Source: a virus (taxonomy: Duplodnaviria > Caudoviricetes). From it: a stretch of DNA of 59,185 bases. Where the stretch lies: positions 1 through 59,185 of IMG/VR virus record IMGVR_UViG_3300044513_001810. The stretch is one strand, 5' to 3'. Shown one piece after another: positions 1 to 59,185 of this stretch (the stretch's first letter is position 1; each line of letters opens with the position of its first letter). The notes under the pieces were generated by a model. The model did no database searches. It saw nothing but the letters and a program-made list of their open reading frames with translations, and was not told the origin of the DNA. A program made the position numbers and the translations under genes.

Positions 1-242
1 GTTTGGATTGGCTCATATGTGTATTCTGATGTAGCGCAAGAGGCTACGAGTAAGGCTACAGCAATAAATGCAATAACCTTTTTCATGATGTTAAGTTAAT
101 GTAAAGCGGCCGGACTACCAAATTATCCGGCTACACGAGCGTTGAACTGCTCCCACAGTTTGTCGCCTTCCTTGCCTAAACTGTAGGCTACTTTACGAAT
201 TTCATCATATCTATGTGACCAGCGATTGTATACCCGGCTGTC
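1..242 (+). repeat. Terminal direct repeat, left copy
   Basis: Matches 58944-59185 except at positions 110 (C/T) and 115 (C/A). Confidence 0.97.
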
Positions 243-455
243 GTCAGAGTATCTATATGTATAGTCAAATCCTCTGATGAGGTCTAAAAACTCATCAACA
301 GTCGCGTCTTCGTATACATCAATCCAGGTACGGCGATACAGATACTTGTTGATTACCTCGTAATACTCTTCGGTAGTTATCTTATCTGTAGTAAAATCTT
401 TCTGTGCTTGCTCCACCTCTGGTATTAGGCAGATTCTTTTGGTTGGTCTACTCAT
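123..455 (-). CDS. Hypothetical protein (110 aa, MSRPTKR...)
   Basis: ORF; start moved to the ATG at 455, right after the upstream small ORF stop. Confidence 0.75.
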   Translation of the reverse strand: MSRPTKRICLIPEVEQAQKDFTTDKITTEEYYEVINKYLYRRTWIDVYEDATVDEFLDLIRGFDYTYRYSDDSRVYNRWSHRYDEIRKVAYSLGKEGDKLWEQFNARVAG

Positions 456-456
456 A

Positions 457-558
457 TTATTTGTCTTTATCGTGGCCCCATTTGAATACTGTGTATATAA
501 AGTAGAAGCCCACAATAGCCCACATTATCATGAAGGCCAGTAACGGAAAGTCTATCAT
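457..558 (-). CDS. Small membrane peptide (33 aa, MIDFPLLAFMIMWAIVGFYFIYTVFKWGHDKDK)
   Basis: Hand-translated; starts at the ATGA overlap of the junction repeat; single hydrophobic segment; not in the ORF track. Confidence 0.6.
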   Translation of the reverse strand: MIDFPLLAFMIMWAIVGFYFIYTVFKWGHDKDK

Positions 559-782
559 TTCTCTTTGGTGTTAAAGGTTTCTTCAAATTCTGCTTTGATG
601 TAGTTCTCATTGAATGCATCGTGGTTAAACCTAAATGCAAACTCACACATCGTCTCTTTCTCTTTCTCAAGTAGTGATTCTGCTAACTCCACTATCTGTT
701 CAAGCCACATAAATGGTTGCACATCTTCATCTTCTTGTCTCTTTCTGATTACAGAAATCAACTCTTGCATTGGTGTTTTCAT
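555..782 (-). CDS. Hypothetical protein, MKTPMQELI family
   Basis: Paralogue of 988-1200; ends in FNTKEK, encoded by the junction repeat. Confidence 0.8.
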   Translation of the reverse strand: MKTPMQELISVIRKRQEDEDVQPFMWLEQIVELAESLLEKEKETMCEFAFRFNHDAFNENYIKAEFEETFNTKEK

Positions 783-985
783 TTCTCTTCATTGTTAAGT
801 GCTTCATACCGATTCTCCAGCTCATCAATCTCCCACAATGGAACTTCCTTAATATCCTCCACATTAGCGTAGTATGGAAGTGCCTTGTATCCCATTGGCT
901 CAACTATGATTGTGCCTTCTCGGTTGTTGTCCTTTTGGAACTCGCTAACTTCAGCAAGTACCCAAACCAATGTTCCTTGTTTCAT
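779..985 (-). CDS. Hypothetical protein
   Basis: ORF starting at a junction-repeat ATG and ATGA-coupled to the downstream gene. Confidence 0.75.
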   Translation of the reverse strand: MKQGTLVWVLAEVSEFQKDNNREGTIIVEPMGYKALPYYANVEDIKEVPLWEIDELENRYEALNNEEK

Positions 986-987
986 TT

Positions 988-1200
988 CTATTTGGTGTTA
1001 AATTGTTTGTCGTACCATTTAGGAATCTCCGAAAGCGGTTCATCTCCGAATTTATAGGCGAAGTCAACCATTGCTTCTTTCTCTTTCTCAAGCATTGCTT
1101 GTTCATTTTCAAGCAACATATCTATTGCGAATGCCAATCCGTACTCGTCCTTTTTTGACGATTTCAATTGGTCAATCAACTCTTGCATCGGTGTTTTCAT
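988..1200 (-). CDS. Hypothetical protein, MKTPMQELI family
   Basis: Paralogue of 555-782 (MKTPMQELI...LEKEKE.M..FA..F...FNTK). Confidence 0.8.
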   Translation of the reverse strand: MKTPMQELIDQLKSSKKDEYGLAFAIDMLLENEQAMLEKEKEAMVDFAYKFGDEPLSEIPKWYDKQFNTK

Positions 1201-1212
1201 TTCTCTTTGGTG

Positions 1213-1809
1213 TTAAAGGTTTCTATTTCTTGCCCTCTGTTTTAGTTGAGACTTGGTGTTCAGTTTAATTGATTCACCAGTCAACGCAAGGACGATTGCT
1301 TTTAGTGTGGATAGCGTTGCCTTGTCTGTCAATTCAACATCTCTAATAGTGGTTCTATGTACGCCAGACAATTCAGCAAGTTCCTCTTGTGTTAACCCAC
1401 ACGCTAACCTTCTCCTTCTTATTGTTCTACCAGCAAAAGAAAGTGCTGATGACAATTTATGGAAAGACAAATCATCTTCTTCTGTGTATGGGTCATTTAC
1501 AATGGCTGGTAGACTTTTTTTGTTTAATAGGTCTGGATTTCTACTTGCGTATTTATTAATCCATTTAACCTCAAGTGCTGGTAGGTCGTTAACATCTTCA
1601 GCCTCATCAAGCAACACTACATTAACTTGAATCCAATTGTCATTCATATCCTTAATCCAATCATTAACCTCCTTTGAGTGGCTATTACCAAGCAAATGGT
1701 TTAATGGACGAGACTTACCTACAGACGACTTGCCTACATAATAAACCAAATCGTTTCTACTGTCGGCAAGACCATATATAATGTTTTTCATATTTGTGTC
1801 TGTAGTCAT
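1213..1809 (-). CDS. GIY-YIG-like nuclease domain fused to an XRE-type HTH
   Basis: N-terminal IIYGL...YYVGKS; C-terminal IRRRRLACGLTQEELAELSGVHRTTIRDVE. Confidence 0.75.
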   Translation of the reverse strand: MTTDTNMKNIIYGLADSRNDLVYYVGKSSVGKSRPLNHLLGNSHSKEVNDWIKDMNDNWIQVNVVLLDEAEDVNDLPALEVKWINKYASRNPDLLNKKSLPAIVNDPYTEEDDLSFHKLSSALSFAGRTIRRRRLACGLTQEELAELSGVHRTTIRDVELTDKATLSTLKAIVLALTGESIKLNTKSQLKQRARNRNL

Positions 1810-1924
1810 TTGATTTCTTCTTTTAGTTGTTTAACGCTGTGTGCCTTTAATGGTGGGACTTCCCATCATCTCATTTGATTTATTGCGTATTGCGATTTGA
1901 GATATTTTACACTTTGAGTGCTTT

Positions 1925-2137
1925 TCATTTTACACTTTGTACACTTCGGTGTAAGTTTTCTATTTCACAATCTGGATAGGTGCAGTTGTTGTTTAGTCTG
2001 CAACTTTCACCTTCTCTTTTGATGTGCTTACACTTTTCTGTTTTCTCAAGCGTGTCCTTCAGTATCACATTCCAAGCCCACTTGTCCTTGTCAGCGTTCC
2101 AAAGTTTCTCATACATCTCCAGTAGTATCTCTCTCAT
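1925..2137 (-). CDS. Hypothetical protein, Cys-rich C-terminus
   Basis: Starts at a junction-repeat ATG; CKH...C...C...C. Confidence 0.65.
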   Translation of the reverse strand: MREILLEMYEKLWNADKDKWAWNVILKDTLEKTEKCKHIKREGESCRLNNNCTYPDCEIENLHRSVQSVK

Positions 2138-2304
2138 TTCTCTTTGGTGTTAAAGGTTTTGTCAGGTTATAACCCGACTCAACTCGATTTCCGTGAGGTT
2201 ATACCCTTACTTTTTTCATTTCTCTTTATGATTAGTAGTATCGTAATATATGTAAAATACTACTGCGCCATAAAACAAAAGGCATAAGGCAAAAGTCAAG
2301 GTGT

Positions 2305-2451
2305 TCATATAAATCCGTTTTTAAAATAATTCTGTAGAGTCTTGGTGGTGATTCCCAGTGCATCCGCAGCCTCTTGCTGGGTAGCGTATCTCTTTAGCGC
2401 AATCTTTATGTAGCGCATTTTTGCTCGGTGCAAGTTCAAATCCTCCTTCAT
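2305..2451 (-). CDS. Fis-like HTH protein (48 aa)
   Basis: IKIALKRYATQQEAADALGITTKTLQNY fits an HTH_8/Fis pattern; ATG lies just downstream of a promoter motif. Confidence 0.65.
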   Translation of the reverse strand: MKEDLNLHRAKMRYIKIALKRYATQQEAADALGITTKTLQNYFKNGFI

Positions 2452-2455
2452 ATAG

Positions 2456-2488
2456 GCTAATATAGTAATTATATGTAACTTATGCAAA
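2456..2488 (-). promoter_or_regulatory. Bacteroidota-type promoter, repeated motif copy 1
   Basis: Minus strand TTTG-N20-TATATTAG; shares a 21 bp core with 3159-3179 and 58041-58061. Confidence 0.6.
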
Positions 2489-2989
2489 TAAAAGCAAAGG
2501 AAATAACTTGTCGTTGGTAATCTCGTACAATGGAGCCTCAATCTTCAGTTCCGTACCATCGTCACGGGTACGCACACTCCCAGCCTCAAAGAAATCTCCA
2601 TCTCGCAAAAGGCGTAGTTTAGTCGTAAATCCACACAGCCACAATATGCCAGTGCGTTTATTTATAGAACAGAATATCAGAACATCACACGGTAGGTCTT
2701 TCTGGTAGCCTACAAAGTTGTTGGCATAATGTGGTTTGGGGTCTACACTACGCGTCATCGTCTTTACATCTATACGCGTATTGTCGTGCAGTATATCATA
2801 CCCACCGTCAAATCCTGGCGTGAACGAGTATTCATAACCGAGTGCATGGCGCACCATGTTTTCGCCAATCACTCCGGCATATTGTTGTTCTTTGGTTCCG
2901 TTAAAAGAATGACGCTTGCCCATGTCGTTTTCATTAACGAACTCCCAGGCTTTGCGCTTTAGGTCTTCCGGTATACGCTTACTCTGCAT
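2480..2989 (-). CDS. Putative PD-(D/E)xK nuclease-fold protein
   Basis: GE...GFDGGYD...IDVKT motif arrangement. Confidence 0.6.
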   Translation of the reverse strand: MQSKRIPEDLKRKAWEFVNENDMGKRHSFNGTKEQQYAGVIGENMVRHALGYEYSFTPGFDGGYDILHDNTRIDVKTMTRSVDPKPHYANNFVGYQKDLPCDVLIFCSINKRTGILWLCGFTTKLRLLRDGDFFEAGSVRTRDDGTELKIEAPLYEITNDKLFPLLLFA

Positions 2990-3140
2990 CGTAACCTACG
3001 CTCAATGTCCATTTTAACCAGACAAACTCAACTGACTTCCTCGTCACTTGCTTATCGTACAAAACGAACACGGTAGGAATCAAGCAGAACGCACCATACA
3101 AATACAGAACCTGGATGGTAAATGTTACTCCTTTCATCAT
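2979..3140 (-). CDS. Small hypothetical protein (53 aa, MMKGVTFTIQVLYLYGAFCLIPTVFV...)
   Basis: Hand-translated ORF between a promoter motif and the next gene. Confidence 0.55.
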   Translation of the reverse strand: MMKGVTFTIQVLYLYGAFCLIPTVFVLYDKQVTRKSVEFVWLKWTLSVGYDAE

Positions 3141-3155
3141 CGTTTAATTATCGTA

Positions 3156-3186
3156 GTGAATATAGTAATTATTTGTAACAATCAAA
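3156..3186 (-). promoter_or_regulatory. Promoter, repeated motif copy 2
   Basis: Minus strand TTTG...GTTACAAATAATTACTATATTCA. Confidence 0.5.
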
Positions 3187-3202
3187 ACACTAATGTAAAG
3201 AT

Positions 3203-3229
3203 AAAAAGAAAACCCCACCGAAGTGGGGC
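3203..3229 (-). terminator. Rho-independent terminator
   Basis: Minus strand CCCCAC-TTCG-GTGGGG followed by TTTTCTTTTT. Confidence 0.85.
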
Positions 3230-3285
3230 TTCTAACCAAACCAAAATCACACTAATGCCGTATGTGTGACCCGATAAAGATAATA

Positions 3286-3723
3286 CTATACCCAAGTTTT
3301 CACAACAGAATAGTCATATTCTTCTTTCATCGCTTTCTTGTAGTGTCGTTCTACATGCATCACGATATAGTCGCCCAGCGGTGTAAGCACATATTTACTG
3401 GCTTTACCGATTTTAGACTTCGGAATAATCTTCTCTACTACACCTTGCTTCTCCAACTTGTGTATATACTGGTAGATAATTTGTTTACTGTAGTCAACCC
3501 GTATAAAACGCAACAGATGGGACAGTTCAGCAGCCATAAAGTGTGGGAGCGGATGGTCTTCAACTTCTCTTTGTAAGATGATTTCATGAGCGCACAAGAC
3601 AACAGTTACCAATTCTCTACGCATACGCAAGTCGTCAAACGCAAAATTATCGGCGGCCTCTTTTATTGCCTTGTGAAACATGAGATACTCTCTTACCATT
3701 ACATCTTCCGCATTTCCCGTCAC
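3286..3723 (-). CDS. Winged-helix (MarR-like) DNA-binding protein
   Basis: SKQIIYQYIHKLEKQGVVEK...YVLTPLG winged-helix pattern. Confidence 0.6.
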   Translation of the reverse strand: MTGNAEDVMVREYLMFHKAIKEAADNFAFDDLRMRRELVTVVLCAHEIILQREVEDHPLPHFMAAELSHLLRFIRVDYSKQIIYQYIHKLEKQGVVEKIIPKSKIGKASKYVLTPLGDYIVMHVERHYKKAMKEEYDYSVVKTWV

Positions 3724-3871
3724 ACTCTTTAGGCTCTACTTCGCACCATCGCACTTGCAGTCTTTCCCTTGACAAACGCATTTTTCTTTTGCAGAGGCTG
3801 GGTGGTTACTAAAATAATCAAAATATCTGGCATTGTGGTGACGCTTCACCGTTTCAATCACTCTCTGTGAA

Positions 3872-3973
3872 TTAACTGCCACACGCTTCACAGTCTTCGG
3901 GGTTTAGAATGTTGCATGTGGGTTGTTCAGTTGTTTCAAGGTCTTCTACCCAGGAGTTGAAATCATCAGCCAT
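3872..3973 (-). CDS. 33-aa acidic peptide ending CNILNPEDCEACGS, resembling the ribonucleotide reductase alpha C-terminal tail
   Basis: Hand-translated MADDFNSWVEDLETTEQPTCNILNPEDCEACGS; not in the ORF track. Confidence 0.7.
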   Translation of the reverse strand: MADDFNSWVEDLETTEQPTCNILNPEDCEACGS

Positions 3974-4047
3974 ACCTTCAGATTTTAAAAAATTAGACAA
4001 AAAAAGCATGCCGTGGCATGCCGAAATAAAATACTACCAGTGGTTAA

Positions 4048-4338
4048 TTAATGACGGATGAATGCCGGTGTGTGTGGTCCGGCGTATGCGTTGACTACAT
4101 TGTACTCCATATGCTCAATAGCATCGTCAATACTAACATCTTCATCTTCATCGCCGCCCATAGTTCGGTATAGGACATCTACACATTTCCAATAGTCGTA
4201 AGCAAGGTAGGGTACTTCATTTACTCTATGAACCACACCCAGAAAAGCCTCGTCAAAACCATCGGCAATCAGTATAGGGTACTCGTCCCCATACATCTCG
4301 TATACAATATCCTCAATATCCTCTCTCGTCATTGTCAT
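4048..4338 (-). CDS. Conserved phage hypothetical protein
   Basis: ADGFDEAFLG...AYD...EHMEYNV..AYAG..TP motif familiar from phage proteins; start moved to MTMTRED. Confidence 0.7.
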   Translation of the reverse strand: MTMTREDIEDIVYEMYGDEYPILIADGFDEAFLGVVHRVNEVPYLAYDYWKCVDVLYRTMGGDEDEDVSIDDAIEHMEYNVVNAYAGPHTPAFIRH

Positions 4339-4383
4339 AACCTTAATCAAAAATATAAAAAGCAATCGGTGAACGAGCAATCA

Positions 4384-4860
4384 TTAGAGGTTTATTTTGC
4401 GGATAAATCCGGCATCCTCCTCCAGGGTTTTGTATAGTGGTGGTATCCAGCCTTTTGCATTGTCATCTCCAAATCCGGAGTTTCCAACAACCTTAAAATC
4501 GCCGGTTTCGCAGAATTTGCACAGCACCTCGCGTGTGTAAACATACGCGGTATTCTCCTCCTCCTTCTTCATGATGTAGACATAGTAGTCTGCCTTACTC
4601 ATATATATACCGGATGGGGCCTTCTTTTTTGTATTATGAAATTCTATGTAGAGATTGGGCTGGTTTGGCGTTTTTCTGCGCTCCGCCCACCAGTAGGCTT
4701 TGCTGTCGTACTTAACCTCAAAGGTTAGTTCGCGCTCCTCACTGTTGGCCTTGATGTCCCAGTCGTAAAACCGCATATCCGGCGCATAGGTGACAGACCA
4801 TCCTCTACCCTCCAGGTAGTTGGCCCATAGTTGTTCGCCTATTTTGCCGGACATATTCAT
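4384..4860 (-). CDS. Putative PD-(D/E)xK endonuclease
   Basis: GKIGE...YDWD...FEVKYD...NLYIE...SGI..SKAD. Confidence 0.65.
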   Translation of the reverse strand: MNMSGKIGEQLWANYLEGRGWSVTYAPDMRFYDWDIKANSEERELTFEVKYDSKAYWWAERRKTPNQPNLYIEFHNTKKKAPSGIYMSKADYYVYIMKKEEENTAYVYTREVLCKFCETGDFKVVGNSGFGDDNAKGWIPPLYKTLEEDAGFIRKINL

Positions 4861-4872
4861 GCCGGCGGTATG

Positions 4873-5496
4873 CTATTCAAATTGTGACAGTGCGCTCTCA
4901 TCTAATACAGCCGTTAGGTCGCGTTGGTGCATGGTGTAAAACACCTCGCCCTCCACCTCATTCTCAAACTTTGAGTTTTTGGTGAACAACACATACTCGC
5001 CCACGGCTACATCAAGGGTCGGCTGGTCCTTTTCGGGGATGCCAATATGCCTCAATTTACCAATGTCCCAAGAAGTATTTTGCTTATATGCTTCCGGTAC
5101 GATGAAACTCCCAAAACGGGACTCCTTCTCTACCGGCTCTACAAATACCCAGCCGCCATTCATATGTAATACCCCATCTCGCTTATATGCGAAGATGTTG
5201 AAATACTCTACCTGGTAGTACTCCTTACCCTCATGCCACACCAGGTTATCCGGCGCAATAGTCAGATAGTGGAAATACACCTCGTCACCGACCTCCAACT
5301 CCATCTCCAATGTAGCATTGGCATAATGGCTTGGTGTCAGTAACCCAGGAACGGCCTCCACGATACCCTTAATAGATACATGGTGGGTCGGATTGTAGGA
5401 GGTGTCCAGGTAAAGTACCTTTCCCCCTTGAATTTCAATCTGGTTGTTATACTTTTGTGGTGCGCTGATAAGAACTATATCGCGAGCAGTCTTCAT
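4873..5496 (-). CDS. GroES-like co-chaperonin with two tandem GroES-like units
   Basis: LEVGDEVYF and VFVEP...IVPE...VAVGEYVLF...EVEGE motifs. Confidence 0.7.
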   Translation of the reverse strand: MKTARDIVLISAPQKYNNQIEIQGGKVLYLDTSYNPTHHVSIKGIVEAVPGLLTPSHYANATLEMELEVGDEVYFHYLTIAPDNLVWHEGKEYYQVEYFNIFAYKRDGVLHMNGGWVFVEPVEKESRFGSFIVPEAYKQNTSWDIGKLRHIGIPEKDQPTLDVAVGEYVLFTKNSKFENEVEGEVFYTMHQRDLTAVLDESALSQFE

Positions 5497-5757
5497 GTGG
5501 TTGCTTTTGTTGGTCCACTAATATATAATTTATTTATTAACCATTGGTCCAAAACGCTTGATTCTTTGAATTTTTTTTTCTAACTTCGCTATAGCCTATT
5601 AAGGCAATGTAGTTCTTCGGGCAAGCCCAAACAACATACCATTAGGTTTAAAAAAAACATAACTACCCGTCAAATTGTTAGTAACTACAAACAATTAGCC
5701 GTTTAGGTTATGCCGGACGAAAGTTAGGTGACGGGATTTTCAATATGGGCGAACTGT

Positions 5758-5784
5758 ATCCACTCCATCCGGGTGGATTTTTTT
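5758..5784 (+). terminator. Putative terminator
   Basis: ATCCACTC-catc-CGGGTGGAT hairpin followed by a T-tract. Confidence 0.55.
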
Positions 5785-6453
5785 ATACCCAATTGGCATC
5801 TATAGGCCCTTACCATCACACCCCTCTTACCACTCCGTTACCCCGTTCCGGGGAGGGCCATCTGTACCCGTAATTTTCTGGAGGACATATAGATACGGTG
5901 AGGGGGTAATACATATGTGTTGGTGCTGCTCCGTCCAGGAGGAAGTCAAAACCTGGAACCGGGTGGGGGTACATTTACGACATCACATATCGCATACCCA
6001 TGGATAGGGGACCCCCCACCCCCACAATGAGGAACTGGGGAAACCTTTTTGTCTACGCGAAGGCGTAGCAATTCCCTACACCCAGGACCACTTATCCCCA
6101 CCCCTCCACACCAGGGGGGAAAACCTTGACATGGTACACGCATGTGAATGATTAAATAATACGCGCGAGGTGGTCGGCGCATGAGCCGGAAGAGGTATGC
6201 TAATCGGCTCACTGGTTTACACTTTGAGGCCATTCTATTTTACACTTTGACGGACCGGTATGCGTTCCCTGGTACGCACCCTTCCCTTCGCCCTTTATAT
6301 GTACGCGCGCGCGCCTGGCGCACAGCGTTGTTGATAAGACCATGCGACAAATCACTGCACAAGTAAATTTTTTTTTCACTCTGCACACCGCATGAACACT
6401 GGGGTTCACGACAATCACCACCACCTCAACATAAATTTTTTTGTTGATAAGTG

Positions 6454-6483
6454 TTGACAATACGAAAACTATTCGTAGTATTG
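6454..6483 (+). promoter_or_regulatory. Early promoter (Bacteroidota sigma-type)
   Basis: TTG-N19-TAGTATTG matches the -33 TTG / -7 TAnnTTTG consensus with one mismatch. Confidence 0.7.
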
Positions 6484-6503
6484 TGATGTCGGAACGCGAC
6501 AAC

Positions 6504-6514
6504 GCTCTTTCACA
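6504..6514 (+). promoter_or_regulatory. boxA-like antitermination element
   Basis: GCTCTTTCACA versus boxA GCTCTTTAACA, about 20 nt downstream of the -7 box. Confidence 0.5.
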
Positions 6515-6516
6515 TT

Positions 6517-6630
6517 TCGGTTAACCCTCCCACGAGAACCAGTCCCCCGGTGCTGATGGTGTAAGCCCATGAACCCGGACGAAGTGAGTCACATTGCACA
6601 AGGCGATGTGCCGTCCCCGAAGTTAACCGA
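6517..6630 (+). ncRNA. Structured leader RNA of unknown class
   Basis: Closing stem TCGGTTAAC/GTTAACCGA; internal hairpins ATGG-TGTAAGC-CCAT and CACATTGC/GCGATGTG. Confidence 0.45.
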
Positions 6631-6650
6631 TACAGCAGATAGGTGATACC

Positions 6651-6709
6651 GCCACACTTGATGTGTACCATGTACGACATCGCAGAGGGTTCGCGACCCT
6701 CGTGTGGCT
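6651..6709 (+). ncRNA. tRNA-like element lacking a D-arm
   Basis: 7 bp acceptor GCCACAC/GTGTGGC, 5 bp T-stem GAGGG/CCCTC with TTCGCGA loop, and one internal hairpin GATGTGTAC/GTACGACATC. Confidence 0.65.
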
Positions 6710-6728
6710 CTAACCAATTTCAATTATC

Positions 6729-7064
6729 ATGAAATCAATCAATCCAACTGAAGATTACTTCAACCTTCACCGCAACGATGCAACCATCCTACGAGCCAGT
6801 GATGACTTCCGCAACGACCTCGGTCAGCGCATTACATTCTTCGAAGACCCAACACTTGGTGAGGATGCCCCAGTATGGGTTGCATTCCCCGATGACAAAG
6901 TCGCCTTCCGTTCAGACTTCTTCGACACCGAAGACATGACCGGAAAAATCCACAACATCATGACACCAGCCGAGGCTATCAAGTTAGGCTTGGATGGTAG
7001 CAGTGATTTGGATTATGTACCACGCTATGTGGACAGCAAGTTCTTCCTCAAGTTCGAGGAGTAG
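6729..7064 (+). CDS. Early hypothetical protein
   Basis: First ORF after the early promoter; acidic. Confidence 0.8.
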   Translation: MKSINPTEDYFNLHRNDATILRASDDFRNDLGQRITFFEDPTLGEDAPVWVAFPDDKVAFRSDFFDTEDMTGKIHNIMTPAEAIKLGLDGSSDLDYVPRYVDSKFFLKFEE

Positions 7065-7069
7065 TTCCC

Positions 7070-7125
7070 AGCACACTGATGAGGCCATGGGAGGCCGAAA
7101 CCGGACTACACATCCGGTATGTGTT
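7070..7125 (+). ncRNA. Hammerhead ribozyme, type I (HH1)
   Basis: Stem I AGCACA/TGTGTT, CTGATGA core, stem II GGCC/GGCC, GAAA, stem III CCGGA/TCCGG; GUA cleavage after 7119. Confidence 0.92.
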
Positions 7126-7160
7126 TAACCGGTCGCACTGCGACCACAATCTTATGTATC

Positions 7161-7364
7161 ATGCGTTTCATTCCAGCAACCGAAGACCAATTGTTTTCTC
7201 TATCATGTGTAAGCCGTAGAGGTGGTAGCCGTACCACTGCCGGTGCAAACTTCCAAGCCAAAGAGCGAGGCATCACTACCAAGGTCCGCAAGGCCACCCT
7301 TGAAATCAAGGAGAAGGTAGATGCCCAGTTCAGTAACACACGCCTCGTGTATGTGTGTGCATAG
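7161..7364 (+). CDS. Small basic hypothetical protein (67 aa) between HH1 and HH2
   Basis: ATG at 7161 after an AT-rich leader; HH2 begins 3 nt after the stop. Confidence 0.7.
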   Translation: MRFIPATEDQLFSLSCVSRRGGSRTTAGANFQAKERGITTKVRKATLEIKEKVDAQFSNTRLVYVCA

Positions 7365-7366
7365 CC

Positions 7367-7424
7367 AACACTCTGATGATGGACAAGGCAGTCCGAAACA
7401 TCCTCTACGGAGGGTGTCAGTGTT
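7367..7424 (+). ncRNA. Hammerhead ribozyme, type I (HH2)
   Basis: Stem I AACACT/AGTGTT, CTGATGA(T), stem II GGAC/GTCC, GAAA, stem III CATCCTC-TACG-GAGGGTG; GUC cleavage after 7418. Confidence 0.95.
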
Positions 7425-7447
7425 TAACAATTTCAACTACAACTATC

Positions 7448-7573
7448 ATGACTGATTTAGCAATCTCAACCCACGAAGCAGTACTATGTATGACTATCGG
7501 CCCAGCCGCAGTATGTGTATTCTCTTTCGTTACTTCTCTTATCCACTCAAAGATTCAAGAGCGTAACTCTTAA
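7448..7573 (+). CDS. Small hydrophobic protein (41 aa, MTDLAIST...) between HH2 and HH3
   Basis: ATG after an A-rich leader; one hydrophobic segment; stop lies just before HH3. Confidence 0.6.
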   Translation: MTDLAISTHEAVLCMTIGPAAVCVFSFVTSLIHSKIQERNS

Positions 7574-7577
7574 TGCT

Positions 7578-7635
7578 AACACTCTGATGATGGCCAAGCA
7601 TGGCCGAAACCCGGTTTACGGACCGGGTCAGTGTT
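7578..7635 (+). ncRNA. Hammerhead ribozyme, type I (HH3)
   Basis: Stem I AACACT/AGTGTT, CTGATGA(T), stem II GGCCA/TGGCC, GAAA, stem III CCCGGTT-TACG-GACCGGG; GUC cleavage after 7629. Confidence 0.95.
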
Positions 7636-7655
7636 TAACTAAAGTCTTAATTACC

Positions 7656-7835
7656 ATGACTGATTTACAAAAGGCTCAAGCCTTCTTTAGAATGAATGGT
7701 GTAGGTGCGGCTATTGACGAAGTCTACCTATACATAGAAGCCCATGGCTTTGAAGTGCAAGTATCTCAAGCAGAGATAGAGTTAAGAGCGGAATTGTACG
7801 ATGAGCAATTCAGCAATGTCAATGAAAATAAATAA
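7656..7835 (+). CDS. Small hypothetical protein (59 aa, MTDLQKAQ...)
   Basis: Starts ATGACTGATTTA like the gene at 7448; follows HH3. Confidence 0.7.
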   Translation: MTDLQKAQAFFRMNGVGAAIDEVYLYIEAHGFEVQVSQAEIELRAELYDEQFSNVNENK

Positions 7836-7841
7836 TGCCGT

Positions 7842-8312
7842 ATGAAAAATTTAGAAGAAAGCCGTGTGTACTACTTTGATGTACTGCACACAAGAGATGG
7901 GTACGACATCTACTGGTTGTACTCAAGAACTGATGCCGACTACAAGTGGGTCAACGGAACAAGGTATCCAACCAACAACATAGACCCGGACGAATTGTAT
8001 GTCAACGAATACGCGTTCTTTGAGGCTTGTGAGGACATCGTCAAGCAAGGCAAAAGGTTTATCAACTACGCCGTCAATGAAGAGGATATAAAACTATGGG
8101 AGCAATCGCTTCACAAGTCTTACCCTTTCCAGGAGGGCGATACCTACTACACGATTGAAGATGGTGAGGTAGTGGAGTCTTGCTGGGATTTTGTCAGCGA
8201 AGATATCTACGATTACCAAGTAGAGAATGAGGAGGTGCAGTTGTACTTCCCTTACAAGGAGGATGCAGAGAAGCACCTCAATAGTATTAACCAAAACAAG
8301 AATGCCGTATGA
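7842..8312 (+). CDS. Hypothetical protein
   Basis: Acidic ORF preceded by TGCCGT. Confidence 0.75.
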   Translation: MKNLEESRVYYFDVLHTRDGYDIYWLYSRTDADYKWVNGTRYPTNNIDPDELYVNEYAFFEACEDIVKQGKRFINYAVNEEDIKLWEQSLHKSYPFQEGDTYYTIEDGEVVESCWDFVSEDIYDYQVENEEVQLYFPYKEDAEKHLNSINQNKNAV

Positions 8313-8527
8313 TTAATGTAGAAAACATCATCAAGTACGAAAGTGGTGAGATGAGCCTCAAGGAGATGGTTCTATTCTTCGCCAAGTTGATTAAGAGTGG
8401 CGAAGCATGGTCACTCCAGGGACACTATGGCCGTAACGCCATGGCGATTATTGAAGCCGGTATCGTAGACCGAGAAGGCAATATTGACGAGGACATGTTG
8501 AACTATTACACTGAAGACAATGAGTGA
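8309..8527 (+). CDS. Conserved phage hypothetical protein
   Basis: YESGE...LIKSG.AWSLQGHYGR.A..IIEAG motif common in phage early genes. Confidence 0.8.
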   Translation: MINVENIIKYESGEMSLKEMVLFFAKLIKSGEAWSLQGHYGRNAMAIIEAGIVDREGNIDEDMLNYYTEDNE

Positions 8528-8867
8528 GCCAATTTTTGAAGATGGGTTTCAATTAGACCCGGAGTACATCGCATCTAAATTGCAGTACGAAGCCATCAAG
8601 AAAGCATACAGCCCGGAGTACTGGGGTGACCCTTACTATGCTTTCCTAATATCCCAGCACGAGCCATCGCTCGTGTTCGGGGTAGACGAAGCCGAACCCT
8701 ACGACACCGCGTGGGAGAAAGCCTTATCCCTGGCTAACAAGTGGGGAATGTGGGACCTTGAGAACCAGCAGAAAGGACCGCACTACACCGAAAGGTTATC
8801 CGGTTTGGATAGCCTCATGTTGTGGTTTGATTTGATTGATGAAGAAGGAAATATTAATTATAAATAA
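8520..8867 (+). CDS. Hypothetical protein
   Basis: ORF in the operon. Confidence 0.7.
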   Translation: MSEPIFEDGFQLDPEYIASKLQYEAIKKAYSPEYWGDPYYAFLISQHEPSLVFGVDEAEPYDTAWEKALSLANKWGMWDLENQQKGPHYTERLSGLDSLMLWFDLIDEEGNINYK

Positions 8868-8874
8868 GTGCCGT

Positions 8875-9036
8875 ATGACCAAATCGGATTTCATGTTCTT
8901 GTGTAATGAAGCAAGTGTTACACCGGAGGTAGCCCTGGAAAATAAGTTCGTTCGCCAGGTGCTAAAGGAAGACAAAGAAACGAACAGCGTTATTAATCAA
9001 ATCAAACTGGTGGCCGTATTGACCAGCCAGTTCTGA
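8875..9036 (+). CDS. Small hypothetical protein (MTKSDFMFLC...)
   Basis: ATG preceded by TGCCGT. Confidence 0.7.
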   Translation: MTKSDFMFLCNEASVTPEVALENKFVRQVLKEDKETNSVINQIKLVAVLTSQF

Positions 9037-9055
9037 TTGCAAACCATTATGCCGT

Positions 9056-9649
9056 ATGGATAGCAAATTAGCAAACCAAACAACATGTTCAGTATGCGAG
9101 GAGCATATTGAAGAACACGAGTACTACCAAGACAACCTCAAGACTGGAGAACCAGTTTGCGAGGGGTGTGTAGACCAATCTTACGCCTACCCCATGCTAA
9201 CCTCAACCACCTACCAGGATGGTGAGAAACAGCGTGTGATGTACAACGATACGCTGGGAGCGTTCATCGACTACGAGTACGGAGATATGTACGAAGAATC
9301 ACCGGACTACTCGCCAGTAGAAACCGCGAATTGGGTAAGCACCTCCGCATGGCGTGGGTACATGGGCTTCCAGCAGAAACCAGGATGGATATCATTGGAA
9401 AGCGGCTGGGCTACTGGTCGCTTTGACGATGTATCCTGGAAGCATGACTTCAATGATTTCATTGACAGCCTGGAGGCCGGAGAAGTAACCACGGACTTCC
9501 CGGTCGTGATTGTATCCGCACCGACATCGAATGTATTCAGCACAGCGATTGATGTGCTGGTCCGTAAGCGCGACTCCGAAGCGTTTTGGGAAATGTACCG
9601 CGAGAACTTTGGCCTCTCACCGGAGGACCTAACACGCTCGTTATCATGA
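9056..9649 (+). CDS. Hypothetical protein with N-terminal CxxC...CxxC zinc finger
   Basis: CSVC...CEGC; WVSTSAWRGY. Confidence 0.75.
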   Translation: MDSKLANQTTCSVCEEHIEEHEYYQDNLKTGEPVCEGCVDQSYAYPMLTSTTYQDGEKQRVMYNDTLGAFIDYEYGDMYEESPDYSPVETANWVSTSAWRGYMGFQQKPGWISLESGWATGRFDDVSWKHDFNDFIDSLEAGEVTTDFPVVIVSAPTSNVFSTAIDVLVRKRDSEAFWEMYRENFGLSPEDLTRSLS

Positions 9650-9798
9650 CCCGGTATTGGTGTGTGTACTCGGCATTCAATGCTGACACACTGCGGTGGG
9701 ATGTTATCAAAAAGCCCAATACATTAGTATTGCGTTCGTTTGATTGCAAAGAAGCCGCAAATTTGTATATTGCACAACTGAAATTCAAGAGTGCATGA
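9646..9798 (+). CDS. Small hypothetical protein
   Basis: ATGA-coupled to the upstream gene. Confidence 0.55.
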   Translation: MTRYWCVYSAFNADTLRWDVIKKPNTLVLRSFDCKEAANLYIAQLKFKSA

Positions 9799-9802
9799 CC
9801 AT

Positions 9803-9896
9803 AGGGTGGGTGCTGACAAGGTGTCCGGAGTGGTTTTAAGTATTGACACATACGATAGGTTAATAACACAAGAGGTTCGATTCCTCGCCCACCCTC
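9803..9896 (+). ncRNA. tRNA-like element
   Basis: Terminal stem AGGGTGGG/CCCACCCT, T-arm GAGG-TTCGATT-CCTC, internal GTGTC/GACAC; no canonical cloverleaf. Confidence 0.55.
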
Positions 9897-9940
9897 AAGC
9901 CCACACCGGAGGGCATGTTCCGGTAAACCAACAATGTACC

Positions 9941-10336
9941 ATGATAGATACAACCACCTTGAAGGCCCTCTTGAAACAAGAAACCTTCCTACACAAGTCT
10001 GACCAGGACTTCGCCCAAGCATTCCCCTATTTGTACACTGACCTTGTAGCACCGAACGACTACGAGGTGAGCGAACTGGATAAGTTCCCGGCAGACATCC
10101 AGGTGTTCCAGTCCATCGTTGAACTGATGGTCGCAGAGCATTTGACCTACTCCGGTCCGTACATCGCCAACAGAATCGCTCTGAATGTACGCGACCTTTC
10201 GGCGGATGCCTTCAGTGACCTTGTCCGGTTGACTGAACGCATACAAGAACGCCATATAAAGACCCTCAAGTACGAGGTGCTGAAGCAAAACCTGGAAGGT
10301 AAGGTTAGCCATGAACTTAACGAAGAAACGCCATGA
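9941..10336 (+). CDS. Hypothetical protein
   Basis: Start moved to the ATG at 9941, downstream of the tRNA-like element. Confidence 0.7.
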   Translation: MIDTTTLKALLKQETFLHKSDQDFAQAFPYLYTDLVAPNDYEVSELDKFPADIQVFQSIVELMVAEHLTYSGPYIANRIALNVRDLSADAFSDLVRLTERIQERHIKTLKYEVLKQNLEGKVSHELNEETP

Positions 10337-10662
10337 CAAATAGAGAAGAAGCCATCAAAGATATCTTCAAAGATTTACGCACCAGGATATCCGGCTTACC
10401 CCACTTGCGTAACACCTCGGCTGTGATGGAGGTCAAGGCTCTACAAATCATCTTGGAAGAACTGGAGTCAGCGGTACGCACACACCTTGTCATGGACGAT
10501 GAGGAGATTGTAGAAGGCGTAGTCACCCGGAGTATCAAGTTGTTCAAGAAGGAAGGTCAGTTAAACCCTCAAGCGGTGCGCGAGTTTCTGATATCAGAGC
10601 ATAAGATTGACATAAGTATAGCAGCACTCAAACAAAGAATAAACCACATATATGGAGATTAA
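10333..10662 (+). CDS. Hypothetical protein
   Basis: ATGA-coupled ORF. Confidence 0.7.
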   Translation: MTNREEAIKDIFKDLRTRISGLPHLRNTSAVMEVKALQIILEELESAVRTHLVMDDEEIVEGVVTRSIKLFKKEGQLNPQAVREFLISEHKIDISIAALKQRINHIYGD

Positions 10663-11065
10663 GATTACCGAAACCCGACCAGCGTCACCCTTCAACATTG
10701 ACCTCATGTTCAGTACAATTGAGGCCATCACCAGTACATCAAAGCACGAGATATTATCCTCGTCCAGGAAGCGCAAGTGTGTGGTAGCACGAACCTACTG
10801 CGCCATCCTACTACGAGATATGTTCGGGATGACCTACATGGAAACCGGTCGCATGTTGAACCGCAACCACGCATCTATTATTCACGCCGTCAGCGCACAT
10901 AAGACGGACATGAAGCACGACCCTACCTACTCCTGGAGATTCAAGGAGGTGGTAAACCTCATGGGCTTGAACCATTACACCCCATTACCCTACGAGGATG
11001 TTACGCAGAAGATATCCAAACACCTACGGAGAAAGAGCGTTATAAAGATTCTTGATACTAAATAG
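10652..11065 (+). CDS. DnaA C-terminal-like HTH protein
   Basis: RKRKCVVART...TYMETGRMLNRNHASIIHAV resembles Bac_DnaA_C. Confidence 0.75.
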   Translation: MEIKITETRPASPFNIDLMFSTIEAITSTSKHEILSSSRKRKCVVARTYCAILLRDMFGMTYMETGRMLNRNHASIIHAVSAHKTDMKHDPTYSWRFKEVVNLMGLNHYTPLPYEDVTQKISKHLRRKSVIKILDTK

Positions 11066-11086
11066 TAAATATTAGAAACTTATTGT

Positions 11087-11094
11087 TATATTTG
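11087..11094 (+). promoter_or_regulatory. -7 promoter box
   Basis: TATATTTG, an exact TAnnTTTG, 17 nt before the ATG at 11111. Confidence 0.6.
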
Positions 11095-11110
11095 ACAAAC
11101 TGAATGAACG

Positions 11111-11332
11111 ATGCGGATAGATGCTACAAAGGAACTTATCAAAATAAAGGGGGTAACCCTTTCGTTTGGTGAGGCCAAGGCATTCATCATCCAGCACTAC
11201 GCAGACCTATGTGGCCAACATGTTATTGGCTTCCATGGTAAGTGGGTAATAGACTGGATGTCCGTGTTCAAACATGCAGAAGAAACCAAAATTTTAAATG
11301 TCGTACAATGGCTGAAAACAAACAAGCGTTAG
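11111..11332 (+). CDS. Hypothetical protein
   Basis: ORF downstream of the promoter box. Confidence 0.6.
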   Translation: MRIDATKELIKIKGVTLSFGEAKAFIIQHYADLCGQHVIGFHGKWVIDWMSVFKHAEETKILNVVQWLKTNKR

Positions 11333-11895
11333 CCGAGTTGTACCGGAAGTACAACCTCGGCAAAGATGACATCTTCAAGCACCGACTGGGCTTCGTCATC
11401 ATCACCCGAACCGGGATTGAGAAAATCCAAATGTCCATCGGACTACAAGTTGAATTTGATATCGTTCAGATGAGCGATGACCACAAGTATGTTGTCATCA
11501 AGGCAACTGGATTCGTGGATAAGACCATGATGCAAACCTATGGCGAGGCATCCCCCGACAATAATAAGATGGGATACCCGGTCGCAATGGCCGAGAAGAG
11601 AGCCTTGTCAAGGATAGTTCTTAAAGCCGCTGGGCTGTACGCAGAAGGTGTGTACGGAGAGGATGAGGCGGATGATTTCCGTGACCGCAAAGGGTCTACT
11701 CAAGTCCAGGTCCAGGAGCAGAAACCTACCGCCACCGAAACCTACGACCTCAACAGCGTAATTGATGGGGCGAAAGATAAACTGGCGCAAGGCAAGGCGA
11801 ACCCCATCCAGGTGAAGTCCTGGTACGAGGGAGTCAAAGCCCAAATGGATGACAATCAACGAGCGAGAATGGAGGAAATCCTATCTCAATACTAA
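11308..11895 (+). CDS. Putative ssDNA-annealing recombinase (Rad52/Sak-like)
   Basis: TYGEASP...YPVAMAEKRALSR.VLK...VYGEDEADDF; sits next to a RecE-like gene. Confidence 0.5.
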   Translation: MAENKQALAELYRKYNLGKDDIFKHRLGFVIITRTGIEKIQMSIGLQVEFDIVQMSDDHKYVVIKATGFVDKTMMQTYGEASPDNNKMGYPVAMAEKRALSRIVLKAAGLYAEGVYGEDEADDFRDRKGSTQVQVQEQKPTATETYDLNSVIDGAKDKLAQGKANPIQVKSWYEGVKAQMDDNQRARMEEILSQY

Positions 11896-12004
11896 CCAAC
11901 ATGGGAGGGGGTGGTAACCACCATACCTTTTTACCAACGGGTGTCGGTAAAGGTTAAACACAAAGACATGATAGCCGACACACCACCCCCCTCCCTTTTT
12001 ACTT

Positions 12005-12802
12005 ATGAAGAAAATTACACTACTTGATGGCGTAGAATGGGATGTCGCAGAACTTGAAACCAAGATGCGCGATGACGATTTCTACTATGGATATTGTGGA
12101 ACAGCAACGCTGTCCAGTTCGTCAGCCAAAGACCTGGTTGATAGTCCACGCACCTACCACAACTACCTAAAGTATGGTAGTTCAGAAACACCAGCCATGC
12201 TTAAAGGAAGGATGCTACACCACATGGTGTTAGAGCCGGAGCGTTGCGATGAAATCTACATGGTGGTAGAAGTAAAAACCAGGGCCACGAAAGCCTTTAA
12301 GGAGGCTGTTGAAAGCAACACTGGTAAGTCCGTGGTAACGCGGACCGAATGGAACGATGCCGAGAGATTGGCTGAAGCCCTACTAAAAAACAAACATGTG
12401 GTATCCCATCTGATGGGGGCGAAGTTTGAAGTACCAAAGATTGGTATGCTCAACGGACTTCCCTTCCGTTGCAAAGCGGATATCCTTGTGCCTGGGTACG
12501 GATTGTTTGACATCAAGACAACAACCGACCTCCGGGCATTCCCATACAGCGCAAAGAAGTACATGTACCCAATGCAAATGTACATATACACAACCATCTT
12601 TGGGTTGCCCTGGGAGAACAGCAAGTTCATTGTGATTGACAAAGCCTCATGTGATATCGGTATCTACGATGTGGACGAGTCATTCATTAACCTGGGAGAA
12701 TATCTACTGAACCGGGCATGTCAAACTTATATGGATTTCTTCGGCCCGGAAGCAACGGAAGAGGTCCATGAATACATAATCTACGATACACTATCAGCAT
12801 GA
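12005..12802 (+). CDS. RecE/exonuclease VIII-like PD-(D/E)xK nuclease (DUF3799-like)
   Basis: LSSS..K.L...G...H..VLEP...CKADIL...DIKTT...Y..Q..IY. Confidence 0.8.
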   Translation: MKKITLLDGVEWDVAELETKMRDDDFYYGYCGTATLSSSSAKDLVDSPRTYHNYLKYGSSETPAMLKGRMLHHMVLEPERCDEIYMVVEVKTRATKAFKEAVESNTGKSVVTRTEWNDAERLAEALLKNKHVVSHLMGAKFEVPKIGMLNGLPFRCKADILVPGYGLFDIKTTTDLRAFPYSAKKYMYPMQMYIYTTIFGLPWENSKFIVIDKASCDIGIYDVDESFINLGEYLLNRACQTYMDFFGPEATEEVHEYIIYDTLSA

Positions 12803-12972
12803 TTACTGGAGAAACTTTATTAACTACGGAGGCTGTCATGGATGAGTTTCAAATCAAGTCCAAGTCAACCCTCAATCGTTACCACAAGATGGGATTACGA
12901 TACATCAAAGGAAGACCTAACCGCTATCGCCGTGAGGAGATTGAGCGATTCTTTAAAAGCATGGAGCGATGA
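12799..12972 (+). CDS. Excisionase/MerR-like HTH protein (57 aa)
   Basis: Hand-translated MITGETLLTTEAVMDEFQIKSKSTLNRYHKMGLRYIKGRPNRYRREEIERF; ATGA-coupled on both sides. Confidence 0.75.
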   Translation: MITGETLLTTEAVMDEFQIKSKSTLNRYHKMGLRYIKGRPNRYRREEIERFFKSMER

Positions 12973-13370
12973 TTGAATTGATTGCAGACAGCATACGCAA
13001 TCACTTCATCCTTGACCCCAAGCGAAAGGATAAACTGATGAGCGATGACAACTACGAGGACTCATCACTCATGTCGGTAGTCATTTTTGTAGGGCTGTGC
13101 CGTCAGCATGGAATTAGCGAGGAAGATATTTGTACTTATTTGGGCCTTGAAGAGGTGGAGTACGAATCAAAAATCGCAAGGTTCTATGATGTGATGGAGA
13201 AGATTTCTGACCGGATAGAAGCCGGCACGCTGGACAACAAGAAGGACTATACCTATCGCGCTTATGTGAAGTACAACATGTGCTACAAGTTTATTAGCAA
13301 CCGCTCCACAAGGATTCGTGGAAAGGAACTTCACCAGTGGAGAAACATTTTGACAAGAGAGAATGAGTGA
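12969..13370 (+). CDS. Hypothetical protein
   Basis: ORF in the replication operon. Confidence 0.7.
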   Translation: MIELIADSIRNHFILDPKRKDKLMSDDNYEDSSLMSVVIFVGLCRQHGISEEDICTYLGLEEVEYESKIARFYDVMEKISDRIEAGTLDNKKDYTYRAYVKYNMCYKFISNRSTRIRGKELHQWRNILTRENE

Positions 13371-15084
13371 CTTTGCTGAAATAGGAATACATCTGCCCCA
13401 CGGCTACGACAAGTACGACACACTCAAAGTCAAGTGTCCTTTTTGTGCGGACGAACGCAAGAAAAAGAACGACCGAAGCATGAGCGTGTGGCCGTCAGAG
13501 GGAACATATCACTGTCACCACTGCGGTGTAAAAGGAAAAGTATCAGCAATGAAAAACTACAACCAGCCAACCATCAATGCCAACCGACCCGACACCAAAG
13601 TGGTGGAGTGGTTTAAGACTCAAAGGGGAATCAGTAAAGAAGCCCTGGAATACTACGGCGTGACAGAGTCTAACGAGTACATGCCCCAGCAAAGTAAGGA
13701 GATGAAGGTTATCAACTTCAATTACTTTGACATTGACGGCACATTGGTCAACATAAAGTACCGAAGTGCGGCCAAAGATTTTAAGATGTTCACCGGAGGA
13801 AAGCCCATACTGTATGGACTGAACCGAACCAAGGACATCAAGACCATTATCATTACCGAGGGCGAGATGGATTGCTTGGCCATCTACACGGCTGGTCTGA
13901 TGGGTGCGGTAAGCGTACCGAACGGAGCGAACAAAGGCTCAAACAACCTTCAGTACATTGACCTCTGCTGGGAGTACATCAAGGACAAGAAGATAGTCCT
14001 TGCGCTGGACAACGATGAGCCAGGAATGGGGTTGCGTCAAGAGTTAGTTCGCCGTTTCACCGGCAACCCTAATGTGTTCATCGCTAACTGGCCGGAGGAT
14101 TGCAAGGATGCCAATGATGTACTGATGAAGCATGGCGGAGAAACCCTCGCCAAGATTATCAGAGAGGCCAAGCAGATACCAGCCGAAGGCATCGTGTCTA
14201 TCAACGATGTCATGAAGGAACTTATCCAGTTAAAGAAGGGTGGTATTCCTCGTGGTGATTTGCTGGGCTACGGAAACTTTGACGAGATATTCTCATGGAA
14301 GAAAGACGAGATGACCATCATCACCGGCGCACCGAACGGAGGTAAGTCTGCGTGGCTGGACCAGTGCATGGTTATCCTGGCACAGCAAGGCTGGAAGTTC
14401 GGCATCATATCCATGGAGAAACCGAATGTAGAACTGCATGTCGCTGAACTTATACAGCGTACTATACATAAAAACTTTTGGAACGAGATTACTGAAGAGG
14501 AAATCTACGCGTACCGAGAGTTCTTTGACGAACACTTCAAGTTCCTGGAGGTAGATAAGAATGAGTTAAGTGTTGACCACCTCATCACCAAGGCGCAAGA
14601 GATGGTGGGACGCTATGGTATTGATTGCTTTGTAGTAGACAACTGGTCCTTTGTGGAACTGAAGATGCCCAAGTATGGGGACAGCAGAACCAATCACATC
14701 GGAGATAGCCTCACCAAGTTTAAGATATTCAAGGAGAAGTTTAAGTGTGCTGTTATCATTGTAGCACACACGCGCAAACTATCCAAGGACAGCCAAGGTA
14801 ATTTAGAAGTAGCCGGGATGTATGACATTGCCGAGTCGGCACACTTCGCTAACAAGGCAGACAACATCCTCATCGTACACCGAAACTTTAACACCGGACT
14901 CGTAGACATCTACACCAAAAAGGTGCGTTGGATATACACCGGTAAGCAAGGCGTTGCACACTTCCAGTATGAACTTAACACCGGTACATACATAGAAGCA
15001 CGAGAAGAAGTAAGCGCACAAATGATGGAGCGTATATCTAACAAACCTCAATTCCGTAACTACTATGAAACGGAAAGGGATTAG
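13363..15084 (+). CDS. DNA primase-helicase (T7 gp4/Twinkle-like)
   Basis: Zn finger CPFC...CHHC, TOPRIM EGEMD/DND, Walker A GAPNGGKS, FVVDN, VAHTRK. Confidence 0.93.
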   Translation: MSDFAEIGIHLPHGYDKYDTLKVKCPFCADERKKKNDRSMSVWPSEGTYHCHHCGVKGKVSAMKNYNQPTINANRPDTKVVEWFKTQRGISKEALEYYGVTESNEYMPQQSKEMKVINFNYFDIDGTLVNIKYRSAAKDFKMFTGGKPILYGLNRTKDIKTIIITEGEMDCLAIYTAGLMGAVSVPNGANKGSNNLQYIDLCWEYIKDKKIVLALDNDEPGMGLRQELVRRFTGNPNVFIANWPEDCKDANDVLMKHGGETLAKIIREAKQIPAEGIVSINDVMKELIQLKKGGIPRGDLLGYGNFDEIFSWKKDEMTIITGAPNGGKSAWLDQCMVILAQQGWKFGIISMEKPNVELHVAELIQRTIHKNFWNEITEEEIYAYREFFDEHFKFLEVDKNELSVDHLITKAQEMVGRYGIDCFVVDNWSFVELKMPKYGDSRTNHIGDSLTKFKIFKEKFKCAVIIVAHTRKLSKDSQGNLEVAGMYDIAESAHFANKADNILIVHRNFNTGLVDIYTKKVRWIYTGKQGVAHFQYELNTGTYIEAREEVSAQMMERISNKPQFRNYYETERD

Positions 15085-15349
15085 CAACGCGAAGCAAGTG
15101 GTGTGGGCCAACCGTAGGATACCAAACAAATCGGGAGGCTACAAACTTGAGCAGTATGAAGAGGACTGGGGAGATGGCCTGGTAGAGTTGATGCAACTAA
15201 AAGACATCACACCAAACGAGTGGTATCTGATGCGCCCCAATGGGAGCGGAAGAGATTACCGACCGGTGTACTTATCGGAACACGCCTCTTATGACAGCAT
15301 TGTTTCGTTTGTTAAACACGGAATGTTATATAAAAAGAAAAGCCAATGA
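15065..15349 (+). CDS. Hypothetical protein
   Basis: ORF in the operon. Confidence 0.65.
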   Translation: MKRKGISNAKQVVWANRRIPNKSGGYKLEQYEEDWGDGLVELMQLKDITPNEWYLMRPNGSGRDYRPVYLSEHASYDSIVSFVKHGMLYKKKSQ

Positions 15350-15876
15350 AGACATTTGTAGAGATAGGTAGTTGTGACTTTGACACTTGCAATCCCCTCG
15401 CCCAGGATGGGTGGAGAGGTGTGATTGTAGAGCCGGTAAAGAAGTATCTCGACAACCTGGAACAGCACGGCAATGTTATCTATCTAAACATGGCTATACA
15501 CAACCACGATGGGTGGATGCTTTTGTATCCATACACCGATGAGCAGTGTGCAGAAGATAAAGACTATAGAGGTATGACAACATACCGACTTAATGACGCG
15601 GCGCGTCAGTATGAGTTGGCCGTTCGTTGCATCTCGTACCAAACCTTAATAAGACTGTGCGGTTTCCACCGTATAGACCTTCTGAAGATTGATACTGAAG
15701 GGATGGACTTCCTCATCCTGGAGCAAGCGTTTCACGAAGGCATGCCGAAGCCCATAGAAATTATTGTAGAACACAAGTACTTGAATGATGTCATGATGTG
15801 CGAGTTCTTATCCAGCCAAGGATATACCTGGCGCATGGACGAGTCAAACATTTACGCAAAGATGTACGGAGCATGA
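15346..15876 (+). CDS. FkbM-family methyltransferase
   Basis: FVEIGS.D...WRGVIVEP...IDLLKIDTEG.D. Confidence 0.85.
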   Translation: MKTFVEIGSCDFDTCNPLAQDGWRGVIVEPVKKYLDNLEQHGNVIYLNMAIHNHDGWMLLYPYTDEQCAEDKDYRGMTTYRLNDAARQYELAVRCISYQTLIRLCGFHRIDLLKIDTEGMDFLILEQAFHEGMPKPIEIIVEHKYLNDVMMCEFLSSQGYTWRMDESNIYAKMYGA

Positions 15877-16220
15877 GCGGAAAAGCAAGCAGAAGAAAAG
15901 GACACGCATACGAAAGAGAAATCGTAGCAAGATTTAAAGAACTGGGATGGGACAAAGCGGTCACCTCACGCTATGCATCCAAGATGATGGACGATATGAA
16001 GGTGGACCTGGTGAACACCGAGCCATTCTATGTGCAGTGCAAGTGTACCAAGCGCGCACCAAACATTCGGCAGATATTACAAGACATGCCGGACACAAGT
16101 AATTACAATGTGATTACATGGAAAGTACCAAGGGACAATGACCAGTATGTCATGATGAACCTTGAGGACTTCTTTGAACTGTTGATGATGATGACTAAAG
16201 AAAAAGTAATTAAGCCATGA
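15873..16220 (+). CDS. Holliday junction resolvase (Hjc-like PD-(D/E)xK)
   Basis: SRRKGHAYERE...VDL...VQCK. Confidence 0.75.
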   Translation: MSGKASRRKGHAYEREIVARFKELGWDKAVTSRYASKMMDDMKVDLVNTEPFYVQCKCTKRAPNIRQILQDMPDTSNYNVITWKVPRDNDQYVMMNLEDFFELLMMMTKEKVIKP

Positions 16221-16438
16221 AGAAATGTACGAAGGCACACCGAAGCATGATGTGTACCCTGGCTATGGAGTACATTGATGCTCGCCTGGAAAAGATGCAT
16301 AGCCTACATGCAAACTTTGGGACTGGTGGCAAACTTGATGTGGTTACCAAGTCGCAGTTGAAGAGCGAGATGAGCAAACTGAATAAAGAAATCCGGGAGT
16401 TTGCACCGGAGTTTTACAAGTCAATAGCAAACGATTAA
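16217..16438 (+). CDS. Hypothetical protein
   Basis: ATGA-coupled ORF. Confidence 0.65.
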   Translation: MKKCTKAHRSMMCTLAMEYIDARLEKMHSLHANFGTGGKLDVVTKSQLKSEMSKLNKEIREFAPEFYKSIAND

Positions 16439-16455
16439 TTTAATACCCTTTGTTT

Positions 16456-16815
16456 ATGAGTGATACACTCTCTATCTCCGGCAAGGTCAAGAGCCTTGGC
16501 CAACCCAAGAACATCAGCCTCAAGAGTGGGGAAACGATGACAATTAAGACGGCGGTAATCACCACCGATGACAAGTACCCCCAGGACATTCCCTTTGAAG
16601 CGGTGAATGACAAGGCATCTTTGTTTGATGGCCTCAAGCCTGGGCAAACTGTAACGGTTTACTTCAACCTACGCTCGTATGAGTACAATGGAGAAACGCG
16701 TATGTCTGCACCTCGTGTATGGAAATTGGAAGGAGGAACCACAACGGCCCAACCAGCCGCCGCCCAACCAGCCACAGCGTTTGCCGGTCAAGATAATGAC
16801 GGCTTGCCGTTCTAA
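16456..16815 (+). CDS. Single-stranded DNA-binding protein (DUF3127-like)
   Basis: YPQDIPFE...V.FNLRS.EYNG; acidic tail DNDGLPF. Confidence 0.85.
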   Translation: MSDTLSISGKVKSLGQPKNISLKSGETMTIKTAVITTDDKYPQDIPFEAVNDKASLFDGLKPGQTVTVYFNLRSYEYNGETRMSAPRVWKLEGGTTTAQPAAAQPATAFAGQDNDGLPF

Positions 16816-16817
16816 CA

Positions 16818-17219
16818 ATGACGGACGCGGACTACCAACAACTACGAGAAACCCTTTCGGCCATGGCTGACGGGGTTTCTCTTAACAAACGCAAGGAGTA
16901 TACGGGCAACGATAAAGATGTCCTTAAAAACTTTAAGCGTATCGCTCACCGACTTGGCTTATCGCCACTACATGTATGGTCGGTATACTTTAATAAGCAT
17001 GTTGACTCGGTCAACACCTACATTAAAGACGATGGTGAGGTAAGTGAAAGCATGGACTCCAGGTTCAGCGACATGCTGAATTACCTATACCTGGGCTATG
17101 CTTTAGTTAAAGAAAAAGAAGAAGAAGAACTACGGCAGAAGTTGTTCCACCTACCGCAAAGGATTGCACTGAACTACGGCGAACCTTCTTCCGATGAATC
17201 AGAGATTCGGTTTGTCTGA
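16818..17219 (+). CDS. DUF1599-like / nucleotide-modification-associated all-alpha protein
   Basis: KRKEY...VLKNFK...KH...ESMDSRFSDMLNY. Confidence 0.55.
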   Translation: MTDADYQQLRETLSAMADGVSLNKRKEYTGNDKDVLKNFKRIAHRLGLSPLHVWSVYFNKHVDSVNTYIKDDGEVSESMDSRFSDMLNYLYLGYALVKEKEEEELRQKLFHLPQRIALNYGEPSSDESEIRFV

Positions 17220-17451
17220 TTTCGCGCTCTGCTACTATCACGCTATCCCTCACAGCAACTTGGGTTTGTAGGTTGAGTATCTGCTCCTCCTTCAGACCCA
17301 ATTTTTTTTCCAGGAAATCTCCCTTCTCAATATCCTTGGCTATCATCCGCAGTTGTGTCGGAGTGAAGCAAGTTAAAGAATCCGTAACGCTCTGCGAATA
17401 CATCGCGTAAGGAATCAATAGAAAGAGTATCAATGTGAGATATCGTTTCAT
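17107..17451 (-). CDS. Secreted/membrane coiled-coil protein, possible spanin partner
   Basis: Signal peptide, coiled coil and C-terminal hydrophobic tail; overlaps 17327-17665. Confidence 0.5.
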   Translation of the reverse strand: MKRYLTLILFLLIPYAMYSQSVTDSLTCFTPTQLRMIAKDIEKGDFLEKKLGLKEEQILNLQTQVAVRDSVIVAEREIRQTESLIHRKKVRRSSVQSFAVGGTTSAVVLLLLFL

Positions 17452-17665
17452 CGTATTCAGTTTGTAGTTCATGCTCGGCAGTGATTAAAGAATCATATGC
17501 CACATCCAATGCAACAATCATCTCCTCGTAATCAGAGATGGTACGCTCCAGTTCCCACAGTTTCTCTTCGTAATCGTTACGCTGTGATAGGGTAGACAAT
17601 ACCCACAGCACGCCCAGCAGAACCGCGATGGTCTGCCAGGCTACGATATGGGTCTTGCTGTTCAT
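17327..17665 (-). CDS. N-terminal TM plus coiled-coil protein, possible inner spanin
   Basis: One TM helix then a heptad-rich region; follows a holin-like gene. Confidence 0.5.
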   Translation of the reverse strand: MNSKTHIVAWQTIAVLLGVLWVLSTLSQRNDYEEKLWELERTISDYEEMIVALDVAYDSLITAEHELQTEYDETISHIDTLSIDSLRDVFAERYGFFNLLHSDTTADDSQGY

Positions 17666-17904
17666 TACTTCTTATTCGCAAACTTTTCCAAGCCGGCGAT
17701 TCCAAATGCACCAAGAGTCACATACACGAAACTCATGTAGGTGAAGTCGTTGATTACCAGGTCTTTACCCAAAGCCCCAGTCAATACATCAGCCAGCATC
17801 ACCGCTACCATGATAGCGAAAGACAGAAAACCAACAATGGTTTTTTCATTCCAAGTGTTATCGTCTTTGAAAATACTAACCAATCCGTTTAAAAAATTTT
17901 TCAT
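17665..17904 (-). CDS. Holin-like protein
   Basis: 79 aa, two TM segments, basic C-terminus. Confidence 0.6.
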   Translation of the reverse strand: MKNFLNGLVSIFKDDNTWNEKTIVGFLSFAIMVAVMLADVLTGALGKDLVINDFTYMSFVYVTLGAFGIAGLEKFANKK

Positions 17905-17922
17905 ACCATACCTTATTGATTA

Positions 17923-20900
17923 TTAGTATTCAAAGATATTGTTAACTGGTCGGTCAGTCAAAGATATAGGCCAAGTATCTGATGTGTTGCCGATGTTGTT
18001 CAGCATTTCCTGGGCTGCGTTTAGGTAATCCATTTCTTCCGCAGTCAATCCGGTGCTTGCATCCTTTGCCGACAAAGAGGTGACTATGTATTCCGCTTGT
18101 AGGTATACGGTAGCATACTTGGAAGCATCGCGAACAACTTGATTCAACACCTTCTTCAACACCTCTTGCTTCTTGTTGTCGCGCAAAGCATTCACATCAA
18201 CAATACCATCGTCAGCCACATCAATAAAGTCCTCAACAGCATCCTCCGCTATCTCAAGTAGTCCGCTTTCAGACAACTCAAGCATGCGGTCTTTAATCTT
18301 CGCGCCACGCAACACATAGAACTTATACTCTTGTATGTTGTCCATAGGAATTGCACGCTGGTACAAAGCAGATTCTGAATCATACACAACCATGCCTGGA
18401 TATGTAGGTGCTGGAACAAAGCAATTGTTCATGACAAATGTTTCGTAGAAATACTCCCTTGCATAGTCACTCACCTCGTTTTGAGGAGGCTCTGATATCA
18501 TTGGGAAGTAACGGAACGCGTCTGGCTGTACTGGGTCACCAAGCACATCCACCAATGGGTGGTTTGTTTCATTGGTAAACATCAACATCTCACGCTTCCA
18601 GTTGTCAAGTAATTCAAGACGCTGGTTCAACGGCATATTGTTATAGTCAAGAACCGAGCGGTTCAACTGCTGTACAAAGTTCGGAACTGTAAGGGTCTTC
18701 ATTGTTTGCTCTAACTTTTTGTAGATATAAGTGTCTTGCCATGAACCGTCTTGTCCAGCACTACTTCCAGACGAAGGAATACCCTTGAACAACTCTTGCA
18801 GTCCTTGAACGAATGTGTAGTCTGACAAGCCTTCAAAAAATGCCGTGACACCAATCGTTGCTTTAGTCATGAACTCATCTATTCCAGTCTGCTGGTCCAG
18901 TAATCCTTTCTCTTTGAAGTCTTCGTAATCAGTAATAGCACCCAGCGACATAAACACCAAGGAGAGTGGGGTTTCTCGGTACTCCATAACCTTTGGCTCA
19001 TCAAGCAATGGTCCTCCAGGATAAGCGCGGTAGAAGGTGATTGTATAGGGCTTCCATCTTCCGTCCATTTGTAACTGGTAATCTTTATATGGGTCACCAG
19101 TTCCCCCTCCAGTAATCTTCCATGCCGGTAGTTTCTCTTCATCGTCATCATCGCCAAACGATTTCATGCCAGCCAAGAAGAATCCCATTACGGAAGTTCC
19201 GAATACTGCGCGAGCGTATGCGCGGCGGCGAGAATCCTGGTTTCTGAACACCTGGTATCCAGGCTTTCCAAGACCTCGTGCAACAGCATCACCGGCTATG
19301 TTTACAAACTGCAAAGGCGTATAAGAATACAGTCGGTTACCAACATTTGCAAGCACCTTCAAGAATGGGATATACAGTGCCTTACCTATACGCATGGCTG
19401 AATCAGTCACTGCGCCAGTACCATCCTCTTCCAACGCGCGTATCATACCACGATATATCTTACCAAGCACACCGGCCGGCTCGTTCATGAATATGTTTTC
19501 AGTTGCTATGCGCTCCGCCTCTGCCTCTATATCATTTAGAGCCAAGTCTTGTTGCTCAAGTTCAGCGATTCGCAATCGGAATCCATTGGTGTGTGGCTTG
19601 TAGCCCTCGGCCACGGCTTGAGTTCCGTATTTCTCACGGCGCGCTTGGCGTTGCTCTACGGTTTCATCGCCCATGACAACAAGGAGAGCGTTCTCTTCAA
19701 GCAATGCTAACTCCTCCTGGCTCATAGCATCGGTGTCCCTACCTTGCGCCAGGCGGTGCATGATAACAGAAACCTCACCACCCTTGGACATACGGCGCAT
19801 GCCGATATCCACAGCAGAAAGCATGCGGCCGGGCAATTTCATGAACACCGGATTAAAAATCTGTAGTGCAGTGCGGCCTAATATCGTTTCAACAGCACGC
19901 CAAACTTTATTGTCGGCCGTACTTGTATAAGCATCATCACCCCACAACTGGTTGAACCCATACATCTCGTATAGAGGAACCTTGGTTGATTGCAATGCAA
20001 ACTTATCTGAACCGCTACGCTCGTAACGAATACCAGTCTTTAGAGTAAACCAGGCTTGGTCTAATGCCGGGAACACCGAGCGACCCACACCTCCCCAGTA
20101 CTTAAAGAAGGACATTGGAGATAGATTTGCCAATGGTAAAACAATACCTTCAGTCACAATACTGGCGATGTTAGCCGCAAAGTTTTTCAATTGCGTACCA
20201 AATCCAGACAGCATGTTAGAATAATACTGCGCCTCGGCAATGTCAAATAAAGAAACCCCTTCAAGTTTTGAAATCTTCTTGAGTAACTCAAACTCTGCCT
20301 TGACATACTCTTGCGTATTGTCTTGGTAAGATTTCATAATCTCCGCCAAGTTCTTTATCTCTTCAAGGTCTGCTTCAGTATATGGCACACCCTTCTTATC
20401 AAGTTTGCGCTTGATGTACGCCGCCATCGTTTCACCGCCGGCACGAGATATCAATGAGAACGCCTGGATGAACTGACCAGCACTGGTCGCGTCAAGTGCT
20501 AACTGCTCCACCATATCTCGCAACGCCTCACGGTAGTTTTCTGCAAGGGCAACTGCACCGTTAGAGTCTAATTCAAGAATCATGTCACTGATACGCTCAT
20601 TGACTTCATTAAACAATGCCACACGAACTGCACTAAAGCGGAACGACTGTGCGTTTGCACTTTGATTTTGACGGCCTTGCTTGGAGCGAGAAGGGATAGG
20701 CTCTGCCGAAGACGGAGCATCAACCCTTTTGTCCTGGAACAGTAGGTTGACACGGTCCGGCTCTACCAACATTCTGATAGCGGCTGGTAATCCAATCTCG
20801 TCTATCAACAACTTGGCTTCCGCACGAGTCATCTGATTAGAACGAGGGAAATAACTCTTTGTGTTTTCAGTAATCTCCTCGGTAGTTCTTTCGTCCGGTA

Positions 20901-23900
20901 TGGCCTTGGCCCAGGTAGAAGCAGTCATACGCTCCTTGGGTTGGGTAGCAGTTTCACGACCGCCAACCATTACCAGGTTGGTAGCCGCTTGCCTTGACAT
21001 GCCAGCATCTACAAGTTTTTTGATAACCCTCTTCGGAGGAAGCCCACTATCCAATGCCTTCTTGACAACGCGCTCAAATCTCTTGTCGCCATCAATACTA
21101 AAGTACAACCCGGAAGAAGCCATAGGGCGCGCTGGACTCATGTTCATGTTCTCGTCCATACTTGAGTTCATGTATCCAGCCGCCTTGTGGGACTTGATAG
21201 ACTCTTGCATAGTAAAGAATGGGAGGCGTGGCAACTTGGCCAGGCCAGGGAACATAACCTCGTGTGGTTCAAAGCGGTTGCGCTTCTTATCCCACAACGC
21301 CCACTGCGACATAAAGATTCCAAGGCCGTTGCGCGTGGCAACTTCATTGTTAATCTGCAATGCCTTCAGATAGAAGTCGCCAGGGATACTAACCTTACCG
21401 TCTTTTGGTGAGGTCAATAATTGGTTGTACTTACCCACGAACTCCGTGAAGCGTGGGTTGATTTGACCAGTCTTGGCAACCTCATACACCGCTTGCTTTT
21501 GACTAACAAGGTCAAACATAGACATCATAAAGGCTTGGTTAGCACCTCGCTGGGCCATCAAGTCGTCAAGGTTTGTCACCTCAACAGACTCTGCTGTAAC
21601 AAAGTCGTGCTTGTCAATGTACTCTTTCTTGTCTTTAGCGGTACGCTTCTTGCCTTTGTATATGTCGCGAGCCTTAACGGCATTGTTCCACTTGGCGATA
21701 ACCTTGCTCTCTAATTTGGCGCGGTCCGCGCTGTTAGCCAATAACTCCGTTTCAAATACACGAAGCATGTGTCTGTCCATCGCGCTGATAGCAGCCACCA
21801 GTGGGTCTTGCCACACACCGGAGAAGGAGGCTGTCTTGGCTTGTAGGCCACGGACCTCGGTCATCATACGCGTCATGAAAGACACCCATGTTTCATCCGG
21901 TGACTTGGCAAAGAAGTCCGCGCCTTTGTTCTGCCCTTCAATAGGAGAGTCCATTCGGAACTTAAACGCCAACTCGGCAAGGTTTGTATACTCACCACTA
22001 CTCTTGATTCCAAGACCGCCTTTGTCTGCGGCTTGCGCCTGGAAGAAGTATGTGATTTTTTCCTCAAGTGCTGCACGCTCCTCCTTGGTCATGTTAAGTG
22101 GGTCGGCAACGCCAGCCAACATGTTAGCATAACCTTGGATGGTAAGCACTGGAACTTGCTCGGCTGTTAGAGATTCAATCTCACCAGTAAAGTACTGGCG
22201 GATTAACTCGTCAGATTCAGCATGCTCAATGGCTTGAACTCTGCCCACAGCAACTTGGAACTCGTTTGGAGTAAGCGGTTGATTGGGTGATAGTAGGCCG
22301 AAGATAAACCCATTGAAGACTGATACCGAATCACCCTTCTCCGGAGTCATAGTACGACCCAACTTGCGATATAGTTTGTTGCGGTTAGACTCGTTGGTAA
22401 TTTGTGCTGGATTCCAACCTTGTTGTTTCATCCAAAACAATTCAGCAAACGAGAACACGCCGTCCTCAATGCCGCCAGGGATGTTCCAAACAACACCTGG
22501 GGCCATCTGCACTGATACAGTTTCCCTAACCTTACCGAGATTACTTACACCATACTTCTTACCGTAGTCATTCAACGGTAAGCCGCCTACGCGGAAGTCA
22601 GATGTGTTTTCGTCCCATGTTAGTTCAAGGGGAGTAGATATTAACTCCGGGTTTCTCGTTGCGAATCCTTGTTCACGGAGGTACGATGTTTCGGCGAACG
22701 CGAGTAAGCCATGAAGTTCCGGGTTTGTCCGGTAGAGGTCTGGATTTGCATCCCGGAATCCTCGAATTGTTTCAAGATATCCGCCCTGGTCACTTGTTTC
22801 TTCATCAAAATTTCTTTTACCTGGTATTACTTGCGCGCCACTCTGCAAATCAGTGCCTAATTCAGCACCTAAACCACTCAAGAAGTGTAGCGCATCTTGA
22901 ACTTCTTGGTCGTTTTCTGGAAACAAATGTAATAAATTGTCACCATATGTAATAGAGAAGCCTTGGATTCCGGCTTCAAACATTCTCTTTCTAAAATCTT
23001 CACTGGCCTTTTCGTTGCCGTCAGAACCAAGGACATTTCCAGGAACCGGGATACGCATATAGAAATTCGTATCGTCAGCAGTCGGGTCAAGGGTAGTGTC
23101 TTCCGTAAAACGAACAACACTTTCTTGCTGGTCTGGTGCAATAGCACCAAGCACTGCCGTGAACAACTTAATGTTTTCCGGGTCACCATTAATCTCAAGG
23201 AATTGAGATGCCTCTTGCAAGAATCGTCCGGCTTCGTTGCCCATAAAGGTGTATCCACCGTGCGCTGGTGACTGCTGGCCAATCTCAATACCCAACAAGC
23301 CGGCAAGTTTACTTGTCTGTTCTGATAAGTACTGGAATTGAAGCGTCCCATGCACACCGTTTACATCCTCAAGTGTTAGTGTTTCTACCGAACGGAACGG
23401 AGCAACGCCAATCTTCGCCGCTTGTGACGGCGTTATAGATAGGTATAGGTTTGACTTCTTAACCGCCTCTGCTCCTAACGGATTTGTTATATCAACAGAC
23501 GGTAGGTTTTGTTTTGAATCAACAGCAAATCGCTTGACGCGCGGCGTAGTGTTTACCGCCTGGTTGTATTCATCTGCTGTCTGACCAAACGGATTGTCTA
23601 CGATACTCTCGTTGAGTTTATTTGAATTGATTATAACTGCTTCATGATATTTTGAGATATCTGAACTTACATACCAACCATCAATACCACTCTCCTCCAA
23701 ACCCTTGCGAACATTGTTCATCTCGCCGTAGTTTGTACCGTTGTAAGTAAACATTGTGAGGTCGTGAAGCGATAGGCCAGCCATGCTCTCACCGGCCATC
23801 AGTCTGTCTGCATAGTATGCCGCAGCATCCGTTGTCCACGCAGATGGCGCACCACCAAGACCTTTGTTTGCTCCGTAAAACTCATCCATCTTTGTGCGGT

Positions 23901-26900
23901 AGTCAACATCACTATAGATGTACTCATCTCGGATAGCCTTAATTTTTTGCGCTTGCTCGGCCGTCAAGTTCATCAAGAACCTAAAGTCATTCTTAAACTT
24001 TCCGTCTTTCATTAAAGTAACCAAGTCGGAAAACTTCGTATCATAATACGGCAACAAGTTCATGTTCTCTGGATTAGAGAACACAAAGTAGTTACCATAG
24101 TCGTTTGCCTTGTATGCGGCATTGGTAAAGTAAAGACCAGTGCCATATGTTCCAGCGCGGTATTGAGGGTTGAAAGAGTTCAGACTCTTCTCCATCGTGC
24201 CGTGGAAGAGTAGCCCAGAGTTTCTCGCGCTCTGCAACATAGGAATGTCTGCCGCCATGGCAAGGTAGATTCCTGGTTCTGCTGTAGGTGCTGGCGTAGG
24301 CTCCATGGAAAGAGATACCTCTGAATCAACGCCATCAATCGTAACGGTATTCTCGCTCTTGGGTTGCACACGGCGTTGCGTACCATCTAACAACTCAAGG
24401 CCGTAGCGGTTTGCTTGTTCATATAGAATGTTTTCGCCGCCGATTTTTAATATAGTGCCATTGCTTTGACGAAGGCCAACAATACCGTCAGTCACTTCTA
24501 AATCACCAATCGCATATTGACCCCGTGTATCTCTCATGACAACACGCTGGTTTTGCATTTCACCAACAGTAGGCACAGCAATGCCGGAAGACATATCCCC
24601 AGTTACAACTTCATATGCACCACGGTCAATAAATTCGCCCAGCGTATACTCTTCAAAACGCTTGTCTGTTAAGTTTAGGGTCTTCTGTAAGTAGTTAAAC
24701 AACTCATCAATCATTTTAAGGAGTTGTTGTAAACCCGGTGAATCTTTTGCCGTCAAGGCTAACTCTGCACGATTCTCAATAGCATGGACAATCGCCTCCA
24801 TTGCGCGGAGGTCTGTCCCGGTGTACTCTGCAATATCGGGTACAAGACCCATAATCCCAGCATCGTTCTTGGCCAACTCTATCATCTTGTTATACAAGTT
24901 GGTGTTGTTGGCCTTAACATAATTTAACCACACATGAGTAAATTCATGGATGGCTGTACCAAGTGTTGCTGACTCTGGGTTTAGGAATATGGTGTTTGTG
25001 GTTTCATCGTAGAATCCTTTGACCTCTTTCTTGTTGCTCTCTTTAAGAGTTGGAAACTGCTTCATCACGCGATTGCGATAAACCTCGTCAAACGCGGCTT
25101 GGTCTGTGACAGCAGATGTGCCAGGGAAGTTCTCCTCAAGTTTCTTTGCCAACGCACGAATGTGTGGTGCGGTGCGAGATTGAGTCGGCACTCCAAGGTT
25201 GTTTAGGTCATCTGCCAACTCATCCTCCACGCGGCGAGCCGCCTCGTTTTCCTCTTGGCTTGGGACAGCCGGGTCGTTGTTTCTTGTGTTTAATGACGAT
25301 GGGTCCTCACTGGCCCGTTTGATTACATCGTTTAAGTTTTCAGTTAACTCATTAACAACCGGGTCAAGTTGAGGTGTTGACCCTACTTCTGTAAGGGCAG
25401 CCAACGCAACATTGACACCGTGCAATTCCATAATCTGCTGGTCAGTAAACGACTCACCCTTGTTCAAATCAAACGCAGTGCTTTGCCCGTTTACCTGGGC
25501 ATTGGTTTGAGCAGATGCCGTTTCCAGGATGCGGATGAATTTGTCTGCATCTTGCTGTGTGAACTCTCTAATGGTTTCTCCGTCTTCGTCAACAAACTTA
25601 TTACCGACATAGTCATTGATAATGTTGCGAGTCCTTTCCGGATTCAAGTGCATGCGGAACAACAAGTCCTTCTGCATGTGAGCAAGGTTGCCGTTCGTTT
25701 TAACAACATTGACCATTGGAAAGATAATACCAACAGTACCACCAAGTATCATTTGGTCTACGGTTCCAGGGCCAAACGACTGTATGTCAACATTCCCTTT
25801 ACCGGCTTGACCGAGAAGAAAACTGGACGCGTCTTGAGCAAGAGGTTCAAATATACCCTCCTCACTGGCCTCCATTAAGCCGGCCTTCCAAAATGTACTT
25901 CCGTACTGGCTTGCTCCGTTACGGAACATTTGAAGACGAGTGTTGTAACTGCCTCTTATAAAGCGATTTACATCACCCTTTTTAACCTTACCCCACGCCT
26001 TGTATGTGGTGTTAAATTCCGGGTTTAATCGGTTAACCGTCACCACAGCAAAGGTTCCACCAAGGGCATGGTATGCCGCTTCAGTAGGGGTAAGACCTTG
26101 GTCAAGGTAACTCTGATACATTCCGTTATGCATCTGCATAGCCATTGTGAGTTCCGCCCCTTGACGATAAGCAATTTGTTTAACTGCTTTTTCAGTTAGT
26201 TGCGCTTCAGCAAAGCCCAGAGTTCTTTTAATTCGGTTACCAGTTTTTACGGTGAGTTTAGCCGTTTTTAGACCAATGCCGGCCTTGGCCCAACCAGCAC
26301 CACCAACAAGCATGGTTCCTACATCAAAAGTTGTATTCATGGTTTGAAACCAAAAGACACCACTGTTAAATTGCTGCTTGCGCTCTTTGCCAGCAAGAGT
26401 ACCCACGATTCTGTTAGACAAAGCCTCGTCAAATATCATGTACCCATCCTCACCTCTAATAGAAGTATAATCTTTATTGGCACTTTGCATATCTTCATAC
26501 TCAACAGTATAAGTCTTGCCGTCTACCACAGTGGTCATAGCATACGGATAAAATGAACCCATATGATTTGATGAAGTTCCAAACCCAGCGTATTGCTGTG
26601 GGTCCAAAACATCAAGGAATTTGTCTGCCCACCTATCCCAGGAGGTGTAATTTTCTGACGCAATACCCGTCATATCTCCAACGGTAAGGGTAATGCTATT
26701 TACAAGACTTACCCCACCTTGAACAAGGGCCAGAGCCTTACCGCCTCCATAAGCGGTTGCACGCACTTGATGACCGACAAGTGACTTAACACCTACATAA
26801 GGCGTATTATAAGAGGCATCCACTACATCTGCCATAGTGTTTCCAACCCAAGGGACTTCTCTTAAACCAGCCTCTGTAGCCTCAACGAATGCATCAACAC

Positions 26901-28278
26901 CCAGGTAAGCCATAGGGTCTTTTTGGAATGCGTCTATTCTTTTTTGTCGCTCAATATCTGCTGCCAACGCCTGGTAGTACAGAGGGTTCTCATCCTCAAG
27001 GTTTTCAATGGCAGTAGCATACTTGTCAACCCACTGCATGAAGCGTTGGTACTCTTGAAACTCCGAGCCTTCAACCAAATCGTTATAGAACTCAATCGCC
27101 TGGTTTACCGAGCCGCTAAAGGCAATCTGCTTGTAATCCGGTTTGCGTTCCGTATAACTTCCATCTCGGTTTTTAGTGACATTACTGGCGTAATAGTAGC
27201 CTTCGGGCGGCTGCTTGGTTCCGGGCGCACTTTTGTTTCCAATGACAATGGCTTCATCTAATTGTTGAAAAGACACCCTATTAAATTCATCAAATACATT
27301 TCGCAGATTGTTTTTAAAGTCGCCAAAAGTAGCATACTGCTCGTTTGTTCCTCTGATATAAGGGTCTTCATTGGAATAGAAAGCGTAGAGTTTTTGGTCG
27401 TTAAGGCCATCGCTATTAGTGTACTCTTCCACCGCTTCTTGAAACAGAGTAAGTGTTTGTACTGCTTTGTCAATATTTATCTGAAATAAGCCAAGTTGGT
27501 CCCATTCTTCAGCCCAGTCTATACCAAATTTTTTTTGGCCATATATCAATAAAGAATTAAATCCTTCTGATGCTCTACGCACGGCTGTAGTCTGGTCAAA
27601 CAACTCATGCTCCAGGTGAAAGTCGGTATCTGTAACGGAATAAATAGTTTGCTCATACTCCTTACCGTCAACCTCATATGTAAAAGTGGTTTCCTGGTAG
27701 TCGTCACTTCGGTTATAGTAGTCTTCTTTTTTTCGTAACTGGATGTTCCACCCTTGCTCTCTCTCTAAAATTCCACCAAAGTCGTAGAGGTCTAAACTAA
27801 TTAAGTTGTTGTGACGAGTAGGGTTGGCAAGTATCGGATTCCAAAAGTTAAAGTTGACTTCTCTGTTTTCCTTGATTTCTCTGCGCTCGGCAGCACCATC
27901 AAACCACTCGCGTGCGGTCATTGCATTAGGGTCGTCACAAGGAACAACCTGGCCACGCTCATTGTAACACACCTCGTTTCTTACACGAGGACCACCAGTG
28001 GTGCTTGGTATAAGAGAACCCCCTTCACTTAATCCGGCAGAAGAAGTTTGGCCTCGCATCTCTTGTATCTCAAGAGGGTCGCCAGCCTCCAAATCAATAG
28101 CATTCCTTTCTTTTTCGCCAAACCTATCGTCAATAACTGCCATGGCTTCAAACGCCGCAGCACGGAAGGTTTGGTCTGCCGCAAACTTGCCGGTAAACTC
28201 TTCTAATTCTAAATTAAAATCATCACCGAGTCCACTGCTTAATGTTTTGTGAATATCATTGATATTGTACCCAGCCAT
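17923..28278 (-). CDS. Giant internal virion/ejection protein, polyvalent (3451 aa)
   Basis: Located after the tail and ejection genes; HEFTH zincin, FHGT...GLYFT ART-like and GLQAKTASF...MDRHM HhH-GPD-like motifs. Confidence 0.8.
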   Translation of the reverse strand: MAGYNINDIHKTLSSGLGDDFNLELEEFTGKFAADQTFRAAAFEAMAVIDDRFGEKERNAIDLEAGDPLEIQEMRGQTSSAGLSEGGSLIPSTTGGPRVRNEVCYNERGQVVPCDDPNAMTAREWFDGAAERREIKENREVNFNFWNPILANPTRHNNLISLDLYDFGGILEREQGWNIQLRKKEDYYNRSDDYQETTFTYEVDGKEYEQTIYSVTDTDFHLEHELFDQTTAVRRASEGFNSLLIYGQKKFGIDWAEEWDQLGLFQINIDKAVQTLTLFQEAVEEYTNSDGLNDQKLYAFYSNEDPYIRGTNEQYATFGDFKNNLRNVFDEFNRVSFQQLDEAIVIGNKSAPGTKQPPEGYYYASNVTKNRDGSYTERKPDYKQIAFSGSVNQAIEFYNDLVEGSEFQEYQRFMQWVDKYATAIENLEDENPLYYQALAADIERQKRIDAFQKDPMAYLGVDAFVEATEAGLREVPWVGNTMADVVDASYNTPYVGVKSLVGHQVRATAYGGGKALALVQGGVSLVNSITLTVGDMTGIASENYTSWDRWADKFLDVLDPQQYAGFGTSSNHMGSFYPYAMTTVVDGKTYTVEYEDMQSANKDYTSIRGEDGYMIFDEALSNRIVGTLAGKERKQQFNSGVFWFQTMNTTFDVGTMLVGGAGWAKAGIGLKTAKLTVKTGNRIKRTLGFAEAQLTEKAVKQIAYRQGAELTMAMQMHNGMYQSYLDQGLTPTEAAYHALGGTFAVVTVNRLNPEFNTTYKAWGKVKKGDVNRFIRGSYNTRLQMFRNGASQYGSTFWKAGLMEASEEGIFEPLAQDASSFLLGQAGKGNVDIQSFGPGTVDQMILGGTVGIIFPMVNVVKTNGNLAHMQKDLLFRMHLNPERTRNIINDYVGNKFVDEDGETIREFTQQDADKFIRILETASAQTNAQVNGQSTAFDLNKGESFTDQQIMELHGVNVALAALTEVGSTPQLDPVVNELTENLNDVIKRASEDPSSLNTRNNDPAVPSQEENEAARRVEDELADDLNNLGVPTQSRTAPHIRALAKKLEENFPGTSAVTDQAAFDEVYRNRVMKQFPTLKESNKKEVKGFYDETTNTIFLNPESATLGTAIHEFTHVWLNYVKANNTNLYNKMIELAKNDAGIMGLVPDIAEYTGTDLRAMEAIVHAIENRAELALTAKDSPGLQQLLKMIDELFNYLQKTLNLTDKRFEEYTLGEFIDRGAYEVVTGDMSSGIAVPTVGEMQNQRVVMRDTRGQYAIGDLEVTDGIVGLRQSNGTILKIGGENILYEQANRYGLELLDGTQRRVQPKSENTVTIDGVDSEVSLSMEPTPAPTAEPGIYLAMAADIPMLQSARNSGLLFHGTMEKSLNSFNPQYRAGTYGTGLYFTNAAYKANDYGNYFVFSNPENMNLLPYYDTKFSDLVTLMKDGKFKNDFRFLMNLTAEQAQKIKAIRDEYIYSDVDYRTKMDEFYGANKGLGGAPSAWTTDAAAYYADRLMAGESMAGLSLHDLTMFTYNGTNYGEMNNVRKGLEESGIDGWYVSSDISKYHEAVIINSNKLNESIVDNPFGQTADEYNQAVNTTPRVKRFAVDSKQNLPSVDITNPLGAEAVKKSNLYLSITPSQAAKIGVAPFRSVETLTLEDVNGVHGTLQFQYLSEQTSKLAGLLGIEIGQQSPAHGGYTFMGNEAGRFLQEASQFLEINGDPENIKLFTAVLGAIAPDQQESVVRFTEDTTLDPTADDTNFYMRIPVPGNVLGSDGNEKASEDFRKRMFEAGIQGFSITYGDNLLHLFPENDQEVQDALHFLSGLGAELGTDLQSGAQVIPGKRNFDEETSDQGGYLETIRGFRDANPDLYRTNPELHGLLAFAETSYLREQGFATRNPELISTPLELTWDENTSDFRVGGLPLNDYGKKYGVSNLGKVRETVSVQMAPGVVWNIPGGIEDGVFSFAELFWMKQQGWNPAQITNESNRNKLYRKLGRTMTPEKGDSVSVFNGFIFGLLSPNQPLTPNEFQVAVGRVQAIEHAESDELIRQYFTGEIESLTAEQVPVLTIQGYANMLAGVADPLNMTKEERAALEEKITYFFQAQAADKGGLGIKSSGEYTNLAELAFKFRMDSPIEGQNKGADFFAKSPDETWVSFMTRMMTEVRGLQAKTASFSGVWQDPLVAAISAMDRHMLRVFETELLANSADRAKLESKVIAKWNNAVKARDIYKGKKRTAKDKKEYIDKHDFVTAESVEVTNLDDLMAQRGANQAFMMSMFDLVSQKQAVYEVAKTGQINPRFTEFVGKYNQLLTSPKDGKVSIPGDFYLKALQINNEVATRNGLGIFMSQWALWDKKRNRFEPHEVMFPGLAKLPRLPFFTMQESIKSHKAAGYMNSSMDENMNMSPARPMASSGLYFSIDGDKRFERVVKKALDSGLPPKRVIKKLVDAGMSRQAATNLVMVGGRETATQPKERMTASTWAKAIPDERTTEEITENTKSYFPRSNQMTRAEAKLLIDEIGLPAAIRMLVEPDRVNLLFQDKRVDAPSSAEPIPSRSKQGRQNQSANAQSFRFSAVRVALFNEVNERISDMILELDSNGAVALAENYREALRDMVEQLALDATSAGQFIQAFSLISRAGGETMAAYIKRKLDKKGVPYTEADLEEIKNLAEIMKSYQDNTQEYVKAEFELLKKISKLEGVSLFDIAEAQYYSNMLSGFGTQLKNFAANIASIVTEGIVLPLANLSPMSFFKYWGGVGRSVFPALDQAWFTLKTGIRYERSGSDKFALQSTKVPLYEMYGFNQLWGDDAYTSTADNKVWRAVETILGRTALQIFNPVFMKLPGRMLSAVDIGMRRMSKGGEVSVIMHRLAQGRDTDAMSQEELALLEENALLVVMGDETVEQRQARREKYGTQAVAEGYKPHTNGFRLRIAELEQQDLALNDIEAEAERIATENIFMNEPAGVLGKIYRGMIRALEEDGTGAVTDSAMRIGKALYIPFLKVLANVGNRLYSYTPLQFVNIAGDAVARGLGKPGYQVFRNQDSRRRAYARAVFGTSVMGFFLAGMKSFGDDDDEEKLPAWKITGGGTGDPYKDYQLQMDGRWKPYTITFYRAYPGGPLLDEPKVMEYRETPLSLVFMSLGAITDYEDFKEKGLLDQQTGIDEFMTKATIGVTAFFEGLSDYTFVQGLQELFKGIPSSGSSAGQDGSWQDTYIYKKLEQTMKTLTVPNFVQQLNRSVLDYNNMPLNQRLELLDNWKREMLMFTNETNHPLVDVLGDPVQPDAFRYFPMISEPPQNEVSDYAREYFYETFVMNNCFVPAPTYPGMVVYDSESALYQRAIPMDNIQEYKFYVLRGAKIKDRMLELSESGLLEIAEDAVEDFIDVADDGIVDVNALRDNKKQEVLKKVLNQVVRDASKYATVYLQAEYIVTSLSAKDASTGLTAEEMDYLNAAQEMLNNIGNTSDTWPISLTDRPVNNIFEY

Positions 28279-28279
28279 A

Positions 28280-30106
28280 TCATGCTATGTTAGATTGCTT
28301 TCCGCGTAACACATCAAGCACATTCATGTCTATTGTTTTTCTTTGTCCGTAGCGTGTTACCGCAGATGTTTCACGAGAGTTAATCAGCGTGATAAACTCT
28401 GCAAACGACATAGTCTGTCTTGCTTTACCTTCAAAACTAACCACAACATTACCCATACTTACACTGACCCTTGTAATAGTACCACTGGCTGTTTTCACAC
28501 CACCTTTCTTCAGCACATCATTGATACCTCCAATCTGTTCCCTACTCAATGTTGACCGGCTTGTGCCAATAACATCTAATGCCGCCTCTTGATTCTCTCG
28601 GTAAATGCTTTCCGGGTCAGCGTCAAGTTCAGTTCTGCTTGATGCATCAGTGTATGCCTCCGGATTGTACTGGCCTTCAACAGTTACTTTGTGGTCATTC
28701 ATACGCATCTGAACCGAACCGGACTCTACGCCACGGTAACTTAATTCAGTAGCCAACTCATCTCCATTAAAGATTTCCTTGTCTGTCACTTTAAATGAAA
28801 GCAAGTCTTGCTTCTCCTCAATAACAAGGAAGTTGTTATCTCCAGGATTAAAATAAACCTTAACACGCTTGTTGTCAAACTCTGCTCCAGCAAAGATTGC
28901 ATCTTCAACTGGATACAAAACTTTGCCGTCTTTAAGAATCTTATCGCCAAGATTACCCTGGCCCATAGACAAGGTGTTAATGGTTCTAATGAGTTTATCT
29001 TCACGGGCATATGTATCAGCATTACTACGCTGTGACTGTGGAGAAATAATAATCGGTTGCTGAATCTCGCTAACCGTTACACCGCTTGATACTCGGTTAA
29101 TACCATAGTTTCGTGTTGCTTCTTCAAGACCTTTTGCCAACAGATATTGGTTTCCAAAATCATCCGGGTCTGATAAAATCTGACCAACAGTTTTAGAGTA
29201 AACTTGAACATTGCCATCAGCATCTTGGTATTCAAACTCAACCATTTCGTTTCTGTTTGAATTAGCCCAAATGTCGCGTTGCTCATTAAGCATTGCCACA
29301 GCAATTCTATCCTGGTAGTTGCTGGTAGCCACTTGCAATAAAGACATGCCGTTCTGTGAAGCGTCCATTAACTCTAACGCAGTCTTTGGAACAACTGTTC
29401 CGTTTGCCGTTTTAACAAAGTTAAGCGCAACATCAAGTTCAGTCGTTTCGGTTTGGCGTGCGCCACCCTGGACTTGACTTTGAACTTGACGCTGTGATTC
29501 AATCTGGCTTTTAGACTTAAAGAAGTTTAGCCAGTATCCAGGCGCACTGGCTACCGAAGAGCGAATCTGTTCGTCAGAAGCAGAAGTCATAAACCACTGT
29601 AACGGACCTATAGCCTCGCCGGGTTTGTAAAAGGCAATATCATTTGGCTTGATGTACGAGTTAAAGTACATGTCAATGACAGCCCCAGAATTTAAATCTT
29701 TATTCTGTTTAATCTGACTTTCCTCTTGCTTCACCATACCGACAAACTCGCGCTCGCCGGCAATGTCTTGTTTTAAGTCTGCAACAAGTGCTTGGGGAGG
29801 GGACTGCGTTTGGTCAATAAACTTTAGCATACCTTCAAGTTTTTGCGCCACAAGGTCATGCATAGCGACACCAATGTGTTCACCGTATCCGGAAGCAATG
29901 TAGTTGCTTGCGCGGTATGCGTCCTCGCGATACCCACCAAGAGTACGCTCTAACTTTTCCTCCGCTTTTTGTATTGTGTTGGCGCGTGTATACGCTTGAC
30001 GGGCTTGCTGATTAGCCAGTCTTGTTACTTGTTTGGCAATAGACTCCGCATCCGATTTAATCGGCTGTGAAAAACCTAACGCTCCAGCACCTTCTAATCC
30101 AGCCAT
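28280..30106 (-). CDS. Putative internal virion/ejection protein
   Basis: Helical Q/A-rich N-terminus; gene position. Confidence 0.6.
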   Translation of the reverse strand: MAGLEGAGALGFSQPIKSDAESIAKQVTRLANQQARQAYTRANTIQKAEEKLERTLGGYREDAYRASNYIASGYGEHIGVAMHDLVAQKLEGMLKFIDQTQSPPQALVADLKQDIAGEREFVGMVKQEESQIKQNKDLNSGAVIDMYFNSYIKPNDIAFYKPGEAIGPLQWFMTSASDEQIRSSVASAPGYWLNFFKSKSQIESQRQVQSQVQGGARQTETTELDVALNFVKTANGTVVPKTALELMDASQNGMSLLQVATSNYQDRIAVAMLNEQRDIWANSNRNEMVEFEYQDADGNVQVYSKTVGQILSDPDDFGNQYLLAKGLEEATRNYGINRVSSGVTVSEIQQPIIISPQSQRSNADTYAREDKLIRTINTLSMGQGNLGDKILKDGKVLYPVEDAIFAGAEFDNKRVKVYFNPGDNNFLVIEEKQDLLSFKVTDKEIFNGDELATELSYRGVESGSVQMRMNDHKVTVEGQYNPEAYTDASSRTELDADPESIYRENQEAALDVIGTSRSTLSREQIGGINDVLKKGGVKTASGTITRVSVSMGNVVVSFEGKARQTMSFAEFITLINSRETSAVTRYGQRKTIDMNVLDVLRGKQSNIA

Positions 30107-30110
30107 AATA

Positions 30111-30815
30111 TTAAATCTCGACCCATTGGCCTTGGTCATACATGTAATTTACACCGTTAACAGTCTTTACCTCACCTTGTTGTGGTGGTGTCTGACCCCC
30201 CATTGTGTTGCGACTTCCGTATGGGTTTGGATTGAACGGTCCAAGTTGGTTGTCCTTCATATACTGTTGGTTTTGCTTCTGATATTGCATTGAACCTATT
30301 TGAGCAACACTACCAAGCATTCCGCCCAGGCCAGCAAATCCACCAGCAATCAACTGCTGTTTAGTTTGCACATCTTCACGGTACTTCTGTTGCTTGTCCT
30401 GGAAAACCATACGGTCATCTTGAACAAGAGCATTTTGCAAATTCATAGATATACCTTCGCGGCGTGCCTTGTCTTGCGCTTCCATCTGTGCCAACTGCAA
30501 AGCGTTTTGCGAAGATTGTGCGCCAGTGGCGGCGGTCCCTAAAAAGGCTTGCTGTGCATCGGTGGCCGCACGATTATACTGTGCAGCACTGGCGGCCGCA
30601 CCAGACTGGGCAGAACGCTCCATAGCACCGACATTAGCCATACGGCCAGCGGCTTTAATGTCTGCTCCGCGAGCCATCTCTTGCAAGCGGCCACTGCCCT
30701 CATACATAGGACGCTCTCCTGGGTCCATCTTTAAACCTTGGTACAAGGACATTCCCCCTTGGATACCTTGTAATACTGCTTGACCACCAAGCGCGCCAAT
30801 TGTTAGTGGATTCAT
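30111..30815 (-). CDS. Putative ejection/pilot protein
   Basis: Gly/Ala/Gln-rich with amphipathic termini. Confidence 0.6.
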   Translation of the reverse strand: MNPLTIGALGGQAVLQGIQGGMSLYQGLKMDPGERPMYEGSGRLQEMARGADIKAAGRMANVGAMERSAQSGAAASAAQYNRAATDAQQAFLGTAATGAQSSQNALQLAQMEAQDKARREGISMNLQNALVQDDRMVFQDKQQKYREDVQTKQQLIAGGFAGLGGMLGSVAQIGSMQYQKQNQQYMKDNQLGPFNPNPYGSRNTMGGQTPPQQGEVKTVNGVNYMYDQGQWVEI

Positions 30816-30817
30816 AG

Positions 30818-33800
30818 TTATGCTGTTTTATGCCCTTTTTGAACAGAGTATGCTATATCTGCAAATCTAATCTTTACTTGGCTTGTTTCATCAAATTCTA
30901 ACATAAACAAAAGAAATGGATTTACCAACTTCTCGCCCGTCATTCCGTTGCTATCGTATGTTGTAGCAACATATGATGATGGTGATGGCTCTAATCTATT
31001 TCTATATATAGGTGCGTAATACACACCCTCATATTGTCTGAAGTCTGTATCGCTCAAGTCTGACGATTGTATAAAATCAGAGTATGTGCGCGAGGACGGG
31101 TAATCTCCAGAGGAGTTTCTGTCCATATATTTTGCTTCAGTTCTAAAGTGTACAAATGATGGCGCATAGTTGCCCTCAATTGTAATGCTGTTATACGCTT
31201 TTACTATTTGTGGGTTGTTTTGAATAATCCCGGATATCTGACTGTCATATTGTGTGCCATAGAAATTGTTACGCGTATCGTTTGCGTCATGCACCCACAA
31301 TTCAGCATTCTTAAACGACAAGAACTCCGTGCCAACTTGAGCCATTTGCTCTGGCATGTATGAATAGCGAGTAGTCCACGCATTTATCGCGGTATCATAC
31401 GACAGTGTCATTGCGTCACCGTTTTCCAGGTCGTAATATGACGAGCGGAACTCACTGATAATCAAGTACATAGTGTCACTTCCGGATTGCGTAACTCCCA
31501 GGCTGTCTTCAATAGTAATCTTTAGGCTGGTACTATCTTGTGTCGCCGTGAACTCAACATAACCGCCGGTAGATGTATCACTAAAAGAACTGATAGAGGT
31601 GTCGTCTGAATAGGTTAGTGACACGCTGTCAAAATCTGAAGTGTTATCGCTTTGAGCAAGGCCACTCATGTCGCCAAGTGCTACACGATACTTGCGATTT
31701 TTCTTTATGTCGGCACTAACCGTTAGCGTAAGCCCGTCATACGGGTCTTGGTTGCCGGCCAACACATTGGTGTTAGACAACTCATCAATGTAATCTTGCA
31801 AGTATTTATAAGTAGAAGCCACCTCCGGCAAATGCAAAATGTATTCATCGTTACGATTATCGTAGCCACCAAAACAACCGGTAGCACCTTGTTGTACAAT
31901 AAGGTTACTACGCTGACGGAAGAAAGATTTGATGCCCCTATCTCCAATCGGTAATAATCCGTTTCGGTCGTACAGCACCGCGGTTCCGTTTAGCGCATCA
32001 TAGAAGAACACGCGATTGTTAGACTCAACAACGCTTTCCGGATGCAGCGTGCCATAGGAGCCACGAAGCACTTGTGTTGAGCCAATAACACCAGACTGTA
32101 CTGCAAGGAATGCCGCGCCTCCAGAGGTTTGTAATTGGGCTTCTCCGATATAAACACTGGCAGTTTCGTTTGTTCCAATAGCCAGCATGGTGTTACCCTC
32201 TGATTCCGTCTTGGAAGTAAAGACCAACTTCTGAATAGAACCCAATTCACTTGCAAGAATATTTTCATCAAGCGAATTAAACAACGAAAGCCCATTGAGC
32301 AAAGAGCCTTCTATGCGGCGTTCACTAAATGATATACCCGTGGGCTTGTGTACTTGTTGAAAGCGCGTTAAACCAAACGAACGGCCAGTAACTTGAACCC
32401 AAGTGTTAGCCTTTTTGTAGTCTGGATTAGTAACCTCATGAACAAAATCTGTCCCAGTATTGTATTGCAGCATTTTAACAACAACATCGCCTTCAAAATA
32501 ACCAGACGATGTACTAAATGAACGGCTGCTTGTACCAGGACTGCTTATATTATATGAATAGCCAAACTCATGAAAAGGCAAATTTTCGTTTATAAGTGCT
32601 GGCGTATATATTTCAGCCATTACGGCGTAGTTGCTGTAGTTTAAATTGCCTAAATCTTTTAAACTACAAAACAAGTCATCTTCGGTTTGATGCAAAACAC
32701 GCAGTGTTGCCATGCCGGTATAATTAGGCAAGTTGTGTAGGTTGATAAGGTCGCCCTCTGACAAATTATATCCAAAGTTTTCCACCGCCATACTGGACAA
32801 GTGGACTTGAATGTATTGGTGCGTTGCCTCTGTATAAGTTTTGCTTTGATTGTTTGCTTGCAAGTCAGACACATAGTGCAGCCCTTGTACTGCAAACTGT
32901 ATAAAGAAAGACTTGTTCAAAGATTTAGTACGAACAAAATGATACGAATGCGCCCATTCCGGTATGTAGTTTTGAGGGCTGGATGTAGGCAAAGAAAACT
33001 CTACCTTTTGTACGGCCGTTAAATAATCATCATCGCGATTAGGGATATCTACACCTTCTGTTCCAGTCAAGTCAATCACCCGTCCCAATCGGCCATATTT
33101 ATCAGCGAACATTAAGCCAAACCTATAACTATTTCCACTTTTCCATAAACGCATGTTTTCCTCATAAGTTATAGAATCGCTTGTCAATCCCGTAACAGTA
33201 ACAGAGGTGTCTGCGGTAGTCTGCATTTCAAAAAGAAAAATGCGCTGTGCGCCAGAAGCGGTATAGGTGTTTTCTATATATGTTTCAAGTTCTGTTTTGC
33301 TTGTTGCTACACGAACTTGTGAAGACAAATCTTGCGTTGTTGGCCATCTTGTGGTATTTAAAGTACCACCAGTAGACCAGTCTGTTTCATAGTCGTTTGG
33401 TTGAGCAATAGGGTTTCCGTGTGACGCAAAAGTATAATATCCATCAGCAGTTGTGCCTTGAACTTTAATAAACCTCGCATTGACCATTACATTTATCCCC
33501 CCACCAGATGGCTCATACGAAACCTCGTACAAAAGATAATTTGACCGTTGGCCACCAGAGGTTTGCTGGACCTTTGGAGTAACCGAGGTGTTTTTTACAA
33601 GGCCGGTTTCATTTAAGTTGTTATAACCCTCCGTAGTGTTACCCATAAATACTCTTCCGCGCGCACATTCAACCGCTTTAGCCTTTACCGGAACAGCACT
33701 AAAGTACCTTGTAACTTCAGAGTCCGCTATAGCGTATTTAACCGTGTCATTTCTAAACGGCACTGTTAAAGAAACATCATCATCGTCATGCTCTATAATT

Positions 33801-34693
33801 GCATCGCGATTCTTTTCAATATAAAAAACCGAAAAAGAGGTTTCCAAGCCAAACTTAACCAAGTACTCAACCTCAATAACATCCGCACCAATAACTTGAC
33901 CAGAAGGCACGGTTAATGTAATTGTATTAAATTCTTTTTCGCTGTCAGTTGTGTCTGGGTTTGCGTGATATACCGGCTTGCTGTAAGGACTCAAGGTACT
34001 TACCTCGCCATCAGCGTATACAAATCTATACGCAAAAGTAAACGACTCGTCCGCAATGAAATTGTAGTCTACGGCAGTATCCTTAAATCTATTGGTAGTT
34101 AGAGGTAAGGTGGGTGCTTGACGAACAACGGTTATCAAACTGTCACGAATGTCCGTTGCGCCCTCTCCGTAATAGGTGTATGTATCGTATGTGTTTAATT
34201 GGGTGTATGATGAGTCATGTTTTTTTAAACCTCGCTCAACATTGATTCTTTTGGGTTCGGTATTGTTGTCTGTAAAAAACAACAAATCACCATTTAAACC
34301 AACACCAGTAATTAGGTGTGACAACGAAAAGTTCAACCCCTCCTGGGCAACACCCCCTACAGAGGCTGCAAAGTCATCTTGCTCAAGAACTTTTCTGATG
34401 GTGTCTTCTTTATGAAAGTAACACAGCACCATGTGGTCGTCATTGCTGTTATGCACAAAGTAATATACACGAGAGTTCTCGTCATCCGATAGGTGACCAA
34501 TGCAAGTGTTAGTTCCGCTTGGCAAGGTAAAGGTAACTTTTTCGTTACCCTTGACATTAGATAGCGCGCCCATGCTGCGCTCCTCATCCGCAGAAACGCG
34601 CACATTCAAAGCATTAAGGTACTGATTACCAGCAATGTATGCCGCATCAGTATCCGTGCTTAATCCACCGGTAAATGTTTTCTTCTCTATCAT
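30818..34693 (-). CDS. Tail nozzle/muzzle (stabilisation) protein
   Basis: FTGGL..D...Y.NALNVR...GALSNVKGN; LFFTDNNTEPKRIN; FAYRFVY.DGE.S.LSP, as in crAss-like muzzle proteins. Confidence 0.75.
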   Translation of the reverse strand: MIEKKTFTGGLSTDTDAAYIAGNQYLNALNVRVSADEERSMGALSNVKGNEKVTFTLPSGTNTCIGHLSDDENSRVYYFVHNSNDDHMVLCYFHKEDTIRKVLEQDDFAASVGGVAQEGLNFSLSHLITGVGLNGDLLFFTDNNTEPKRINVERGLKKHDSSYTQLNTYDTYTYYGEGATDIRDSLITVVRQAPTLPLTTNRFKDTAVDYNFIADESFTFAYRFVYADGEVSTLSPYSKPVYHANPDTTDSEKEFNTITLTVPSGQVIGADVIEVEYLVKFGLETSFSVFYIEKNRDAIIEHDDDDVSLTVPFRNDTVKYAIADSEVTRYFSAVPVKAKAVECARGRVFMGNTTEGYNNLNETGLVKNTSVTPKVQQTSGGQRSNYLLYEVSYEPSGGGINVMVNARFIKVQGTTADGYYTFASHGNPIAQPNDYETDWSTGGTLNTTRWPTTQDLSSQVRVATSKTELETYIENTYTASGAQRIFLFEMQTTADTSVTVTGLTSDSITYEENMRLWKSGNSYRFGLMFADKYGRLGRVIDLTGTEGVDIPNRDDDYLTAVQKVEFSLPTSSPQNYIPEWAHSYHFVRTKSLNKSFFIQFAVQGLHYVSDLQANNQSKTYTEATHQYIQVHLSSMAVENFGYNLSEGDLINLHNLPNYTGMATLRVLHQTEDDLFCSLKDLGNLNYSNYAVMAEIYTPALINENLPFHEFGYSYNISSPGTSSRSFSTSSGYFEGDVVVKMLQYNTGTDFVHEVTNPDYKKANTWVQVTGRSFGLTRFQQVHKPTGISFSERRIEGSLLNGLSLFNSLDENILASELGSIQKLVFTSKTESEGNTMLAIGTNETASVYIGEAQLQTSGGAAFLAVQSGVIGSTQVLRGSYGTLHPESVVESNNRVFFYDALNGTAVLYDRNGLLPIGDRGIKSFFRQRSNLIVQQGATGCFGGYDNRNDEYILHLPEVASTYKYLQDYIDELSNTNVLAGNQDPYDGLTLTVSADIKKNRKYRVALGDMSGLAQSDNTSDFDSVSLTYSDDTSISSFSDTSTGGYVEFTATQDSTSLKITIEDSLGVTQSGSDTMYLIISEFRSSYYDLENGDAMTLSYDTAINAWTTRYSYMPEQMAQVGTEFLSFKNAELWVHDANDTRNNFYGTQYDSQISGIIQNNPQIVKAYNSITIEGNYAPSFVHFRTEAKYMDRNSSGDYPSSRTYSDFIQSSDLSDTDFRQYEGVYYAPIYRNRLEPSPSSYVATTYDSNGMTGEKLVNPFLLFMLEFDETSQVKIRFADIAYSVQKGHKTA

Positions 34694-35445
34694 ACCTTCA
34701 CGCTCTGACGGAACTCACCACGCACCAGGCGCAAGATGTCAGTTTTCGTCAAGCCGTAAAGTCTACCGCGCAACTTGCGTAGTTGATTGTAGTACTCTTG
34801 CTTTGACTCCATCATCTCTGCCTTATTTATTGAGCGGTTGTGTTCTTTGAATTTATAGATAATGTAAGCCTCAATAACCTCTGCGGCATACGGATGGATA
34901 TACGATGCCGTAGTGGCTGAATGATACCCAATGTATTCCATGTAGATAGTAACACCCGTGGCTTGCGCTGGAGATACTTTAATGACACCGCGCTCACGAA
35001 TCACTTTGTATTCAGAACTTGTTGCGTCATTTCCGTAGCCAACCATACCGCCCTTGTGTTCACCCTTATCATTGTAGAAGTTGGTAAAATAATATCCACC
35101 ATAATTCAACGATGCCAACACCTGGTCAGATTCTGTTGATTTATTATCAGCAGATACCGCAAGTCTGTTAAACTCATCATTCACACCAAAGACCTTGATG
35201 CGATGGTCATTGTTTACCTTGCGACCCAACTTAATAACATCAATGAAGTCGCGAGGAATCTGCATTTCATTGTTGGCATCAAGTGTCACCTCAACTGTCT
35301 TTACCAACGGCAGTGTGTCCATATTCAACTCCTGGTTCAAACACTTGAGTGCATAGTGCAAAAACTGCACATACCAGTGAATAGGTAGTCCCAGGGTCAT
35401 TAGTGAACTACGAACGATGCCGTCTACTGTCGTTGTATATCTCAT
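34690..35445 (-). CDS. Tail ring/adaptor protein
   Basis: IPRDFIDVIKLG motif; position upstream of the nozzle. Confidence 0.65.
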   Translation of the reverse strand: MRYTTTVDGIVRSSLMTLGLPIHWYVQFLHYALKCLNQELNMDTLPLVKTVEVTLDANNEMQIPRDFIDVIKLGRKVNNDHRIKVFGVNDEFNRLAVSADNKSTESDQVLASLNYGGYYFTNFYNDKGEHKGGMVGYGNDATSSEYKVIRERGVIKVSPAQATGVTIYMEYIGYHSATTASYIHPYAAEVIEAYIIYKFKEHNRSINKAEMMESKQEYYNQLRKLRGRLYGLTKTDILRLVRGEFRQSVKV

Positions 35446-36110
35446 TGTCTTTTATTAGCGTCTGATACCTCATCGCCAGCCGGAGTGGCTACGCCAAGAA
35501 TCGTTAATACCTCTTGAATAATCTGCATCTCCTGGTCACCGCCAACTGGCAATGTATCTGTAGAAGACACCTTGGCCGGGTCAGCCACCAACAACTGCAT
35601 GTTTATACTGCTGCCCACATCTGTTTGTGAAGCATAGAAAACCACCTCATTATTAGTTCTCAACTCGTAAGGAATCACATTAGACAACAAGACATCCTTA
35701 ACACTGGTGTGTCCAACACCGGACAACAACCCCATCTGGCCACTCTGTATAGGCACAAACGGATTTTCAAAATCATCAAGCGTTAGCGAGTCATACGCTT
35801 CGCGTCTTGTGATATTCCAAACACCAAGGCCGCGAGGCATAGCAATAGGCTGTGCTGGCAGCGTTGCCTTACAATAGTCATCACTAATAGCCGTAGTAGA
35901 AACAGCGTCATACTGCGCTATAGCCGCGTGTGGAGGAAAGTAATCCCCCATGGGCAAATTTACTTGAACAGACTCAATCTTCAGAATGCGGTTGACAGAC
36001 TGAAGAACAAGCAATTCAATTTCTTTTTGCGTAATCTCCTGGTCAGCGGAAGGGTTTCCCCCGTTGTACAAGCGATATATCTGTTCTGTTATTTTACCAA
36101 GAGTCGTCAT
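35442..36110 (-). CDS. Tail ring/adaptor protein
   Basis: Position and size within the tail cluster. Confidence 0.6.
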   Translation of the reverse strand: MTTLGKITEQIYRLYNGGNPSADQEITQKEIELLVLQSVNRILKIESVQVNLPMGDYFPPHAAIAQYDAVSTTAISDDYCKATLPAQPIAMPRGLGVWNITRREAYDSLTLDDFENPFVPIQSGQMGLLSGVGHTSVKDVLLSNVIPYELRTNNEVVFYASQTDVGSSINMQLLVADPAKVSSTDTLPVGGDQEMQIIQEVLTILGVATPAGDEVSDANKRQ

Positions 36111-36778
36111 GTGCCTTGCTGAATTTTACCTTCTGAATATTGAACAGCCAGTCCATCCTCAAGGCTTACGCCCAAGTAGTTCACGGCACGCATAATAATA
36201 GCATTCAATGCCGGTTCATTCCACTGCATCTGCGTAGATGTTCCAGAATTGTATGTGATTGTGCGGCCGCTCTGCGTGTATCCAAACACCGGCTTTGCTG
36301 GACGAACCAAGTAGTCTATGTCAATGTCACTGTGTGCCTCTTTGGGGTACAACTGGACGCGGCCATCACCGGATATCTTGGCGATAGGCTCGCTTGATGT
36401 TGGGGTAAGTATGTACGAATCAAGACGGTATGCTACTTCATCTTCCGACAAAATAGGTATTGTCTTGTTCGCTTTACTGATAGCCAACAAGTGCATGTAA
36501 TCTGTGTTTGAGATAACCAATAGCCCACCAGAGGTAGTGTTGTCCGTATCACTCTCCTTGAATGGAGCAAGATGGTCATGCAATGCTTGTGTCATCCCAT
36601 ATGCCACACGAGGCACTGGGCGACCAGGCTGGTATTCTTCTATGTTTCCATACAACCTATTAAAATACCACATCTGCGCGCGGTCAAGAGCAGTGTCAAT
36701 CTCTTCCGGCGTTGCATATCCAGTATTATGCTTATTTAGCAGTAATAGGATGAAATCATGTATTTCCTTTATTGTCAT
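36107..36778 (-). CDS. Tail ring/head-tail connector protein
   Basis: LLNK...GY.TPEE....DRAQ...YL.RP..P motif. Confidence 0.65.
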   Translation of the reverse strand: MTIKEIHDFILLLLNKHNTGYATPEEIDTALDRAQMWYFNRLYGNIEEYQPGRPVPRVAYGMTQALHDHLAPFKESDTDNTTSGGLLVISNTDYMHLLAISKANKTIPILSEDEVAYRLDSYILTPTSSEPIAKISGDGRVQLYPKEAHSDIDIDYLVRPAKPVFGYTQSGRTITYNSGTSTQMQWNEPALNAIIMRAVNYLGVSLEDGLAVQYSEGKIQQGT

Positions 36779-37031
36779 TTGACTCGCTTATCGCACCAGT
36801 GTTCATGTCAATGGTGACTGTTCCATACCTTTTCTCCAGGCGTTGAGAGAGTTCAGCATATGCTTTGCGAGATGAGGCGTATTTCCCGAAGGCATCAGCC
36901 TTCATTACAGCCAAGTCTTGTTCAGCACCAGCCAGTTGCAAAACCGTTTGCTCGTGCTTTCTCAATTCTGCGGAAGCGTCCGTTAAACTCTTTAACTCTG
37001 CCTTTGTGATTCTTTCTTTTTTAGTTGCCAT
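36756..37031 (-). CDS. Small coiled-coil protein
   Basis: LEKRYGTVTIDMNTGAI; upstream TATATTTG promoter box at about 37062-37069. Confidence 0.7.
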   Translation of the reverse strand: MATKKERITKAELKSLTDASAELRKHEQTVLQLAGAEQDLAVMKADAFGKYASSRKAYAELSQRLEKRYGTVTIDMNTGAISESNDNKGNT

Positions 37032-37106
37032 AATTGTTTGATTGATTTCCTTTGGTACTTACAAATATAGTTAGCCCTCTTTGCATGCCTTACAAAAGGA
37101 GGTGTA

Positions 37107-39329
37107 TTAAGGCTTGTTGCAAAAAGATACGATTATGTATCGCTTACCGGAGTGTATTGGCCGACCTCCGTGACGGTGCGTTATTGCACCAGGGTGTATA
37201 GATATCTCACCCACAGTGCCTATGTGTGTCTGCTTTTGCTTCCAGAAATATGTGCCGCCGCCAGTAAAGTCTTTATTGAGTGTTAGCAACGCAGTTATTG
37301 CGGAGAAGTCGTGGTGTAGGTTTAGATGGCCTTGCGCGTCCATGGTGTACTTCACCATAAAATTTTCAGCATTCATCTGTGGCCATTGGTTGCCGTCTAA
37401 ATGCCAGTAGAATATTGCAGACGGATACACAAACTCGCGCAGCACCCGATTGTATATCTCATTAAAGCCAAATGTAGTCAATAGGGTATCCACGGTGGGG
37501 TAAAAGTCATGACGCTTCTGTTCCCAGTGCGCGTTTTTTTCTGCCTCCTCAATAATGACTTCACAAAACTCTTCCGTAAAGAGAGGGTAGGTGATGACAT
37601 TTTCAATAGGTTCGTCTATTACCAACTCCCACTGCTTGGTCCGGGCCACGGGGTGTATCCATCGCTCCACCCAGGCATCCCAGTCACCAGTTTTAAACAA
37701 TTCTCCGTTCGCGAATCGCGAAGTCTGCGATGTTTCTGGGGTACTGGTCTGCTTAATAATTTCTTTTTTAGATGCCATAGCCTTGATGTTTCTACTAAAA
37801 AAATGTAGGTCTTTTCGTGGATGCTCGGAGTAGACAAATGTCGCCGGAATAAACTCATCAACGGGGATGATGTTTTTTCTGTAGGGTTGTGCCAACAATT
37901 TCTTGACGGCATCACGAGTTAATATGTACGCGTGGTTATTATATATGAGGCCGGGGATATATGCGTCATCAAACTCCATGACCGGCGACTCAATGGGATT
38001 ACCGCCGAGATACCATATCCCCCATTCGCGAGGACTATCAAAGTCCCGTATAATATCCTGGTTCAGTGGGGCCAGCACCTCAAAGTCCTCTTCAAGTATC
38101 AGCGCGGACTCCACCTTATCGTTTAACACACTTTGCCAAACGCTGATATGTGCAAGCGCACAACCCACCTCCCCAGGTGTAACTGGCCGATTCCACCAGG
38201 TGTTCGTGGTATCTATAGCCCAGTCCTTGTACACAACATAATCCTTCTCCTCGTCTGACAAGATTGAAACATCAACGCCCGGCACAATTTCAATAGGTAC
38301 GCGTATCCCTAATTTTTTGAATCGTTCCTTGATGTCCTTCTCTTTGCTTGGAGTAGGGTTCATGCATATACAGTATGCTTTTTGAAACACTGGAATCTCT
38401 CTGTCCAGTATTTCTTTTTGCCATTCTTTCATAATGATTGACCAATCAAATCTTTCAACCCACGACTGAAGTGTTTCTATTTTGGTTTCGTTGTTCATTG
38501 GCCCTACCGTTTCTTGTAGTGCCGCATGTAAAGATGTAATAGGCACAACGCCGTGCGCCATCATCTCTAATGCTGTTATGCAAAAAGTTTCGTTGTACTC
38601 CGTGGGGTAGTACCAACGCTCCATTTCAGATAACAATTTGTATAGTTCGCCCTGGGGCAAAGTTCCCAAAACGGTAACTGATTCATCGTCAAGACAAATA
38701 TGACTGAACTCCTCTCGGAGCATTTTTAAGCCATATTCTGGTGTAGCCACATACAAGTGTCCCCCTACAGACTTGACATACTCATATGTTTTATCCAGCC
38801 CCCTCTCCGGATGAGATGTGTACACATATGAATTTGCCTTTTTTGTTGTTGTCCGATTGAACAACTTTGTAGGCACACCATTATATATACGCATACACTT
38901 GTGCGCTACCTCTGGATACCTCTTTTTTGTTTCGTTCAAGTGCCAGTCACTGACGCAAACGATATGGTCAACAAGCGATAAGTACCTACGGTGGTCCACC
39001 ATTTCCTCGCCTTGATACCAAGGGTAGTACTCTTCGTTGTGTAACCAAAACACGGTTTTCTTTACACTGTGATACTCAAACTGTTTAAGAAAATGGATAT
39101 ACTGTACACCAACGAGTACATCTATAGGTACATCAACACCAGTGGCAAACCTAACGCCATTCCAGGAAGTGGGACGGACCTCACCAACGACATGAACATT
39201 GTGACCAGCAAGAGATAGTTCTTTTGCTAAAAAGCAAACACACTTCTCCGTGCCGCCCAGGCCGGTTGTATCAAGGTCTTCCGGACCCCATGGGTTGGCA
39301 TAATAGCCCACATAAAAAACAATGGTCAT
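37107..39329 (-). CDS. Trifunctional GT4 glycosyltransferase / GT25 (COLGALT-like) / 2OG-Fe(II) lysyl hydroxylase (PLOD-like)
   Basis: GGTE...ETFCITALEMMA (GT4); GEVGCALAH...LILEED...HAYILT...PVDEFIP (GT25); FMVKY...LHHD...GGGTYF...HPG..THRHGG.P..SG.RYIIVSF (PLOD LH). Confidence 0.85.
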   Translation of the reverse strand: MTIVFYVGYYANPWGPEDLDTTGLGGTEKCVCFLAKELSLAGHNVHVVGEVRPTSWNGVRFATGVDVPIDVLVGVQYIHFLKQFEYHSVKKTVFWLHNEEYYPWYQGEEMVDHRRYLSLVDHIVCVSDWHLNETKKRYPEVAHKCMRIYNGVPTKLFNRTTTKKANSYVYTSHPERGLDKTYEYVKSVGGHLYVATPEYGLKMLREEFSHICLDDESVTVLGTLPQGELYKLLSEMERWYYPTEYNETFCITALEMMAHGVVPITSLHAALQETVGPMNNETKIETLQSWVERFDWSIIMKEWQKEILDREIPVFQKAYCICMNPTPSKEKDIKERFKKLGIRVPIEIVPGVDVSILSDEEKDYVVYKDWAIDTTNTWWNRPVTPGEVGCALAHISVWQSVLNDKVESALILEEDFEVLAPLNQDIIRDFDSPREWGIWYLGGNPIESPVMEFDDAYIPGLIYNNHAYILTRDAVKKLLAQPYRKNIIPVDEFIPATFVYSEHPRKDLHFFSRNIKAMASKKEIIKQTSTPETSQTSRFANGELFKTGDWDAWVERWIHPVARTKQWELVIDEPIENVITYPLFTEEFCEVIIEEAEKNAHWEQKRHDFYPTVDTLLTTFGFNEIYNRVLREFVYPSAIFYWHLDGNQWPQMNAENFMVKYTMDAQGHLNLHHDFSAITALLTLNKDFTGGGTYFWKQKQTHIGTVGEISIHPGAITHRHGGRPIHSGKRYIIVSFCNKP

Positions 39330-39361
39330 CTATGGTTATTTGTCGTAAAAATAAGTTATTT

Positions 39362-39556
39362 CTACGACAACACCAATATTGAATAAAGTATATTTTGAAT
39401 TTCCCCGTCAAAGTCTACGGTAAAGTGAGTGTCGCCAACTGAAGACACTGCATAAGAATTATCTCCCACTATGCTTGCGCCATCGTAAGAGTATGAGTCG
39501 CTATCTGTTTCCTCAAACTTGAAAGCAGCACCAGATATAAAATCTTCTCTTGTCAT
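39362..39556 (-). CDS. Small hypothetical protein
   Basis: ATGA-coupled to 39553-40470. Confidence 0.6.
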   Translation of the reverse strand: MTREDFISGAAFKFEETDSDSYSYDGASIVGDNSYAVSSVGDTHFTVDFDGEIQNILYSILVLS

Positions 39557-40470
39557 TCGTAATAACTGTTTGTCCCTTCATGTAAAGATGTGATGTCGTC
39601 TGCTGACAATGCTTCAGCAAATACCCAAAAATGCCCGAAAGACCCCCTAAAATATCTTGAGTTAACACCAGTGGAAAGGTACATTGCATCTGTAGAGCCA
39701 CCACTACCATCTTCAAAAGCAAGCGCGCCTCCAGTTCCGCTCAAAAAAGATAGTCCCTCCTCTTCACCGCCAGCAAATTTAGTGTAAGAATAGTTTGTTG
39801 ATGATGACGCTGTATTATTGCTGTGGGATAAGATAAACGCACACATCTGCCATTCCCCAGCATTTAATGTGTACGATGTGCCAAAACTTCTGCGGTCCGA
39901 AGAAGAAGTACCCGTACCATCGCCACGCACCGGACGAATCTGGCCAGTTGTAGTCAAGTTAAAGTGAAACCCTTTGTAAGGTGCGTTGTCAGCAAGACCG
40001 TCCAAGTCTGTGGTTAGGATGTTCACATTTGCAGAGGGGGTATTATCCATCTTAATCCAAAACACGATAGTCGTATACCCAGAAGAGTTTTGCTTGTACG
40101 CAGTGCCTCCACTTACGCCGTCAAAATAAGAGTAAGAATTTGACCCATTGTATGCAAGCGTCCCCGTGTAGTCACCGGCAGTGGTATTACTTTTAGTAAA
40201 GCCAAGACCAGAGCCTAAAGCAGTGCTACTGGTGTCATAGTAGGTTTCATAGCCAAGAGGGGGGTTATACCTAAACTTCATGCTTCGGTGGTCATACCCT
40301 CTCCAGTTACCCATGGTTACATTACTTGAAGACGAGGTGGTAGCAAAGGATTGGTTATCTATATCGTTAGCGGCAAAGCGTAGGTCGCCAAGCGATAAGT
40401 TGGTAGTTGTACTCTTACCTACTTCGCTGTAAATACCGCTAACAGAAACATTTGTAGTGCCTAATGCCAT
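39553..40470 (-). CDS. LamG/concanavalin-A-like lectin domain virion protein
   Basis: TIVFWIK...GEWQMCAF...YFRGSFGHFWVFAEALSADDI. Confidence 0.7.
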   Translation of the reverse strand: MALGTTNVSVSGIYSEVGKSTTTNLSLGDLRFAANDIDNQSFATTSSSSNVTMGNWRGYDHRSMKFRYNPPLGYETYYDTSSTALGSGLGFTKSNTTAGDYTGTLAYNGSNSYSYFDGVSGGTAYKQNSSGYTTIVFWIKMDNTPSANVNILTTDLDGLADNAPYKGFHFNLTTTGQIRPVRGDGTGTSSSDRRSFGTSYTLNAGEWQMCAFILSHSNNTASSSTNYSYTKFAGGEEEGLSFLSGTGGALAFEDGSGGSTDAMYLSTGVNSRYFRGSFGHFWVFAEALSADDITSLHEGTNSYYE

Positions 40471-40475
40471 GTGTA

Positions 40476-42761
40476 TTATTTAGGACAGTTGTTGTCTATC
40501 TCCTTAATAGCCTCAATCAACAAGGCAATAACTTTATCATAGCGGACGGCATAGTACCCGTTGTCACGCTGTGTCACAACCTCTGGCAACACCTTCATAA
40601 TCTCTTGGGCAATAACACCTACATCATGTCCGGTGTTAGGGTGTAGTTCCTCATTCTCAATCCAATCAAACTCTACACCGTTTATTTTATGAAGTTTATC
40701 AAGTGCCGATTCAATAGGCTTGACATTCTCTTTTAATCTGTTATCAGAAGAGTAGTATGCAACAATGTCATTAGTAGCACGAATATGACCGGCTGTTCCA
40801 GAGGCCGTTGTGCCTACGCCGAGGCTATTAACCTGGGCATTTGAACTCGTTGTAAAACCTCCGGCTTCACCCTTCTGGCCTTTGTCACCATTAGTACCAT
40901 TGCTTCCGTTCGTTCCGTTACTTCCCGGTTCGCCCTTCTGCCCCTTGTCACCATTGGTTCCATTAGACCCGTTACTACCATTCGTCCCGTTACTTCCCGG
41001 CTCTCCCTTTTGACCCTTATCTCCATTCGTACCGTTACTACCATTACTACCGTTACTTCCAGGTTCGCCCTTCTGACCCTTATCTCCGTTTGTACCGTTG
41101 CTTCCGTTAGCACCAGGCTCCCCCTTTTGACCCTTACTACCGGTAGCACCACGCGGAATGGTAAAATCAAAAGTTGCCGCAGACGATGAGCCACTATTAG
41201 TAACACTCGCTTCTGTACCTTCATCGCCAGTGGTGACCTCACCTACAGAAACGGTTGCAGAAGTACCATTAGAACCGTTTGAGCCGTTACTTCCAGGCGC
41301 ACCTTTCTGACCCTTATCTCCATTAGTTCCGTTACTCCCGTTGCTTCCAGGCTCACCTTTCTGACCCTTGTCGCCGTTAGTACCGTTACTTCCGTTAGAG
41401 CCATTACTACCAGGCTCTCCCTTCTGTCCTTTAGAGCCGTTAGTACCGTTGCTACCATTGCTTCCAGGCTCTCCCTTTTGACCCTTGTCCCCATTGGTTC
41501 CGTTACTCCCGTTGCTTCCGGCCTCGCCCTTCTGACCCTTGCTTCCATTTGTACCGTTGCTACCGTTGGTTCCGGACTCGCCCTTCTGGCCCTTATCACC
41601 GGTATCTCCAATCGGCAAAACAAAATCAAATGTTGCAGCAGTACTTGAACCACTGTTGGTTACGCGCTCATCTCCTTGGACACCCGACTCAACACTTCCA
41701 ATCGTAATAGTAGCGGCTGAACCGTTTGAACCATTACTTCCGGCCTCACCCTTCTGACCCTTACTTCCGTTCGTGCCGTTCGTTCCATTGGTTCCGGACT
41801 CACCTTTCTGTCCTTTATCTCCATTGGTTCCGTTAGACCCGTTGCTTCCGGCCTCTCCCTTCTGTCCCTTATCTCCGTTCGTGCCGTTTGAACCATTGCT
41901 TCCGGCCTCTCCTTTCTGTCCTTTGCTTCCAGTTGCGCCAACCGGTATGCTAAAATCAAAAGTCGCGGCAGTAGATGTGCCGGAGTTTGTGACACTGGCC
42001 TCACTGCCTTCTGTACCCGTGCCAACTTCCCCTACAGTAATTGTAGCGGCAGTACCATTAGAACCGTTGCTACCGTTAGCCCCCGGTTCCCCTTTCTGTC
42101 CCTTGCTTCCGTTAGTTCCATTAGAACCGTTCGTTCCGGATTCACCTTTCTGTCCCTTGTCCCCGTTGGTTCCGTTACTTCCGTTAGTACCGGCCTCTCC
42201 TTTCTGACCCTTGTCACCATTACTACCGTTACTTCCGTCAGCCCCACGGTCGCCCTTCTGGCCTTTACTGCCGGTAGCACCGACTGGTATACTGAAGTCA
42301 AATGTTGCTGCTGTAGATGTGCCGCTATTTGTTATGCTGGCCTCGGAACCCTCTGTGCCAGTGCTAACCTCACCCACCGCGATTGTAGCCGCACTACCGT
42401 TTGAACCGTTACTTCCGGCCTCGCCCTTCTGACCTTTAGACCCGTTGGTTCCGTTACTACCGTTGGCCCCAGGCGCACCCTTTTCCCCCTTGTCACCGTT
42501 CGTACCGTTACTACCGTTACTACCATTGGTTCCTGGCGCGCCCTTTTCTCCTTTATCGCCATTAGTTCCGTTACTACCGTTACTTCCGGACTGGCCTTTT
42601 TGACCTTTATCACCGTTCGTCCCGTTAGTGCCGTTGGCCCCAGGCTCTCCTTTCAAACCAGTAGAACTACCAGCCCATTGCCCGGAAGAGTTGATGACTG
42701 TAGTTCCGCCAATAGCAACGCTACCGTCTACATCTAAATTTGATTGGAGTTTAATAGCCAT
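40476..42761 (-). CDS. Collagen-like tail fibre with C-terminal S74 autochaperone
   Basis: Long G-X-Y runs (GDKGQKGE, GSNGTN); four ATI.VG.V.TG...FDF.IP.G spacers; SSDNRLKEN...GVIAQE...VRYDK. Confidence 0.9.
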   Translation of the reverse strand: MAIKLQSNLDVDGSVAIGGTTVINSSGQWAGSSTGLKGEPGANGTNGTNGDKGQKGQSGSNGSNGTNGDKGEKGAPGTNGSNGSNGTNGDKGEKGAPGANGSNGTNGSKGQKGEAGSNGSNGSAATIAVGEVSTGTEGSEASITNSGTSTAATFDFSIPVGATGSKGQKGDRGADGSNGSNGDKGQKGEAGTNGSNGTNGDKGQKGESGTNGSNGTNGSKGQKGEPGANGSNGSNGTAATITVGEVGTGTEGSEASVTNSGTSTAATFDFSIPVGATGSKGQKGEAGSNGSNGTNGDKGQKGEAGSNGSNGTNGDKGQKGESGTNGTNGTNGSKGQKGEAGSNGSNGSAATITIGSVESGVQGDERVTNSGSSTAATFDFVLPIGDTGDKGQKGESGTNGSNGTNGSKGQKGEAGSNGSNGTNGDKGQKGEPGSNGSNGTNGSKGQKGEPGSNGSNGSNGTNGDKGQKGEPGSNGSNGTNGDKGQKGAPGSNGSNGSNGTSATVSVGEVTTGDEGTEASVTNSGSSSAATFDFTIPRGATGSKGQKGEPGANGSNGTNGDKGQKGEPGSNGSNGSNGTNGDKGQKGEPGSNGTNGSNGSNGTNGDKGQKGEPGSNGTNGSNGTNGDKGQKGEAGGFTTSSNAQVNSLGVGTTASGTAGHIRATNDIVAYYSSDNRLKENVKPIESALDKLHKINGVEFDWIENEELHPNTGHDVGVIAQEIMKVLPEVVTQRDNGYYAVRYDKVIALLIEAIKEIDNNCPK

Positions 42762-42773
42762 AATTGTTTATAT

Positions 42774-42816
42774 AAAAAAAGGGGTGAGGGTGTTCGGGTA
42801 ACACCTCCACCCCCTT
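42774..42816 (-). terminator. Rho-independent terminator
   Basis: GC-rich hairpin followed on the minus strand by T7. Confidence 0.75.
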
Positions 42817-42835
42817 ATCTGTTATTTAATCTTTA

Positions 42836-44407
42836 TCAAGAAGCGGCTGTTCCAGTAATAACCACATTAAAGTCTGCGTCTGTATTTACACGAATAGTAA
42901 TCTCATCTGATGCTTGAGCAACATCTGCAAGTACAAAGTTCCAACTTGAGTCATACACTTGAACAACACAACCAGGTGCAGAGATTCCATGAGTACCAGA
43001 GGCAATAGCAATAGTACCGGAAGACGAAGTGTGTTCTGCACTGTATACAATTGCACGGTTGTTAATCTGCGTTTGAATAGCAGAAGTAACACCGTCTACA
43101 TAGTTCAACTCTGTAGTCGTAGCCGTAATGCCATCAAGAGTATTGATTTCAGCGGCAGTTGCTGTAACGCCATCAAGAATATTCAATTCCGCTGTAGTGG
43201 CAGTAACTCCATCCAACTTGTTGATTTCCGCAGTAGTCGCCGTTACACCATCAAGAATGTTTAGTTCAGCACCAGTAGCACTGATGGCTGTACCGTTAAT
43301 GGTGATTGAAGTACCTACATTAAGGCCACCAGTCAATGTCAAACTTGCAAAGCGAGCCGGCAACAATGTTCCGGTAAACACTTCACTTTCATTTGCAGCA
43401 GCACCATAAACAACAAACTCACGAAGTGAATCATCATAACCAAAGAAACCAAGGCGCGCCGCTGTGTCGTAGTAGCGGAACTCAACCCCTCGGTCTTTAT
43501 TGTCATCAGAAGTTGGCGCAGTATCTCCGCCAAGAGTGATGATTGGGTCATCAAGTGTTGTCGTTGTAGAGTTAACGGTTGTCGTTGTACCGTTTACTGT
43601 TAAGTTACCAGTTACAGTAACGCCACCACTAAATGTGGCTGTGACATCAGTCGCGTCCCCAATGGTGAAGTTGTTTGTCAATTGACTCAAACGGGTAGCA
43701 AGATTGTCGGTGCTTACATCCTCATCGGTGTTTGTAGTTTTTGCTGTCCACGAGAAAGTACCGTCACCATCTGATGTCAATACCTGGCCACTTGTACCAT
43801 TTCCAGAAACATTAAGTTCAGCCGCACCGACAGTGTTGTCTGTAATTTCAGACGCTCCTACTGCGTCAAGTGTTGCTAACCCACCAAGGCCAAGATTTGT
43901 TCTTGACTCATTTGCATCTTGAATGTCAGATAGATTGTTTCCAGAAGCAAGGTAATCACTCGTTGAAGCCGTAGCGATACTGCCCAAGCCAAGTGATGTG
44001 CGAACGGTTGCTCCGCTTTCATAAGCAAAAGCACCAGCACCAGTAGCCACAATAAACTGGCCGTCAGATGCCGCAGCACCAAGAGTATCAAGGTCTTCAA
44101 GAACACCATCAACGCCAACGGTAATATCACCGGTTGATGTAATTGGGCTACCACTAACAGCGACACCAGCACCAGCAGTAATACCCACGCTCGTTACAGA
44201 GCCAGCACCCACCAATGCCCATGAAGAGCCATTGTAGATTTTTAGTTTGTTTACCGTGGAATCGTAAGCGATTTGACCAGCGGATGGAGATGAGATTGCA
44301 CCAATCTCCGTTGTTGTAAGGTTATCAACTATAGCATTTCTCAACTCATTATTTCCGAGGTCAAGATAGCCATCAATTGTAACATTGTTAAGAAACGCAA
44401 TTGCCAT
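42836..44407 (-). CDS. Tail fibre/spike protein
   Basis: Thr/Gly-rich; GNLTVNGTTTTVNST, DDNKDRG, and tandem TATTAELNILDGV repeats. Confidence 0.8.
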   Translation of the reverse strand: MAIAFLNNVTIDGYLDLGNNELRNAIVDNLTTTEIGAISSPSAGQIAYDSTVNKLKIYNGSSWALVGAGSVTSVGITAGAGVAVSGSPITSTGDITVGVDGVLEDLDTLGAAASDGQFIVATGAGAFAYESGATVRTSLGLGSIATASTSDYLASGNNLSDIQDANESRTNLGLGGLATLDAVGASEITDNTVGAAELNVSGNGTSGQVLTSDGDGTFSWTAKTTNTDEDVSTDNLATRLSQLTNNFTIGDATDVTATFSGGVTVTGNLTVNGTTTTVNSTTTTLDDPIITLGGDTAPTSDDNKDRGVEFRYYDTAARLGFFGYDDSLREFVVYGAAANESEVFTGTLLPARFASLTLTGGLNVGTSITINGTAISATGAELNILDGVTATTAEINKLDGVTATTAELNILDGVTATAAEINTLDGITATTTELNYVDGVTSAIQTQINNRAIVYSAEHTSSSGTIAIASGTHGISAPGCVVQVYDSSWNFVLADVAQASDEITIRVNTDADFNVVITGTAAS

Positions 44408-44444
44408 ACCTAATTGTCTTTGTTTGTTATTGTGCTAAATTAAG

Positions 44445-44756
44445 TTAGTTCAGATATACTTTCCCACTTGTCGCCCCCGAAAATGTAAGAGTAATCTGAC
44501 TATCAGAATCATAAGTGATGTTTGGGTATATAACTGTACCGGCTGAATTTACCACACTAACAGCCGGCTTTTTATTTAAAGAATGAGTGATAACCCAAGT
44601 GTCAGACGGACTGACTTGCTCCACCATCTGGTGCTTGTCGGGTTTACCCACAACGGGTTTACTTACCGAAACATTTGTCTTTACAGACTTTTGTGTTACG
44701 CTAATTTTATTGGTGTTTCCACCGGCACTATCTACTGATATGTTTACGGATGCCAT
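44445..44756 (-). CDS. Small tail-associated protein
   Basis: WVITHSLNKKPAVSVV...SGKVYLN motif. Confidence 0.65.
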   Translation of the reverse strand: MASVNISVDSAGGNTNKISVTQKSVKTNVSVSKPVVGKPDKHQMVEQVSPSDTWVITHSLNKKPAVSVVNSAGTVIYPNITYDSDSQITLTFSGATSGKVYLN

Positions 44757-45130
44757 TACTCGGTTACATCTTCAATCACTACAAAATCACCGGCAAACCA
44801 TGTACTTACATTGCTTGGCGATTCAGAACTATCCGTGGCTTGTAAATCATAAACATAAACGCCAGCCTTAACATTCATGTCGGAGGCTGCCTTTGAGATT
44901 ATCAATGTACCGTCAGAACCCTTCGTAAAATTGCTGTCGCCCTCGGTAAACGACAATACCGTGGTACTGCTATTTGCGCGCTTGCGAACATCAATCTCAA
45001 ACGAATAATTACTTGACAAGTCCACAGCCTCCCCATCCTCGTCTGTGATAGAAAGTTCAATCTTAAAACTATCGTTCTTACGACAAGTGATATCCAGGCG
45101 TGATGCTATATCTAAATTTATTGATGCCAT
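44756..45130 (-). CDS. Ig-like/BppU-like virion protein
   Basis: LDITCRKNDSF...YVYDLQ...G.FVV.EDVT. Confidence 0.6.
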   Translation of the reverse strand: MASINLDIASRLDITCRKNDSFKIELSITDEDGEAVDLSSNYSFEIDVRKRANSSTTVLSFTEGDSNFTKGSDGTLIISKAASDMNVKAGVYVYDLQATDSSESPSNVSTWFAGDFVVIEDVTE

Positions 45131-45162
45131 ACTACAAAACTAACTCAATCCCTTAACACATA

Positions 45163-45197
45163 TAAAAAAGTTGGGGTCAACTTTCGCCAACCCCAAC
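45163..45197 (-). terminator. Putative terminator
   Basis: GTTGGGG/CCCCAAC inverted repeat with a minus-strand T-tract. Confidence 0.55.
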
Positions 45198-45237
45198 CAA
45201 CCAACGGAACCACCAAACAAACACTAATACATAGTGT

Positions 45238-46059
45238 TTACTTTAATGCTGTCTTCAGTGCGTTTAACACTGCGCCACCATGTTCGCTCTCCACCAAGTG
45301 GGCAACAAGAGAGTCCTCTCGTTTGGTTCCACGCGCCACGGTGCAGATTTGTTCTCCACTATCCACCCATTTCCAGGTGTTACTTTGTGAATCAAAGGTA
45401 ATCACACGCGCAGTCTTTGCACGACTAACCAGGGCAAAGATTGCATTCTGCTTATTCTTGCTACGGCGAACAAATTCATCCGGGTGACTTTCAGCGTACT
45501 CTTCTACCTTATCACGCAACACAACGAGTTCTTGTTTCTCGTCCCAGCCCATCATAGCCACAAAATTGCGGATGTCCGCTGCGCCCATTTCTGCCGCAAG
45601 ATTTAGTGCTTGACGCTTGGTTGTACGCTCTTTGCGAGTTTTCTCCGCTGCTTCCTTCGGGTCTACACGAAAAAACAAAGCGTTGATGCTGTCGTCACGA
45701 TTAGGATTGGAAGCGTTGTAATTACACAATTCCATAAACTCATACGCCTCGGCATCACGAACAGCACCACCTTGTAGGACAATGGTCCCCATGTTTTGCT
45801 GCTCAAACCAAAGAGTACGGTATTGAGGTCCACTTGAATCAATAGATGCAATCATAGCAATGTCTACAAATTCATTCTTGTTGCCGTCCCAAATGCGGTC
45901 ACGAACCGGGACATTTTGAGAACAAGGAACCTTTGTCTTTGATGGGTCTTTGGGGTTGATGTTAACTCCCAACAATCGGTAAGTAGCCGATTCACCTTTC
46001 TTTAACGCGGACGGCTTTGTTTTAGCGTCAATCGCGTTTACTTCGTTATAAACTTTCAT
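45238..46059 (-). CDS. Conserved protein downstream of the capsid gene
   Basis: Long ORF; position. Confidence 0.7.
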   Translation of the reverse strand: MKVYNEVNAIDAKTKPSALKKGESATYRLLGVNINPKDPSKTKVPCSQNVPVRDRIWDGNKNEFVDIAMIASIDSSGPQYRTLWFEQQNMGTIVLQGGAVRDAEAYEFMELCNYNASNPNRDDSINALFFRVDPKEAAEKTRKERTTKRQALNLAAEMGAADIRNFVAMMGWDEKQELVVLRDKVEEYAESHPDEFVRRSKNKQNAIFALVSRAKTARVITFDSQSNTWKWVDSGEQICTVARGTKREDSLVAHLVESEHGGAVLNALKTALK

Positions 46060-46092
46060 AACTATTTAATTAATGTTTGTGGTGGTGGTTAT

Positions 46093-46129
46093 TAAAAAGG
46101 GTTGGAAGGGGCAAGCCCCTTCCGTCCCT
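46093..46129 (-). terminator. Terminator after the major capsid gene
   Basis: GGAAGGG/CCCTTCC hairpin with a minus-strand T-tract. Confidence 0.75.
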
Positions 46130-46148
46130 ATTGGATTAAATCCTATGT

Positions 46149-47522
46149 TTAGGCAGTGTACATGTCCATAGCAATGAACTGCTCAACACCCAACACTTCA
46201 AGTCCTTGTACAGACTCGTAGTGGCACTCAAGAACTGAACGCTCGTCAGTTGGAGTAGGCGCAAGACCACCCAACATGATTTCACGATACTTGAGGTCAG
46301 TACCGTTACCAGCCATGTAACGAACACGCATGCGGTCCAAAGACTCACCAGAGCCAGCGGCTTTGATTTTGTCGTTAGGAACAAAGTATGCGAAGTTCTC
46401 AAGACCAGCAGAGCCAGTGAAGTTAACCACTTGCTTGTGGTCAATCATAGGCAAGTACTTCTTCATGTAAGTACGACCGTAAAGTTTGAACTTATCAATG
46501 CCCAAGTCCAATTGCTTACCGCTAACATCAAAACGCGCACCAGTAAAACCAGCAGTCGTCAAGTTGTTAAGCATGTTGTCAATCTGAACTTCACCTTCAG
46601 TTCCAGTGAATAGCAAGTATTCTTGTGGAGCGCGAAGTTGGTTCAAAGTCTTGGTCAAAGATGCCCAGTCACTCACGCCCAACGCAGCAGAGTTAGTAAC
46701 CTTGCGGCCAGAACTGCTAACGATGCTGTGGTGCAAACCTTGAGTAGTTTGTACTGGGTTTCCTTCAGCGTCTTGTACATCTCCGTAAGAAGCATCAGTG
46801 AACTTGTCATCAGACTTCTGACCATACATCATTGCAAAAGCAATGTCTGAACGGAAACGAGTCAATGCTTCGTGCTGACCTTTCAAGAAGTAGTAAGGTT
46901 GACCTTTGAACTCAAACTCAATCTTTGAAGCGTTTTGAATGTCAGTGATGACATACTTCTCTTTAAAGATTTGAACTTGGTTTGATTGCTTGGTAGGAGC
47001 CAACTTACGAGCAGAAGGTGATTTAGAACCTTCACCAGCAGCGTTAGAAAAAGCAACTACTTTAGCACCGTCAAGGTCAGTAGCAGAAGAATACAAATCA
47101 GAACCTACGCTCTTGATTTCCAAGTTTGCACCGCTAATATCCTTAACATAACCAACATTCCCATTAGGGAACATCAACAAATCGCCCTTACGAACCTCTT
47201 CAGTAGAAGGAGCAGAAGCAAGTGCAAGCGTGAATACGCGTTTAGCAGTACCGCCAGAAGCAGTACCAATGCTACCCTCTACAGTTACAGAAGAAGAAGA
47301 AGCAGCAGTTACTGCGCCTTCGTACAATTCGCTGTTCACAAAAGTGTGATATTCGGGTACAGCAGTTTCAACACTGCGACCCATCAATTCCATTACATCC
47401 AAGAACGAGTAGTCCTCGTTAGTAACATTCAATAAGCGGTTCAAGATTTCACGCTGGTCCAAGAAAGACACAGACGAAACATAACTCTTGTTTACCGCGT
47501 TAAGACCTCCAAATGCAGCCAT
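46149..47522 (-). CDS. Major capsid protein
   Basis: 457 aa; follows portal and scaffold; SNQVQIFKEKYVIT, TTQGL; terminator downstream. Confidence 0.85.
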   Translation of the reverse strand: MAAFGGLNAVNKSYVSSVSFLDQREILNRLLNVTNEDYSFLDVMELMGRSVETAVPEYHTFVNSELYEGAVTAASSSSVTVEGSIGTASGGTAKRVFTLALASAPSTEEVRKGDLLMFPNGNVGYVKDISGANLEIKSVGSDLYSSATDLDGAKVVAFSNAAGEGSKSPSARKLAPTKQSNQVQIFKEKYVITDIQNASKIEFEFKGQPYYFLKGQHEALTRFRSDIAFAMMYGQKSDDKFTDASYGDVQDAEGNPVQTTQGLHHSIVSSSGRKVTNSAALGVSDWASLTKTLNQLRAPQEYLLFTGTEGEVQIDNMLNNLTTAGFTGARFDVSGKQLDLGIDKFKLYGRTYMKKYLPMIDHKQVVNFTGSAGLENFAYFVPNDKIKAAGSGESLDRMRVRYMAGNGTDLKYREIMLGGLAPTPTDERSVLECHYESVQGLEVLGVEQFIAMDMYTA

Positions 47523-47557
47523 TTTTAATCGGTTTTAGCCTTTCGGCAAGTTAATGA

Positions 47558-48730
47558 TTATCTTCCCAAAGCATTCAACGCGGCTCGCAAGAAGTCTTCA
47601 TTACTGTCGCCAGTTGAAGACGATGAACCTCGTTGTGGTCGGGAAGGATTTTTAATTTCCTTTACCACCTCTTTGCCGCCCAGAGTCTTGCCGTGGTTAA
47701 TAAGACTACGCTCAAATAGACCGGGATTTGAAGCATAGTTCAAAACACGATACCAGCGGTCATAATCAACCTGGCCATCCTCCGTTTGGAAGAGTTGGAA
47801 AAATTTTGTGTTGTCAATTGTCATCTCAACAACTGCGTCCGTATTGTCAACCTCATATGCAAAAGGTTCGCCGTTATAATTGATAACCACTCTCTGCTTA
47901 TCAACCAACTCCTTTGTTGTAGGATGGCCTTGTACACTCTGCGTCCACTGTTGACGGGCTTGTTCAGCCTCGGCTTGAGTTTGTGCAGAATTGTCCTCTC
48001 GCTGTGGAATTGCGAACTTTGACTGGTCTTCAATGAGGGACTGACGCTTGCGTGACGCTTCCGACTTCAGAAGTTCCTTGCCAAGTTCAATCTCATCTTC
48101 ACCATATCGGTTCTCATCCAACTGGTATTTTTGGATGACCTCACGGTCAAATAAACGCTCAAAGTTCTTGTCCGACATTTCCGAGTATTGTTTTCTCATG
48201 TCGTATCTCACGACATCAAGGTCACTCATCGTAGTGTAGTCAACACTTTTTGCTTCTAAATACGGGGCGACATCTCCCGTAGCCTTATAATAATCAATGA
48301 ATCCTTGTAAGAAATCATCGTATTCTTCAGTAGGCTGGCTGTTGGTTGTTTGGTTTTGAGCAAGTTGTGCTTTAAGTTCTTGCACCTGGTCATACAAGAG
48401 GTCGTGTGCATCAATTAATTCGTCAGCACTACTGTAAGTATTTTGAGTGTACTGCCCAATAAAATCGGATGCAGACTGCATCTCCTCTTGCGAAAAGCCA
48501 TTATGGGCATTTGCATCCCATGACTCCTCTTCATCCGAACCGTTAACTTCATGAGCGACTTCAGAATCACTAATGTCCGCATCATCGTTAAAAGACTCTT
48601 CTGTAGTTTCTTGAGCAGAGTCTTGTGGTTGTTCTTCATTCACAGTGGGGGCTTGGTCCTCTGTACTGGGACTGATTTCAGCCAGGGGTTCGCCCCCTAC
48701 TGTGATGTCAGATAAATTCATTTCTTCCAT
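47558..48730 (-). CDS. Scaffolding protein
   Basis: Highly acidic N-terminus; lies between portal and capsid. Confidence 0.75.
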   Translation of the reverse strand: MEEMNLSDITVGGEPLAEISPSTEDQAPTVNEEQPQDSAQETTEESFNDDADISDSEVAHEVNGSDEEESWDANAHNGFSQEEMQSASDFIGQYTQNTYSSADELIDAHDLLYDQVQELKAQLAQNQTTNSQPTEEYDDFLQGFIDYYKATGDVAPYLEAKSVDYTTMSDLDVVRYDMRKQYSEMSDKNFERLFDREVIQKYQLDENRYGEDEIELGKELLKSEASRKRQSLIEDQSKFAIPQREDNSAQTQAEAEQARQQWTQSVQGHPTTKELVDKQRVVINYNGEPFAYEVDNTDAVVEMTIDNTKFFQLFQTEDGQVDYDRWYRVLNYASNPGLFERSLINHGKTLGGKEVVKEIKNPSRPQRGSSSSTGDSNEDFLRAALNALGR

Positions 48731-48759
48731 AATTGTTCGTGGTTGTTGTGTTGGCTAAA

Positions 48760-51123
48760 TTATTGTACCATATTGGCATCTTGTACATTTTGAGGGGTAG
48801 GTTGTTGGCCTTGCGGCGGTGCAGCACCTTCTTGTGCGGCGGCCATCTGCTGTTGTAGCATATCCTCTCTACTCATTTGAACACCTTGTTGTGCGCCCAT
48901 AGCAGAGTATTTTGAGGATAACTCAAGTTCTTTCAACTTCATGTCGTACTCAAACTTCTGTTGTGCTAACTTACTGCTTACCTCACCTTTAACTTGCTCC
49001 AGTTGAGCCTTGGCTTGTGCTTCTAATTCAACAGTTTTTTGCTTGGCTTGTTCTGCCGCCATCGCAGACTGCTGCTGAACCTGGGCGTTCATTTGTTGCT
49101 GGCGCATAGCCTTGACTTCTAACTCCTCCTTTCGGCGGCGTATCTTATATGCCAAGATTTGCTGGGCAACTTTTAGGTTATCTGTATTCTCAATCAAGAT
49201 AGCATCTTCCATCTCAATCAAACCTTGCTGGAGATTTGCTTGCATAAATGCTAATAGTCGCGCACGGGACTCGTCATCCGGCTTATCTTCTAATCGCATG
49301 CCAAACTCATAATTTGACAAGTCACCGCTGGTACTAAAGAACTCCATAGTTCCAGAGCCAAGTGCTTTTAGATAACCCTCAATCTTACCTCCCTTTTGAA
49401 TAACATCTTGAACACGAAGAACAATAGAGCGACATAACTTCTCAAGAAGATTACGCTCTGCATCGTGAATGTTACCAAGAGAGTTGTTTGTGCTTTCCGC
49501 TGCAAGTTTTGCCGTTGTTGTAAGCGCACGAGCATCCGGAGTGCTACCATCAGTAAATTCATTAAGACCCGTGATGTCACGAATCATCTGGATGTTTTGC
49601 TGTATGATAGAAAAGTATGAAGACACATCCGAACCGATACCGTTCTGTAGTTCCTCAATTGGACGATAGTTGGTCGGACGACCTTGAATATCAACCTTGC
49701 GGTAGACTAACACACCCTTTTTGTTAAACAAATCAATAACCTCCATTGGTGTTAATTGATTTCCGTTAGCCCCCAACGGGATGTCCTCCAAAGCACCCAT
49801 CTCAATCATGATGCCCTTTGGACGAGCCTCCGCAATGGCTTGCTGTAGTCGGTAGTATGCAATCTGAATATTATCCGCGATAGGAATCAATTGCTCCATA
49901 ATACCAAGACAGCGCATGTTGTGGAAGTCTGGAGAATACAAGTGGTACGACATCTCTGTTTCCATCAATCGCCCCATCTCTCGCTTCATGTCTGTAGCCA
50001 AGCCATAATCAAACATGTAGTTAGTACCTACAATCCACTTCGCACAATACACAACCTTATACTCGGTCTTATCATAACTGTTTTTACCGCGCTCCTTGTA
50101 GTCGTCACCAACCTTTTTGTACACCATATTTCCACGGCGGTCTGTACGGCGTTCGTGCTTCATGGTGTTGGTAGAGTAAAACTCAATGTCCATCACCTGG
50201 ATTTTATTGTCATCGTAAGCACGGCTGTATGGAGTATTGATAGGCATGGCAGATGTACCTTGACCAGATAGTCCGCGCGATTTGCTTCCTATTTCCTCAT
50301 ATGCCGTTTCAGCCAACTGGTTACCAGCCATTGCTTTGATGTCAGAAACTGTCAACTCAAGAATCTCGCCAACATGCTGCTTATCAGCAAAGTCATTTTT
50401 CTCACATGCGCTGATAATCACTTGTGCCGGATTGACTCGGCGTACACGAACGGCGTTATTACTGTCAATGTACTCTTTAATGATTCCAACGCCATCGTCA
50501 AATAAGTCTTCTAATATCCTACGGCGCACCTCGGCCCAGTCGTTTTGGTACAACACCAAGTCAATGGCTTGCTCCATTTCAATAGATGCCTGGTGCTTAT
50601 AGGTGTAGCGCGCTTGCATTTCAAGTTCCTCTAAATCTTGAGGCTCGTCTGGACGCTTACCCAAACCAAACAAATTAGGCAAATCCGGGTCTTCTTTTGC
50701 AAGACCGTTTCGTAGATACAAGCGTTCCTTTAGCGTCTTAAAGTAATTGTCTTTGTCGTCACGGGCCAAAGCGTCAATAGGAGTGGCTACAATATTATAG
50801 TCGGACTTCGCAAGTTTATTCAGCGCAATGCGGCGGAACTTGGGAATGATAGGGAGTACCGACCAGTCAATGTTTAGCCAACTTTCATTGTCATCACTGG
50901 TAACGCCAAGTACTGGCTTATATTTGTTGATGGGCTGATTGCCCATTGCATATTCTTTTGTTCGGTGGTGCTTCCATCGTGCTTGGTAAAAACTCTGTGC
51001 GTTAATACCATTATACTCGTGCCATGCGGCTTTACAGTATTGTAGAATCCAATCTCTACCCTTCTCATCATTAGATACAAGGTGAGATGGATAGTTATTT
51101 GGACCGTGACTTTTATAACTCAT
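48760..51123 (-). CDS. Portal protein
   Basis: YAMGNQPINKYK...WLNIDW..LPIIPKF; QMIRDITGLNE..DGS.P; Q-rich tail. Confidence 0.9.
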   Translation of the reverse strand: MSYKSHGPNNYPSHLVSNDEKGRDWILQYCKAAWHEYNGINAQSFYQARWKHHRTKEYAMGNQPINKYKPVLGVTSDDNESWLNIDWSVLPIIPKFRRIALNKLAKSDYNIVATPIDALARDDKDNYFKTLKERLYLRNGLAKEDPDLPNLFGLGKRPDEPQDLEELEMQARYTYKHQASIEMEQAIDLVLYQNDWAEVRRRILEDLFDDGVGIIKEYIDSNNAVRVRRVNPAQVIISACEKNDFADKQHVGEILELTVSDIKAMAGNQLAETAYEEIGSKSRGLSGQGTSAMPINTPYSRAYDDNKIQVMDIEFYSTNTMKHERRTDRRGNMVYKKVGDDYKERGKNSYDKTEYKVVYCAKWIVGTNYMFDYGLATDMKREMGRLMETEMSYHLYSPDFHNMRCLGIMEQLIPIADNIQIAYYRLQQAIAEARPKGIMIEMGALEDIPLGANGNQLTPMEVIDLFNKKGVLVYRKVDIQGRPTNYRPIEELQNGIGSDVSSYFSIIQQNIQMIRDITGLNEFTDGSTPDARALTTTAKLAAESTNNSLGNIHDAERNLLEKLCRSIVLRVQDVIQKGGKIEGYLKALGSGTMEFFSTSGDLSNYEFGMRLEDKPDDESRARLLAFMQANLQQGLIEMEDAILIENTDNLKVAQQILAYKIRRRKEELEVKAMRQQQMNAQVQQQSAMAAEQAKQKTVELEAQAKAQLEQVKGEVSSKLAQQKFEYDMKLKELELSSKYSAMGAQQGVQMSREDMLQQQMAAAQEGAAPPQGQQPTPQNVQDANMVQ

Positions 51124-53126
51124 CCTATCTTGTGTTTCCTAAACATAGACCCAACATCTATAAGTTTTGATTTCCGTATAACAGCATCCTTCAATAACCC
51201 CCTATCGGCAATCAAAGTGTACCCGGCTGCCATGGCCGCATCAAACTTGGTCGTGTTGTTAATGTCAAAATTAAGCCAATCCTCCAGCAACTCCTTAAAA
51301 ATAACCCTATCAATATGATTGACAATGTAATCTTCTGTAACTTCTGCAATTTGCTGGTGTGTTTTTTGGCTACCAGAGATACCCGGTTTACTTGCGCCGG
51401 GCAGATACATTAAGAATTGACCGTATCCTCGCTCCTCAAAATAATGCTGTATACCAATCTTATTGTCCTCAAATAACATTTGACAACCATAATACACGCA
51501 CATCTTGAGCATGTCTTCATAAAATATTTTTGCCGTTGGTGGGCGGTAGATGTATTGACAAATAAAAGCGTTGTTTTGGTTTGGGGATGTTGCATCGTAT
51601 TTAGCAAATACATATGCCGCGCCATCAGACCGGCGGTAGTCCACCGTAATGTTGTGGTCAAACGGGTCACATCCAGCAATGAACTTTAGCATGTTCAGAG
51701 GAAACTTTTTGCTTGCCTTGGTTTCTACCTTGTTGCTATCTTCCTCATTATCAAACACATAACTCACGCTAAACTTCCCATTCGCCCTGGGGACGAACTT
51801 CACCTTGCCATCTCGCTCACCACCCTCCCATTCAAAGTTTCCGGTGGTGACCAGGTTATCTTGCCAAGACACATAGTCCAGCCTATCGTTAAGTTTAACA
51901 GCATCATACAGACAGCGGTCGGCATCAATTCTAAATGCCTCTTCCGGTGTCATTGGAAACTTTCTTATGAAACTTGATAGTTGACGCTGGTCACTTCGTA
52001 AGGCTTCCCGTTCATTGAGTAAGTACATTGTGGCTGACTCCACATTACACTTCCCGTATTCGTTGTACTCCAAAGACTCTTGTGCTGGAGTGAAATATCT
52101 GTAGAGTCCACTTTTTGTTCTTCCATTCTGATTCTTTTTATTTTGGTCACTGTATTCCCACAGCATCCTATAAACATCCATCTGACCCTCAATCTCTTCT
52201 ACTGTTGAGGTGAGTAGTGCCTTACCAATAATCTTACCGTCTACATCCAGACAGAATTTATGAGCATCCCAACGGTCCATAATATCTACCTCAACCGTCT
52301 TAAAGACCTCGTCCTGGACAAAACGCTTCAGTTTATATCCATCGTAGGCGTATACATCTGATGATTTAAAATCAATTGTTGATTCAAGTTCCTGGCTACT
52401 AAACTCGTCCATCGCCTGGCGACCCTTCTTGACGGTCTTGAAGAATCTTAATTCGCTGGTAGGATTCACACCCTTTGCTGTATCAAACACCGGGCGGAAA
52501 AAATCTGGTAGTTTTCTAAACGGGCTTACTATGGCTTCACGGAACACCTTCTTTGCATCGGTATTCGTCTTGCTCTGAATACCACCATTGGACCGGCGCA
52601 TACGACTAATTCCCTCAAGTAAGAACGCGCCAGCCTTAAATGTCTTACCAGCACGGCGGCGCGTCACATTAAGCATGCCGTAGCAGTTGGGGTCTTCCAT
52701 ACAATACTGCAAGAAGTAGAACTCCTTGCGGTCCGGCTCGCGGTAGTTTGGTAAACCAATATCTATTTGGTAGTAGTTCAAGAAGTAATAGTGCAAGCCA
52801 GTTATATATGTAGGCTCACCGTTATTCATGAACCAAACACCATTCATCCTACGGCCCCACTCCCGGCGGCGGATAGTTTCAAGTTCTGGATTAAAATAAT
52901 CTGGGTCGTCTTGTTGACGCTGTATCTCTGCACGGCGTTTCTTTTCCCAGTCTATAGGTAATTCAATAGCCTCCCAGTACTGGTCTTTTTTTCGCGCCGA
53001 ACGCTGTATAATCTCAACCTCTTCCATTTCGTTTGAGAAGTGATTGAACACATAGCCGACCGGAGGTATCCAGCAGTCTAACGCTTGTACGGTTTCCTTT
53101 TTATATCCCTTTAACTTCTTATACAT
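51120..53126 (-). CDS. terL: Terminase large subunit
   Basis: YITGLHY, RRRAGKT Walker A, FVQDE Walker B, GCDPFD nuclease, TKFDA. Confidence 0.92.
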   Translation of the reverse strand: MYKKLKGYKKETVQALDCWIPPVGYVFNHFSNEMEEVEIIQRSARKKDQYWEAIELPIDWEKKRRAEIQRQQDDPDYFNPELETIRRREWGRRMNGVWFMNNGEPTYITGLHYYFLNYYQIDIGLPNYREPDRKEFYFLQYCMEDPNCYGMLNVTRRRAGKTFKAGAFLLEGISRMRRSNGGIQSKTNTDAKKVFREAIVSPFRKLPDFFRPVFDTAKGVNPTSELRFFKTVKKGRQAMDEFSSQELESTIDFKSSDVYAYDGYKLKRFVQDEVFKTVEVDIMDRWDAHKFCLDVDGKIIGKALLTSTVEEIEGQMDVYRMLWEYSDQNKKNQNGRTKSGLYRYFTPAQESLEYNEYGKCNVESATMYLLNEREALRSDQRQLSSFIRKFPMTPEEAFRIDADRCLYDAVKLNDRLDYVSWQDNLVTTGNFEWEGGERDGKVKFVPRANGKFSVSYVFDNEEDSNKVETKASKKFPLNMLKFIAGCDPFDHNITVDYRRSDGAAYVFAKYDATSPNQNNAFICQYIYRPPTAKIFYEDMLKMCVYYGCQMLFEDNKIGIQHYFEERGYGQFLMYLPGASKPGISGSQKTHQQIAEVTEDYIVNHIDRVIFKELLEDWLNFDINNTTKFDAAMAAGYTLIADRGLLKDAVIRKSKLIDVGSMFRKHKIG

Positions 53127-53724
53127 TCGCTAATGTTTCGGGGCTGATTGAGCCGCTGGCTGTGATTGTTTTTACCAAGTCCTCGTCACCGGCGTACATC
53201 TTTAAGTAGTACTTCTCAAGTCTTGCGTTGATGTTGTCAAGGTCTTCCATAATCTTCCCTTTGATTTGTAGTGCTTGCAGCAAATCCTTGTCCCGGTCTG
53301 CCTCCACATTACGCAACAACTTACGCTGGTACTCATAAAATGTTTCCTCATTTGATACTATCATAGACCAAACGCGGTTGTTTACGAAGCGTAGGAAGTC
53401 ATCTATTAGCACTATTACCCCTTTGTTTTTTAGCCCCATTAGTTCCGCCGCTTTATTTTTGGACTGTTCATTCTCCATGGAAAACCCAGCGAGAATGGCA
53501 GACTGTTCTTTCCTTCTTTGCATGTCTGGAAAAAACTCTTTAAGGGGAGAGTTGGGGTCGTAGAGGTAACAGATATACTTGATTACCTTTTCCTTATCCG
53601 GGTCTTTGTAGTTTACAAAAGACTCAATAAGCGACAGCCTCGGCACTTTTTTAACGAGGTCGCCCTTGACATTGTGGATAGGAAAGGTTAATACATTAAA
53701 ATCTGAATCTGTAAAAAGTTTCAT
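53119..53724 (-). CDS. Hypothetical protein, candidate terminase small subunit
   Basis: Immediately upstream of terL; start moved to MKLFTDSDF. Confidence 0.55.
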   Translation of the reverse strand: MKLFTDSDFNVLTFPIHNVKGDLVKKVPRLSLIESFVNYKDPDKEKVIKYICYLYDPNSPLKEFFPDMQRRKEQSAILAGFSMENEQSKNKAAELMGLKNKGVIVLIDDFLRFVNNRVWSMIVSNEETFYEYQRKLLRNVEADRDKDLLQALQIKGKIMEDLDNINARLEKYYLKMYAGDEDLVKTITASGSISPETLANV

Positions 53725-53737
53725 AGTTGGTGGTTGT

Positions 53738-54025
53738 ATGGCAAATGTAGAGCGTCTACCAAGTGGTAAGTTAAAATATCGCGGTGAATTGTTTCCGGGA
53801 TATAACAAACCTAAACGCGCGCCAAAAGGTAGTAAAAAGAAATATAGGGTACTTGCTAAACAAGGTGACAAAGTTCGCATTGTAGAGTTTGGTGCGCGTG
53901 GATATTCTGACTTCCTCCAGCACAAAGACAGCAAACGAAGAGCAAACTTCAAAGCCCGTCATAATTGTTCCACTGCAAAAAATAAATTAACCGCTCGTTA
54001 TTGGGCTTGTAATTACAATTGGTAA
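53738..54025 (+). CDS. Basic conserved viral protein (DUF5754-like)
   Basis: FGARGYSDF...RRANFKARH...TARYWA...W. Confidence 0.65.
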   Translation: MANVERLPSGKLKYRGELFPGYNKPKRAPKGSKKKYRVLAKQGDKVRIVEFGARGYSDFLQHKDSKRRANFKARHNCSTAKNKLTARYWACNYNW

Positions 54026-54310
54026 ATGTCTACACCTAAAGAAATATCAGAAGACACAGTAGTAGGTCTATCTTTAAAGACCATCTATATTATTATTGGC
54101 GCAACGATAGTGCTTGCATTGGGTTATTTCAAATTAGAGGCTGGTATTGCAGAAGCAAAACTCTTGCCAGAACCAGTGATTAGCCGCACGGAATATGACC
54201 TCAAAGACGAGTTAGTACGGGAAACCATCATGAACACCCAAGAAGATGTAGAAGATATAAAGTTACAACTCAATAAGATTGAGGATAGGCTTTTTGAATC
54301 AACCCGTTAA
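54026..54310 (+). CDS. Membrane protein with coiled coil
   Basis: One TM segment, then SRTEYDLKD...L.KIEDRL. Confidence 0.7.
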   Translation: MSTPKEISEDTVVGLSLKTIYIIIGATIVLALGYFKLEAGIAEAKLLPEPVISRTEYDLKDELVRETIMNTQEDVEDIKLQLNKIEDRLFESTR

Positions 54311-54312
54311 TC

Positions 54313-54663
54313 ATGAAAAAAACTGTTTGGATATTAGCATTTACATTACTTACGGCGTTTCGCGCAGATGATGGAATAACAATAAAAGGGGTGGTGTTAG
54401 TTCACTACAATGCCTCCTTTAATCAATCAAACAACTATACAGATATAGTTAGGATTAAAGACGCTAAAGTCATGAAGTCCTGGATTGACGAACACCCAGA
54501 AATTAAATCTAATGAGCGTATTCGCTCGGTCCCTACACTCATACTATATAAAGACGGCAGAGAGGTTCATCGCTGGGAGGCCGGAATAAGTTTAGAACTG
54601 ACCGTCCCTTATATTCAAGTTCAAAGAGAAATTGACAAGTTAACCGGGGCAAATAAGTTTTAA
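54313..54663 (+). CDS. Exported thioredoxin-fold protein lacking CxxC
   Basis: Signal peptide; VLVHYNASFN in place of WCxxC; IRSVPTLILYKDGREV. Confidence 0.7.
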   Translation: MKKTVWILAFTLLTAFRADDGITIKGVVLVHYNASFNQSNNYTDIVRIKDAKVMKSWIDEHPEIKSNERIRSVPTLILYKDGREVHRWEAGISLELTVPYIQVQREIDKLTGANKF

Positions 54664-54665
54664 TT

Positions 54666-55784
54666 ATGAAAAAATTCATCACATTCGCCACTATACTTAT
54701 CAGTGTAAGTCTGCATGGACAAGGTTTTGTAGGAAACTTTTTTAAGTATAGCACACTGTACACGAGTGCAATGGCTTCTTCGCCAATGCAAGCGCAAACC
54801 GAATACTTTGTAACACAATCTGGTGACCTCGTGGATGTTACAGTTCACAACCCATACGATTACCGAACCACTATTGGGCTTCGCCGGGTTGCGAGGTTTG
54901 ACTACGAAAACCGTCAAAACAGATTTTATGATGGACACAACCAGTCTACAACCGCGCTGTCCGCAACAGTGGGTGCTGTTACCGGGTTTGAATATTTAGC
55001 ACAATATGACAAGGGCCGACAGCAAGGCAATGACTATATATCACAGCGTTATTTTTTAAGATACCTTGGAAAGTATTGGCTTGTAAAAGGCGAGTACTAC
55101 CAGCAAGGGCTTGTTAATCTTGACTATGCACAAGTTGAGGCGAGACTAAAACTCCCTTTAGGCAAAATTAATTTGTCAGCCGGTACGGCATTCCGACAAC
55201 ACAATGCCTATGGATACAATCCTATTAATGAGTATTTAAAGAATAAAGCGTGGTGGGACTTGGCTTACGAATACGGTTATGAGGATAGCCCTTACGGTAT
55301 TGACCATGATTTAGACGGCGAGATAGACACCTATGATTGGTGGTGGTATTACGATGGGGAGCAAGTAGCCGATACAGACGAAGATTTCAGAAAATACATT
55401 TACGGCAACATTGTTAATGATTATAATAAAACGGCCCTTGACTCTGTAGGTTTACTTGGTAGTATGTCTGTCATAGTCGGATTAGATTTTTACCATTACT
55501 CTGAAGACTTTTGGATGCATGCCTGGGGTAATGTTTTACCGTGGCACAAACACATATTAGGACCACACGAATATTCTTATAAAAACTTTTTAGAGCATCA
55601 ATGTGGGCCAGAATGCATGGAGAATATGCACAGAGGGGTACAGTGGATAGATTACAGTTTGGGTGCTGTAATGGGCTATAAGGCCGGTGTACACTGGGGC
55701 GTTTTTGCTGAAGCCGAATACATGAGGTATTGGGACAGAAATGTTTATCTTGTAACGGCTGGAATTAATTATCAATTTAGGTAA
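54666..55784 (+). CDS. Putative outer-membrane beta-barrel protein
   Basis: Signal peptide, aromatic alternating strands, C-terminal AGINYQF. Confidence 0.6.
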   Translation: MKKFITFATILISVSLHGQGFVGNFFKYSTLYTSAMASSPMQAQTEYFVTQSGDLVDVTVHNPYDYRTTIGLRRVARFDYENRQNRFYDGHNQSTTALSATVGAVTGFEYLAQYDKGRQQGNDYISQRYFLRYLGKYWLVKGEYYQQGLVNLDYAQVEARLKLPLGKINLSAGTAFRQHNAYGYNPINEYLKNKAWWDLAYEYGYEDSPYGIDHDLDGEIDTYDWWWYYDGEQVADTDEDFRKYIYGNIVNDYNKTALDSVGLLGSMSVIVGLDFYHYSEDFWMHAWGNVLPWHKHILGPHEYSYKNFLEHQCGPECMENMHRGVQWIDYSLGAVMGYKAGVHWGVFAEAEYMRYWDRNVYLVTAGINYQFR

Positions 55785-55912
55785 TGGCTAAACTGCAAAA
55801 CACAACCTCGTACAAAAGCAACAGCAAAAAGCGAGGCACACACTCCAAGTCACAGAGTAATAACAAATCCTCTAAAAACTACACAAAGAAGTATAGAGGG
55901 CAAGGACGATAA
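55784..55912 (+). CDS. Small basic protein ending KKYRGQGR (42 aa)
   Basis: Hand-translated; this C-terminus is common in phage small basic proteins. Confidence 0.7.
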   Translation: MAKLQNTTSYKSNSKKRGTHSKSQSNNKSSKNYTKKYRGQGR

Positions 55913-55914
55913 TT

Positions 55915-56589
55915 ATGGCTCACGAATTTTTAAAAGACATTGTACAAGTGCCGCTTTCGGATAACGAGTATGTAAAAACCGCTACCCCGAAACGACAAGT
56001 ATACCTACACCACACCGCTGGTAACGCAAGCGGTGTTAATGTTTTTAAAGCATGGAACCGAGATAGCCGTGGGCGTATTGCTACATGTGTATGCGTTGCA
56101 AACACGGGGGCTAAAGAAGGTGACGGTGTAATCTCTCAAGGGTTTAGCAGCAAGTATTGGGCTTATCACCTGGGTGTCAAGGCGTTGGTTTTTGAAGCAT
56201 ACGATGTACCCTACCAGCGATTAGACAAGATTTCCATAGGTATAGAGATTTGCGCGTGGGGTCAGTTAACAGAAAAGGATGGCAAGTTTTACAACTATGT
56301 CAACCGCACCGTTCCAGCAGAAGAGGTTTGCACACTTGACGAGCCGTACAAAGGATACAGACACTTCCACCGATATTCAGACGAACAAATCCGAAGCGTA
56401 GAAAAACTACTTCGCTATTGGAATGAGATATATGATATTCCCATGGACTACAACGAAGAGGACATGTGGGATGTTTCACTAAAGGCACTTTCTGGCGAAC
56501 CAGGATTATACACACATAATTCTGTTCGTAAAGATAAAATTGATATCTTTCCACAGCCAGAAATGATTGAAATGTTAAAAGGACTATAA
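55915..56589 (+). CDS. N-acetylmuramoyl-L-alanine amidase (endolysin)
   Basis: YLHHTAG, WAYHLG, SIGIEI, THNSVRKDK.D Amidase_2 motifs. Confidence 0.88.
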   Translation: MAHEFLKDIVQVPLSDNEYVKTATPKRQVYLHHTAGNASGVNVFKAWNRDSRGRIATCVCVANTGAKEGDGVISQGFSSKYWAYHLGVKALVFEAYDVPYQRLDKISIGIEICAWGQLTEKDGKFYNYVNRTVPAEEVCTLDEPYKGYRHFHRYSDEQIRSVEKLLRYWNEIYDIPMDYNEEDMWDVSLKALSGEPGLYTHNSVRKDKIDIFPQPEMIEMLKGL

Positions 56590-56598
56590 ACAACCACT

Positions 56599-56745
56599 AT
56601 GGCTGGCAAGATGATAAAGCGTAAAGACGGCTCGTATTCAAAGCGTGGGTTATGGGATAATATCAGAGCAAACAAAGGCTCTGGTCGCAAACCAACCAAA
56701 GCAATGAAGAAGGCTATCTCAAGAATCCGCAAAAAAGAAGATTAG
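56599..56745 (+). CDS. Small basic protein (48 aa, MAGKMIKRKDGSYSKRGLWDNIR...)
   Basis: Hand-translated; GLWDNIR motif. Confidence 0.7.
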   Translation: MAGKMIKRKDGSYSKRGLWDNIRANKGSGRKPTKAMKKAISRIRKKED

Positions 56746-57035
56746 TGAAATTCCCTTGTGTTGCATGTGGTGCTTGTTGCCGCAGAATTTGGTGGGTGGG
56801 CCAGGAACAACTTGAGGCTCATGGCCTTTCTGTAAAAGAAGATGGCTCATGTACAAACTTATTAGGGGATAATTCTTGTGCCATTTATGAAAGTAGACCA
56901 GATATTTGTAGAGTAGATGTTGCTGTAAAGGAATCCGGCGAAGACGAAATAGAATACTATCGCAAGAACATTGAGATATGTAATCAATGGATGGATGAAG
57001 ACGGCATGTCTGAAATGAAAATAGAAGAGATTTAA
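56745..57035 (+). CDS. YkgJ-family CxxCxxCC metal-binding protein
   Basis: FPCVACGACCR...C..L...C.IYESRPDICR. Confidence 0.85.
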   Translation: MKFPCVACGACCRRIWWVGQEQLEAHGLSVKEDGSCTNLLGDNSCAIYESRPDICRVDVAVKESGEDEIEYYRKNIEICNQWMDEDGMSEMKIEEI

Positions 57036-57066
57036 AAAAAACCTTTAATTAATAAAATCAGAAATC

Positions 57067-57576
57067 ATGGGTGACCCACAAAGAATCCGCCAGGCCGGAC
57101 AAAATGAACAACAACAAAACACGCAGCCAATTAAAGTAGAAGGCTGGGAAAGTGAAGATGCTTACAACGATTATTTAAGCGGTATCATGAACAGCCTTGG
57201 CTCAAGAGCAACCCCTCAAATGAAACAGCGTATTGAAAAATATGTTGAAATGGGTTCCTTTGGGAACTTAAACAACATGCTGCGAGAGAAAAATCTTATG
57301 GGTGCTTTAAGATGGCAAAACCAACACGGTGGTCAAACCGGGCCAGACCAATGGGTTATGAAAGGATATCATGCCATAAACGAAGAAACCGGTCGATATG
57401 AGATGGTAAGTGACCAAGACTTTAAGAGTTTACAATCGTTACAAAATGAGTATAACAAGACTCACAAGAGCAGCGAAAAGAACTATTACAAAAATTCGCC
57501 TACCCGAATGAATGCAACTTCAGTTGTAAACGGATTTGGTAGATTTATGGGGATTAGCGAAGAAGATAACGATTGA
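57067..57576 (+). CDS. Hypothetical protein
   Basis: ORF followed by a terminator. Confidence 0.7.
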   Translation: MGDPQRIRQAGQNEQQQNTQPIKVEGWESEDAYNDYLSGIMNSLGSRATPQMKQRIEKYVEMGSFGNLNNMLREKNLMGALRWQNQHGGQTGPDQWVMKGYHAINEETGRYEMVSDQDFKSLQSLQNEYNKTHKSSEKNYYKNSPTRMNATSVVNGFGRFMGISEEDND

Positions 57577-57592
57577 TAAACCAATCATAAAG

Positions 57593-57633
57593 AAAAATGG
57601 CTGACCCATTAGTTTGGGCCAGCCATTTTATTT
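57593..57633. terminator. Bidirectional terminator
   Basis: AAAATGGCTGACCCA/TGGGCCAGCCATTTT between convergent genes. Confidence 0.8.
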
Positions 57634-58009
57634 ATATCCTATTAAGTGCTATCTGCAAGACATCTTTGTCGTTGAAGTTGGTTATTCGGACAACCGCTAC
57701 ACCTCCGTTCCCATTGGTGTCGGTAAACAAGATGATTCTGTTTGTCTTTTCGTCCCCAACAAAGTCTGGATTTGAACCAATCACTTCAAAGCGAGGGTAG
57801 TACTCTTTCATGGTGTCAAGGAAGTGGCTGATTAATTCAGAGCCGTACAACTTGTAGATAATAAAGTCGTCTTCTACTTTCTTGACCTCTGTGCAGCAAT
57901 CGTTTAATTCAATTACAGCGAGTAGGTGGTTGTCCCCGGTGGGGTTTGATGATTGTGCGAATGTTGTCGCAGTCACAAGCGCGAACGCAAAAGCAAAAAT
58001 TGTTTTCAT
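57632..58009 (-). CDS. Exported hypothetical protein
   Basis: Signal peptide MKTIFAFAFALVTATTFA-Q, typical of Bacteroidota. Confidence 0.75.
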   Translation of the reverse strand: MKTIFAFAFALVTATTFAQSSNPTGDNHLLAVIELNDCCTEVKKVEDDFIIYKLYGSELISHFLDTMKEYYPRFEVIGSNPDFVGDEKTNRIILFTDTNGNGGVAVVRITNFNDKDVLQIALNRI

Positions 58010-58037
58010 AAGGCATTAATAATTTTGGTTGATATAG

Positions 58038-58069
58038 TCAAATATAGCAATTATTTGTAACAAACAAAA
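58038..58069 (-). promoter_or_regulatory. Promoter, repeated motif copy 3
   Basis: Minus strand TTTG-N18-TATATTTG. Confidence 0.7.
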
Positions 58070-58296
58070 TTATTTTTTCATTTCCTCAAAAATTTTCAAA
58101 ACATTATCATATCTGCGCTTGTCCCAGGCAGTATGGCAACAGTTCGCCAAGGTTGTGGCCTGGCGTATTGCATGGTCTAAAGATTCAGACCGCGACAATA
58201 TTTTCGTTGCTAACTCCATGATTTTCATTTCTTATCTTCATATCATATCACACAATATAAGGAATATGTAAATTAGCACCAAGCAAAATAGACACT

Positions 58297-58914
58297 ATGA
58301 ATCCAGCATTGTTACTTTGGTACGGCACTAAATATGTTTTAGGTAGTTTGTTTCCGGAGGAGGAAATGAAAACAAATCCGCCGCGACAAACCAAAGAGGA
58401 AAAAGAAAAAGAAGACAAGCCCAAGCCTTGGATGCATCAGATAAACTATGACCAATTCAAACGCGGTATAGTCCAGCCGGAGAACAGTGGTAAATTCAAC
58501 TATGGAGCAAAGAACCCACTGTCTACTGCAACCGGAGCATATCAAATATTGTACAGCGAGCATGAAGCACAATTGCGTGACGACTACGGTATTGGTACAC
58601 GCGATGAGTTCGCAATATCTAAAGACGCACAAGAAGCGATTATGGATAGCCGTATAAAGCGATACGAGAAAGATGCATACGACTTATACATGGAGTACAA
58701 GCCTCAACTAAAAGAAAAGTTTGTTTTTACAGAAGAGGAAATAATGGCCCTGGTCCACTTCGCTGGACGCGGAGGGACACGCAGATACCTGGGGTCTATT
58801 AGGGATGGTAAAATACCACCACCTATGCCAGGTACTAACCTTACTCAACAAGAATACTTATCGCGATTTAATATTGGCCTACAAGCATTTGAGGAGAGCA
58901 GTGCTGATGAATAG
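58297..58914 (+). CDS. Lysozyme/lytic transglycosylase-like protein
   Basis: ENSG..NY.A.NP.STATGAYQI; HFAGRGG. Confidence 0.65.
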   Translation: MNPALLLWYGTKYVLGSLFPEEEMKTNPPRQTKEEKEKEDKPKPWMHQINYDQFKRGIVQPENSGKFNYGAKNPLSTATGAYQILYSEHEAQLRDDYGIGTRDEFAISKDAQEAIMDSRIKRYEKDAYDLYMEYKPQLKEKFVFTEEEIMALVHFAGRGGTRRYLGSIRDGKIPPPMPGTNLTQQEYLSRFNIGLQAFEESSADE

Positions 58915-59029
58915 CACTAATTTCACATCCCTCAAAAACACATGTTTGGATTGGCTCATATGTGTATTCTGATGTAGCGCAAGAGGCTACGAGTAAGGCT
59001 ACAGCAATAAATGCAATAACCTTTTTCAT
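58868..59029 (-). CDS. Small lipoprotein (53 aa)
   Basis: Hand-translated MKKVIAFIAVALLVAS-CATSEY...; lipobox with Cys17; its 5' part is also at 1-86. Confidence 0.7.
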   Translation of the reverse strand: MKKVIAFIAVALLVASCATSEYTYEPIQTCVFEGCEISAIHQHCSPQMLVGQY

Positions 59030-59185
59030 GATGTTAAGTTAATGTAAAGCGGTCGGAATACCAAATTATCCGGCTACACGAGCGTTGAACTGCTCCCACA
59101 GTTTGTCGCCTTCCTTGCCTAAACTGTAGGCTACTTTACGAATTTCATCATATCTATGTGACCAGCGATTGTATACCCGGCTGTC
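58944..59185 (+). repeat. Terminal direct repeat, right copy
   Basis: Starts gtttggattggctc and ends tacccggctgtc, as does 1-242. Confidence 0.97.

Follow-up and report, generated by a model that had tools for sequence, protein, structure and literature searches.

Three type I hammerhead ribozymes between the small genes of a marine phage operon and their possible role in dividing its message

Clustered phage hammerheads and the present locus

Clustered hammerhead ribozymes were reported in prophages in 2011, as triple arrays in Agrobacterium tumefaciens (flanking ardA), Clostridium scindens and Azorhizobium caulinodans (Perreault et al., PMC3088659). All sites were seen to cleave in vitro, and the Agrobacterium triple did so in E. 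coli as well (PMC3088659); the authors proposed the same role that we consider here, the cutting of long phage transcripts into gene-length mRNAs (PMC3088659). The window, which is the whole 59,185-nt stretch of viral DNA analysed, contains three plus-strand hammerheads that enclose two open reading frames, ORF2 and ORF3, and is a clustered array in the same sense. As in the arrays that Perreault et al. describe, hammerheads of one orientation flank single genes or short blocks of variable identity within a phage genome. In contrast, the published arrays belong to prophages of sequenced bacteria, whereas this 95%-complete record has no match to Phage_integrase or Resolvase; prophage residence near an integrase is a context trait of the published examples and no requirement of the arrangement. 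Moreover, all three hammerheads of the window are type I and two carry an extra U after A9, which sets them apart from the published arrays as described. Their tight spacing (a stop codon 2-5 nt before, an ATG ~27 nt after) and their coincidence with cassette junctions are features that we did not find in the available portion of that report. Clustered, single-gene-flanking phage hammerheads with the same proposed role were thus already known (PMC3088659), and the tight leader length and the cassette junctions at the hammerheads are the new leads.

Two further systems place hammerheads close to viral start codons. The HHphage motif of the lytic haloviruses HF1 and HF2 occupies an early-region site, 13 nt upstream of the start codon of the first gene on a polycistronic transcript, and a mapped 5′ end falls within 3 nt of its cut site (PMC3088659). 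This archaeal-virus ribozyme occurs singly, has an altered and salt-dependent core, and forms no intergenic array. The type I hammerheads in the 5′ UTRs of RNA mycoviruses (PMC13725137, 2026) also lie upstream of viral ORFs and occur as tandem pairs; those viruses are eukaryotic and use cap-independent translation, and the available portion of that report deals with neither bacteria nor DNA phages. A 2019 review states that the purpose of self-cleaving ribozymes in bacteria and phages remains undefined (PMC6765202).

The present locus is a compact and well-bounded case, with three ribozymes in 570 nt, each fixed between a stop and a start codon. Its natural variants keep the core and swap the stems, and the genes between the ribozymes differ in sister phages. 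The variants and the fixed layout make two ideas testable, namely a control of mRNA stability by the cut and a control of translation by where the new 5′ end lies. Synthetic ribozyme insulators, engineered between promoter and gene, give an mRNA a defined 5′ end independent of upstream sequence and leave the ribozyme body on the downstream mRNA; in contrast, the window hammerheads would leave almost the whole ribozyme on the upstream RNA.

Identity and structure of the three hammerheads

The first-pass annotation described three complete type I hammerheads, and all are present in the sequence as described, with three helices each.

7065..7125, + strand: HH1 (motif 7070-7125), type I hammerhead with a GUA triplet, 47.9 bits with model R3; stem I 7070-7075/7120-7125; core CUGAUGA 7076-7082; stem II 7083-7086/7093-7096; GAA 7097-7099; stem III 7100-7105/7113-7118; A17 at 7119; predicted cut after A7119
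7365..7424, + strand: HH2 (motif 7367-7424), type I hammerhead with a GUC triplet, R3 54.9 bits; stem I 7367-7372/7419-7424; core 7373-7379; extra U at 7380 after A9; stem II 7381-7384/7391-7394; GAA 7395-7397; stem III 7398-7405/7410-7417; C17 at 7418; predicted cut after C7418
7574..7635, + strand: HH3 (motif 7578-7635), type I hammerhead with a GUC triplet, R3 66.3 bits; stem I 7578-7583/7630-7635; core 7584-7590; extra U at 7591; stem II 7592-7596/7601-7605; GAA 7606-7608; stem III 7609-7616/7621-7628; C17 at 7629; predicted cut after C7629

Each motif has the core residues C3 U4 G5 A6 N7 G8 A9 (as CUGAUGA), G12 A13 A14 and the A15.1-U16.1 pair, and residue H17 is A, C and C in HH1, HH2 and HH3, respectively, and G in none. 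The topology is type I throughout, with stem I open at both ends and stems II and III closed by loops; the UACG loop that HH2 and HH3 had been said to share caps stem III in both. The three-way junction is the minimum-energy fold of each motif on its own. When ~40 nt of flank is added on each side, stems II and III persist but only HH2 retains stem I in its minimum-energy structure, in a calculation that is uninformative on co-transcriptional folding. A natural hammerhead is known with an extra residue between A9 and G10.1, where a U raises the rate 3-4-fold (PMC3705267); a script found an extra base between A9 and stem II in 16 of 88 family members, a count that includes any base, U or other. 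GUA is a natural hammerhead triplet with good cleavage during transcription (PMC1636495).

The pattern CTGATGA..GAAA..GTGTTTAAC has three matches in the window and none in 100 shuffles. Further, the covariance model R3, trained on 29 hammerheads taken from other viral contigs and run over the whole 59-kb window with filters off, finds these three sites only, with E-values from 1e-10 to 7e-16 and a next best match of 11.7 bits. The three copies differ from one another by compensatory two-sided changes in 5 of 18 pairs. In the alignment of 27 distinct family members, pairing holds in 96.4% of cells and 14 of the 18 pairs show compensatory changes; this alignment was fitted to the model and so favours the structure. 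None of 500 shuffles reaches these values, and slid controls are 28-38% paired. Orthologues in related phages keep the core, varying only at the free position N7, and their stem III or stem II pairs are swapped and still paired. Overall, identity as type I hammerheads, together with the selection on RNA structure that the annotation had claimed, is well supported at the level of sequence by the three copies, the family, the orthologues and the match to an independent model.

The Rfam search that had been proposed as a check gave no confirmation. The window motifs share with RF00163, the type I hammerhead model of clan CL00010, the same core, three helices with an open stem I and a predicted cleavage after H17, yet neither this nor any other Rfam 15 hammerhead model gives a match at gathering score in the window. 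The sole weak match is partial, of HH1 to RF00008, and reaches 23.7 bits where the gathering score is 48.5. Similarly, the Rfam hammerhead models have no match at E ≤0.1 to related arrays in six other loci (~20 copies), and Rfam finds no hammerhead in a further locus, L089. Because these ~20 related copies are missed as well, we read the result as a limit of the models.

Gene layout, relatives and cassette junctions

The gene-by-gene layout claimed by the first-pass annotation is real in the window and is the norm for the family. Each window motif lies 2-5 nt after a stop codon and its predicted cut lies 26-41 nt before the next ATG; the closeness to the stop codon had been recognised correctly, but the gaps to stem I are 5, 2 and 4 nt for HH1, HH2 and HH3, rather than 3-6 nt. 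The same module of stop codon, hammerhead, ~27-nt leader and ATG recurs as arrays on viral and marine metagenome contigs; the longest array has five copies (L104), and L101, L119 and L162 have four each. For the 79 family hammerheads with enough sequence on either side, an open frame of 30 codons or more ends -3 to 15 nt from stem I in 57 (random positions, 14%), an ATG-initiated ORF starts within 60 nt in 78 (random positions, 42%) and the leader is 24-33 nt long in 56 (random positions, 7.3%). After clustering, the stop codon is nearby in 46 of 63 and the leader is 24-33 nt in 42 of 63. The module is nearly missing from bacterial genomes. A 24-nt family pattern matches 1 contig in the collection of bacterial and archaeal genomes, against 16 viral and 107 metagenome stretches. 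The first scan of the collections, with the CTGATGA..GAAA..GTGTTTAAC pattern, returned 85 stretches that were set aside as chance matches (model R1 scored at best 16.2 bits, E 0.46, in 80 loci).

The hammerheads stand in the following operon.

6452..6483, + strand: promoter-like site upstream of the operon (GTTGACA, spacer, TAGTATTG), putative in function
6484..6728, + strand: conserved non-coding leader of ~245 nt before the first ORF
6729..7064, + strand: ORF1, 111 aa, stop TAG at 7062-7064; conserved in L143 and L162
7161..7364, + strand: ORF2, 67 aa, between HH1 and HH2; A at -3, no Shine-Dalgarno sequence
7448..7573, + strand: ORF3, 41 aa, hydrophobic, between HH2 and HH3
7656..7835, + strand: ORF4, 59 aa, the first gene past the last hammerhead

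A promoter consensus scan (TTGACA-16-TAGTAT) gives 10 of 12 matches, and both promoter-like boxes are conserved in L143 and L162 with a spacer that varies. The downstream box may be a Bacteroidota-type -7 box, and the host is likely a Bacteroidota bacterium. The leader hardly varies between the window and L143 or L162, despite an overall identity of only 83% for L162; one of its hairpins has changed on both sides (GAGGGU/ACCCUC to GAGAGU/ACUCUC), its fold has a z-score of -1.94, and Rfam has no match in the surrounding 5480-6740. The only PHROG match of ORF1 is weak (E 2.6e-5) and concerns a family of unknown function, and a search for its relatives in viral contigs found none. ORF2 has homologues in 4 viral loci at 41-47% identity, one of which (L113) has two hammerheads downstream, and ORF3 is present in L143 and L121. 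Past ORF4, the genes are packed or overlapping and have no further hammerhead. Pfam and PHROGs assign no function to the flanked genes, here or in relatives, except for an SprT-like domain in one gene of L104, and nucleotide and capsid-candidate searches of GenBank phages gave no match. The annotation's wording of a 'first transcript', of 'early' genes and of 'host-takeover genes' comes from position, and the flanked ORFs belong to no known family.

In related phages, the hammerheads are conserved islands at which homology between variable gene cassettes starts or stops. HH1 is identical in L143 and L162. Orthologues of HH2 in L162 and L121 keep the core, with a C at N7, and have a different yet paired stem III. 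HH3 persists as a conserved island in L143, L162 and L175, with unrelated sequence on its flanks. In particular, L143 is 96% identical to the window up to 7639 and then unrelated, and L175 and L177 match the window from 7571. L162 is 83% identical up to 7428, continues with a 438-aa ORF in the place of ORF3, and then matches 7571-7661; past that match comes a gene located at 8875-9020 in the window, and where the window has this moved gene, L162 has a fourth hammerhead. Within the window, HH2 and HH3, each with the first four codons that follow (MTDL), look like copies of one module. A literature search on hammerheads at phage mosaic junctions found nothing relevant among the papers listed, and the supplements of PMC3088659 (alignments, gene maps) may include members of this family.

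The same hammerhead family occurs in phages with an unrelated portal: the second viral scan gave 16 records, and a portal relative is present in only 3 of them (5 of 18 when G001 and G002 are included). G001, whose primase is 71% identical and which retains 10 kb upstream of it, has no hammerhead by R1, R2, Rfam or script, and that region has no similarity to window positions 1-11240. Because G001 is the closest relative retaining the upstream region, the arrays are dispensable for the lineage; G002, also close by primase, starts at window position 9053 and is uninformative on hammerheads. Among cultured distant relatives, MW202828, phi38:1 and phi13:2 have no hammerhead, Gundel_1 has a weak match only (19.6 bits), and elemoF (NC_055853.1), a Flavobacterium phage, has a single candidate at 16038-16110 on the minus strand, which scores 35.3 bits and whose stem II is poor.

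Proposed processing of the message and alternative roles

Hammerhead cleavage leaves a 5′-hydroxyl on one product and a 2′,3′-cyclic phosphate on the other. The best explanation of the locus as a whole, to which we give a probability of about 0.7, is that the three hammerheads self-cut a polycistronic message into single-gene mRNAs, for which we infer both cleavage in vivo and an effect on expression. The operon would be transcribed from ~6490, and each hammerhead would fold just past the stop codon of the preceding gene and cut at its own site (after A7119, C7418 or C7629). With stem I as the open stem, the upstream RNA would keep almost the whole ribozyme, as a structured 3′ end with a 2′,3′-cyclic phosphate, and the downstream RNA would begin with a 5′-hydroxyl only 26-41 nt before its start codon. 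The predicted products are single-gene mRNAs of ~630, 299 and 211 nt and a long distal mRNA; the annotation had correctly placed the predicted 5′ ends (7120, 7419 and 7630) and given the lengths of the two inner fragments. With defined ends free of neighbouring sequence, the stability and translation of each mRNA could be set separately.

Two metatranscriptome runs of one study yielded short RNA contigs at a depth of 2-3, of which one ends at 7421 and another extends from ~7124-7128 to 7380, so that the ends of both lie near predicted ends. They were rejected as evidence of cleavage: contigs cannot show RNA ends, the libraries may contain DNA, and strain divergence, which here falls at the hammerheads, also breaks contigs.

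Fast cleavage at cellular magnesium needs a tertiary contact between stems I and II, either loop-loop or a pseudoknot. All three motifs have 3-4 nt immediately 5′ of stem I that can pair with loop II (UCCC/GGGA, GCC/GGC and UGCU/AGCA), two of these flanks being annotated as follows.

7066-7069, + strand: 5′ flank UCCC of HH1, potential pairing with GGGA of loop II
7574-7577, + strand: 5′ flank UGCU of HH3, potential pairing with AGCA of loop II

Neither this pairing across 21 family members (mean 2.71, compared with 2.58 for shuffled loops) nor a family-wide pseudoknot of loop II with either flank is enriched. A strain variant (run X2; also L175) has a C at 7574, which removes one flank-loop II pair with no compensation.

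Other accounts of the array have to be weighed against processing into single-gene mRNAs. The motifs could be chance matches or decayed, inactive copies without function, as the sub-threshold Rfam scores, the hammerhead-free G001 and the 4 of 18 consensus hammerheads that were inactive in vitro (Perreault et al., PMC3088659) might suggest. The shuffles, the E-values of the independent model, the invariant cores and compensating stems of orthologues at 83-96% identity, and the placement fixed across the family make this highly improbable. Cleavage might instead be followed by ligation, through a reverse hammerhead reaction or a host RtcB-type ligase, turning the 299- and 211-nt fragments into circular mRNAs or into joins that skip a cassette. 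The 5′-hydroxyl and 2′,3′-cyclic phosphate ends are substrates for such ligation, and because the 3′ strands of stem I are near-identical (AGUGUU in HH2 and HH3, UGUGUU in HH1), each fragment can base-pair between its 5′ end and the ribozyme that it carries at the 3′ end. In the family, 207-450 nt is a common spacing (22 of 33), and tandem hammerhead pairs of RNA viruses enclose 186-399 nt (PMC13725137). However, small spacings follow simply from small genes, the shared stem I follows from duplication and from a search pattern that fixed stem I, the RNA contigs examined, at very low depth, contain no joints, and Perreault et al. report seeking circular or spliced products from prophage arrays and finding none (PMC3088659); we consider ligation very unlikely.

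A selected role at the level of DNA is possible, though on balance we think it unlikely to be the main one. The ~60-70-nt modules of hammerhead and leader would then supply homology for swaps of early-gene cassettes between related phages, with cleavage secondary or inherited. The junctions in L143, L162, L175 and L177, the fourth hammerhead of L162 at the position of the moved gene, the resemblance of HH2 and HH3 with their MTDL codons to copies of one module, and the presence of the family in phages with an unrelated portal all agree with this account. However, recombination needs only sequence identity, which leaves the compensatory stems, the invariant core and the fixed spacing to stop and start codons unexplained; any conserved intergenic island would give the same junctions, and such a role may hold alongside RNA processing rather than instead of it. 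Another account is a role in translation, in which a free 5′-hydroxyl ~27 nt before the ATG would be needed for an efficient ribosome start at internal genes, replacing coupling or a Shine-Dalgarno sequence. The 24-33-nt leaders, far above the random level and retained after clustering, fit such a need, as do the window leaders without Shine-Dalgarno sequence and with A at -3, as in Bacteroidota (PMC6847099), the packed or overlapping genes past HH3 that have no hammerhead, and the RNA mycoviruses, in which self-cleavage of the 5′ UTR type I hammerhead is essential for translation initiation (PMC13725137). On the other side, some family leaders have GGAG-like Shine-Dalgarno sequences, so that the layout is not tied to hosts lacking such sites; the HH1 leader is 41 nt; and our literature search found no bacterial precedent. 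The predicted accessibility of the start region rises on cleavage in 58 of 78 family cases, a count made with no length control, and the change from 0.570 uncleaved to 0.627 cleaved is small, may reflect only the shorter RNA and was set aside. In the window, the predicted changes are +0.04, +0.005 and -0.11, with no gain overall. We regard this account as doubtful. Still more speculative is a combination of the two, in which the module is a portable gene connector of marine phages, the 5′-hydroxyl that its cut would place at a fixed distance from the start codon being required for internal starts in RNA and its sequence providing homology for early-cassette exchange in DNA. If it were true, the RNA role would be a bacterial counterpart of ribozyme-dependent translation initiation in RNA mycoviruses.

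Models built from phage copies do detect the related arrays, and a widespread phage hammerhead family that current Rfam models miss implies that such motifs go unannotated. One cultured Flavobacterium phage has a candidate copy beneath a 35-codon ORF called on the opposite strand.

Three hammerhead motifs and their predicted cuts

The putative early operon contains three type I hammerhead motifs, found in the sequence exactly where the first-pass annotation had placed them, between small genes:

6729-7064, small gene ORF1
7070-7125, +, hammerhead HH1; predicted cut after A7119 (triplet GUA), new 5′ end 7120
7161-7364, small gene ORF2
7367-7424, +, hammerhead HH2; predicted cut after C7418 (triplet GUC), new 5′ end 7419
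7448-7573, small gene ORF3
7578-7635, +, hammerhead HH3; predicted cut after C7629 (triplet GUC), new 5′ end 7630
7656-7835, small gene ORF4

Each motif has a 6-bp stem I, the core CUGAUGA, a 4-5-bp stem II, GAA and a stem III of 6 or 8 bp closed by an A15.1-U16.1 pair, followed by a non-G at position 17 and the return strand of stem I. Hammerhead cleavage after H17 yields a 2′,3′-cyclic phosphate and a 5′-hydroxyl. Re-derivation returned the same 5′ ends, and the same fragments of 299 and 211 nt, as the first-pass annotation. Stem I starts 5, 2 and 4 nt later than the stop codons at 7062-7064, 7362-7364 and 7571-7573, and the ATGs at 7161, 7448 and 7656 lie 41, 29 and 26 nt past the predicted cuts. 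HH2 and HH3 have a single extra U between A9 and stem II; this U and the GUA triplet are both known from natural, active hammerheads, the former being reported to speed cleavage 3-4-fold in one viroid ribozyme (PMC3705267) and the latter to support good cleavage during transcription (PMC1636495).

A pattern of the core, GAAA and the shared 3′ tail has 3 matches in the window versus 0 in 100 shuffles. Folded alone, each motif has a three-way junction as its minimum-energy structure (z-scores -1.5, -2.5 and -2.8); folded with flanks, stem I is retained for HH2 only. A covariance model of the three motifs (R1), applied without filters to the entire window, found nothing beyond them above 12.5 bits. 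An independent test used a model (R3) built from 29 hammerheads, all from other viral contigs: HH3, HH2 and HH1 scored 66.3, 54.9 and 47.9 bits (E 7e-16 to 1e-10), and the next best match in 59 kb scored 11.7 bits. The Rfam hammerhead models, which the first-pass annotation had proposed as a check, gave no window match at the gathering score in Rfam 15, the sole weak match being a partial one of HH1 to the type III model. Six other loci with related arrays likewise gave no Rfam hammerhead match at an E-value of 0.1 or less, and these misses are taken to reflect a limitation of the curated models.

In HH1, HH2 and HH3 alike, loop II could pair with the bases immediately 5′ of stem I; this pairing is not a family trait, and one of its pairs is absent in a strain variant. 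A tertiary contact is only suggested by these predictions. UAAC stands just 3′ of stem I (7126-7129, 7425-7428 and 7636-7639), and the bases at this place are conserved in unrelated phages, mostly as YAAAC outside the window; no pairing of these bases with loop II was found. HH2 and HH3 are each other's closest copies, and ORF3 and ORF4 both start MTDL with near-identical bases around the ATG (7447-7459 and 7655-7667), so that the duplication unit seems to have been a hammerhead, its leader and the first four codons.

The wider family and its layout

A first pattern scan of viral contigs gave chance matches only. A second pattern of 24 fixed bases (stem I, core, CGAAAC, and GUC plus stem I) occurs in 16 viral loci, where R1 identified 29 hammerheads, at least one per locus, with tandem sets of five (L104), four (L101 and L099), three (L105) and two (L106). 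In the R1-based family alignment, which is fitted to the model and thus biased toward structure, 96.4% of cells are paired and changes on both sides are seen at 14 of 18 pairs; 0 of 500 shuffles reach the real value, and in slid controls the paired fraction is 28-38%. The 24-base pattern was also found in 107 metagenome stretches, 80 of them retrieved, and, among 185,579 bacterial and archaeal genomes, in one contig only (2.9 kb, four copies). A recognisable portal is common to the window and just 3 of the 16 viral records, indicating that the family crosses phage lineages.

Scanned for type I motifs, the window together with 98 loci yielded 88 distinct hammerheads, 79 with room on both sides, which were compared with 1,580 random positions on the same strands and, with contexts below 80% similar, reduced to 63 clusters from 40 loci. 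An open frame of at least 30 codons ends -3 to 15 nt from stem I in 57 of 79 cases (random, 14%; clustered, 46 of 63), an ATG ORF of at least 25 codons starts within 60 nt past the cut in 78 of 79 (random, 42%), and the leader measures 24-33 nt in 56 of 79 (random, 7.3%; clustered, 42 of 63). In L104, for example, each hammerhead begins at or just past a small-ORF stop, and the next ORF follows about 28 nt past the cut. The order of stop codon, hammerhead, leader and ATG is a rule across the family. Its leaders are rich in A (45%; G, 10%); some have GGAG-like sites, implying that hosts using Shine-Dalgarno sequences are included.

The cultured Flavobacterium phage elemoF has one family candidate (NC_055853.1, 16038-16110, minus strand; L118, 2539-2611), with 35.3 bits in another phage-copy model (R2), a poor stem II and the tail CAAACU. 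Flanked by gp65 and gp67 within an operon of small minus-strand genes, it is overlain by gp66 (35 codons, opposite strand), probably a miscall. The array-bearing contig L105 also has a tRNA gene (3255-3328, minus strand, 69.4 bits) and a second, weak tRNA-like match at 3582-3658.

Homology junctions and the proposed role of cleavage

Synteny in related phages was another check proposed at first pass. Hammerheads are kept in the metagenome loci L143 and L162, and none was found in G001, whose primase is 71% identical and in which the 8 kb preceding the shared replication genes are unrelated. G002 (primase 90% identical) is uninformative, as its sequence starts at window position 9053; better relatives than these two came from the metagenome loci. 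L143 is 96% identical over 5000-7639 and unrelated beyond. L162 is 83% identical over 5000-7428, continues with a 438-codon ORF, matches again at 7571-7661 and then has a homologue of the window gene at 8875-9020; in L175 and L177 the match begins at 7571. The edges of HH2 and HH3 are thus where homology starts or stops. A fourth hammerhead in L162, set apart by its stem I (GGUUAA/UUAACC), occupies 7376-7432 of the reverse complement and is flanked by homologues of the window's genes at 8520-8867 and 9056-9649; at that place the window has a small gene (8839/8875-9036) that follows HH3 in L162 and L175. Among orthologous ribozymes only the free position N7 (U or C) varies within the core, stem III is swapped for other sequences with pairing kept, and stem II changes in L121 from GGCCA/UGGCC to GACCA/UGGUC. 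An invariant core with re-paired stems is the pattern expected of structure under selection, and these comparisons show the ribozymes to be conserved islands between exchangeable genes.

Transcription would start near 6490, at a conserved promoter-like site, and pass a conserved 245-nt leader and then ORF1, with three self-cuts while the transcript is being made. With stem I as the open stem, the body of the ribozyme would remain at the 3′ terminus of the upstream RNA, leaving only six ribozyme bases at the start of the downstream one, so that each small gene would obtain its own mRNA with defined ends. Active cleavage by HH1-HH3 with a role in separating gene expression is given a probability of about 0.7. 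This transcript-cutting interpretation is plausible and in line with the same role proposed in 2011 for prophage hammerhead arrays, whose cleavage was demonstrated in vitro and in E. coli (PMC3088659); a 2019 review describes the purpose as still undefined (PMC6765202). Two metatranscriptome runs supplied RNA contigs that stop close to two of the predicted ends; these are discounted, since a contig does not reveal where an RNA ended and contigs are also interrupted at points of strain divergence.

That the start codon follows at a fixed distance of about 27 nt suggests that translation depends on where the new 5′ end falls, as was shown in 2026 for the type I hammerheads that RNA mycoviruses carry (PMC13725137). 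The homology junctions suggest a DNA-level role in which hammerheads serve as shared homology for cassette exchange. Both may be additions to transcript cutting. The stem I strands common to the copies would further allow circular or spliced RNAs; the 2011 prophage study reports that such products were sought and none found (PMC3088659). New leads at the family level are the tight spacing, the cassette-exchange junctions and the non-detection by Rfam.

The virus and its upstream region

Between divergent operons, 1.2 kb (5500-6728) are very well conserved without a credible ORF or, in this region, any Rfam match. Positions 5560-5790 are about 97% identical even in L162 (83% overall) and end in a hairpin resembling a terminator (5758-5778), with a run of seven T after it, making them a candidate small RNA; the conserved leader (6484-6728) has one hairpin altered on both sides. 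In G001, within the region replacing the window's early genes, a 36-nt acceptor/T-arm-like minihelix (L089, 4570-4605) matches the ends of the tmRNA model (19.4 bits, E 2e-4).

The record (59,185 bases, estimated completeness 95%) encodes a primase/helicase, exonuclease, portal and large terminase. A GenBank search with its portal matched 87 phage records, none reaching 60% identity (best 27.9%); the organism is Flavobacterium in 68, Cellulophaga in 15, Tenacibaculum in 2 and Maribacter in 1, with 1 unnamed. The start codons near the hammerheads have A at -3 without a Shine-Dalgarno sequence, which fits Bacteroidota (PMC6847099); no integrase or resolvase was found in the window, and the stretch is present in estuary and marine metagenomes (24 rows, 15 studies). 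From these features we infer a virulent marine phage with a Bacteroidota host. About 17% of the genome is taken up by one ORF, for which a Pfam search gave no family above cut-off and which may encode a giant virion or injected protein:

17923-28278, -, ORF of 3,451 codons

Follow-up and report, generated by a model that had tools for sequence, protein, structure and literature searches.

Clustered hammerheads that flank single phage genes were reported by Perreault et al. 2011 (PMC3088659), in passages that show cleavage for three arrays and that propose circular products, which were not detected. The hammerheads studied here have a layout of this kind, known in phages since 2011. As in the arrays of those passages, several close hammerheads lie in one orientation in the intergenic gaps of a phage polycistron and single genes of inconstant identity are flanked, the role proposed there being to cut long transcripts into single-gene messages; reviews still call the role of phage hammerhead arrays unknown (PMC6765202, in the portion drawn on). 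A second precedent comes from T4-type phages, in which repeated PeSL (promoter-early stem-loop) regulatory cassettes mediate shuffling and DNA mini-circles were shown for the PeSLs, according to the sections of Arbiol et al. 2010 that concern them (PMC2839356). What the present locus adds to the known arrays is comparative evidence from related genomes, which supports a probable role of the ribozyme as a homology unit for gene exchange.

The window, by which we mean the whole stretch of 59,185 nucleotides that was analysed, is the nearly complete genome of an uncultured, podovirus-like marine phage, with capsid, portal, terminase and primase-helicase matches attesting to the phage nature of the record. 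By direct reading and a descriptor scan, we called three complete type I hammerheads in it, an array whose copies occupy the gaps separating ORFs A, B, C and D within 566 nt of the + strand:

7070-7125, + strand: HH1, type I hammerhead with stem I AGCACA/UGUGUU and triplet GUA, cut at 7119/7120.
7367-7424, + strand: HH2, type I hammerhead with stem I AACACU/AGUGUU and triplet GUC, cut at 7418/7419.
7578-7635, + strand: HH3, type I hammerhead with stem I as in HH2 and triplet GUC, cut at 7629/7630.

The core CUGAUGA ... GAAA (C3-U4-G5-A6-N7-G8-A9 ... G12-A13-A14) is present in all three copies, as are the N-U-H triplet and the pairs A15.1-U16.1 and 1.1-2.1. Of the three helices around the core, stem I is the open one and stems II and III are closed. 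The pattern CTGATGA-N(8-30)-CGAAAC occurs three times in the 59,185 bases, always on the + strand and within 550 nt, against an expectation of 0.07 from shuffles, none of 100 of which reached three copies. Scores with our covariance model R1 are 75.4 bits for HH1, 82 bits for HH2 and 85.6 bits for HH3, and the MFE structure is the hammerhead fold in each case (z of -2.5 for HH2 and -3.6 for HH3). Judged by motif and fold, these three elements are genuine hammerheads, and cleavage is predicted. Rfam gave no match in the whole window at the gathering score, and with E up to 10 the sole match was a partial Hammerhead_3 on HH1 (23.7 bits versus a cut-off of 48.5). Because the defining core and helices are present, we regard this miss as a property of the models and not of the motif. 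In this the locus differs from the arrays in the passages of Perreault et al. 2011: the family in the window is all type I, has a 6-bp open stem I and is missed by Rfam at the gathering score. Pseudoknot-type tertiary contacts are common in the arrays of those passages; a contact between the regions of stems I and II is what hammerheads require to cleave fast at low Mg. In the present family the three nucleotides 5' of stem I can pair with loop II and change together with it (CCC/GGG in HH1, GCC/GGC in HH2 and in HHx, a further hammerhead of the related contig L010, and GCU/AGC in HH3). In HH3 and HHx this pairing grows to 5 bp; similar lengths (3-5) are reached by non-cognate combinations, and HH5, a copy found in relatives, does not fit.

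The ribozymes stand in an early block of small genes, of which the following features concern us here:

6454..6481, + strand: sigma-70-like promoter candidate (TTGACA, 16 nt, TAGTAT; 10 of 12 consensus matches), about 250 nt upstream of ORF A.
6729..7064, + strand: ORF A, 111 aa, first gene of the + strand block, with the leader UAACCAAUUUCAAUUAUC-AUG and without a ribozyme.
7131..7145, + strand: hairpin GGTCGC-ACT-GCGACC, read from the sequence, within the ORF B leader and close to the 5' end that cleavage by HH1 would leave.
7161..7364, + strand: ORF B, 67 aa, between HH1 and HH2 in all four genomes with ORF B.
7448..7573, + strand: ORF C, 41 aa, with the hydrophobic stretch AVLCMTIGPAAVCVFSFVTSLI; payload of the piece 7419-7629.
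7656..7835, + strand: ORF D, 59 aa, behind HH3 in the window phage only.
7842..8312, + strand: ORF E, 156 aa, conserved anchor gene, preceded by a second junction type, AATGCCGT-ATG.
8875..9036, + strand: gene K, 53 aa, between G and H, with no ribozyme.

The promoter is listed as a candidate only because the scan did not rise above shuffles (9 found, 7.3 expected); it is possibly the start of a polycistronic early transcript. Between 7064 and 7660 on the + strand, the consensus scan found no promoter-like site, and the single terminator-like match is stem III of HH1. A tRNA scan gave no tRNA. We used ORF E as the query to find relatives. Searches of IMG/VR with ORF A or with gene K gave none, and blastn of 6700-8400 versus the phage collection gave no match. 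ORF A is 98% identical in L010 and 92% in L011, and an unrelated 93-aa ORF takes its place in L012. Comparison of ORF B with its counterparts in L010, L011 and L012 gave 8-10 synonymous and 0 non-synonymous codon differences, and by this measure ORF B is clearly coding and under strict purifying selection; no Pfam or PHROG family matched it, and homologs of 41-47% identity occur in L018-L021. A hairpin comparable to that of the ORF B leader follows HHx in L010. Homologs of ORF D without a preceding hammerhead were found in L007 (40% identity, E 3e-14) and L015 (57%). Gene K lies directly behind HH3 in L008 and L010-L012, and in L010-L012 HH5 occupies the G/H junction.

To describe the family as a whole, model R1 was built from 17 copies and searched against 170,676 bases of 14 sources, which returned 17 strong matches, of 54.9-85.6 bits, and a single weak one in L016 (16.2 bits, E 0.24). 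The carriers are five contigs only (the window, L008, L010, L011 and L012), with a more distant form in L018, and five paralogous ribozyme types can be compared across these five related contigs. One other candidate, L004, the single IMG/VR locus with the core plus GTGTTTAAC, was rejected as a chance match inside coding sequence, without stem II. Among 14 distinct rows, 87.6% of cells are paired versus 72.0% in shuffles, in an alignment that was fitted to the structure and is therefore biased towards it. Two-sided changes were seen at 9 of the 18 pairs (4 of 6 in stem I, 2 of 4 in stem II and 3 of 8 in stem III). The observed pairing, two-sided pairs, both-side changed cells and covariation score were attained in none of 500 shuffles, and the count of further pair types in 9 of 500; slid controls were 24-51% paired. 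The 14 copies in L008 and L010-L012 differ from the window copies in the core at N7 only (U or C), a known free position of the hammerhead core.

The first-pass annotation had described HH2 and HH3, with the genes behind them, as a duplicated cassette. Direct reading and the descriptor scan bear out the common features: both carry stem I AACACU/AGUGUU, the core, a UACG loop on stem III and GTCAGTGTTTAAC on the 3' side. They also have an extra U between A9 and stem II, as do three of the five paralog types; an extra nucleotide after A9 is likewise known from a viroid hammerhead. It is also correct that ORFs C and D both start with ATGACTGATTTA, found twice in the window (at 7448 and 7656), and then diverge, their proteins sharing only MTDL. 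HH2 and HH3 are nevertheless not a recent duplicate: compensatory changes separate their stems II and III, and the related contigs hold a distinct ortholog of either one (that of HH3 in L008, L010, L011 and L012). ATGACTGATTTA was also rejected as a duplicated gene start. ATGAC begins 9 of 37 long ORFs and ATGACT 3 of 37, and with such starts common in this phage only GATTTA is specific to the C/D pair. Given that the two proteins are unlike beyond MTDL, that the L007 homolog of ORF D aligns D3 to residue 9 and that ATGAC is common, the shared 12-mer is at most a small junction remnant. In relatives, gene K starts with ATGACTAAATCAGATTT.

These conservation data bear on the notion of the hammerheads as passengers of mobile cassettes, selfish or in decay, that are kept only because they travel with genes and give the phage no benefit; we assign it only a very slight probability. 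The patchy presence of the family is what such passengers might leave: we found no copy in L005, L006, L007, L013-L015 and L017 with model R1 and the descriptor (nor in L005-L007 with Rfam), and the module of HH3 and gene K is missing at the X/E junction in L009. Decay is nevertheless hard to reconcile with cores that are intact in 17 of 17 copies and with compensatory changes that keep all three helices. HH1 is identical in the window, L010 and L011 (L012 has one core N7 change) despite ORF A protein differences of up to 8%, and even HH2x, a hybrid copy in L011 and L012, has remained a complete ribozyme, with scores of 75.1 and 75.8 bits.

The explanation that we favour, and hold to be reasonably probable, is that the + strand early RNA is cut into single-gene messages by the hammerheads and that the ribozyme with its leader is also a joint for recombination at the DNA level. 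It builds on motifs, covariation, conservation, gene-content differences and a hybrid ribozyme, all observed directly in the genomes. Most likely, the + strand early block would be transcribed as one long RNA, which three active type I hammerheads in the gaps between A, B, C and D would cut during synthesis in the cell. The upstream message would end in the compact hairpins of stems II and III with a 2',3'-cyclic phosphate, and the downstream message would start with 5'-OH-(A/U)GUGUUUAAC, then a short A/U-rich leader ending in UAUC/UACC-AUG. The outcome would be one message per gene, each with a standard 5' leader and with a presumed effect on stability or translation, in a phage hardly using Shine-Dalgarno sites. 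The unit of ribozyme and leader (plus an ATGAC start) recurs along the early block and so would act as a joint for recombination, crossovers between its copies deleting, inserting or exchanging the enclosed genes (we infer both the direction and the mechanism).

Several features of the leaders would also suit a main selected function in translation, in which the cut frees a 5' end and an unstructured leader before each small gene and thereby lets host ribosomes load internal cistrons without Shine-Dalgarno pairing, stability and DNA shuffling being by-products. An SD-like 4-mer core precedes only 4 of the 37 long ORFs. The ribozymes start 2-5 nt after the stop codon, and every cut falls 26-41 nt upstream of the next ATG and is followed by the conserved A/U-rich leader ending in UAUC/UACC-AUG. 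The same leader motif, UAACCAAUUU...UAUC-AUG, stands before ORF A at the primary 5' UTR, without a ribozyme, and in HH5 of relatives it makes up the 3' strand of stem I. We nonetheless consider this account rather unlikely, as genes E, F, K and H of the same block start behind AATGCCGT-ATG junctions with no ribozyme, and the distant relatives L007 and L015 have a hairpin and the same kind of leader, again with no ribozyme. A 2026 paper does describe, in the part used here, how RNA viruses of eukaryotes exploit ribozymes to initiate translation, the cut lying a few nucleotides ahead of the ORF (PMC13725137), but the hosts in this precedent are eukaryotic.

The role as a recombination joint in the favoured explanation draws on gene order, which is A-HH1-B-HH2-C-HH3-D-E in the window, A-HH1-B-HH2-C-HHx-X-HH3-K-E in L010 and HH1-B-HH2x-X'-HH3-K-E in L011 and L012. 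Among these relatives gene content varies both between the conserved hammerheads and after them. Exactly where gene C is missing in L011 and L012, we found the hybrid ribozyme HH2x, with a 5' half from HH2 and a 3' half from HHx. Its 5' half is as in L010 HH2 up to CGAAAC (2 mismatches including the upstream flank), and its 3' half is as in HHx over stem III and the whole leader (3 mismatches in the ribozyme half and 2 just before the ATG). This intra-ribozyme crossover is common to L011 and L012 and hence probably a single event. The 441-aa gene X, between HHx and HH3 in L010, is missing from the window, which holds no homolog of it anywhere. HH3 is followed by D in the window and by K in L008 and L010-L012, and homology to relatives 3' of HH3 stops at or within 6 nt of the ATG and restarts 10 nt before E. 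The closest relative downstream of 7832 is L009 (95% identical), a contig cut off 15 nt upstream of X. L005 and L006 (G001, G002), two relatives by their primase-helicase, carry no hammerhead and do not match 5400-9100 at the DNA level, L006 being uninformative because its contig begins only at the equivalent of ORF H. Read in this way, the comparison shows that genes have apparently been gained, lost and swapped at the ribozymes at the DNA level in related phages.

In these respects the locus resembles the PeSL system as set out in the cited sections of Arbiol et al. 2010 (PMC2839356), where a hyperplastic region has small early genes, not essential to the phage, that are bounded by short repeated modules, and where the insertions, deletions and replacements that distinguish close relatives are explained by recombination from copy to copy. 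The PeSL-like joints here are HH2x at the C indel, the X indel between HHx and HH3, and the D/K replacement behind the HH3 leader. The modules themselves are different: a PeSL combines promoter and terminator, so that many transcripts are started and stopped, whereas the present module combines a self-cleaving ribozyme with a translation leader and would act on one transcript. The related contigs support the earlier proposal that the ribozyme serves as the homology unit for exchanging early genes. The variable gene content and the one intra-ribozyme crossover agree with it, but breakpoints also occur at ribozyme-free junctions (at AATGCCGT-ATG before E, at F/G, at o60/G, and within X, 50 nt from its end), which makes the ribozyme one of several junction modules. 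Because phage mosaic joints generally lie at gene boundaries, the ribozyme-specific evidence comes down to one clean intra-ribozyme crossover and one boundary case, the HH3 of the window. All of the roughly nine events lie at gene junctions, with no clear excess at those with a ribozyme relative to the others.

A different use of the array would be an RNA circle, since two hammerheads with matching stem I enclose ORF C. Cervera and de la Pena reportedly treated retrozymes and viroid-like circular RNAs with hammerheads in 2020. In the relevant parts of de la Pena et al. 2020 (PMC7761336), as here, two hammerheads with matching stem I bound a unit, and the released 5'-OH and 2',3'-cyclic phosphate ends can rebuild one ribozyme. 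On this account the 211-nt piece 7419-7629, with leader, ORF C and most of HH3, would become a protein-coding RNA circle that resists exonucleases, closed either by self-ligation of the hammerhead or by an RtcB-type ligase of the host, and the stem I identity of HH2 and HH3 would be kept for the circle. The geometry put forward in the first-pass annotation is right: the piece is 211 nt long, and its ends fit, the 5'-OH AGUGUU being able to pair with the internal AACACU (7578-7583) and rebuild HH3 exactly. The homolog of ORF C in L010 (75% identical over 36 residues, start ATGACTGATTTA) likewise sits between two hammerheads with compatible stem I, in a piece of 204 nt. Stem I is also constant in HH2, HHx and HH3 while stems II and III covary, and in L018 two hammerheads with identical stem I surround a single gene.

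We still judge this account improbable. With ViennaRNA, the closing helix has a probability of about 0.005 in the window piece and 0.006-0.009 in the L010 piece, and forcing it costs +3.9 kcal/mol. ORF C is missing from L011 and L012, and stem I compatibility is limited to HH2, HHx and HH3: in the HH1 to HH2 piece, the pair adjoining the ligation site would be a U.U mismatch, and HH3 does not fit HH5. Stem I also belongs to the leader, with its UUAAC motif, and is conserved between genomes as such, so that its identity is explained without circles. For other phage arrays, circular or spliced products were not found, as stated with data not shown in the passages of Perreault et al. 2011 (PMC3088659). 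The locus is also unlike a retrozyme in that the unit is DNA-encoded within a lytic-type phage operon, codes for a small protein (the 41-aa ORF conserved in L010) and has a syntenic setting; no reverse transcriptase, long terminal repeats or target-site duplications were seen (Pfam and PHROG scans of 21 ORFs; flanks by reading alone). On this improbable reading, a dsDNA phage would obtain an early message of long life in the form of a small protein-coding circular RNA, made up of the leader, ORF C (41 aa, membrane-type) and a rebuilt hammerhead, and the matching stem I of HH2, HHx and HH3 would be retained to that end.

Under the favoured explanation, in which hammerheads cut the early RNA and serve as gene-exchange joints, the relatives of the window add a hybrid ribozyme at an indel joint, a feature not met in the passages of Perreault et al. 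2011 drawn on here, and within the partial literature covered we found no published account of ribozymes as phage recombination joints. Curated Rfam models overlook this whole lineage of marine phage hammerheads. The locus is a compact and well-controlled case, in which ORF B is always bracketed by ribozymes and one gene indel is marked by a natural hybrid ribozyme. Should more genomes show the pattern, the recombination joints behind the turnover of early genes in phages would include self-cleaving ribozymes alongside promoter-terminator cassettes.

Three complete type I hammerheads, HH1 to HH3, lie within 7040-7680, and a descriptor scan of the whole window returned exactly these three and no others (the hammerhead core pattern occurs three times, against 0.07 expected). 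For each isolated element the minimum free energy structure is the hammerhead secondary structure, at -18.3 kcal/mol (z -1.6) for HH1, -20.4 kcal/mol (z -2.5) for HH2 and -23.6 kcal/mol (z -3.6) for HH3. At the gathering score Rfam reported none of the three, and at relaxed thresholds it gave a single partial type III match, on HH1. All three copies start 2-5 nt past a stop codon, with the next ATG 26-41 nt downstream of the cut.

Hammerheads and principal genes of the early block, which runs A-HH1-B-HH2-C-HH3-D-E-F-G-K-H in the window
6729-7064, plus strand, ORF A
7070-7125, plus strand, HH1, type I hammerhead, cut after 7119
7161-7364, plus strand, ORF B
7367-7424, plus strand, HH2, type I hammerhead, cut after 7418
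7448-7573, plus strand, ORF C, 41 aa, hydrophobic
7578-7635, plus strand, HH3, type I hammerhead, cut after 7629
7656-7835, plus strand, ORF D
7842-8312, plus strand, ORF E
8875-9036, plus strand, gene K, between G and H

The first-pass annotation had described HH2 and HH3 as a duplicated cassette, and every factual statement in it was borne out on direct reading of the sequence. The two share stem I (AACACU/AGUGUU), a core with an extra U after A9, the UACG loop of stem III and the 3' flank UAAC; the genes behind them open with ATGACTGATTTA, found in the window only at 7448 and 7656, and the two cuts would release a piece of 211 nt. Loop II can also pair with the 3 nt before stem I, and both change together (CCC/GGG in HH1, GCC/GGC in HH2 and in HHx, a further type from relatives, and GCU/AGC in HH3), with up to 5 bp in HH3 and HHx; HH5, another type from relatives, does not fit, and the non-cognate control was not clean. 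The accessible text of Perreault et al. 2011 (PMC3088659) puts pseudoknots of this kind in ~40% of hammerheads. This contact, if real, would explain why homology blocks start a few nt before stem I, overlapping the upstream stop codon.

The window is an entire IMG/VR virus record (59185 bases, estimated 95% complete) and encodes an SU10-type major capsid protein, a portal, a large terminase and a primase-helicase. Minus-strand genes extend up to 5496, and the small-gene block begins on the plus strand at 6729. Between these divergent blocks lies an ORF-free 1.2-kb stretch (5497-6728), G+C-rich in places (for instance GGGGACCCCCCACCCCCAC), which is 78-84% identical in the related contigs L010, L011 and L012, has no Rfam match and could hold an origin, promoters or structured RNA. 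The sole upstream promoter candidate is a sigma-70-like site at 6454-6481, from a scan that overall was not above chance. A minus-strand ORF of 3450 aa (17923-28278) has no significant Pfam or PHROG match; in size it is reminiscent of the RNA polymerases that N4-like phages package in their virions. Of 37 long ORFs, only 4 are preceded by an SD-like 4-mer and 9 begin with ATGAC (Thr as second codon), which suggests that the host does not depend on Shine-Dalgarno pairing.

A blastn search of 6700-8400 against the phage collection found no relatives, and IMG/VR gave only distant ones; L005 and L006, found via the primase, lack hammerheads and show no DNA similarity in the hammerhead region, and L007, found via ORF E, likewise lacks hammerheads. 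An ORF E alignment, used to scan metagenomes, picked up ten loci. By descriptor and model, same-family hammerheads occur once in L008, five times in L010 and four times each in L011 and L012, with one weak candidate in L016 (16.2 bits, E 0.24) and none in L009, L013-L015 or L017. The more distant phage L018, with a B homolog at 46% identity, carries two HH5-type hammerheads (5338-5396 and 6047-6108) flanking a 212-aa gene, with identical stem I (GGUUAA/UUAACC) and nearly identical leaders. A sub-threshold PreQ1 riboswitch match (29.2 bits vs 39) lies at 4954-5001 of L018.

In a model-fitted alignment of 18 matches (14 distinct rows), 87.6% of cells were paired, against 72.0% in shuffles, and 9 of 18 pairs had two-sided changes. 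The paired fraction, the number of two-sided pairs, the number of cells changed on both sides and the covariation score were each reached by none of 500 shuffles, and the number of further pair types by 9 of 500. Pairing fell to 24-51% when the partners were slid, and the core of the 14 copies in L008 and L010-L012 differs from the window copies at N7 only. Judged by these alignments, the elements of the window and its relatives are evidently conserved, structurally constrained ribozymes. ORF B is bracketed by HH1 and HH2 (or its counterpart HH2x) in every case, and its comparison with three orthologs shows 8-10 synonymous codon changes and none that is non-synonymous.

One reading of the cassette had been that the ribozyme serves as a homology unit for exchanging early genes. 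In the relatives, gene content between and behind the conserved hammerheads is indeed variable.

Gene order in relatives (X, X', o60 and o74 are genes found there)
L010: A-HH1-B-HH2-C-HHx-X(441 aa)-HH3-K-E-F-o60-G-HH5-H
L011: A-HH1-B-HH2x-X'-HH3-K-E-F-o60-o74-G-HH5-H
L012: as L011 without o74; unrelated gene in place of A
L008: X-HH3-K-E-F
L009: X-E-F-G-K-H

Both the window and L010 have gene C; L011 and L012 lack it and carry HH2x in its place. The 5' part of HH2x, upstream flank included, follows L010 HH2 as far as CGAAAC (2 mismatches); the remainder, stem III and the leader up to the ATG, follows L010 HHx (3 mismatches in the ribozyme half, another 2 immediately ahead of the ATG). Alignment places the apparent crossover at the gene C indel within the ribozyme, and the hybrid retains every part of a hammerhead (75.1 and 75.8 bits). 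X is entirely absent from the window (no tblastn match); gene C lies to the left of HH3 there, just as it lies to the left of HHx in L010, and the body and right flank are those of HH3. Behind HH3 and its leader stands D in the window (homologs in L007, 40%, E 3e-14, and L015, 57%) and K, located elsewhere in the window, in relatives; homology stops at the ATG or no more than 6 nt from it and restarts 10 nt before E. In L012 the replacement of A starts 7 nt inside the ORF and ends 3 nt short of HH1. L009, which begins 15 nt before X and shares 95% identity with the window from 7832 on, lacks the HH3-K module at the X/E junction, and the G/H junction holds K in the window and L009 and HH5 in L010-L012. 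Other joints fall at ribozyme-free junctions (o60, o74) or within X, 50 nt from its end, so the ribozymes are not the only joints. With that restriction, these comparative data support the exchange reading, including one clean putative crossover within a ribozyme.

A second type of junction, (A/G)UGCCGU-AUG, has no ribozyme and is found at the starts of E, F, K and H (7832-7841, 8299-8308, 8865-8874 and 9046-9055). It usually overlaps the upstream stop codon, coincides with homology breakpoints between relatives and, in a phage that lacks Shine-Dalgarno sites, may serve as a signal for translational coupling. UAAC directly follows all HH1, HH2, HHx and HH3 copies, and leaders behind hammerheads end in UAUC-AUG or UACC-AUG. 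The ribozyme-free ORF A is preceded by a matching leader, UAACCAAUUUCAAUUAUC-AUG, and in HH5 UUAACC forms the 3' strand of stem I. Because the leader recurs in these places, a constraint on the 5' end of the downstream mRNA explains stem I identity among paralogs at least as well as end matching does. In the ribozyme-free L007 (3105-3150, 3318-3345, 3583-3605) and L015 (4265-4315, 4500-4545), one early gene after another is preceded by a hairpin plus UUAAAUUU(U)CAAU(G/A)ACU-AUG; the hairpins are stable, e.g. GAGGGGG-N6-CCCCCTC, then TTAAATTT(T)CAAT(G/A)ACTATG in the DNA. In function this repeat would seem to correspond to the ribozyme-plus-leader module.

The other reading had been that the released piece circularises, its 5' end pairing with its own internal stem I strand to rebuild a hammerhead, and the geometry is as described. 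When the linear 211-nt product is folded by partition function, the six closing pairs have probabilities of 0.002-0.005 each, and forcing them costs 3.9 kcal/mol; for the corresponding C piece of L010 the values are 0.006-0.009. The B piece is predicted to form five of six closing pairs (probability ~0.36-0.47 in the window, 0.50-0.66 in L010) with a U.U mismatch at the pair adjoining the ligation site; a mispair directly next to the core is a rejection criterion for hammerhead candidates in the accessible text of Perreault et al. 2011 (PMC3088659). That text also raises circular or spliced products for clustered phage hammerheads and reports none detected (data not shown). These values are equilibrium predictions, and closure by a protein ligase would be compatible with them. 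The circular RNA reading is unsupported here and has a low probability. In the minimum free energy fold of the cleaved piece, the ORF C start-codon region (7445-7452) pairs weakly with part of the HH3 core (7584-7591), which could couple ribozyme folding to translation.

The window has the layout of the clustered phage hammerheads in the accessible text of Perreault et al. 2011 (PMC3088659). A literature search of partial coverage found no paper tying hammerheads to phage gene shuffling. At the DNA level the behaviour resembles that of the PeSL cassettes of T4-type phages, as far as the accessible text of Arbiol et al. 2010 (PMC2839356) describes them, with the ribozyme here in place of the promoter-terminator. 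Clustered phage hammerheads are thus already known, and the comparative data on relatives are what is added here.
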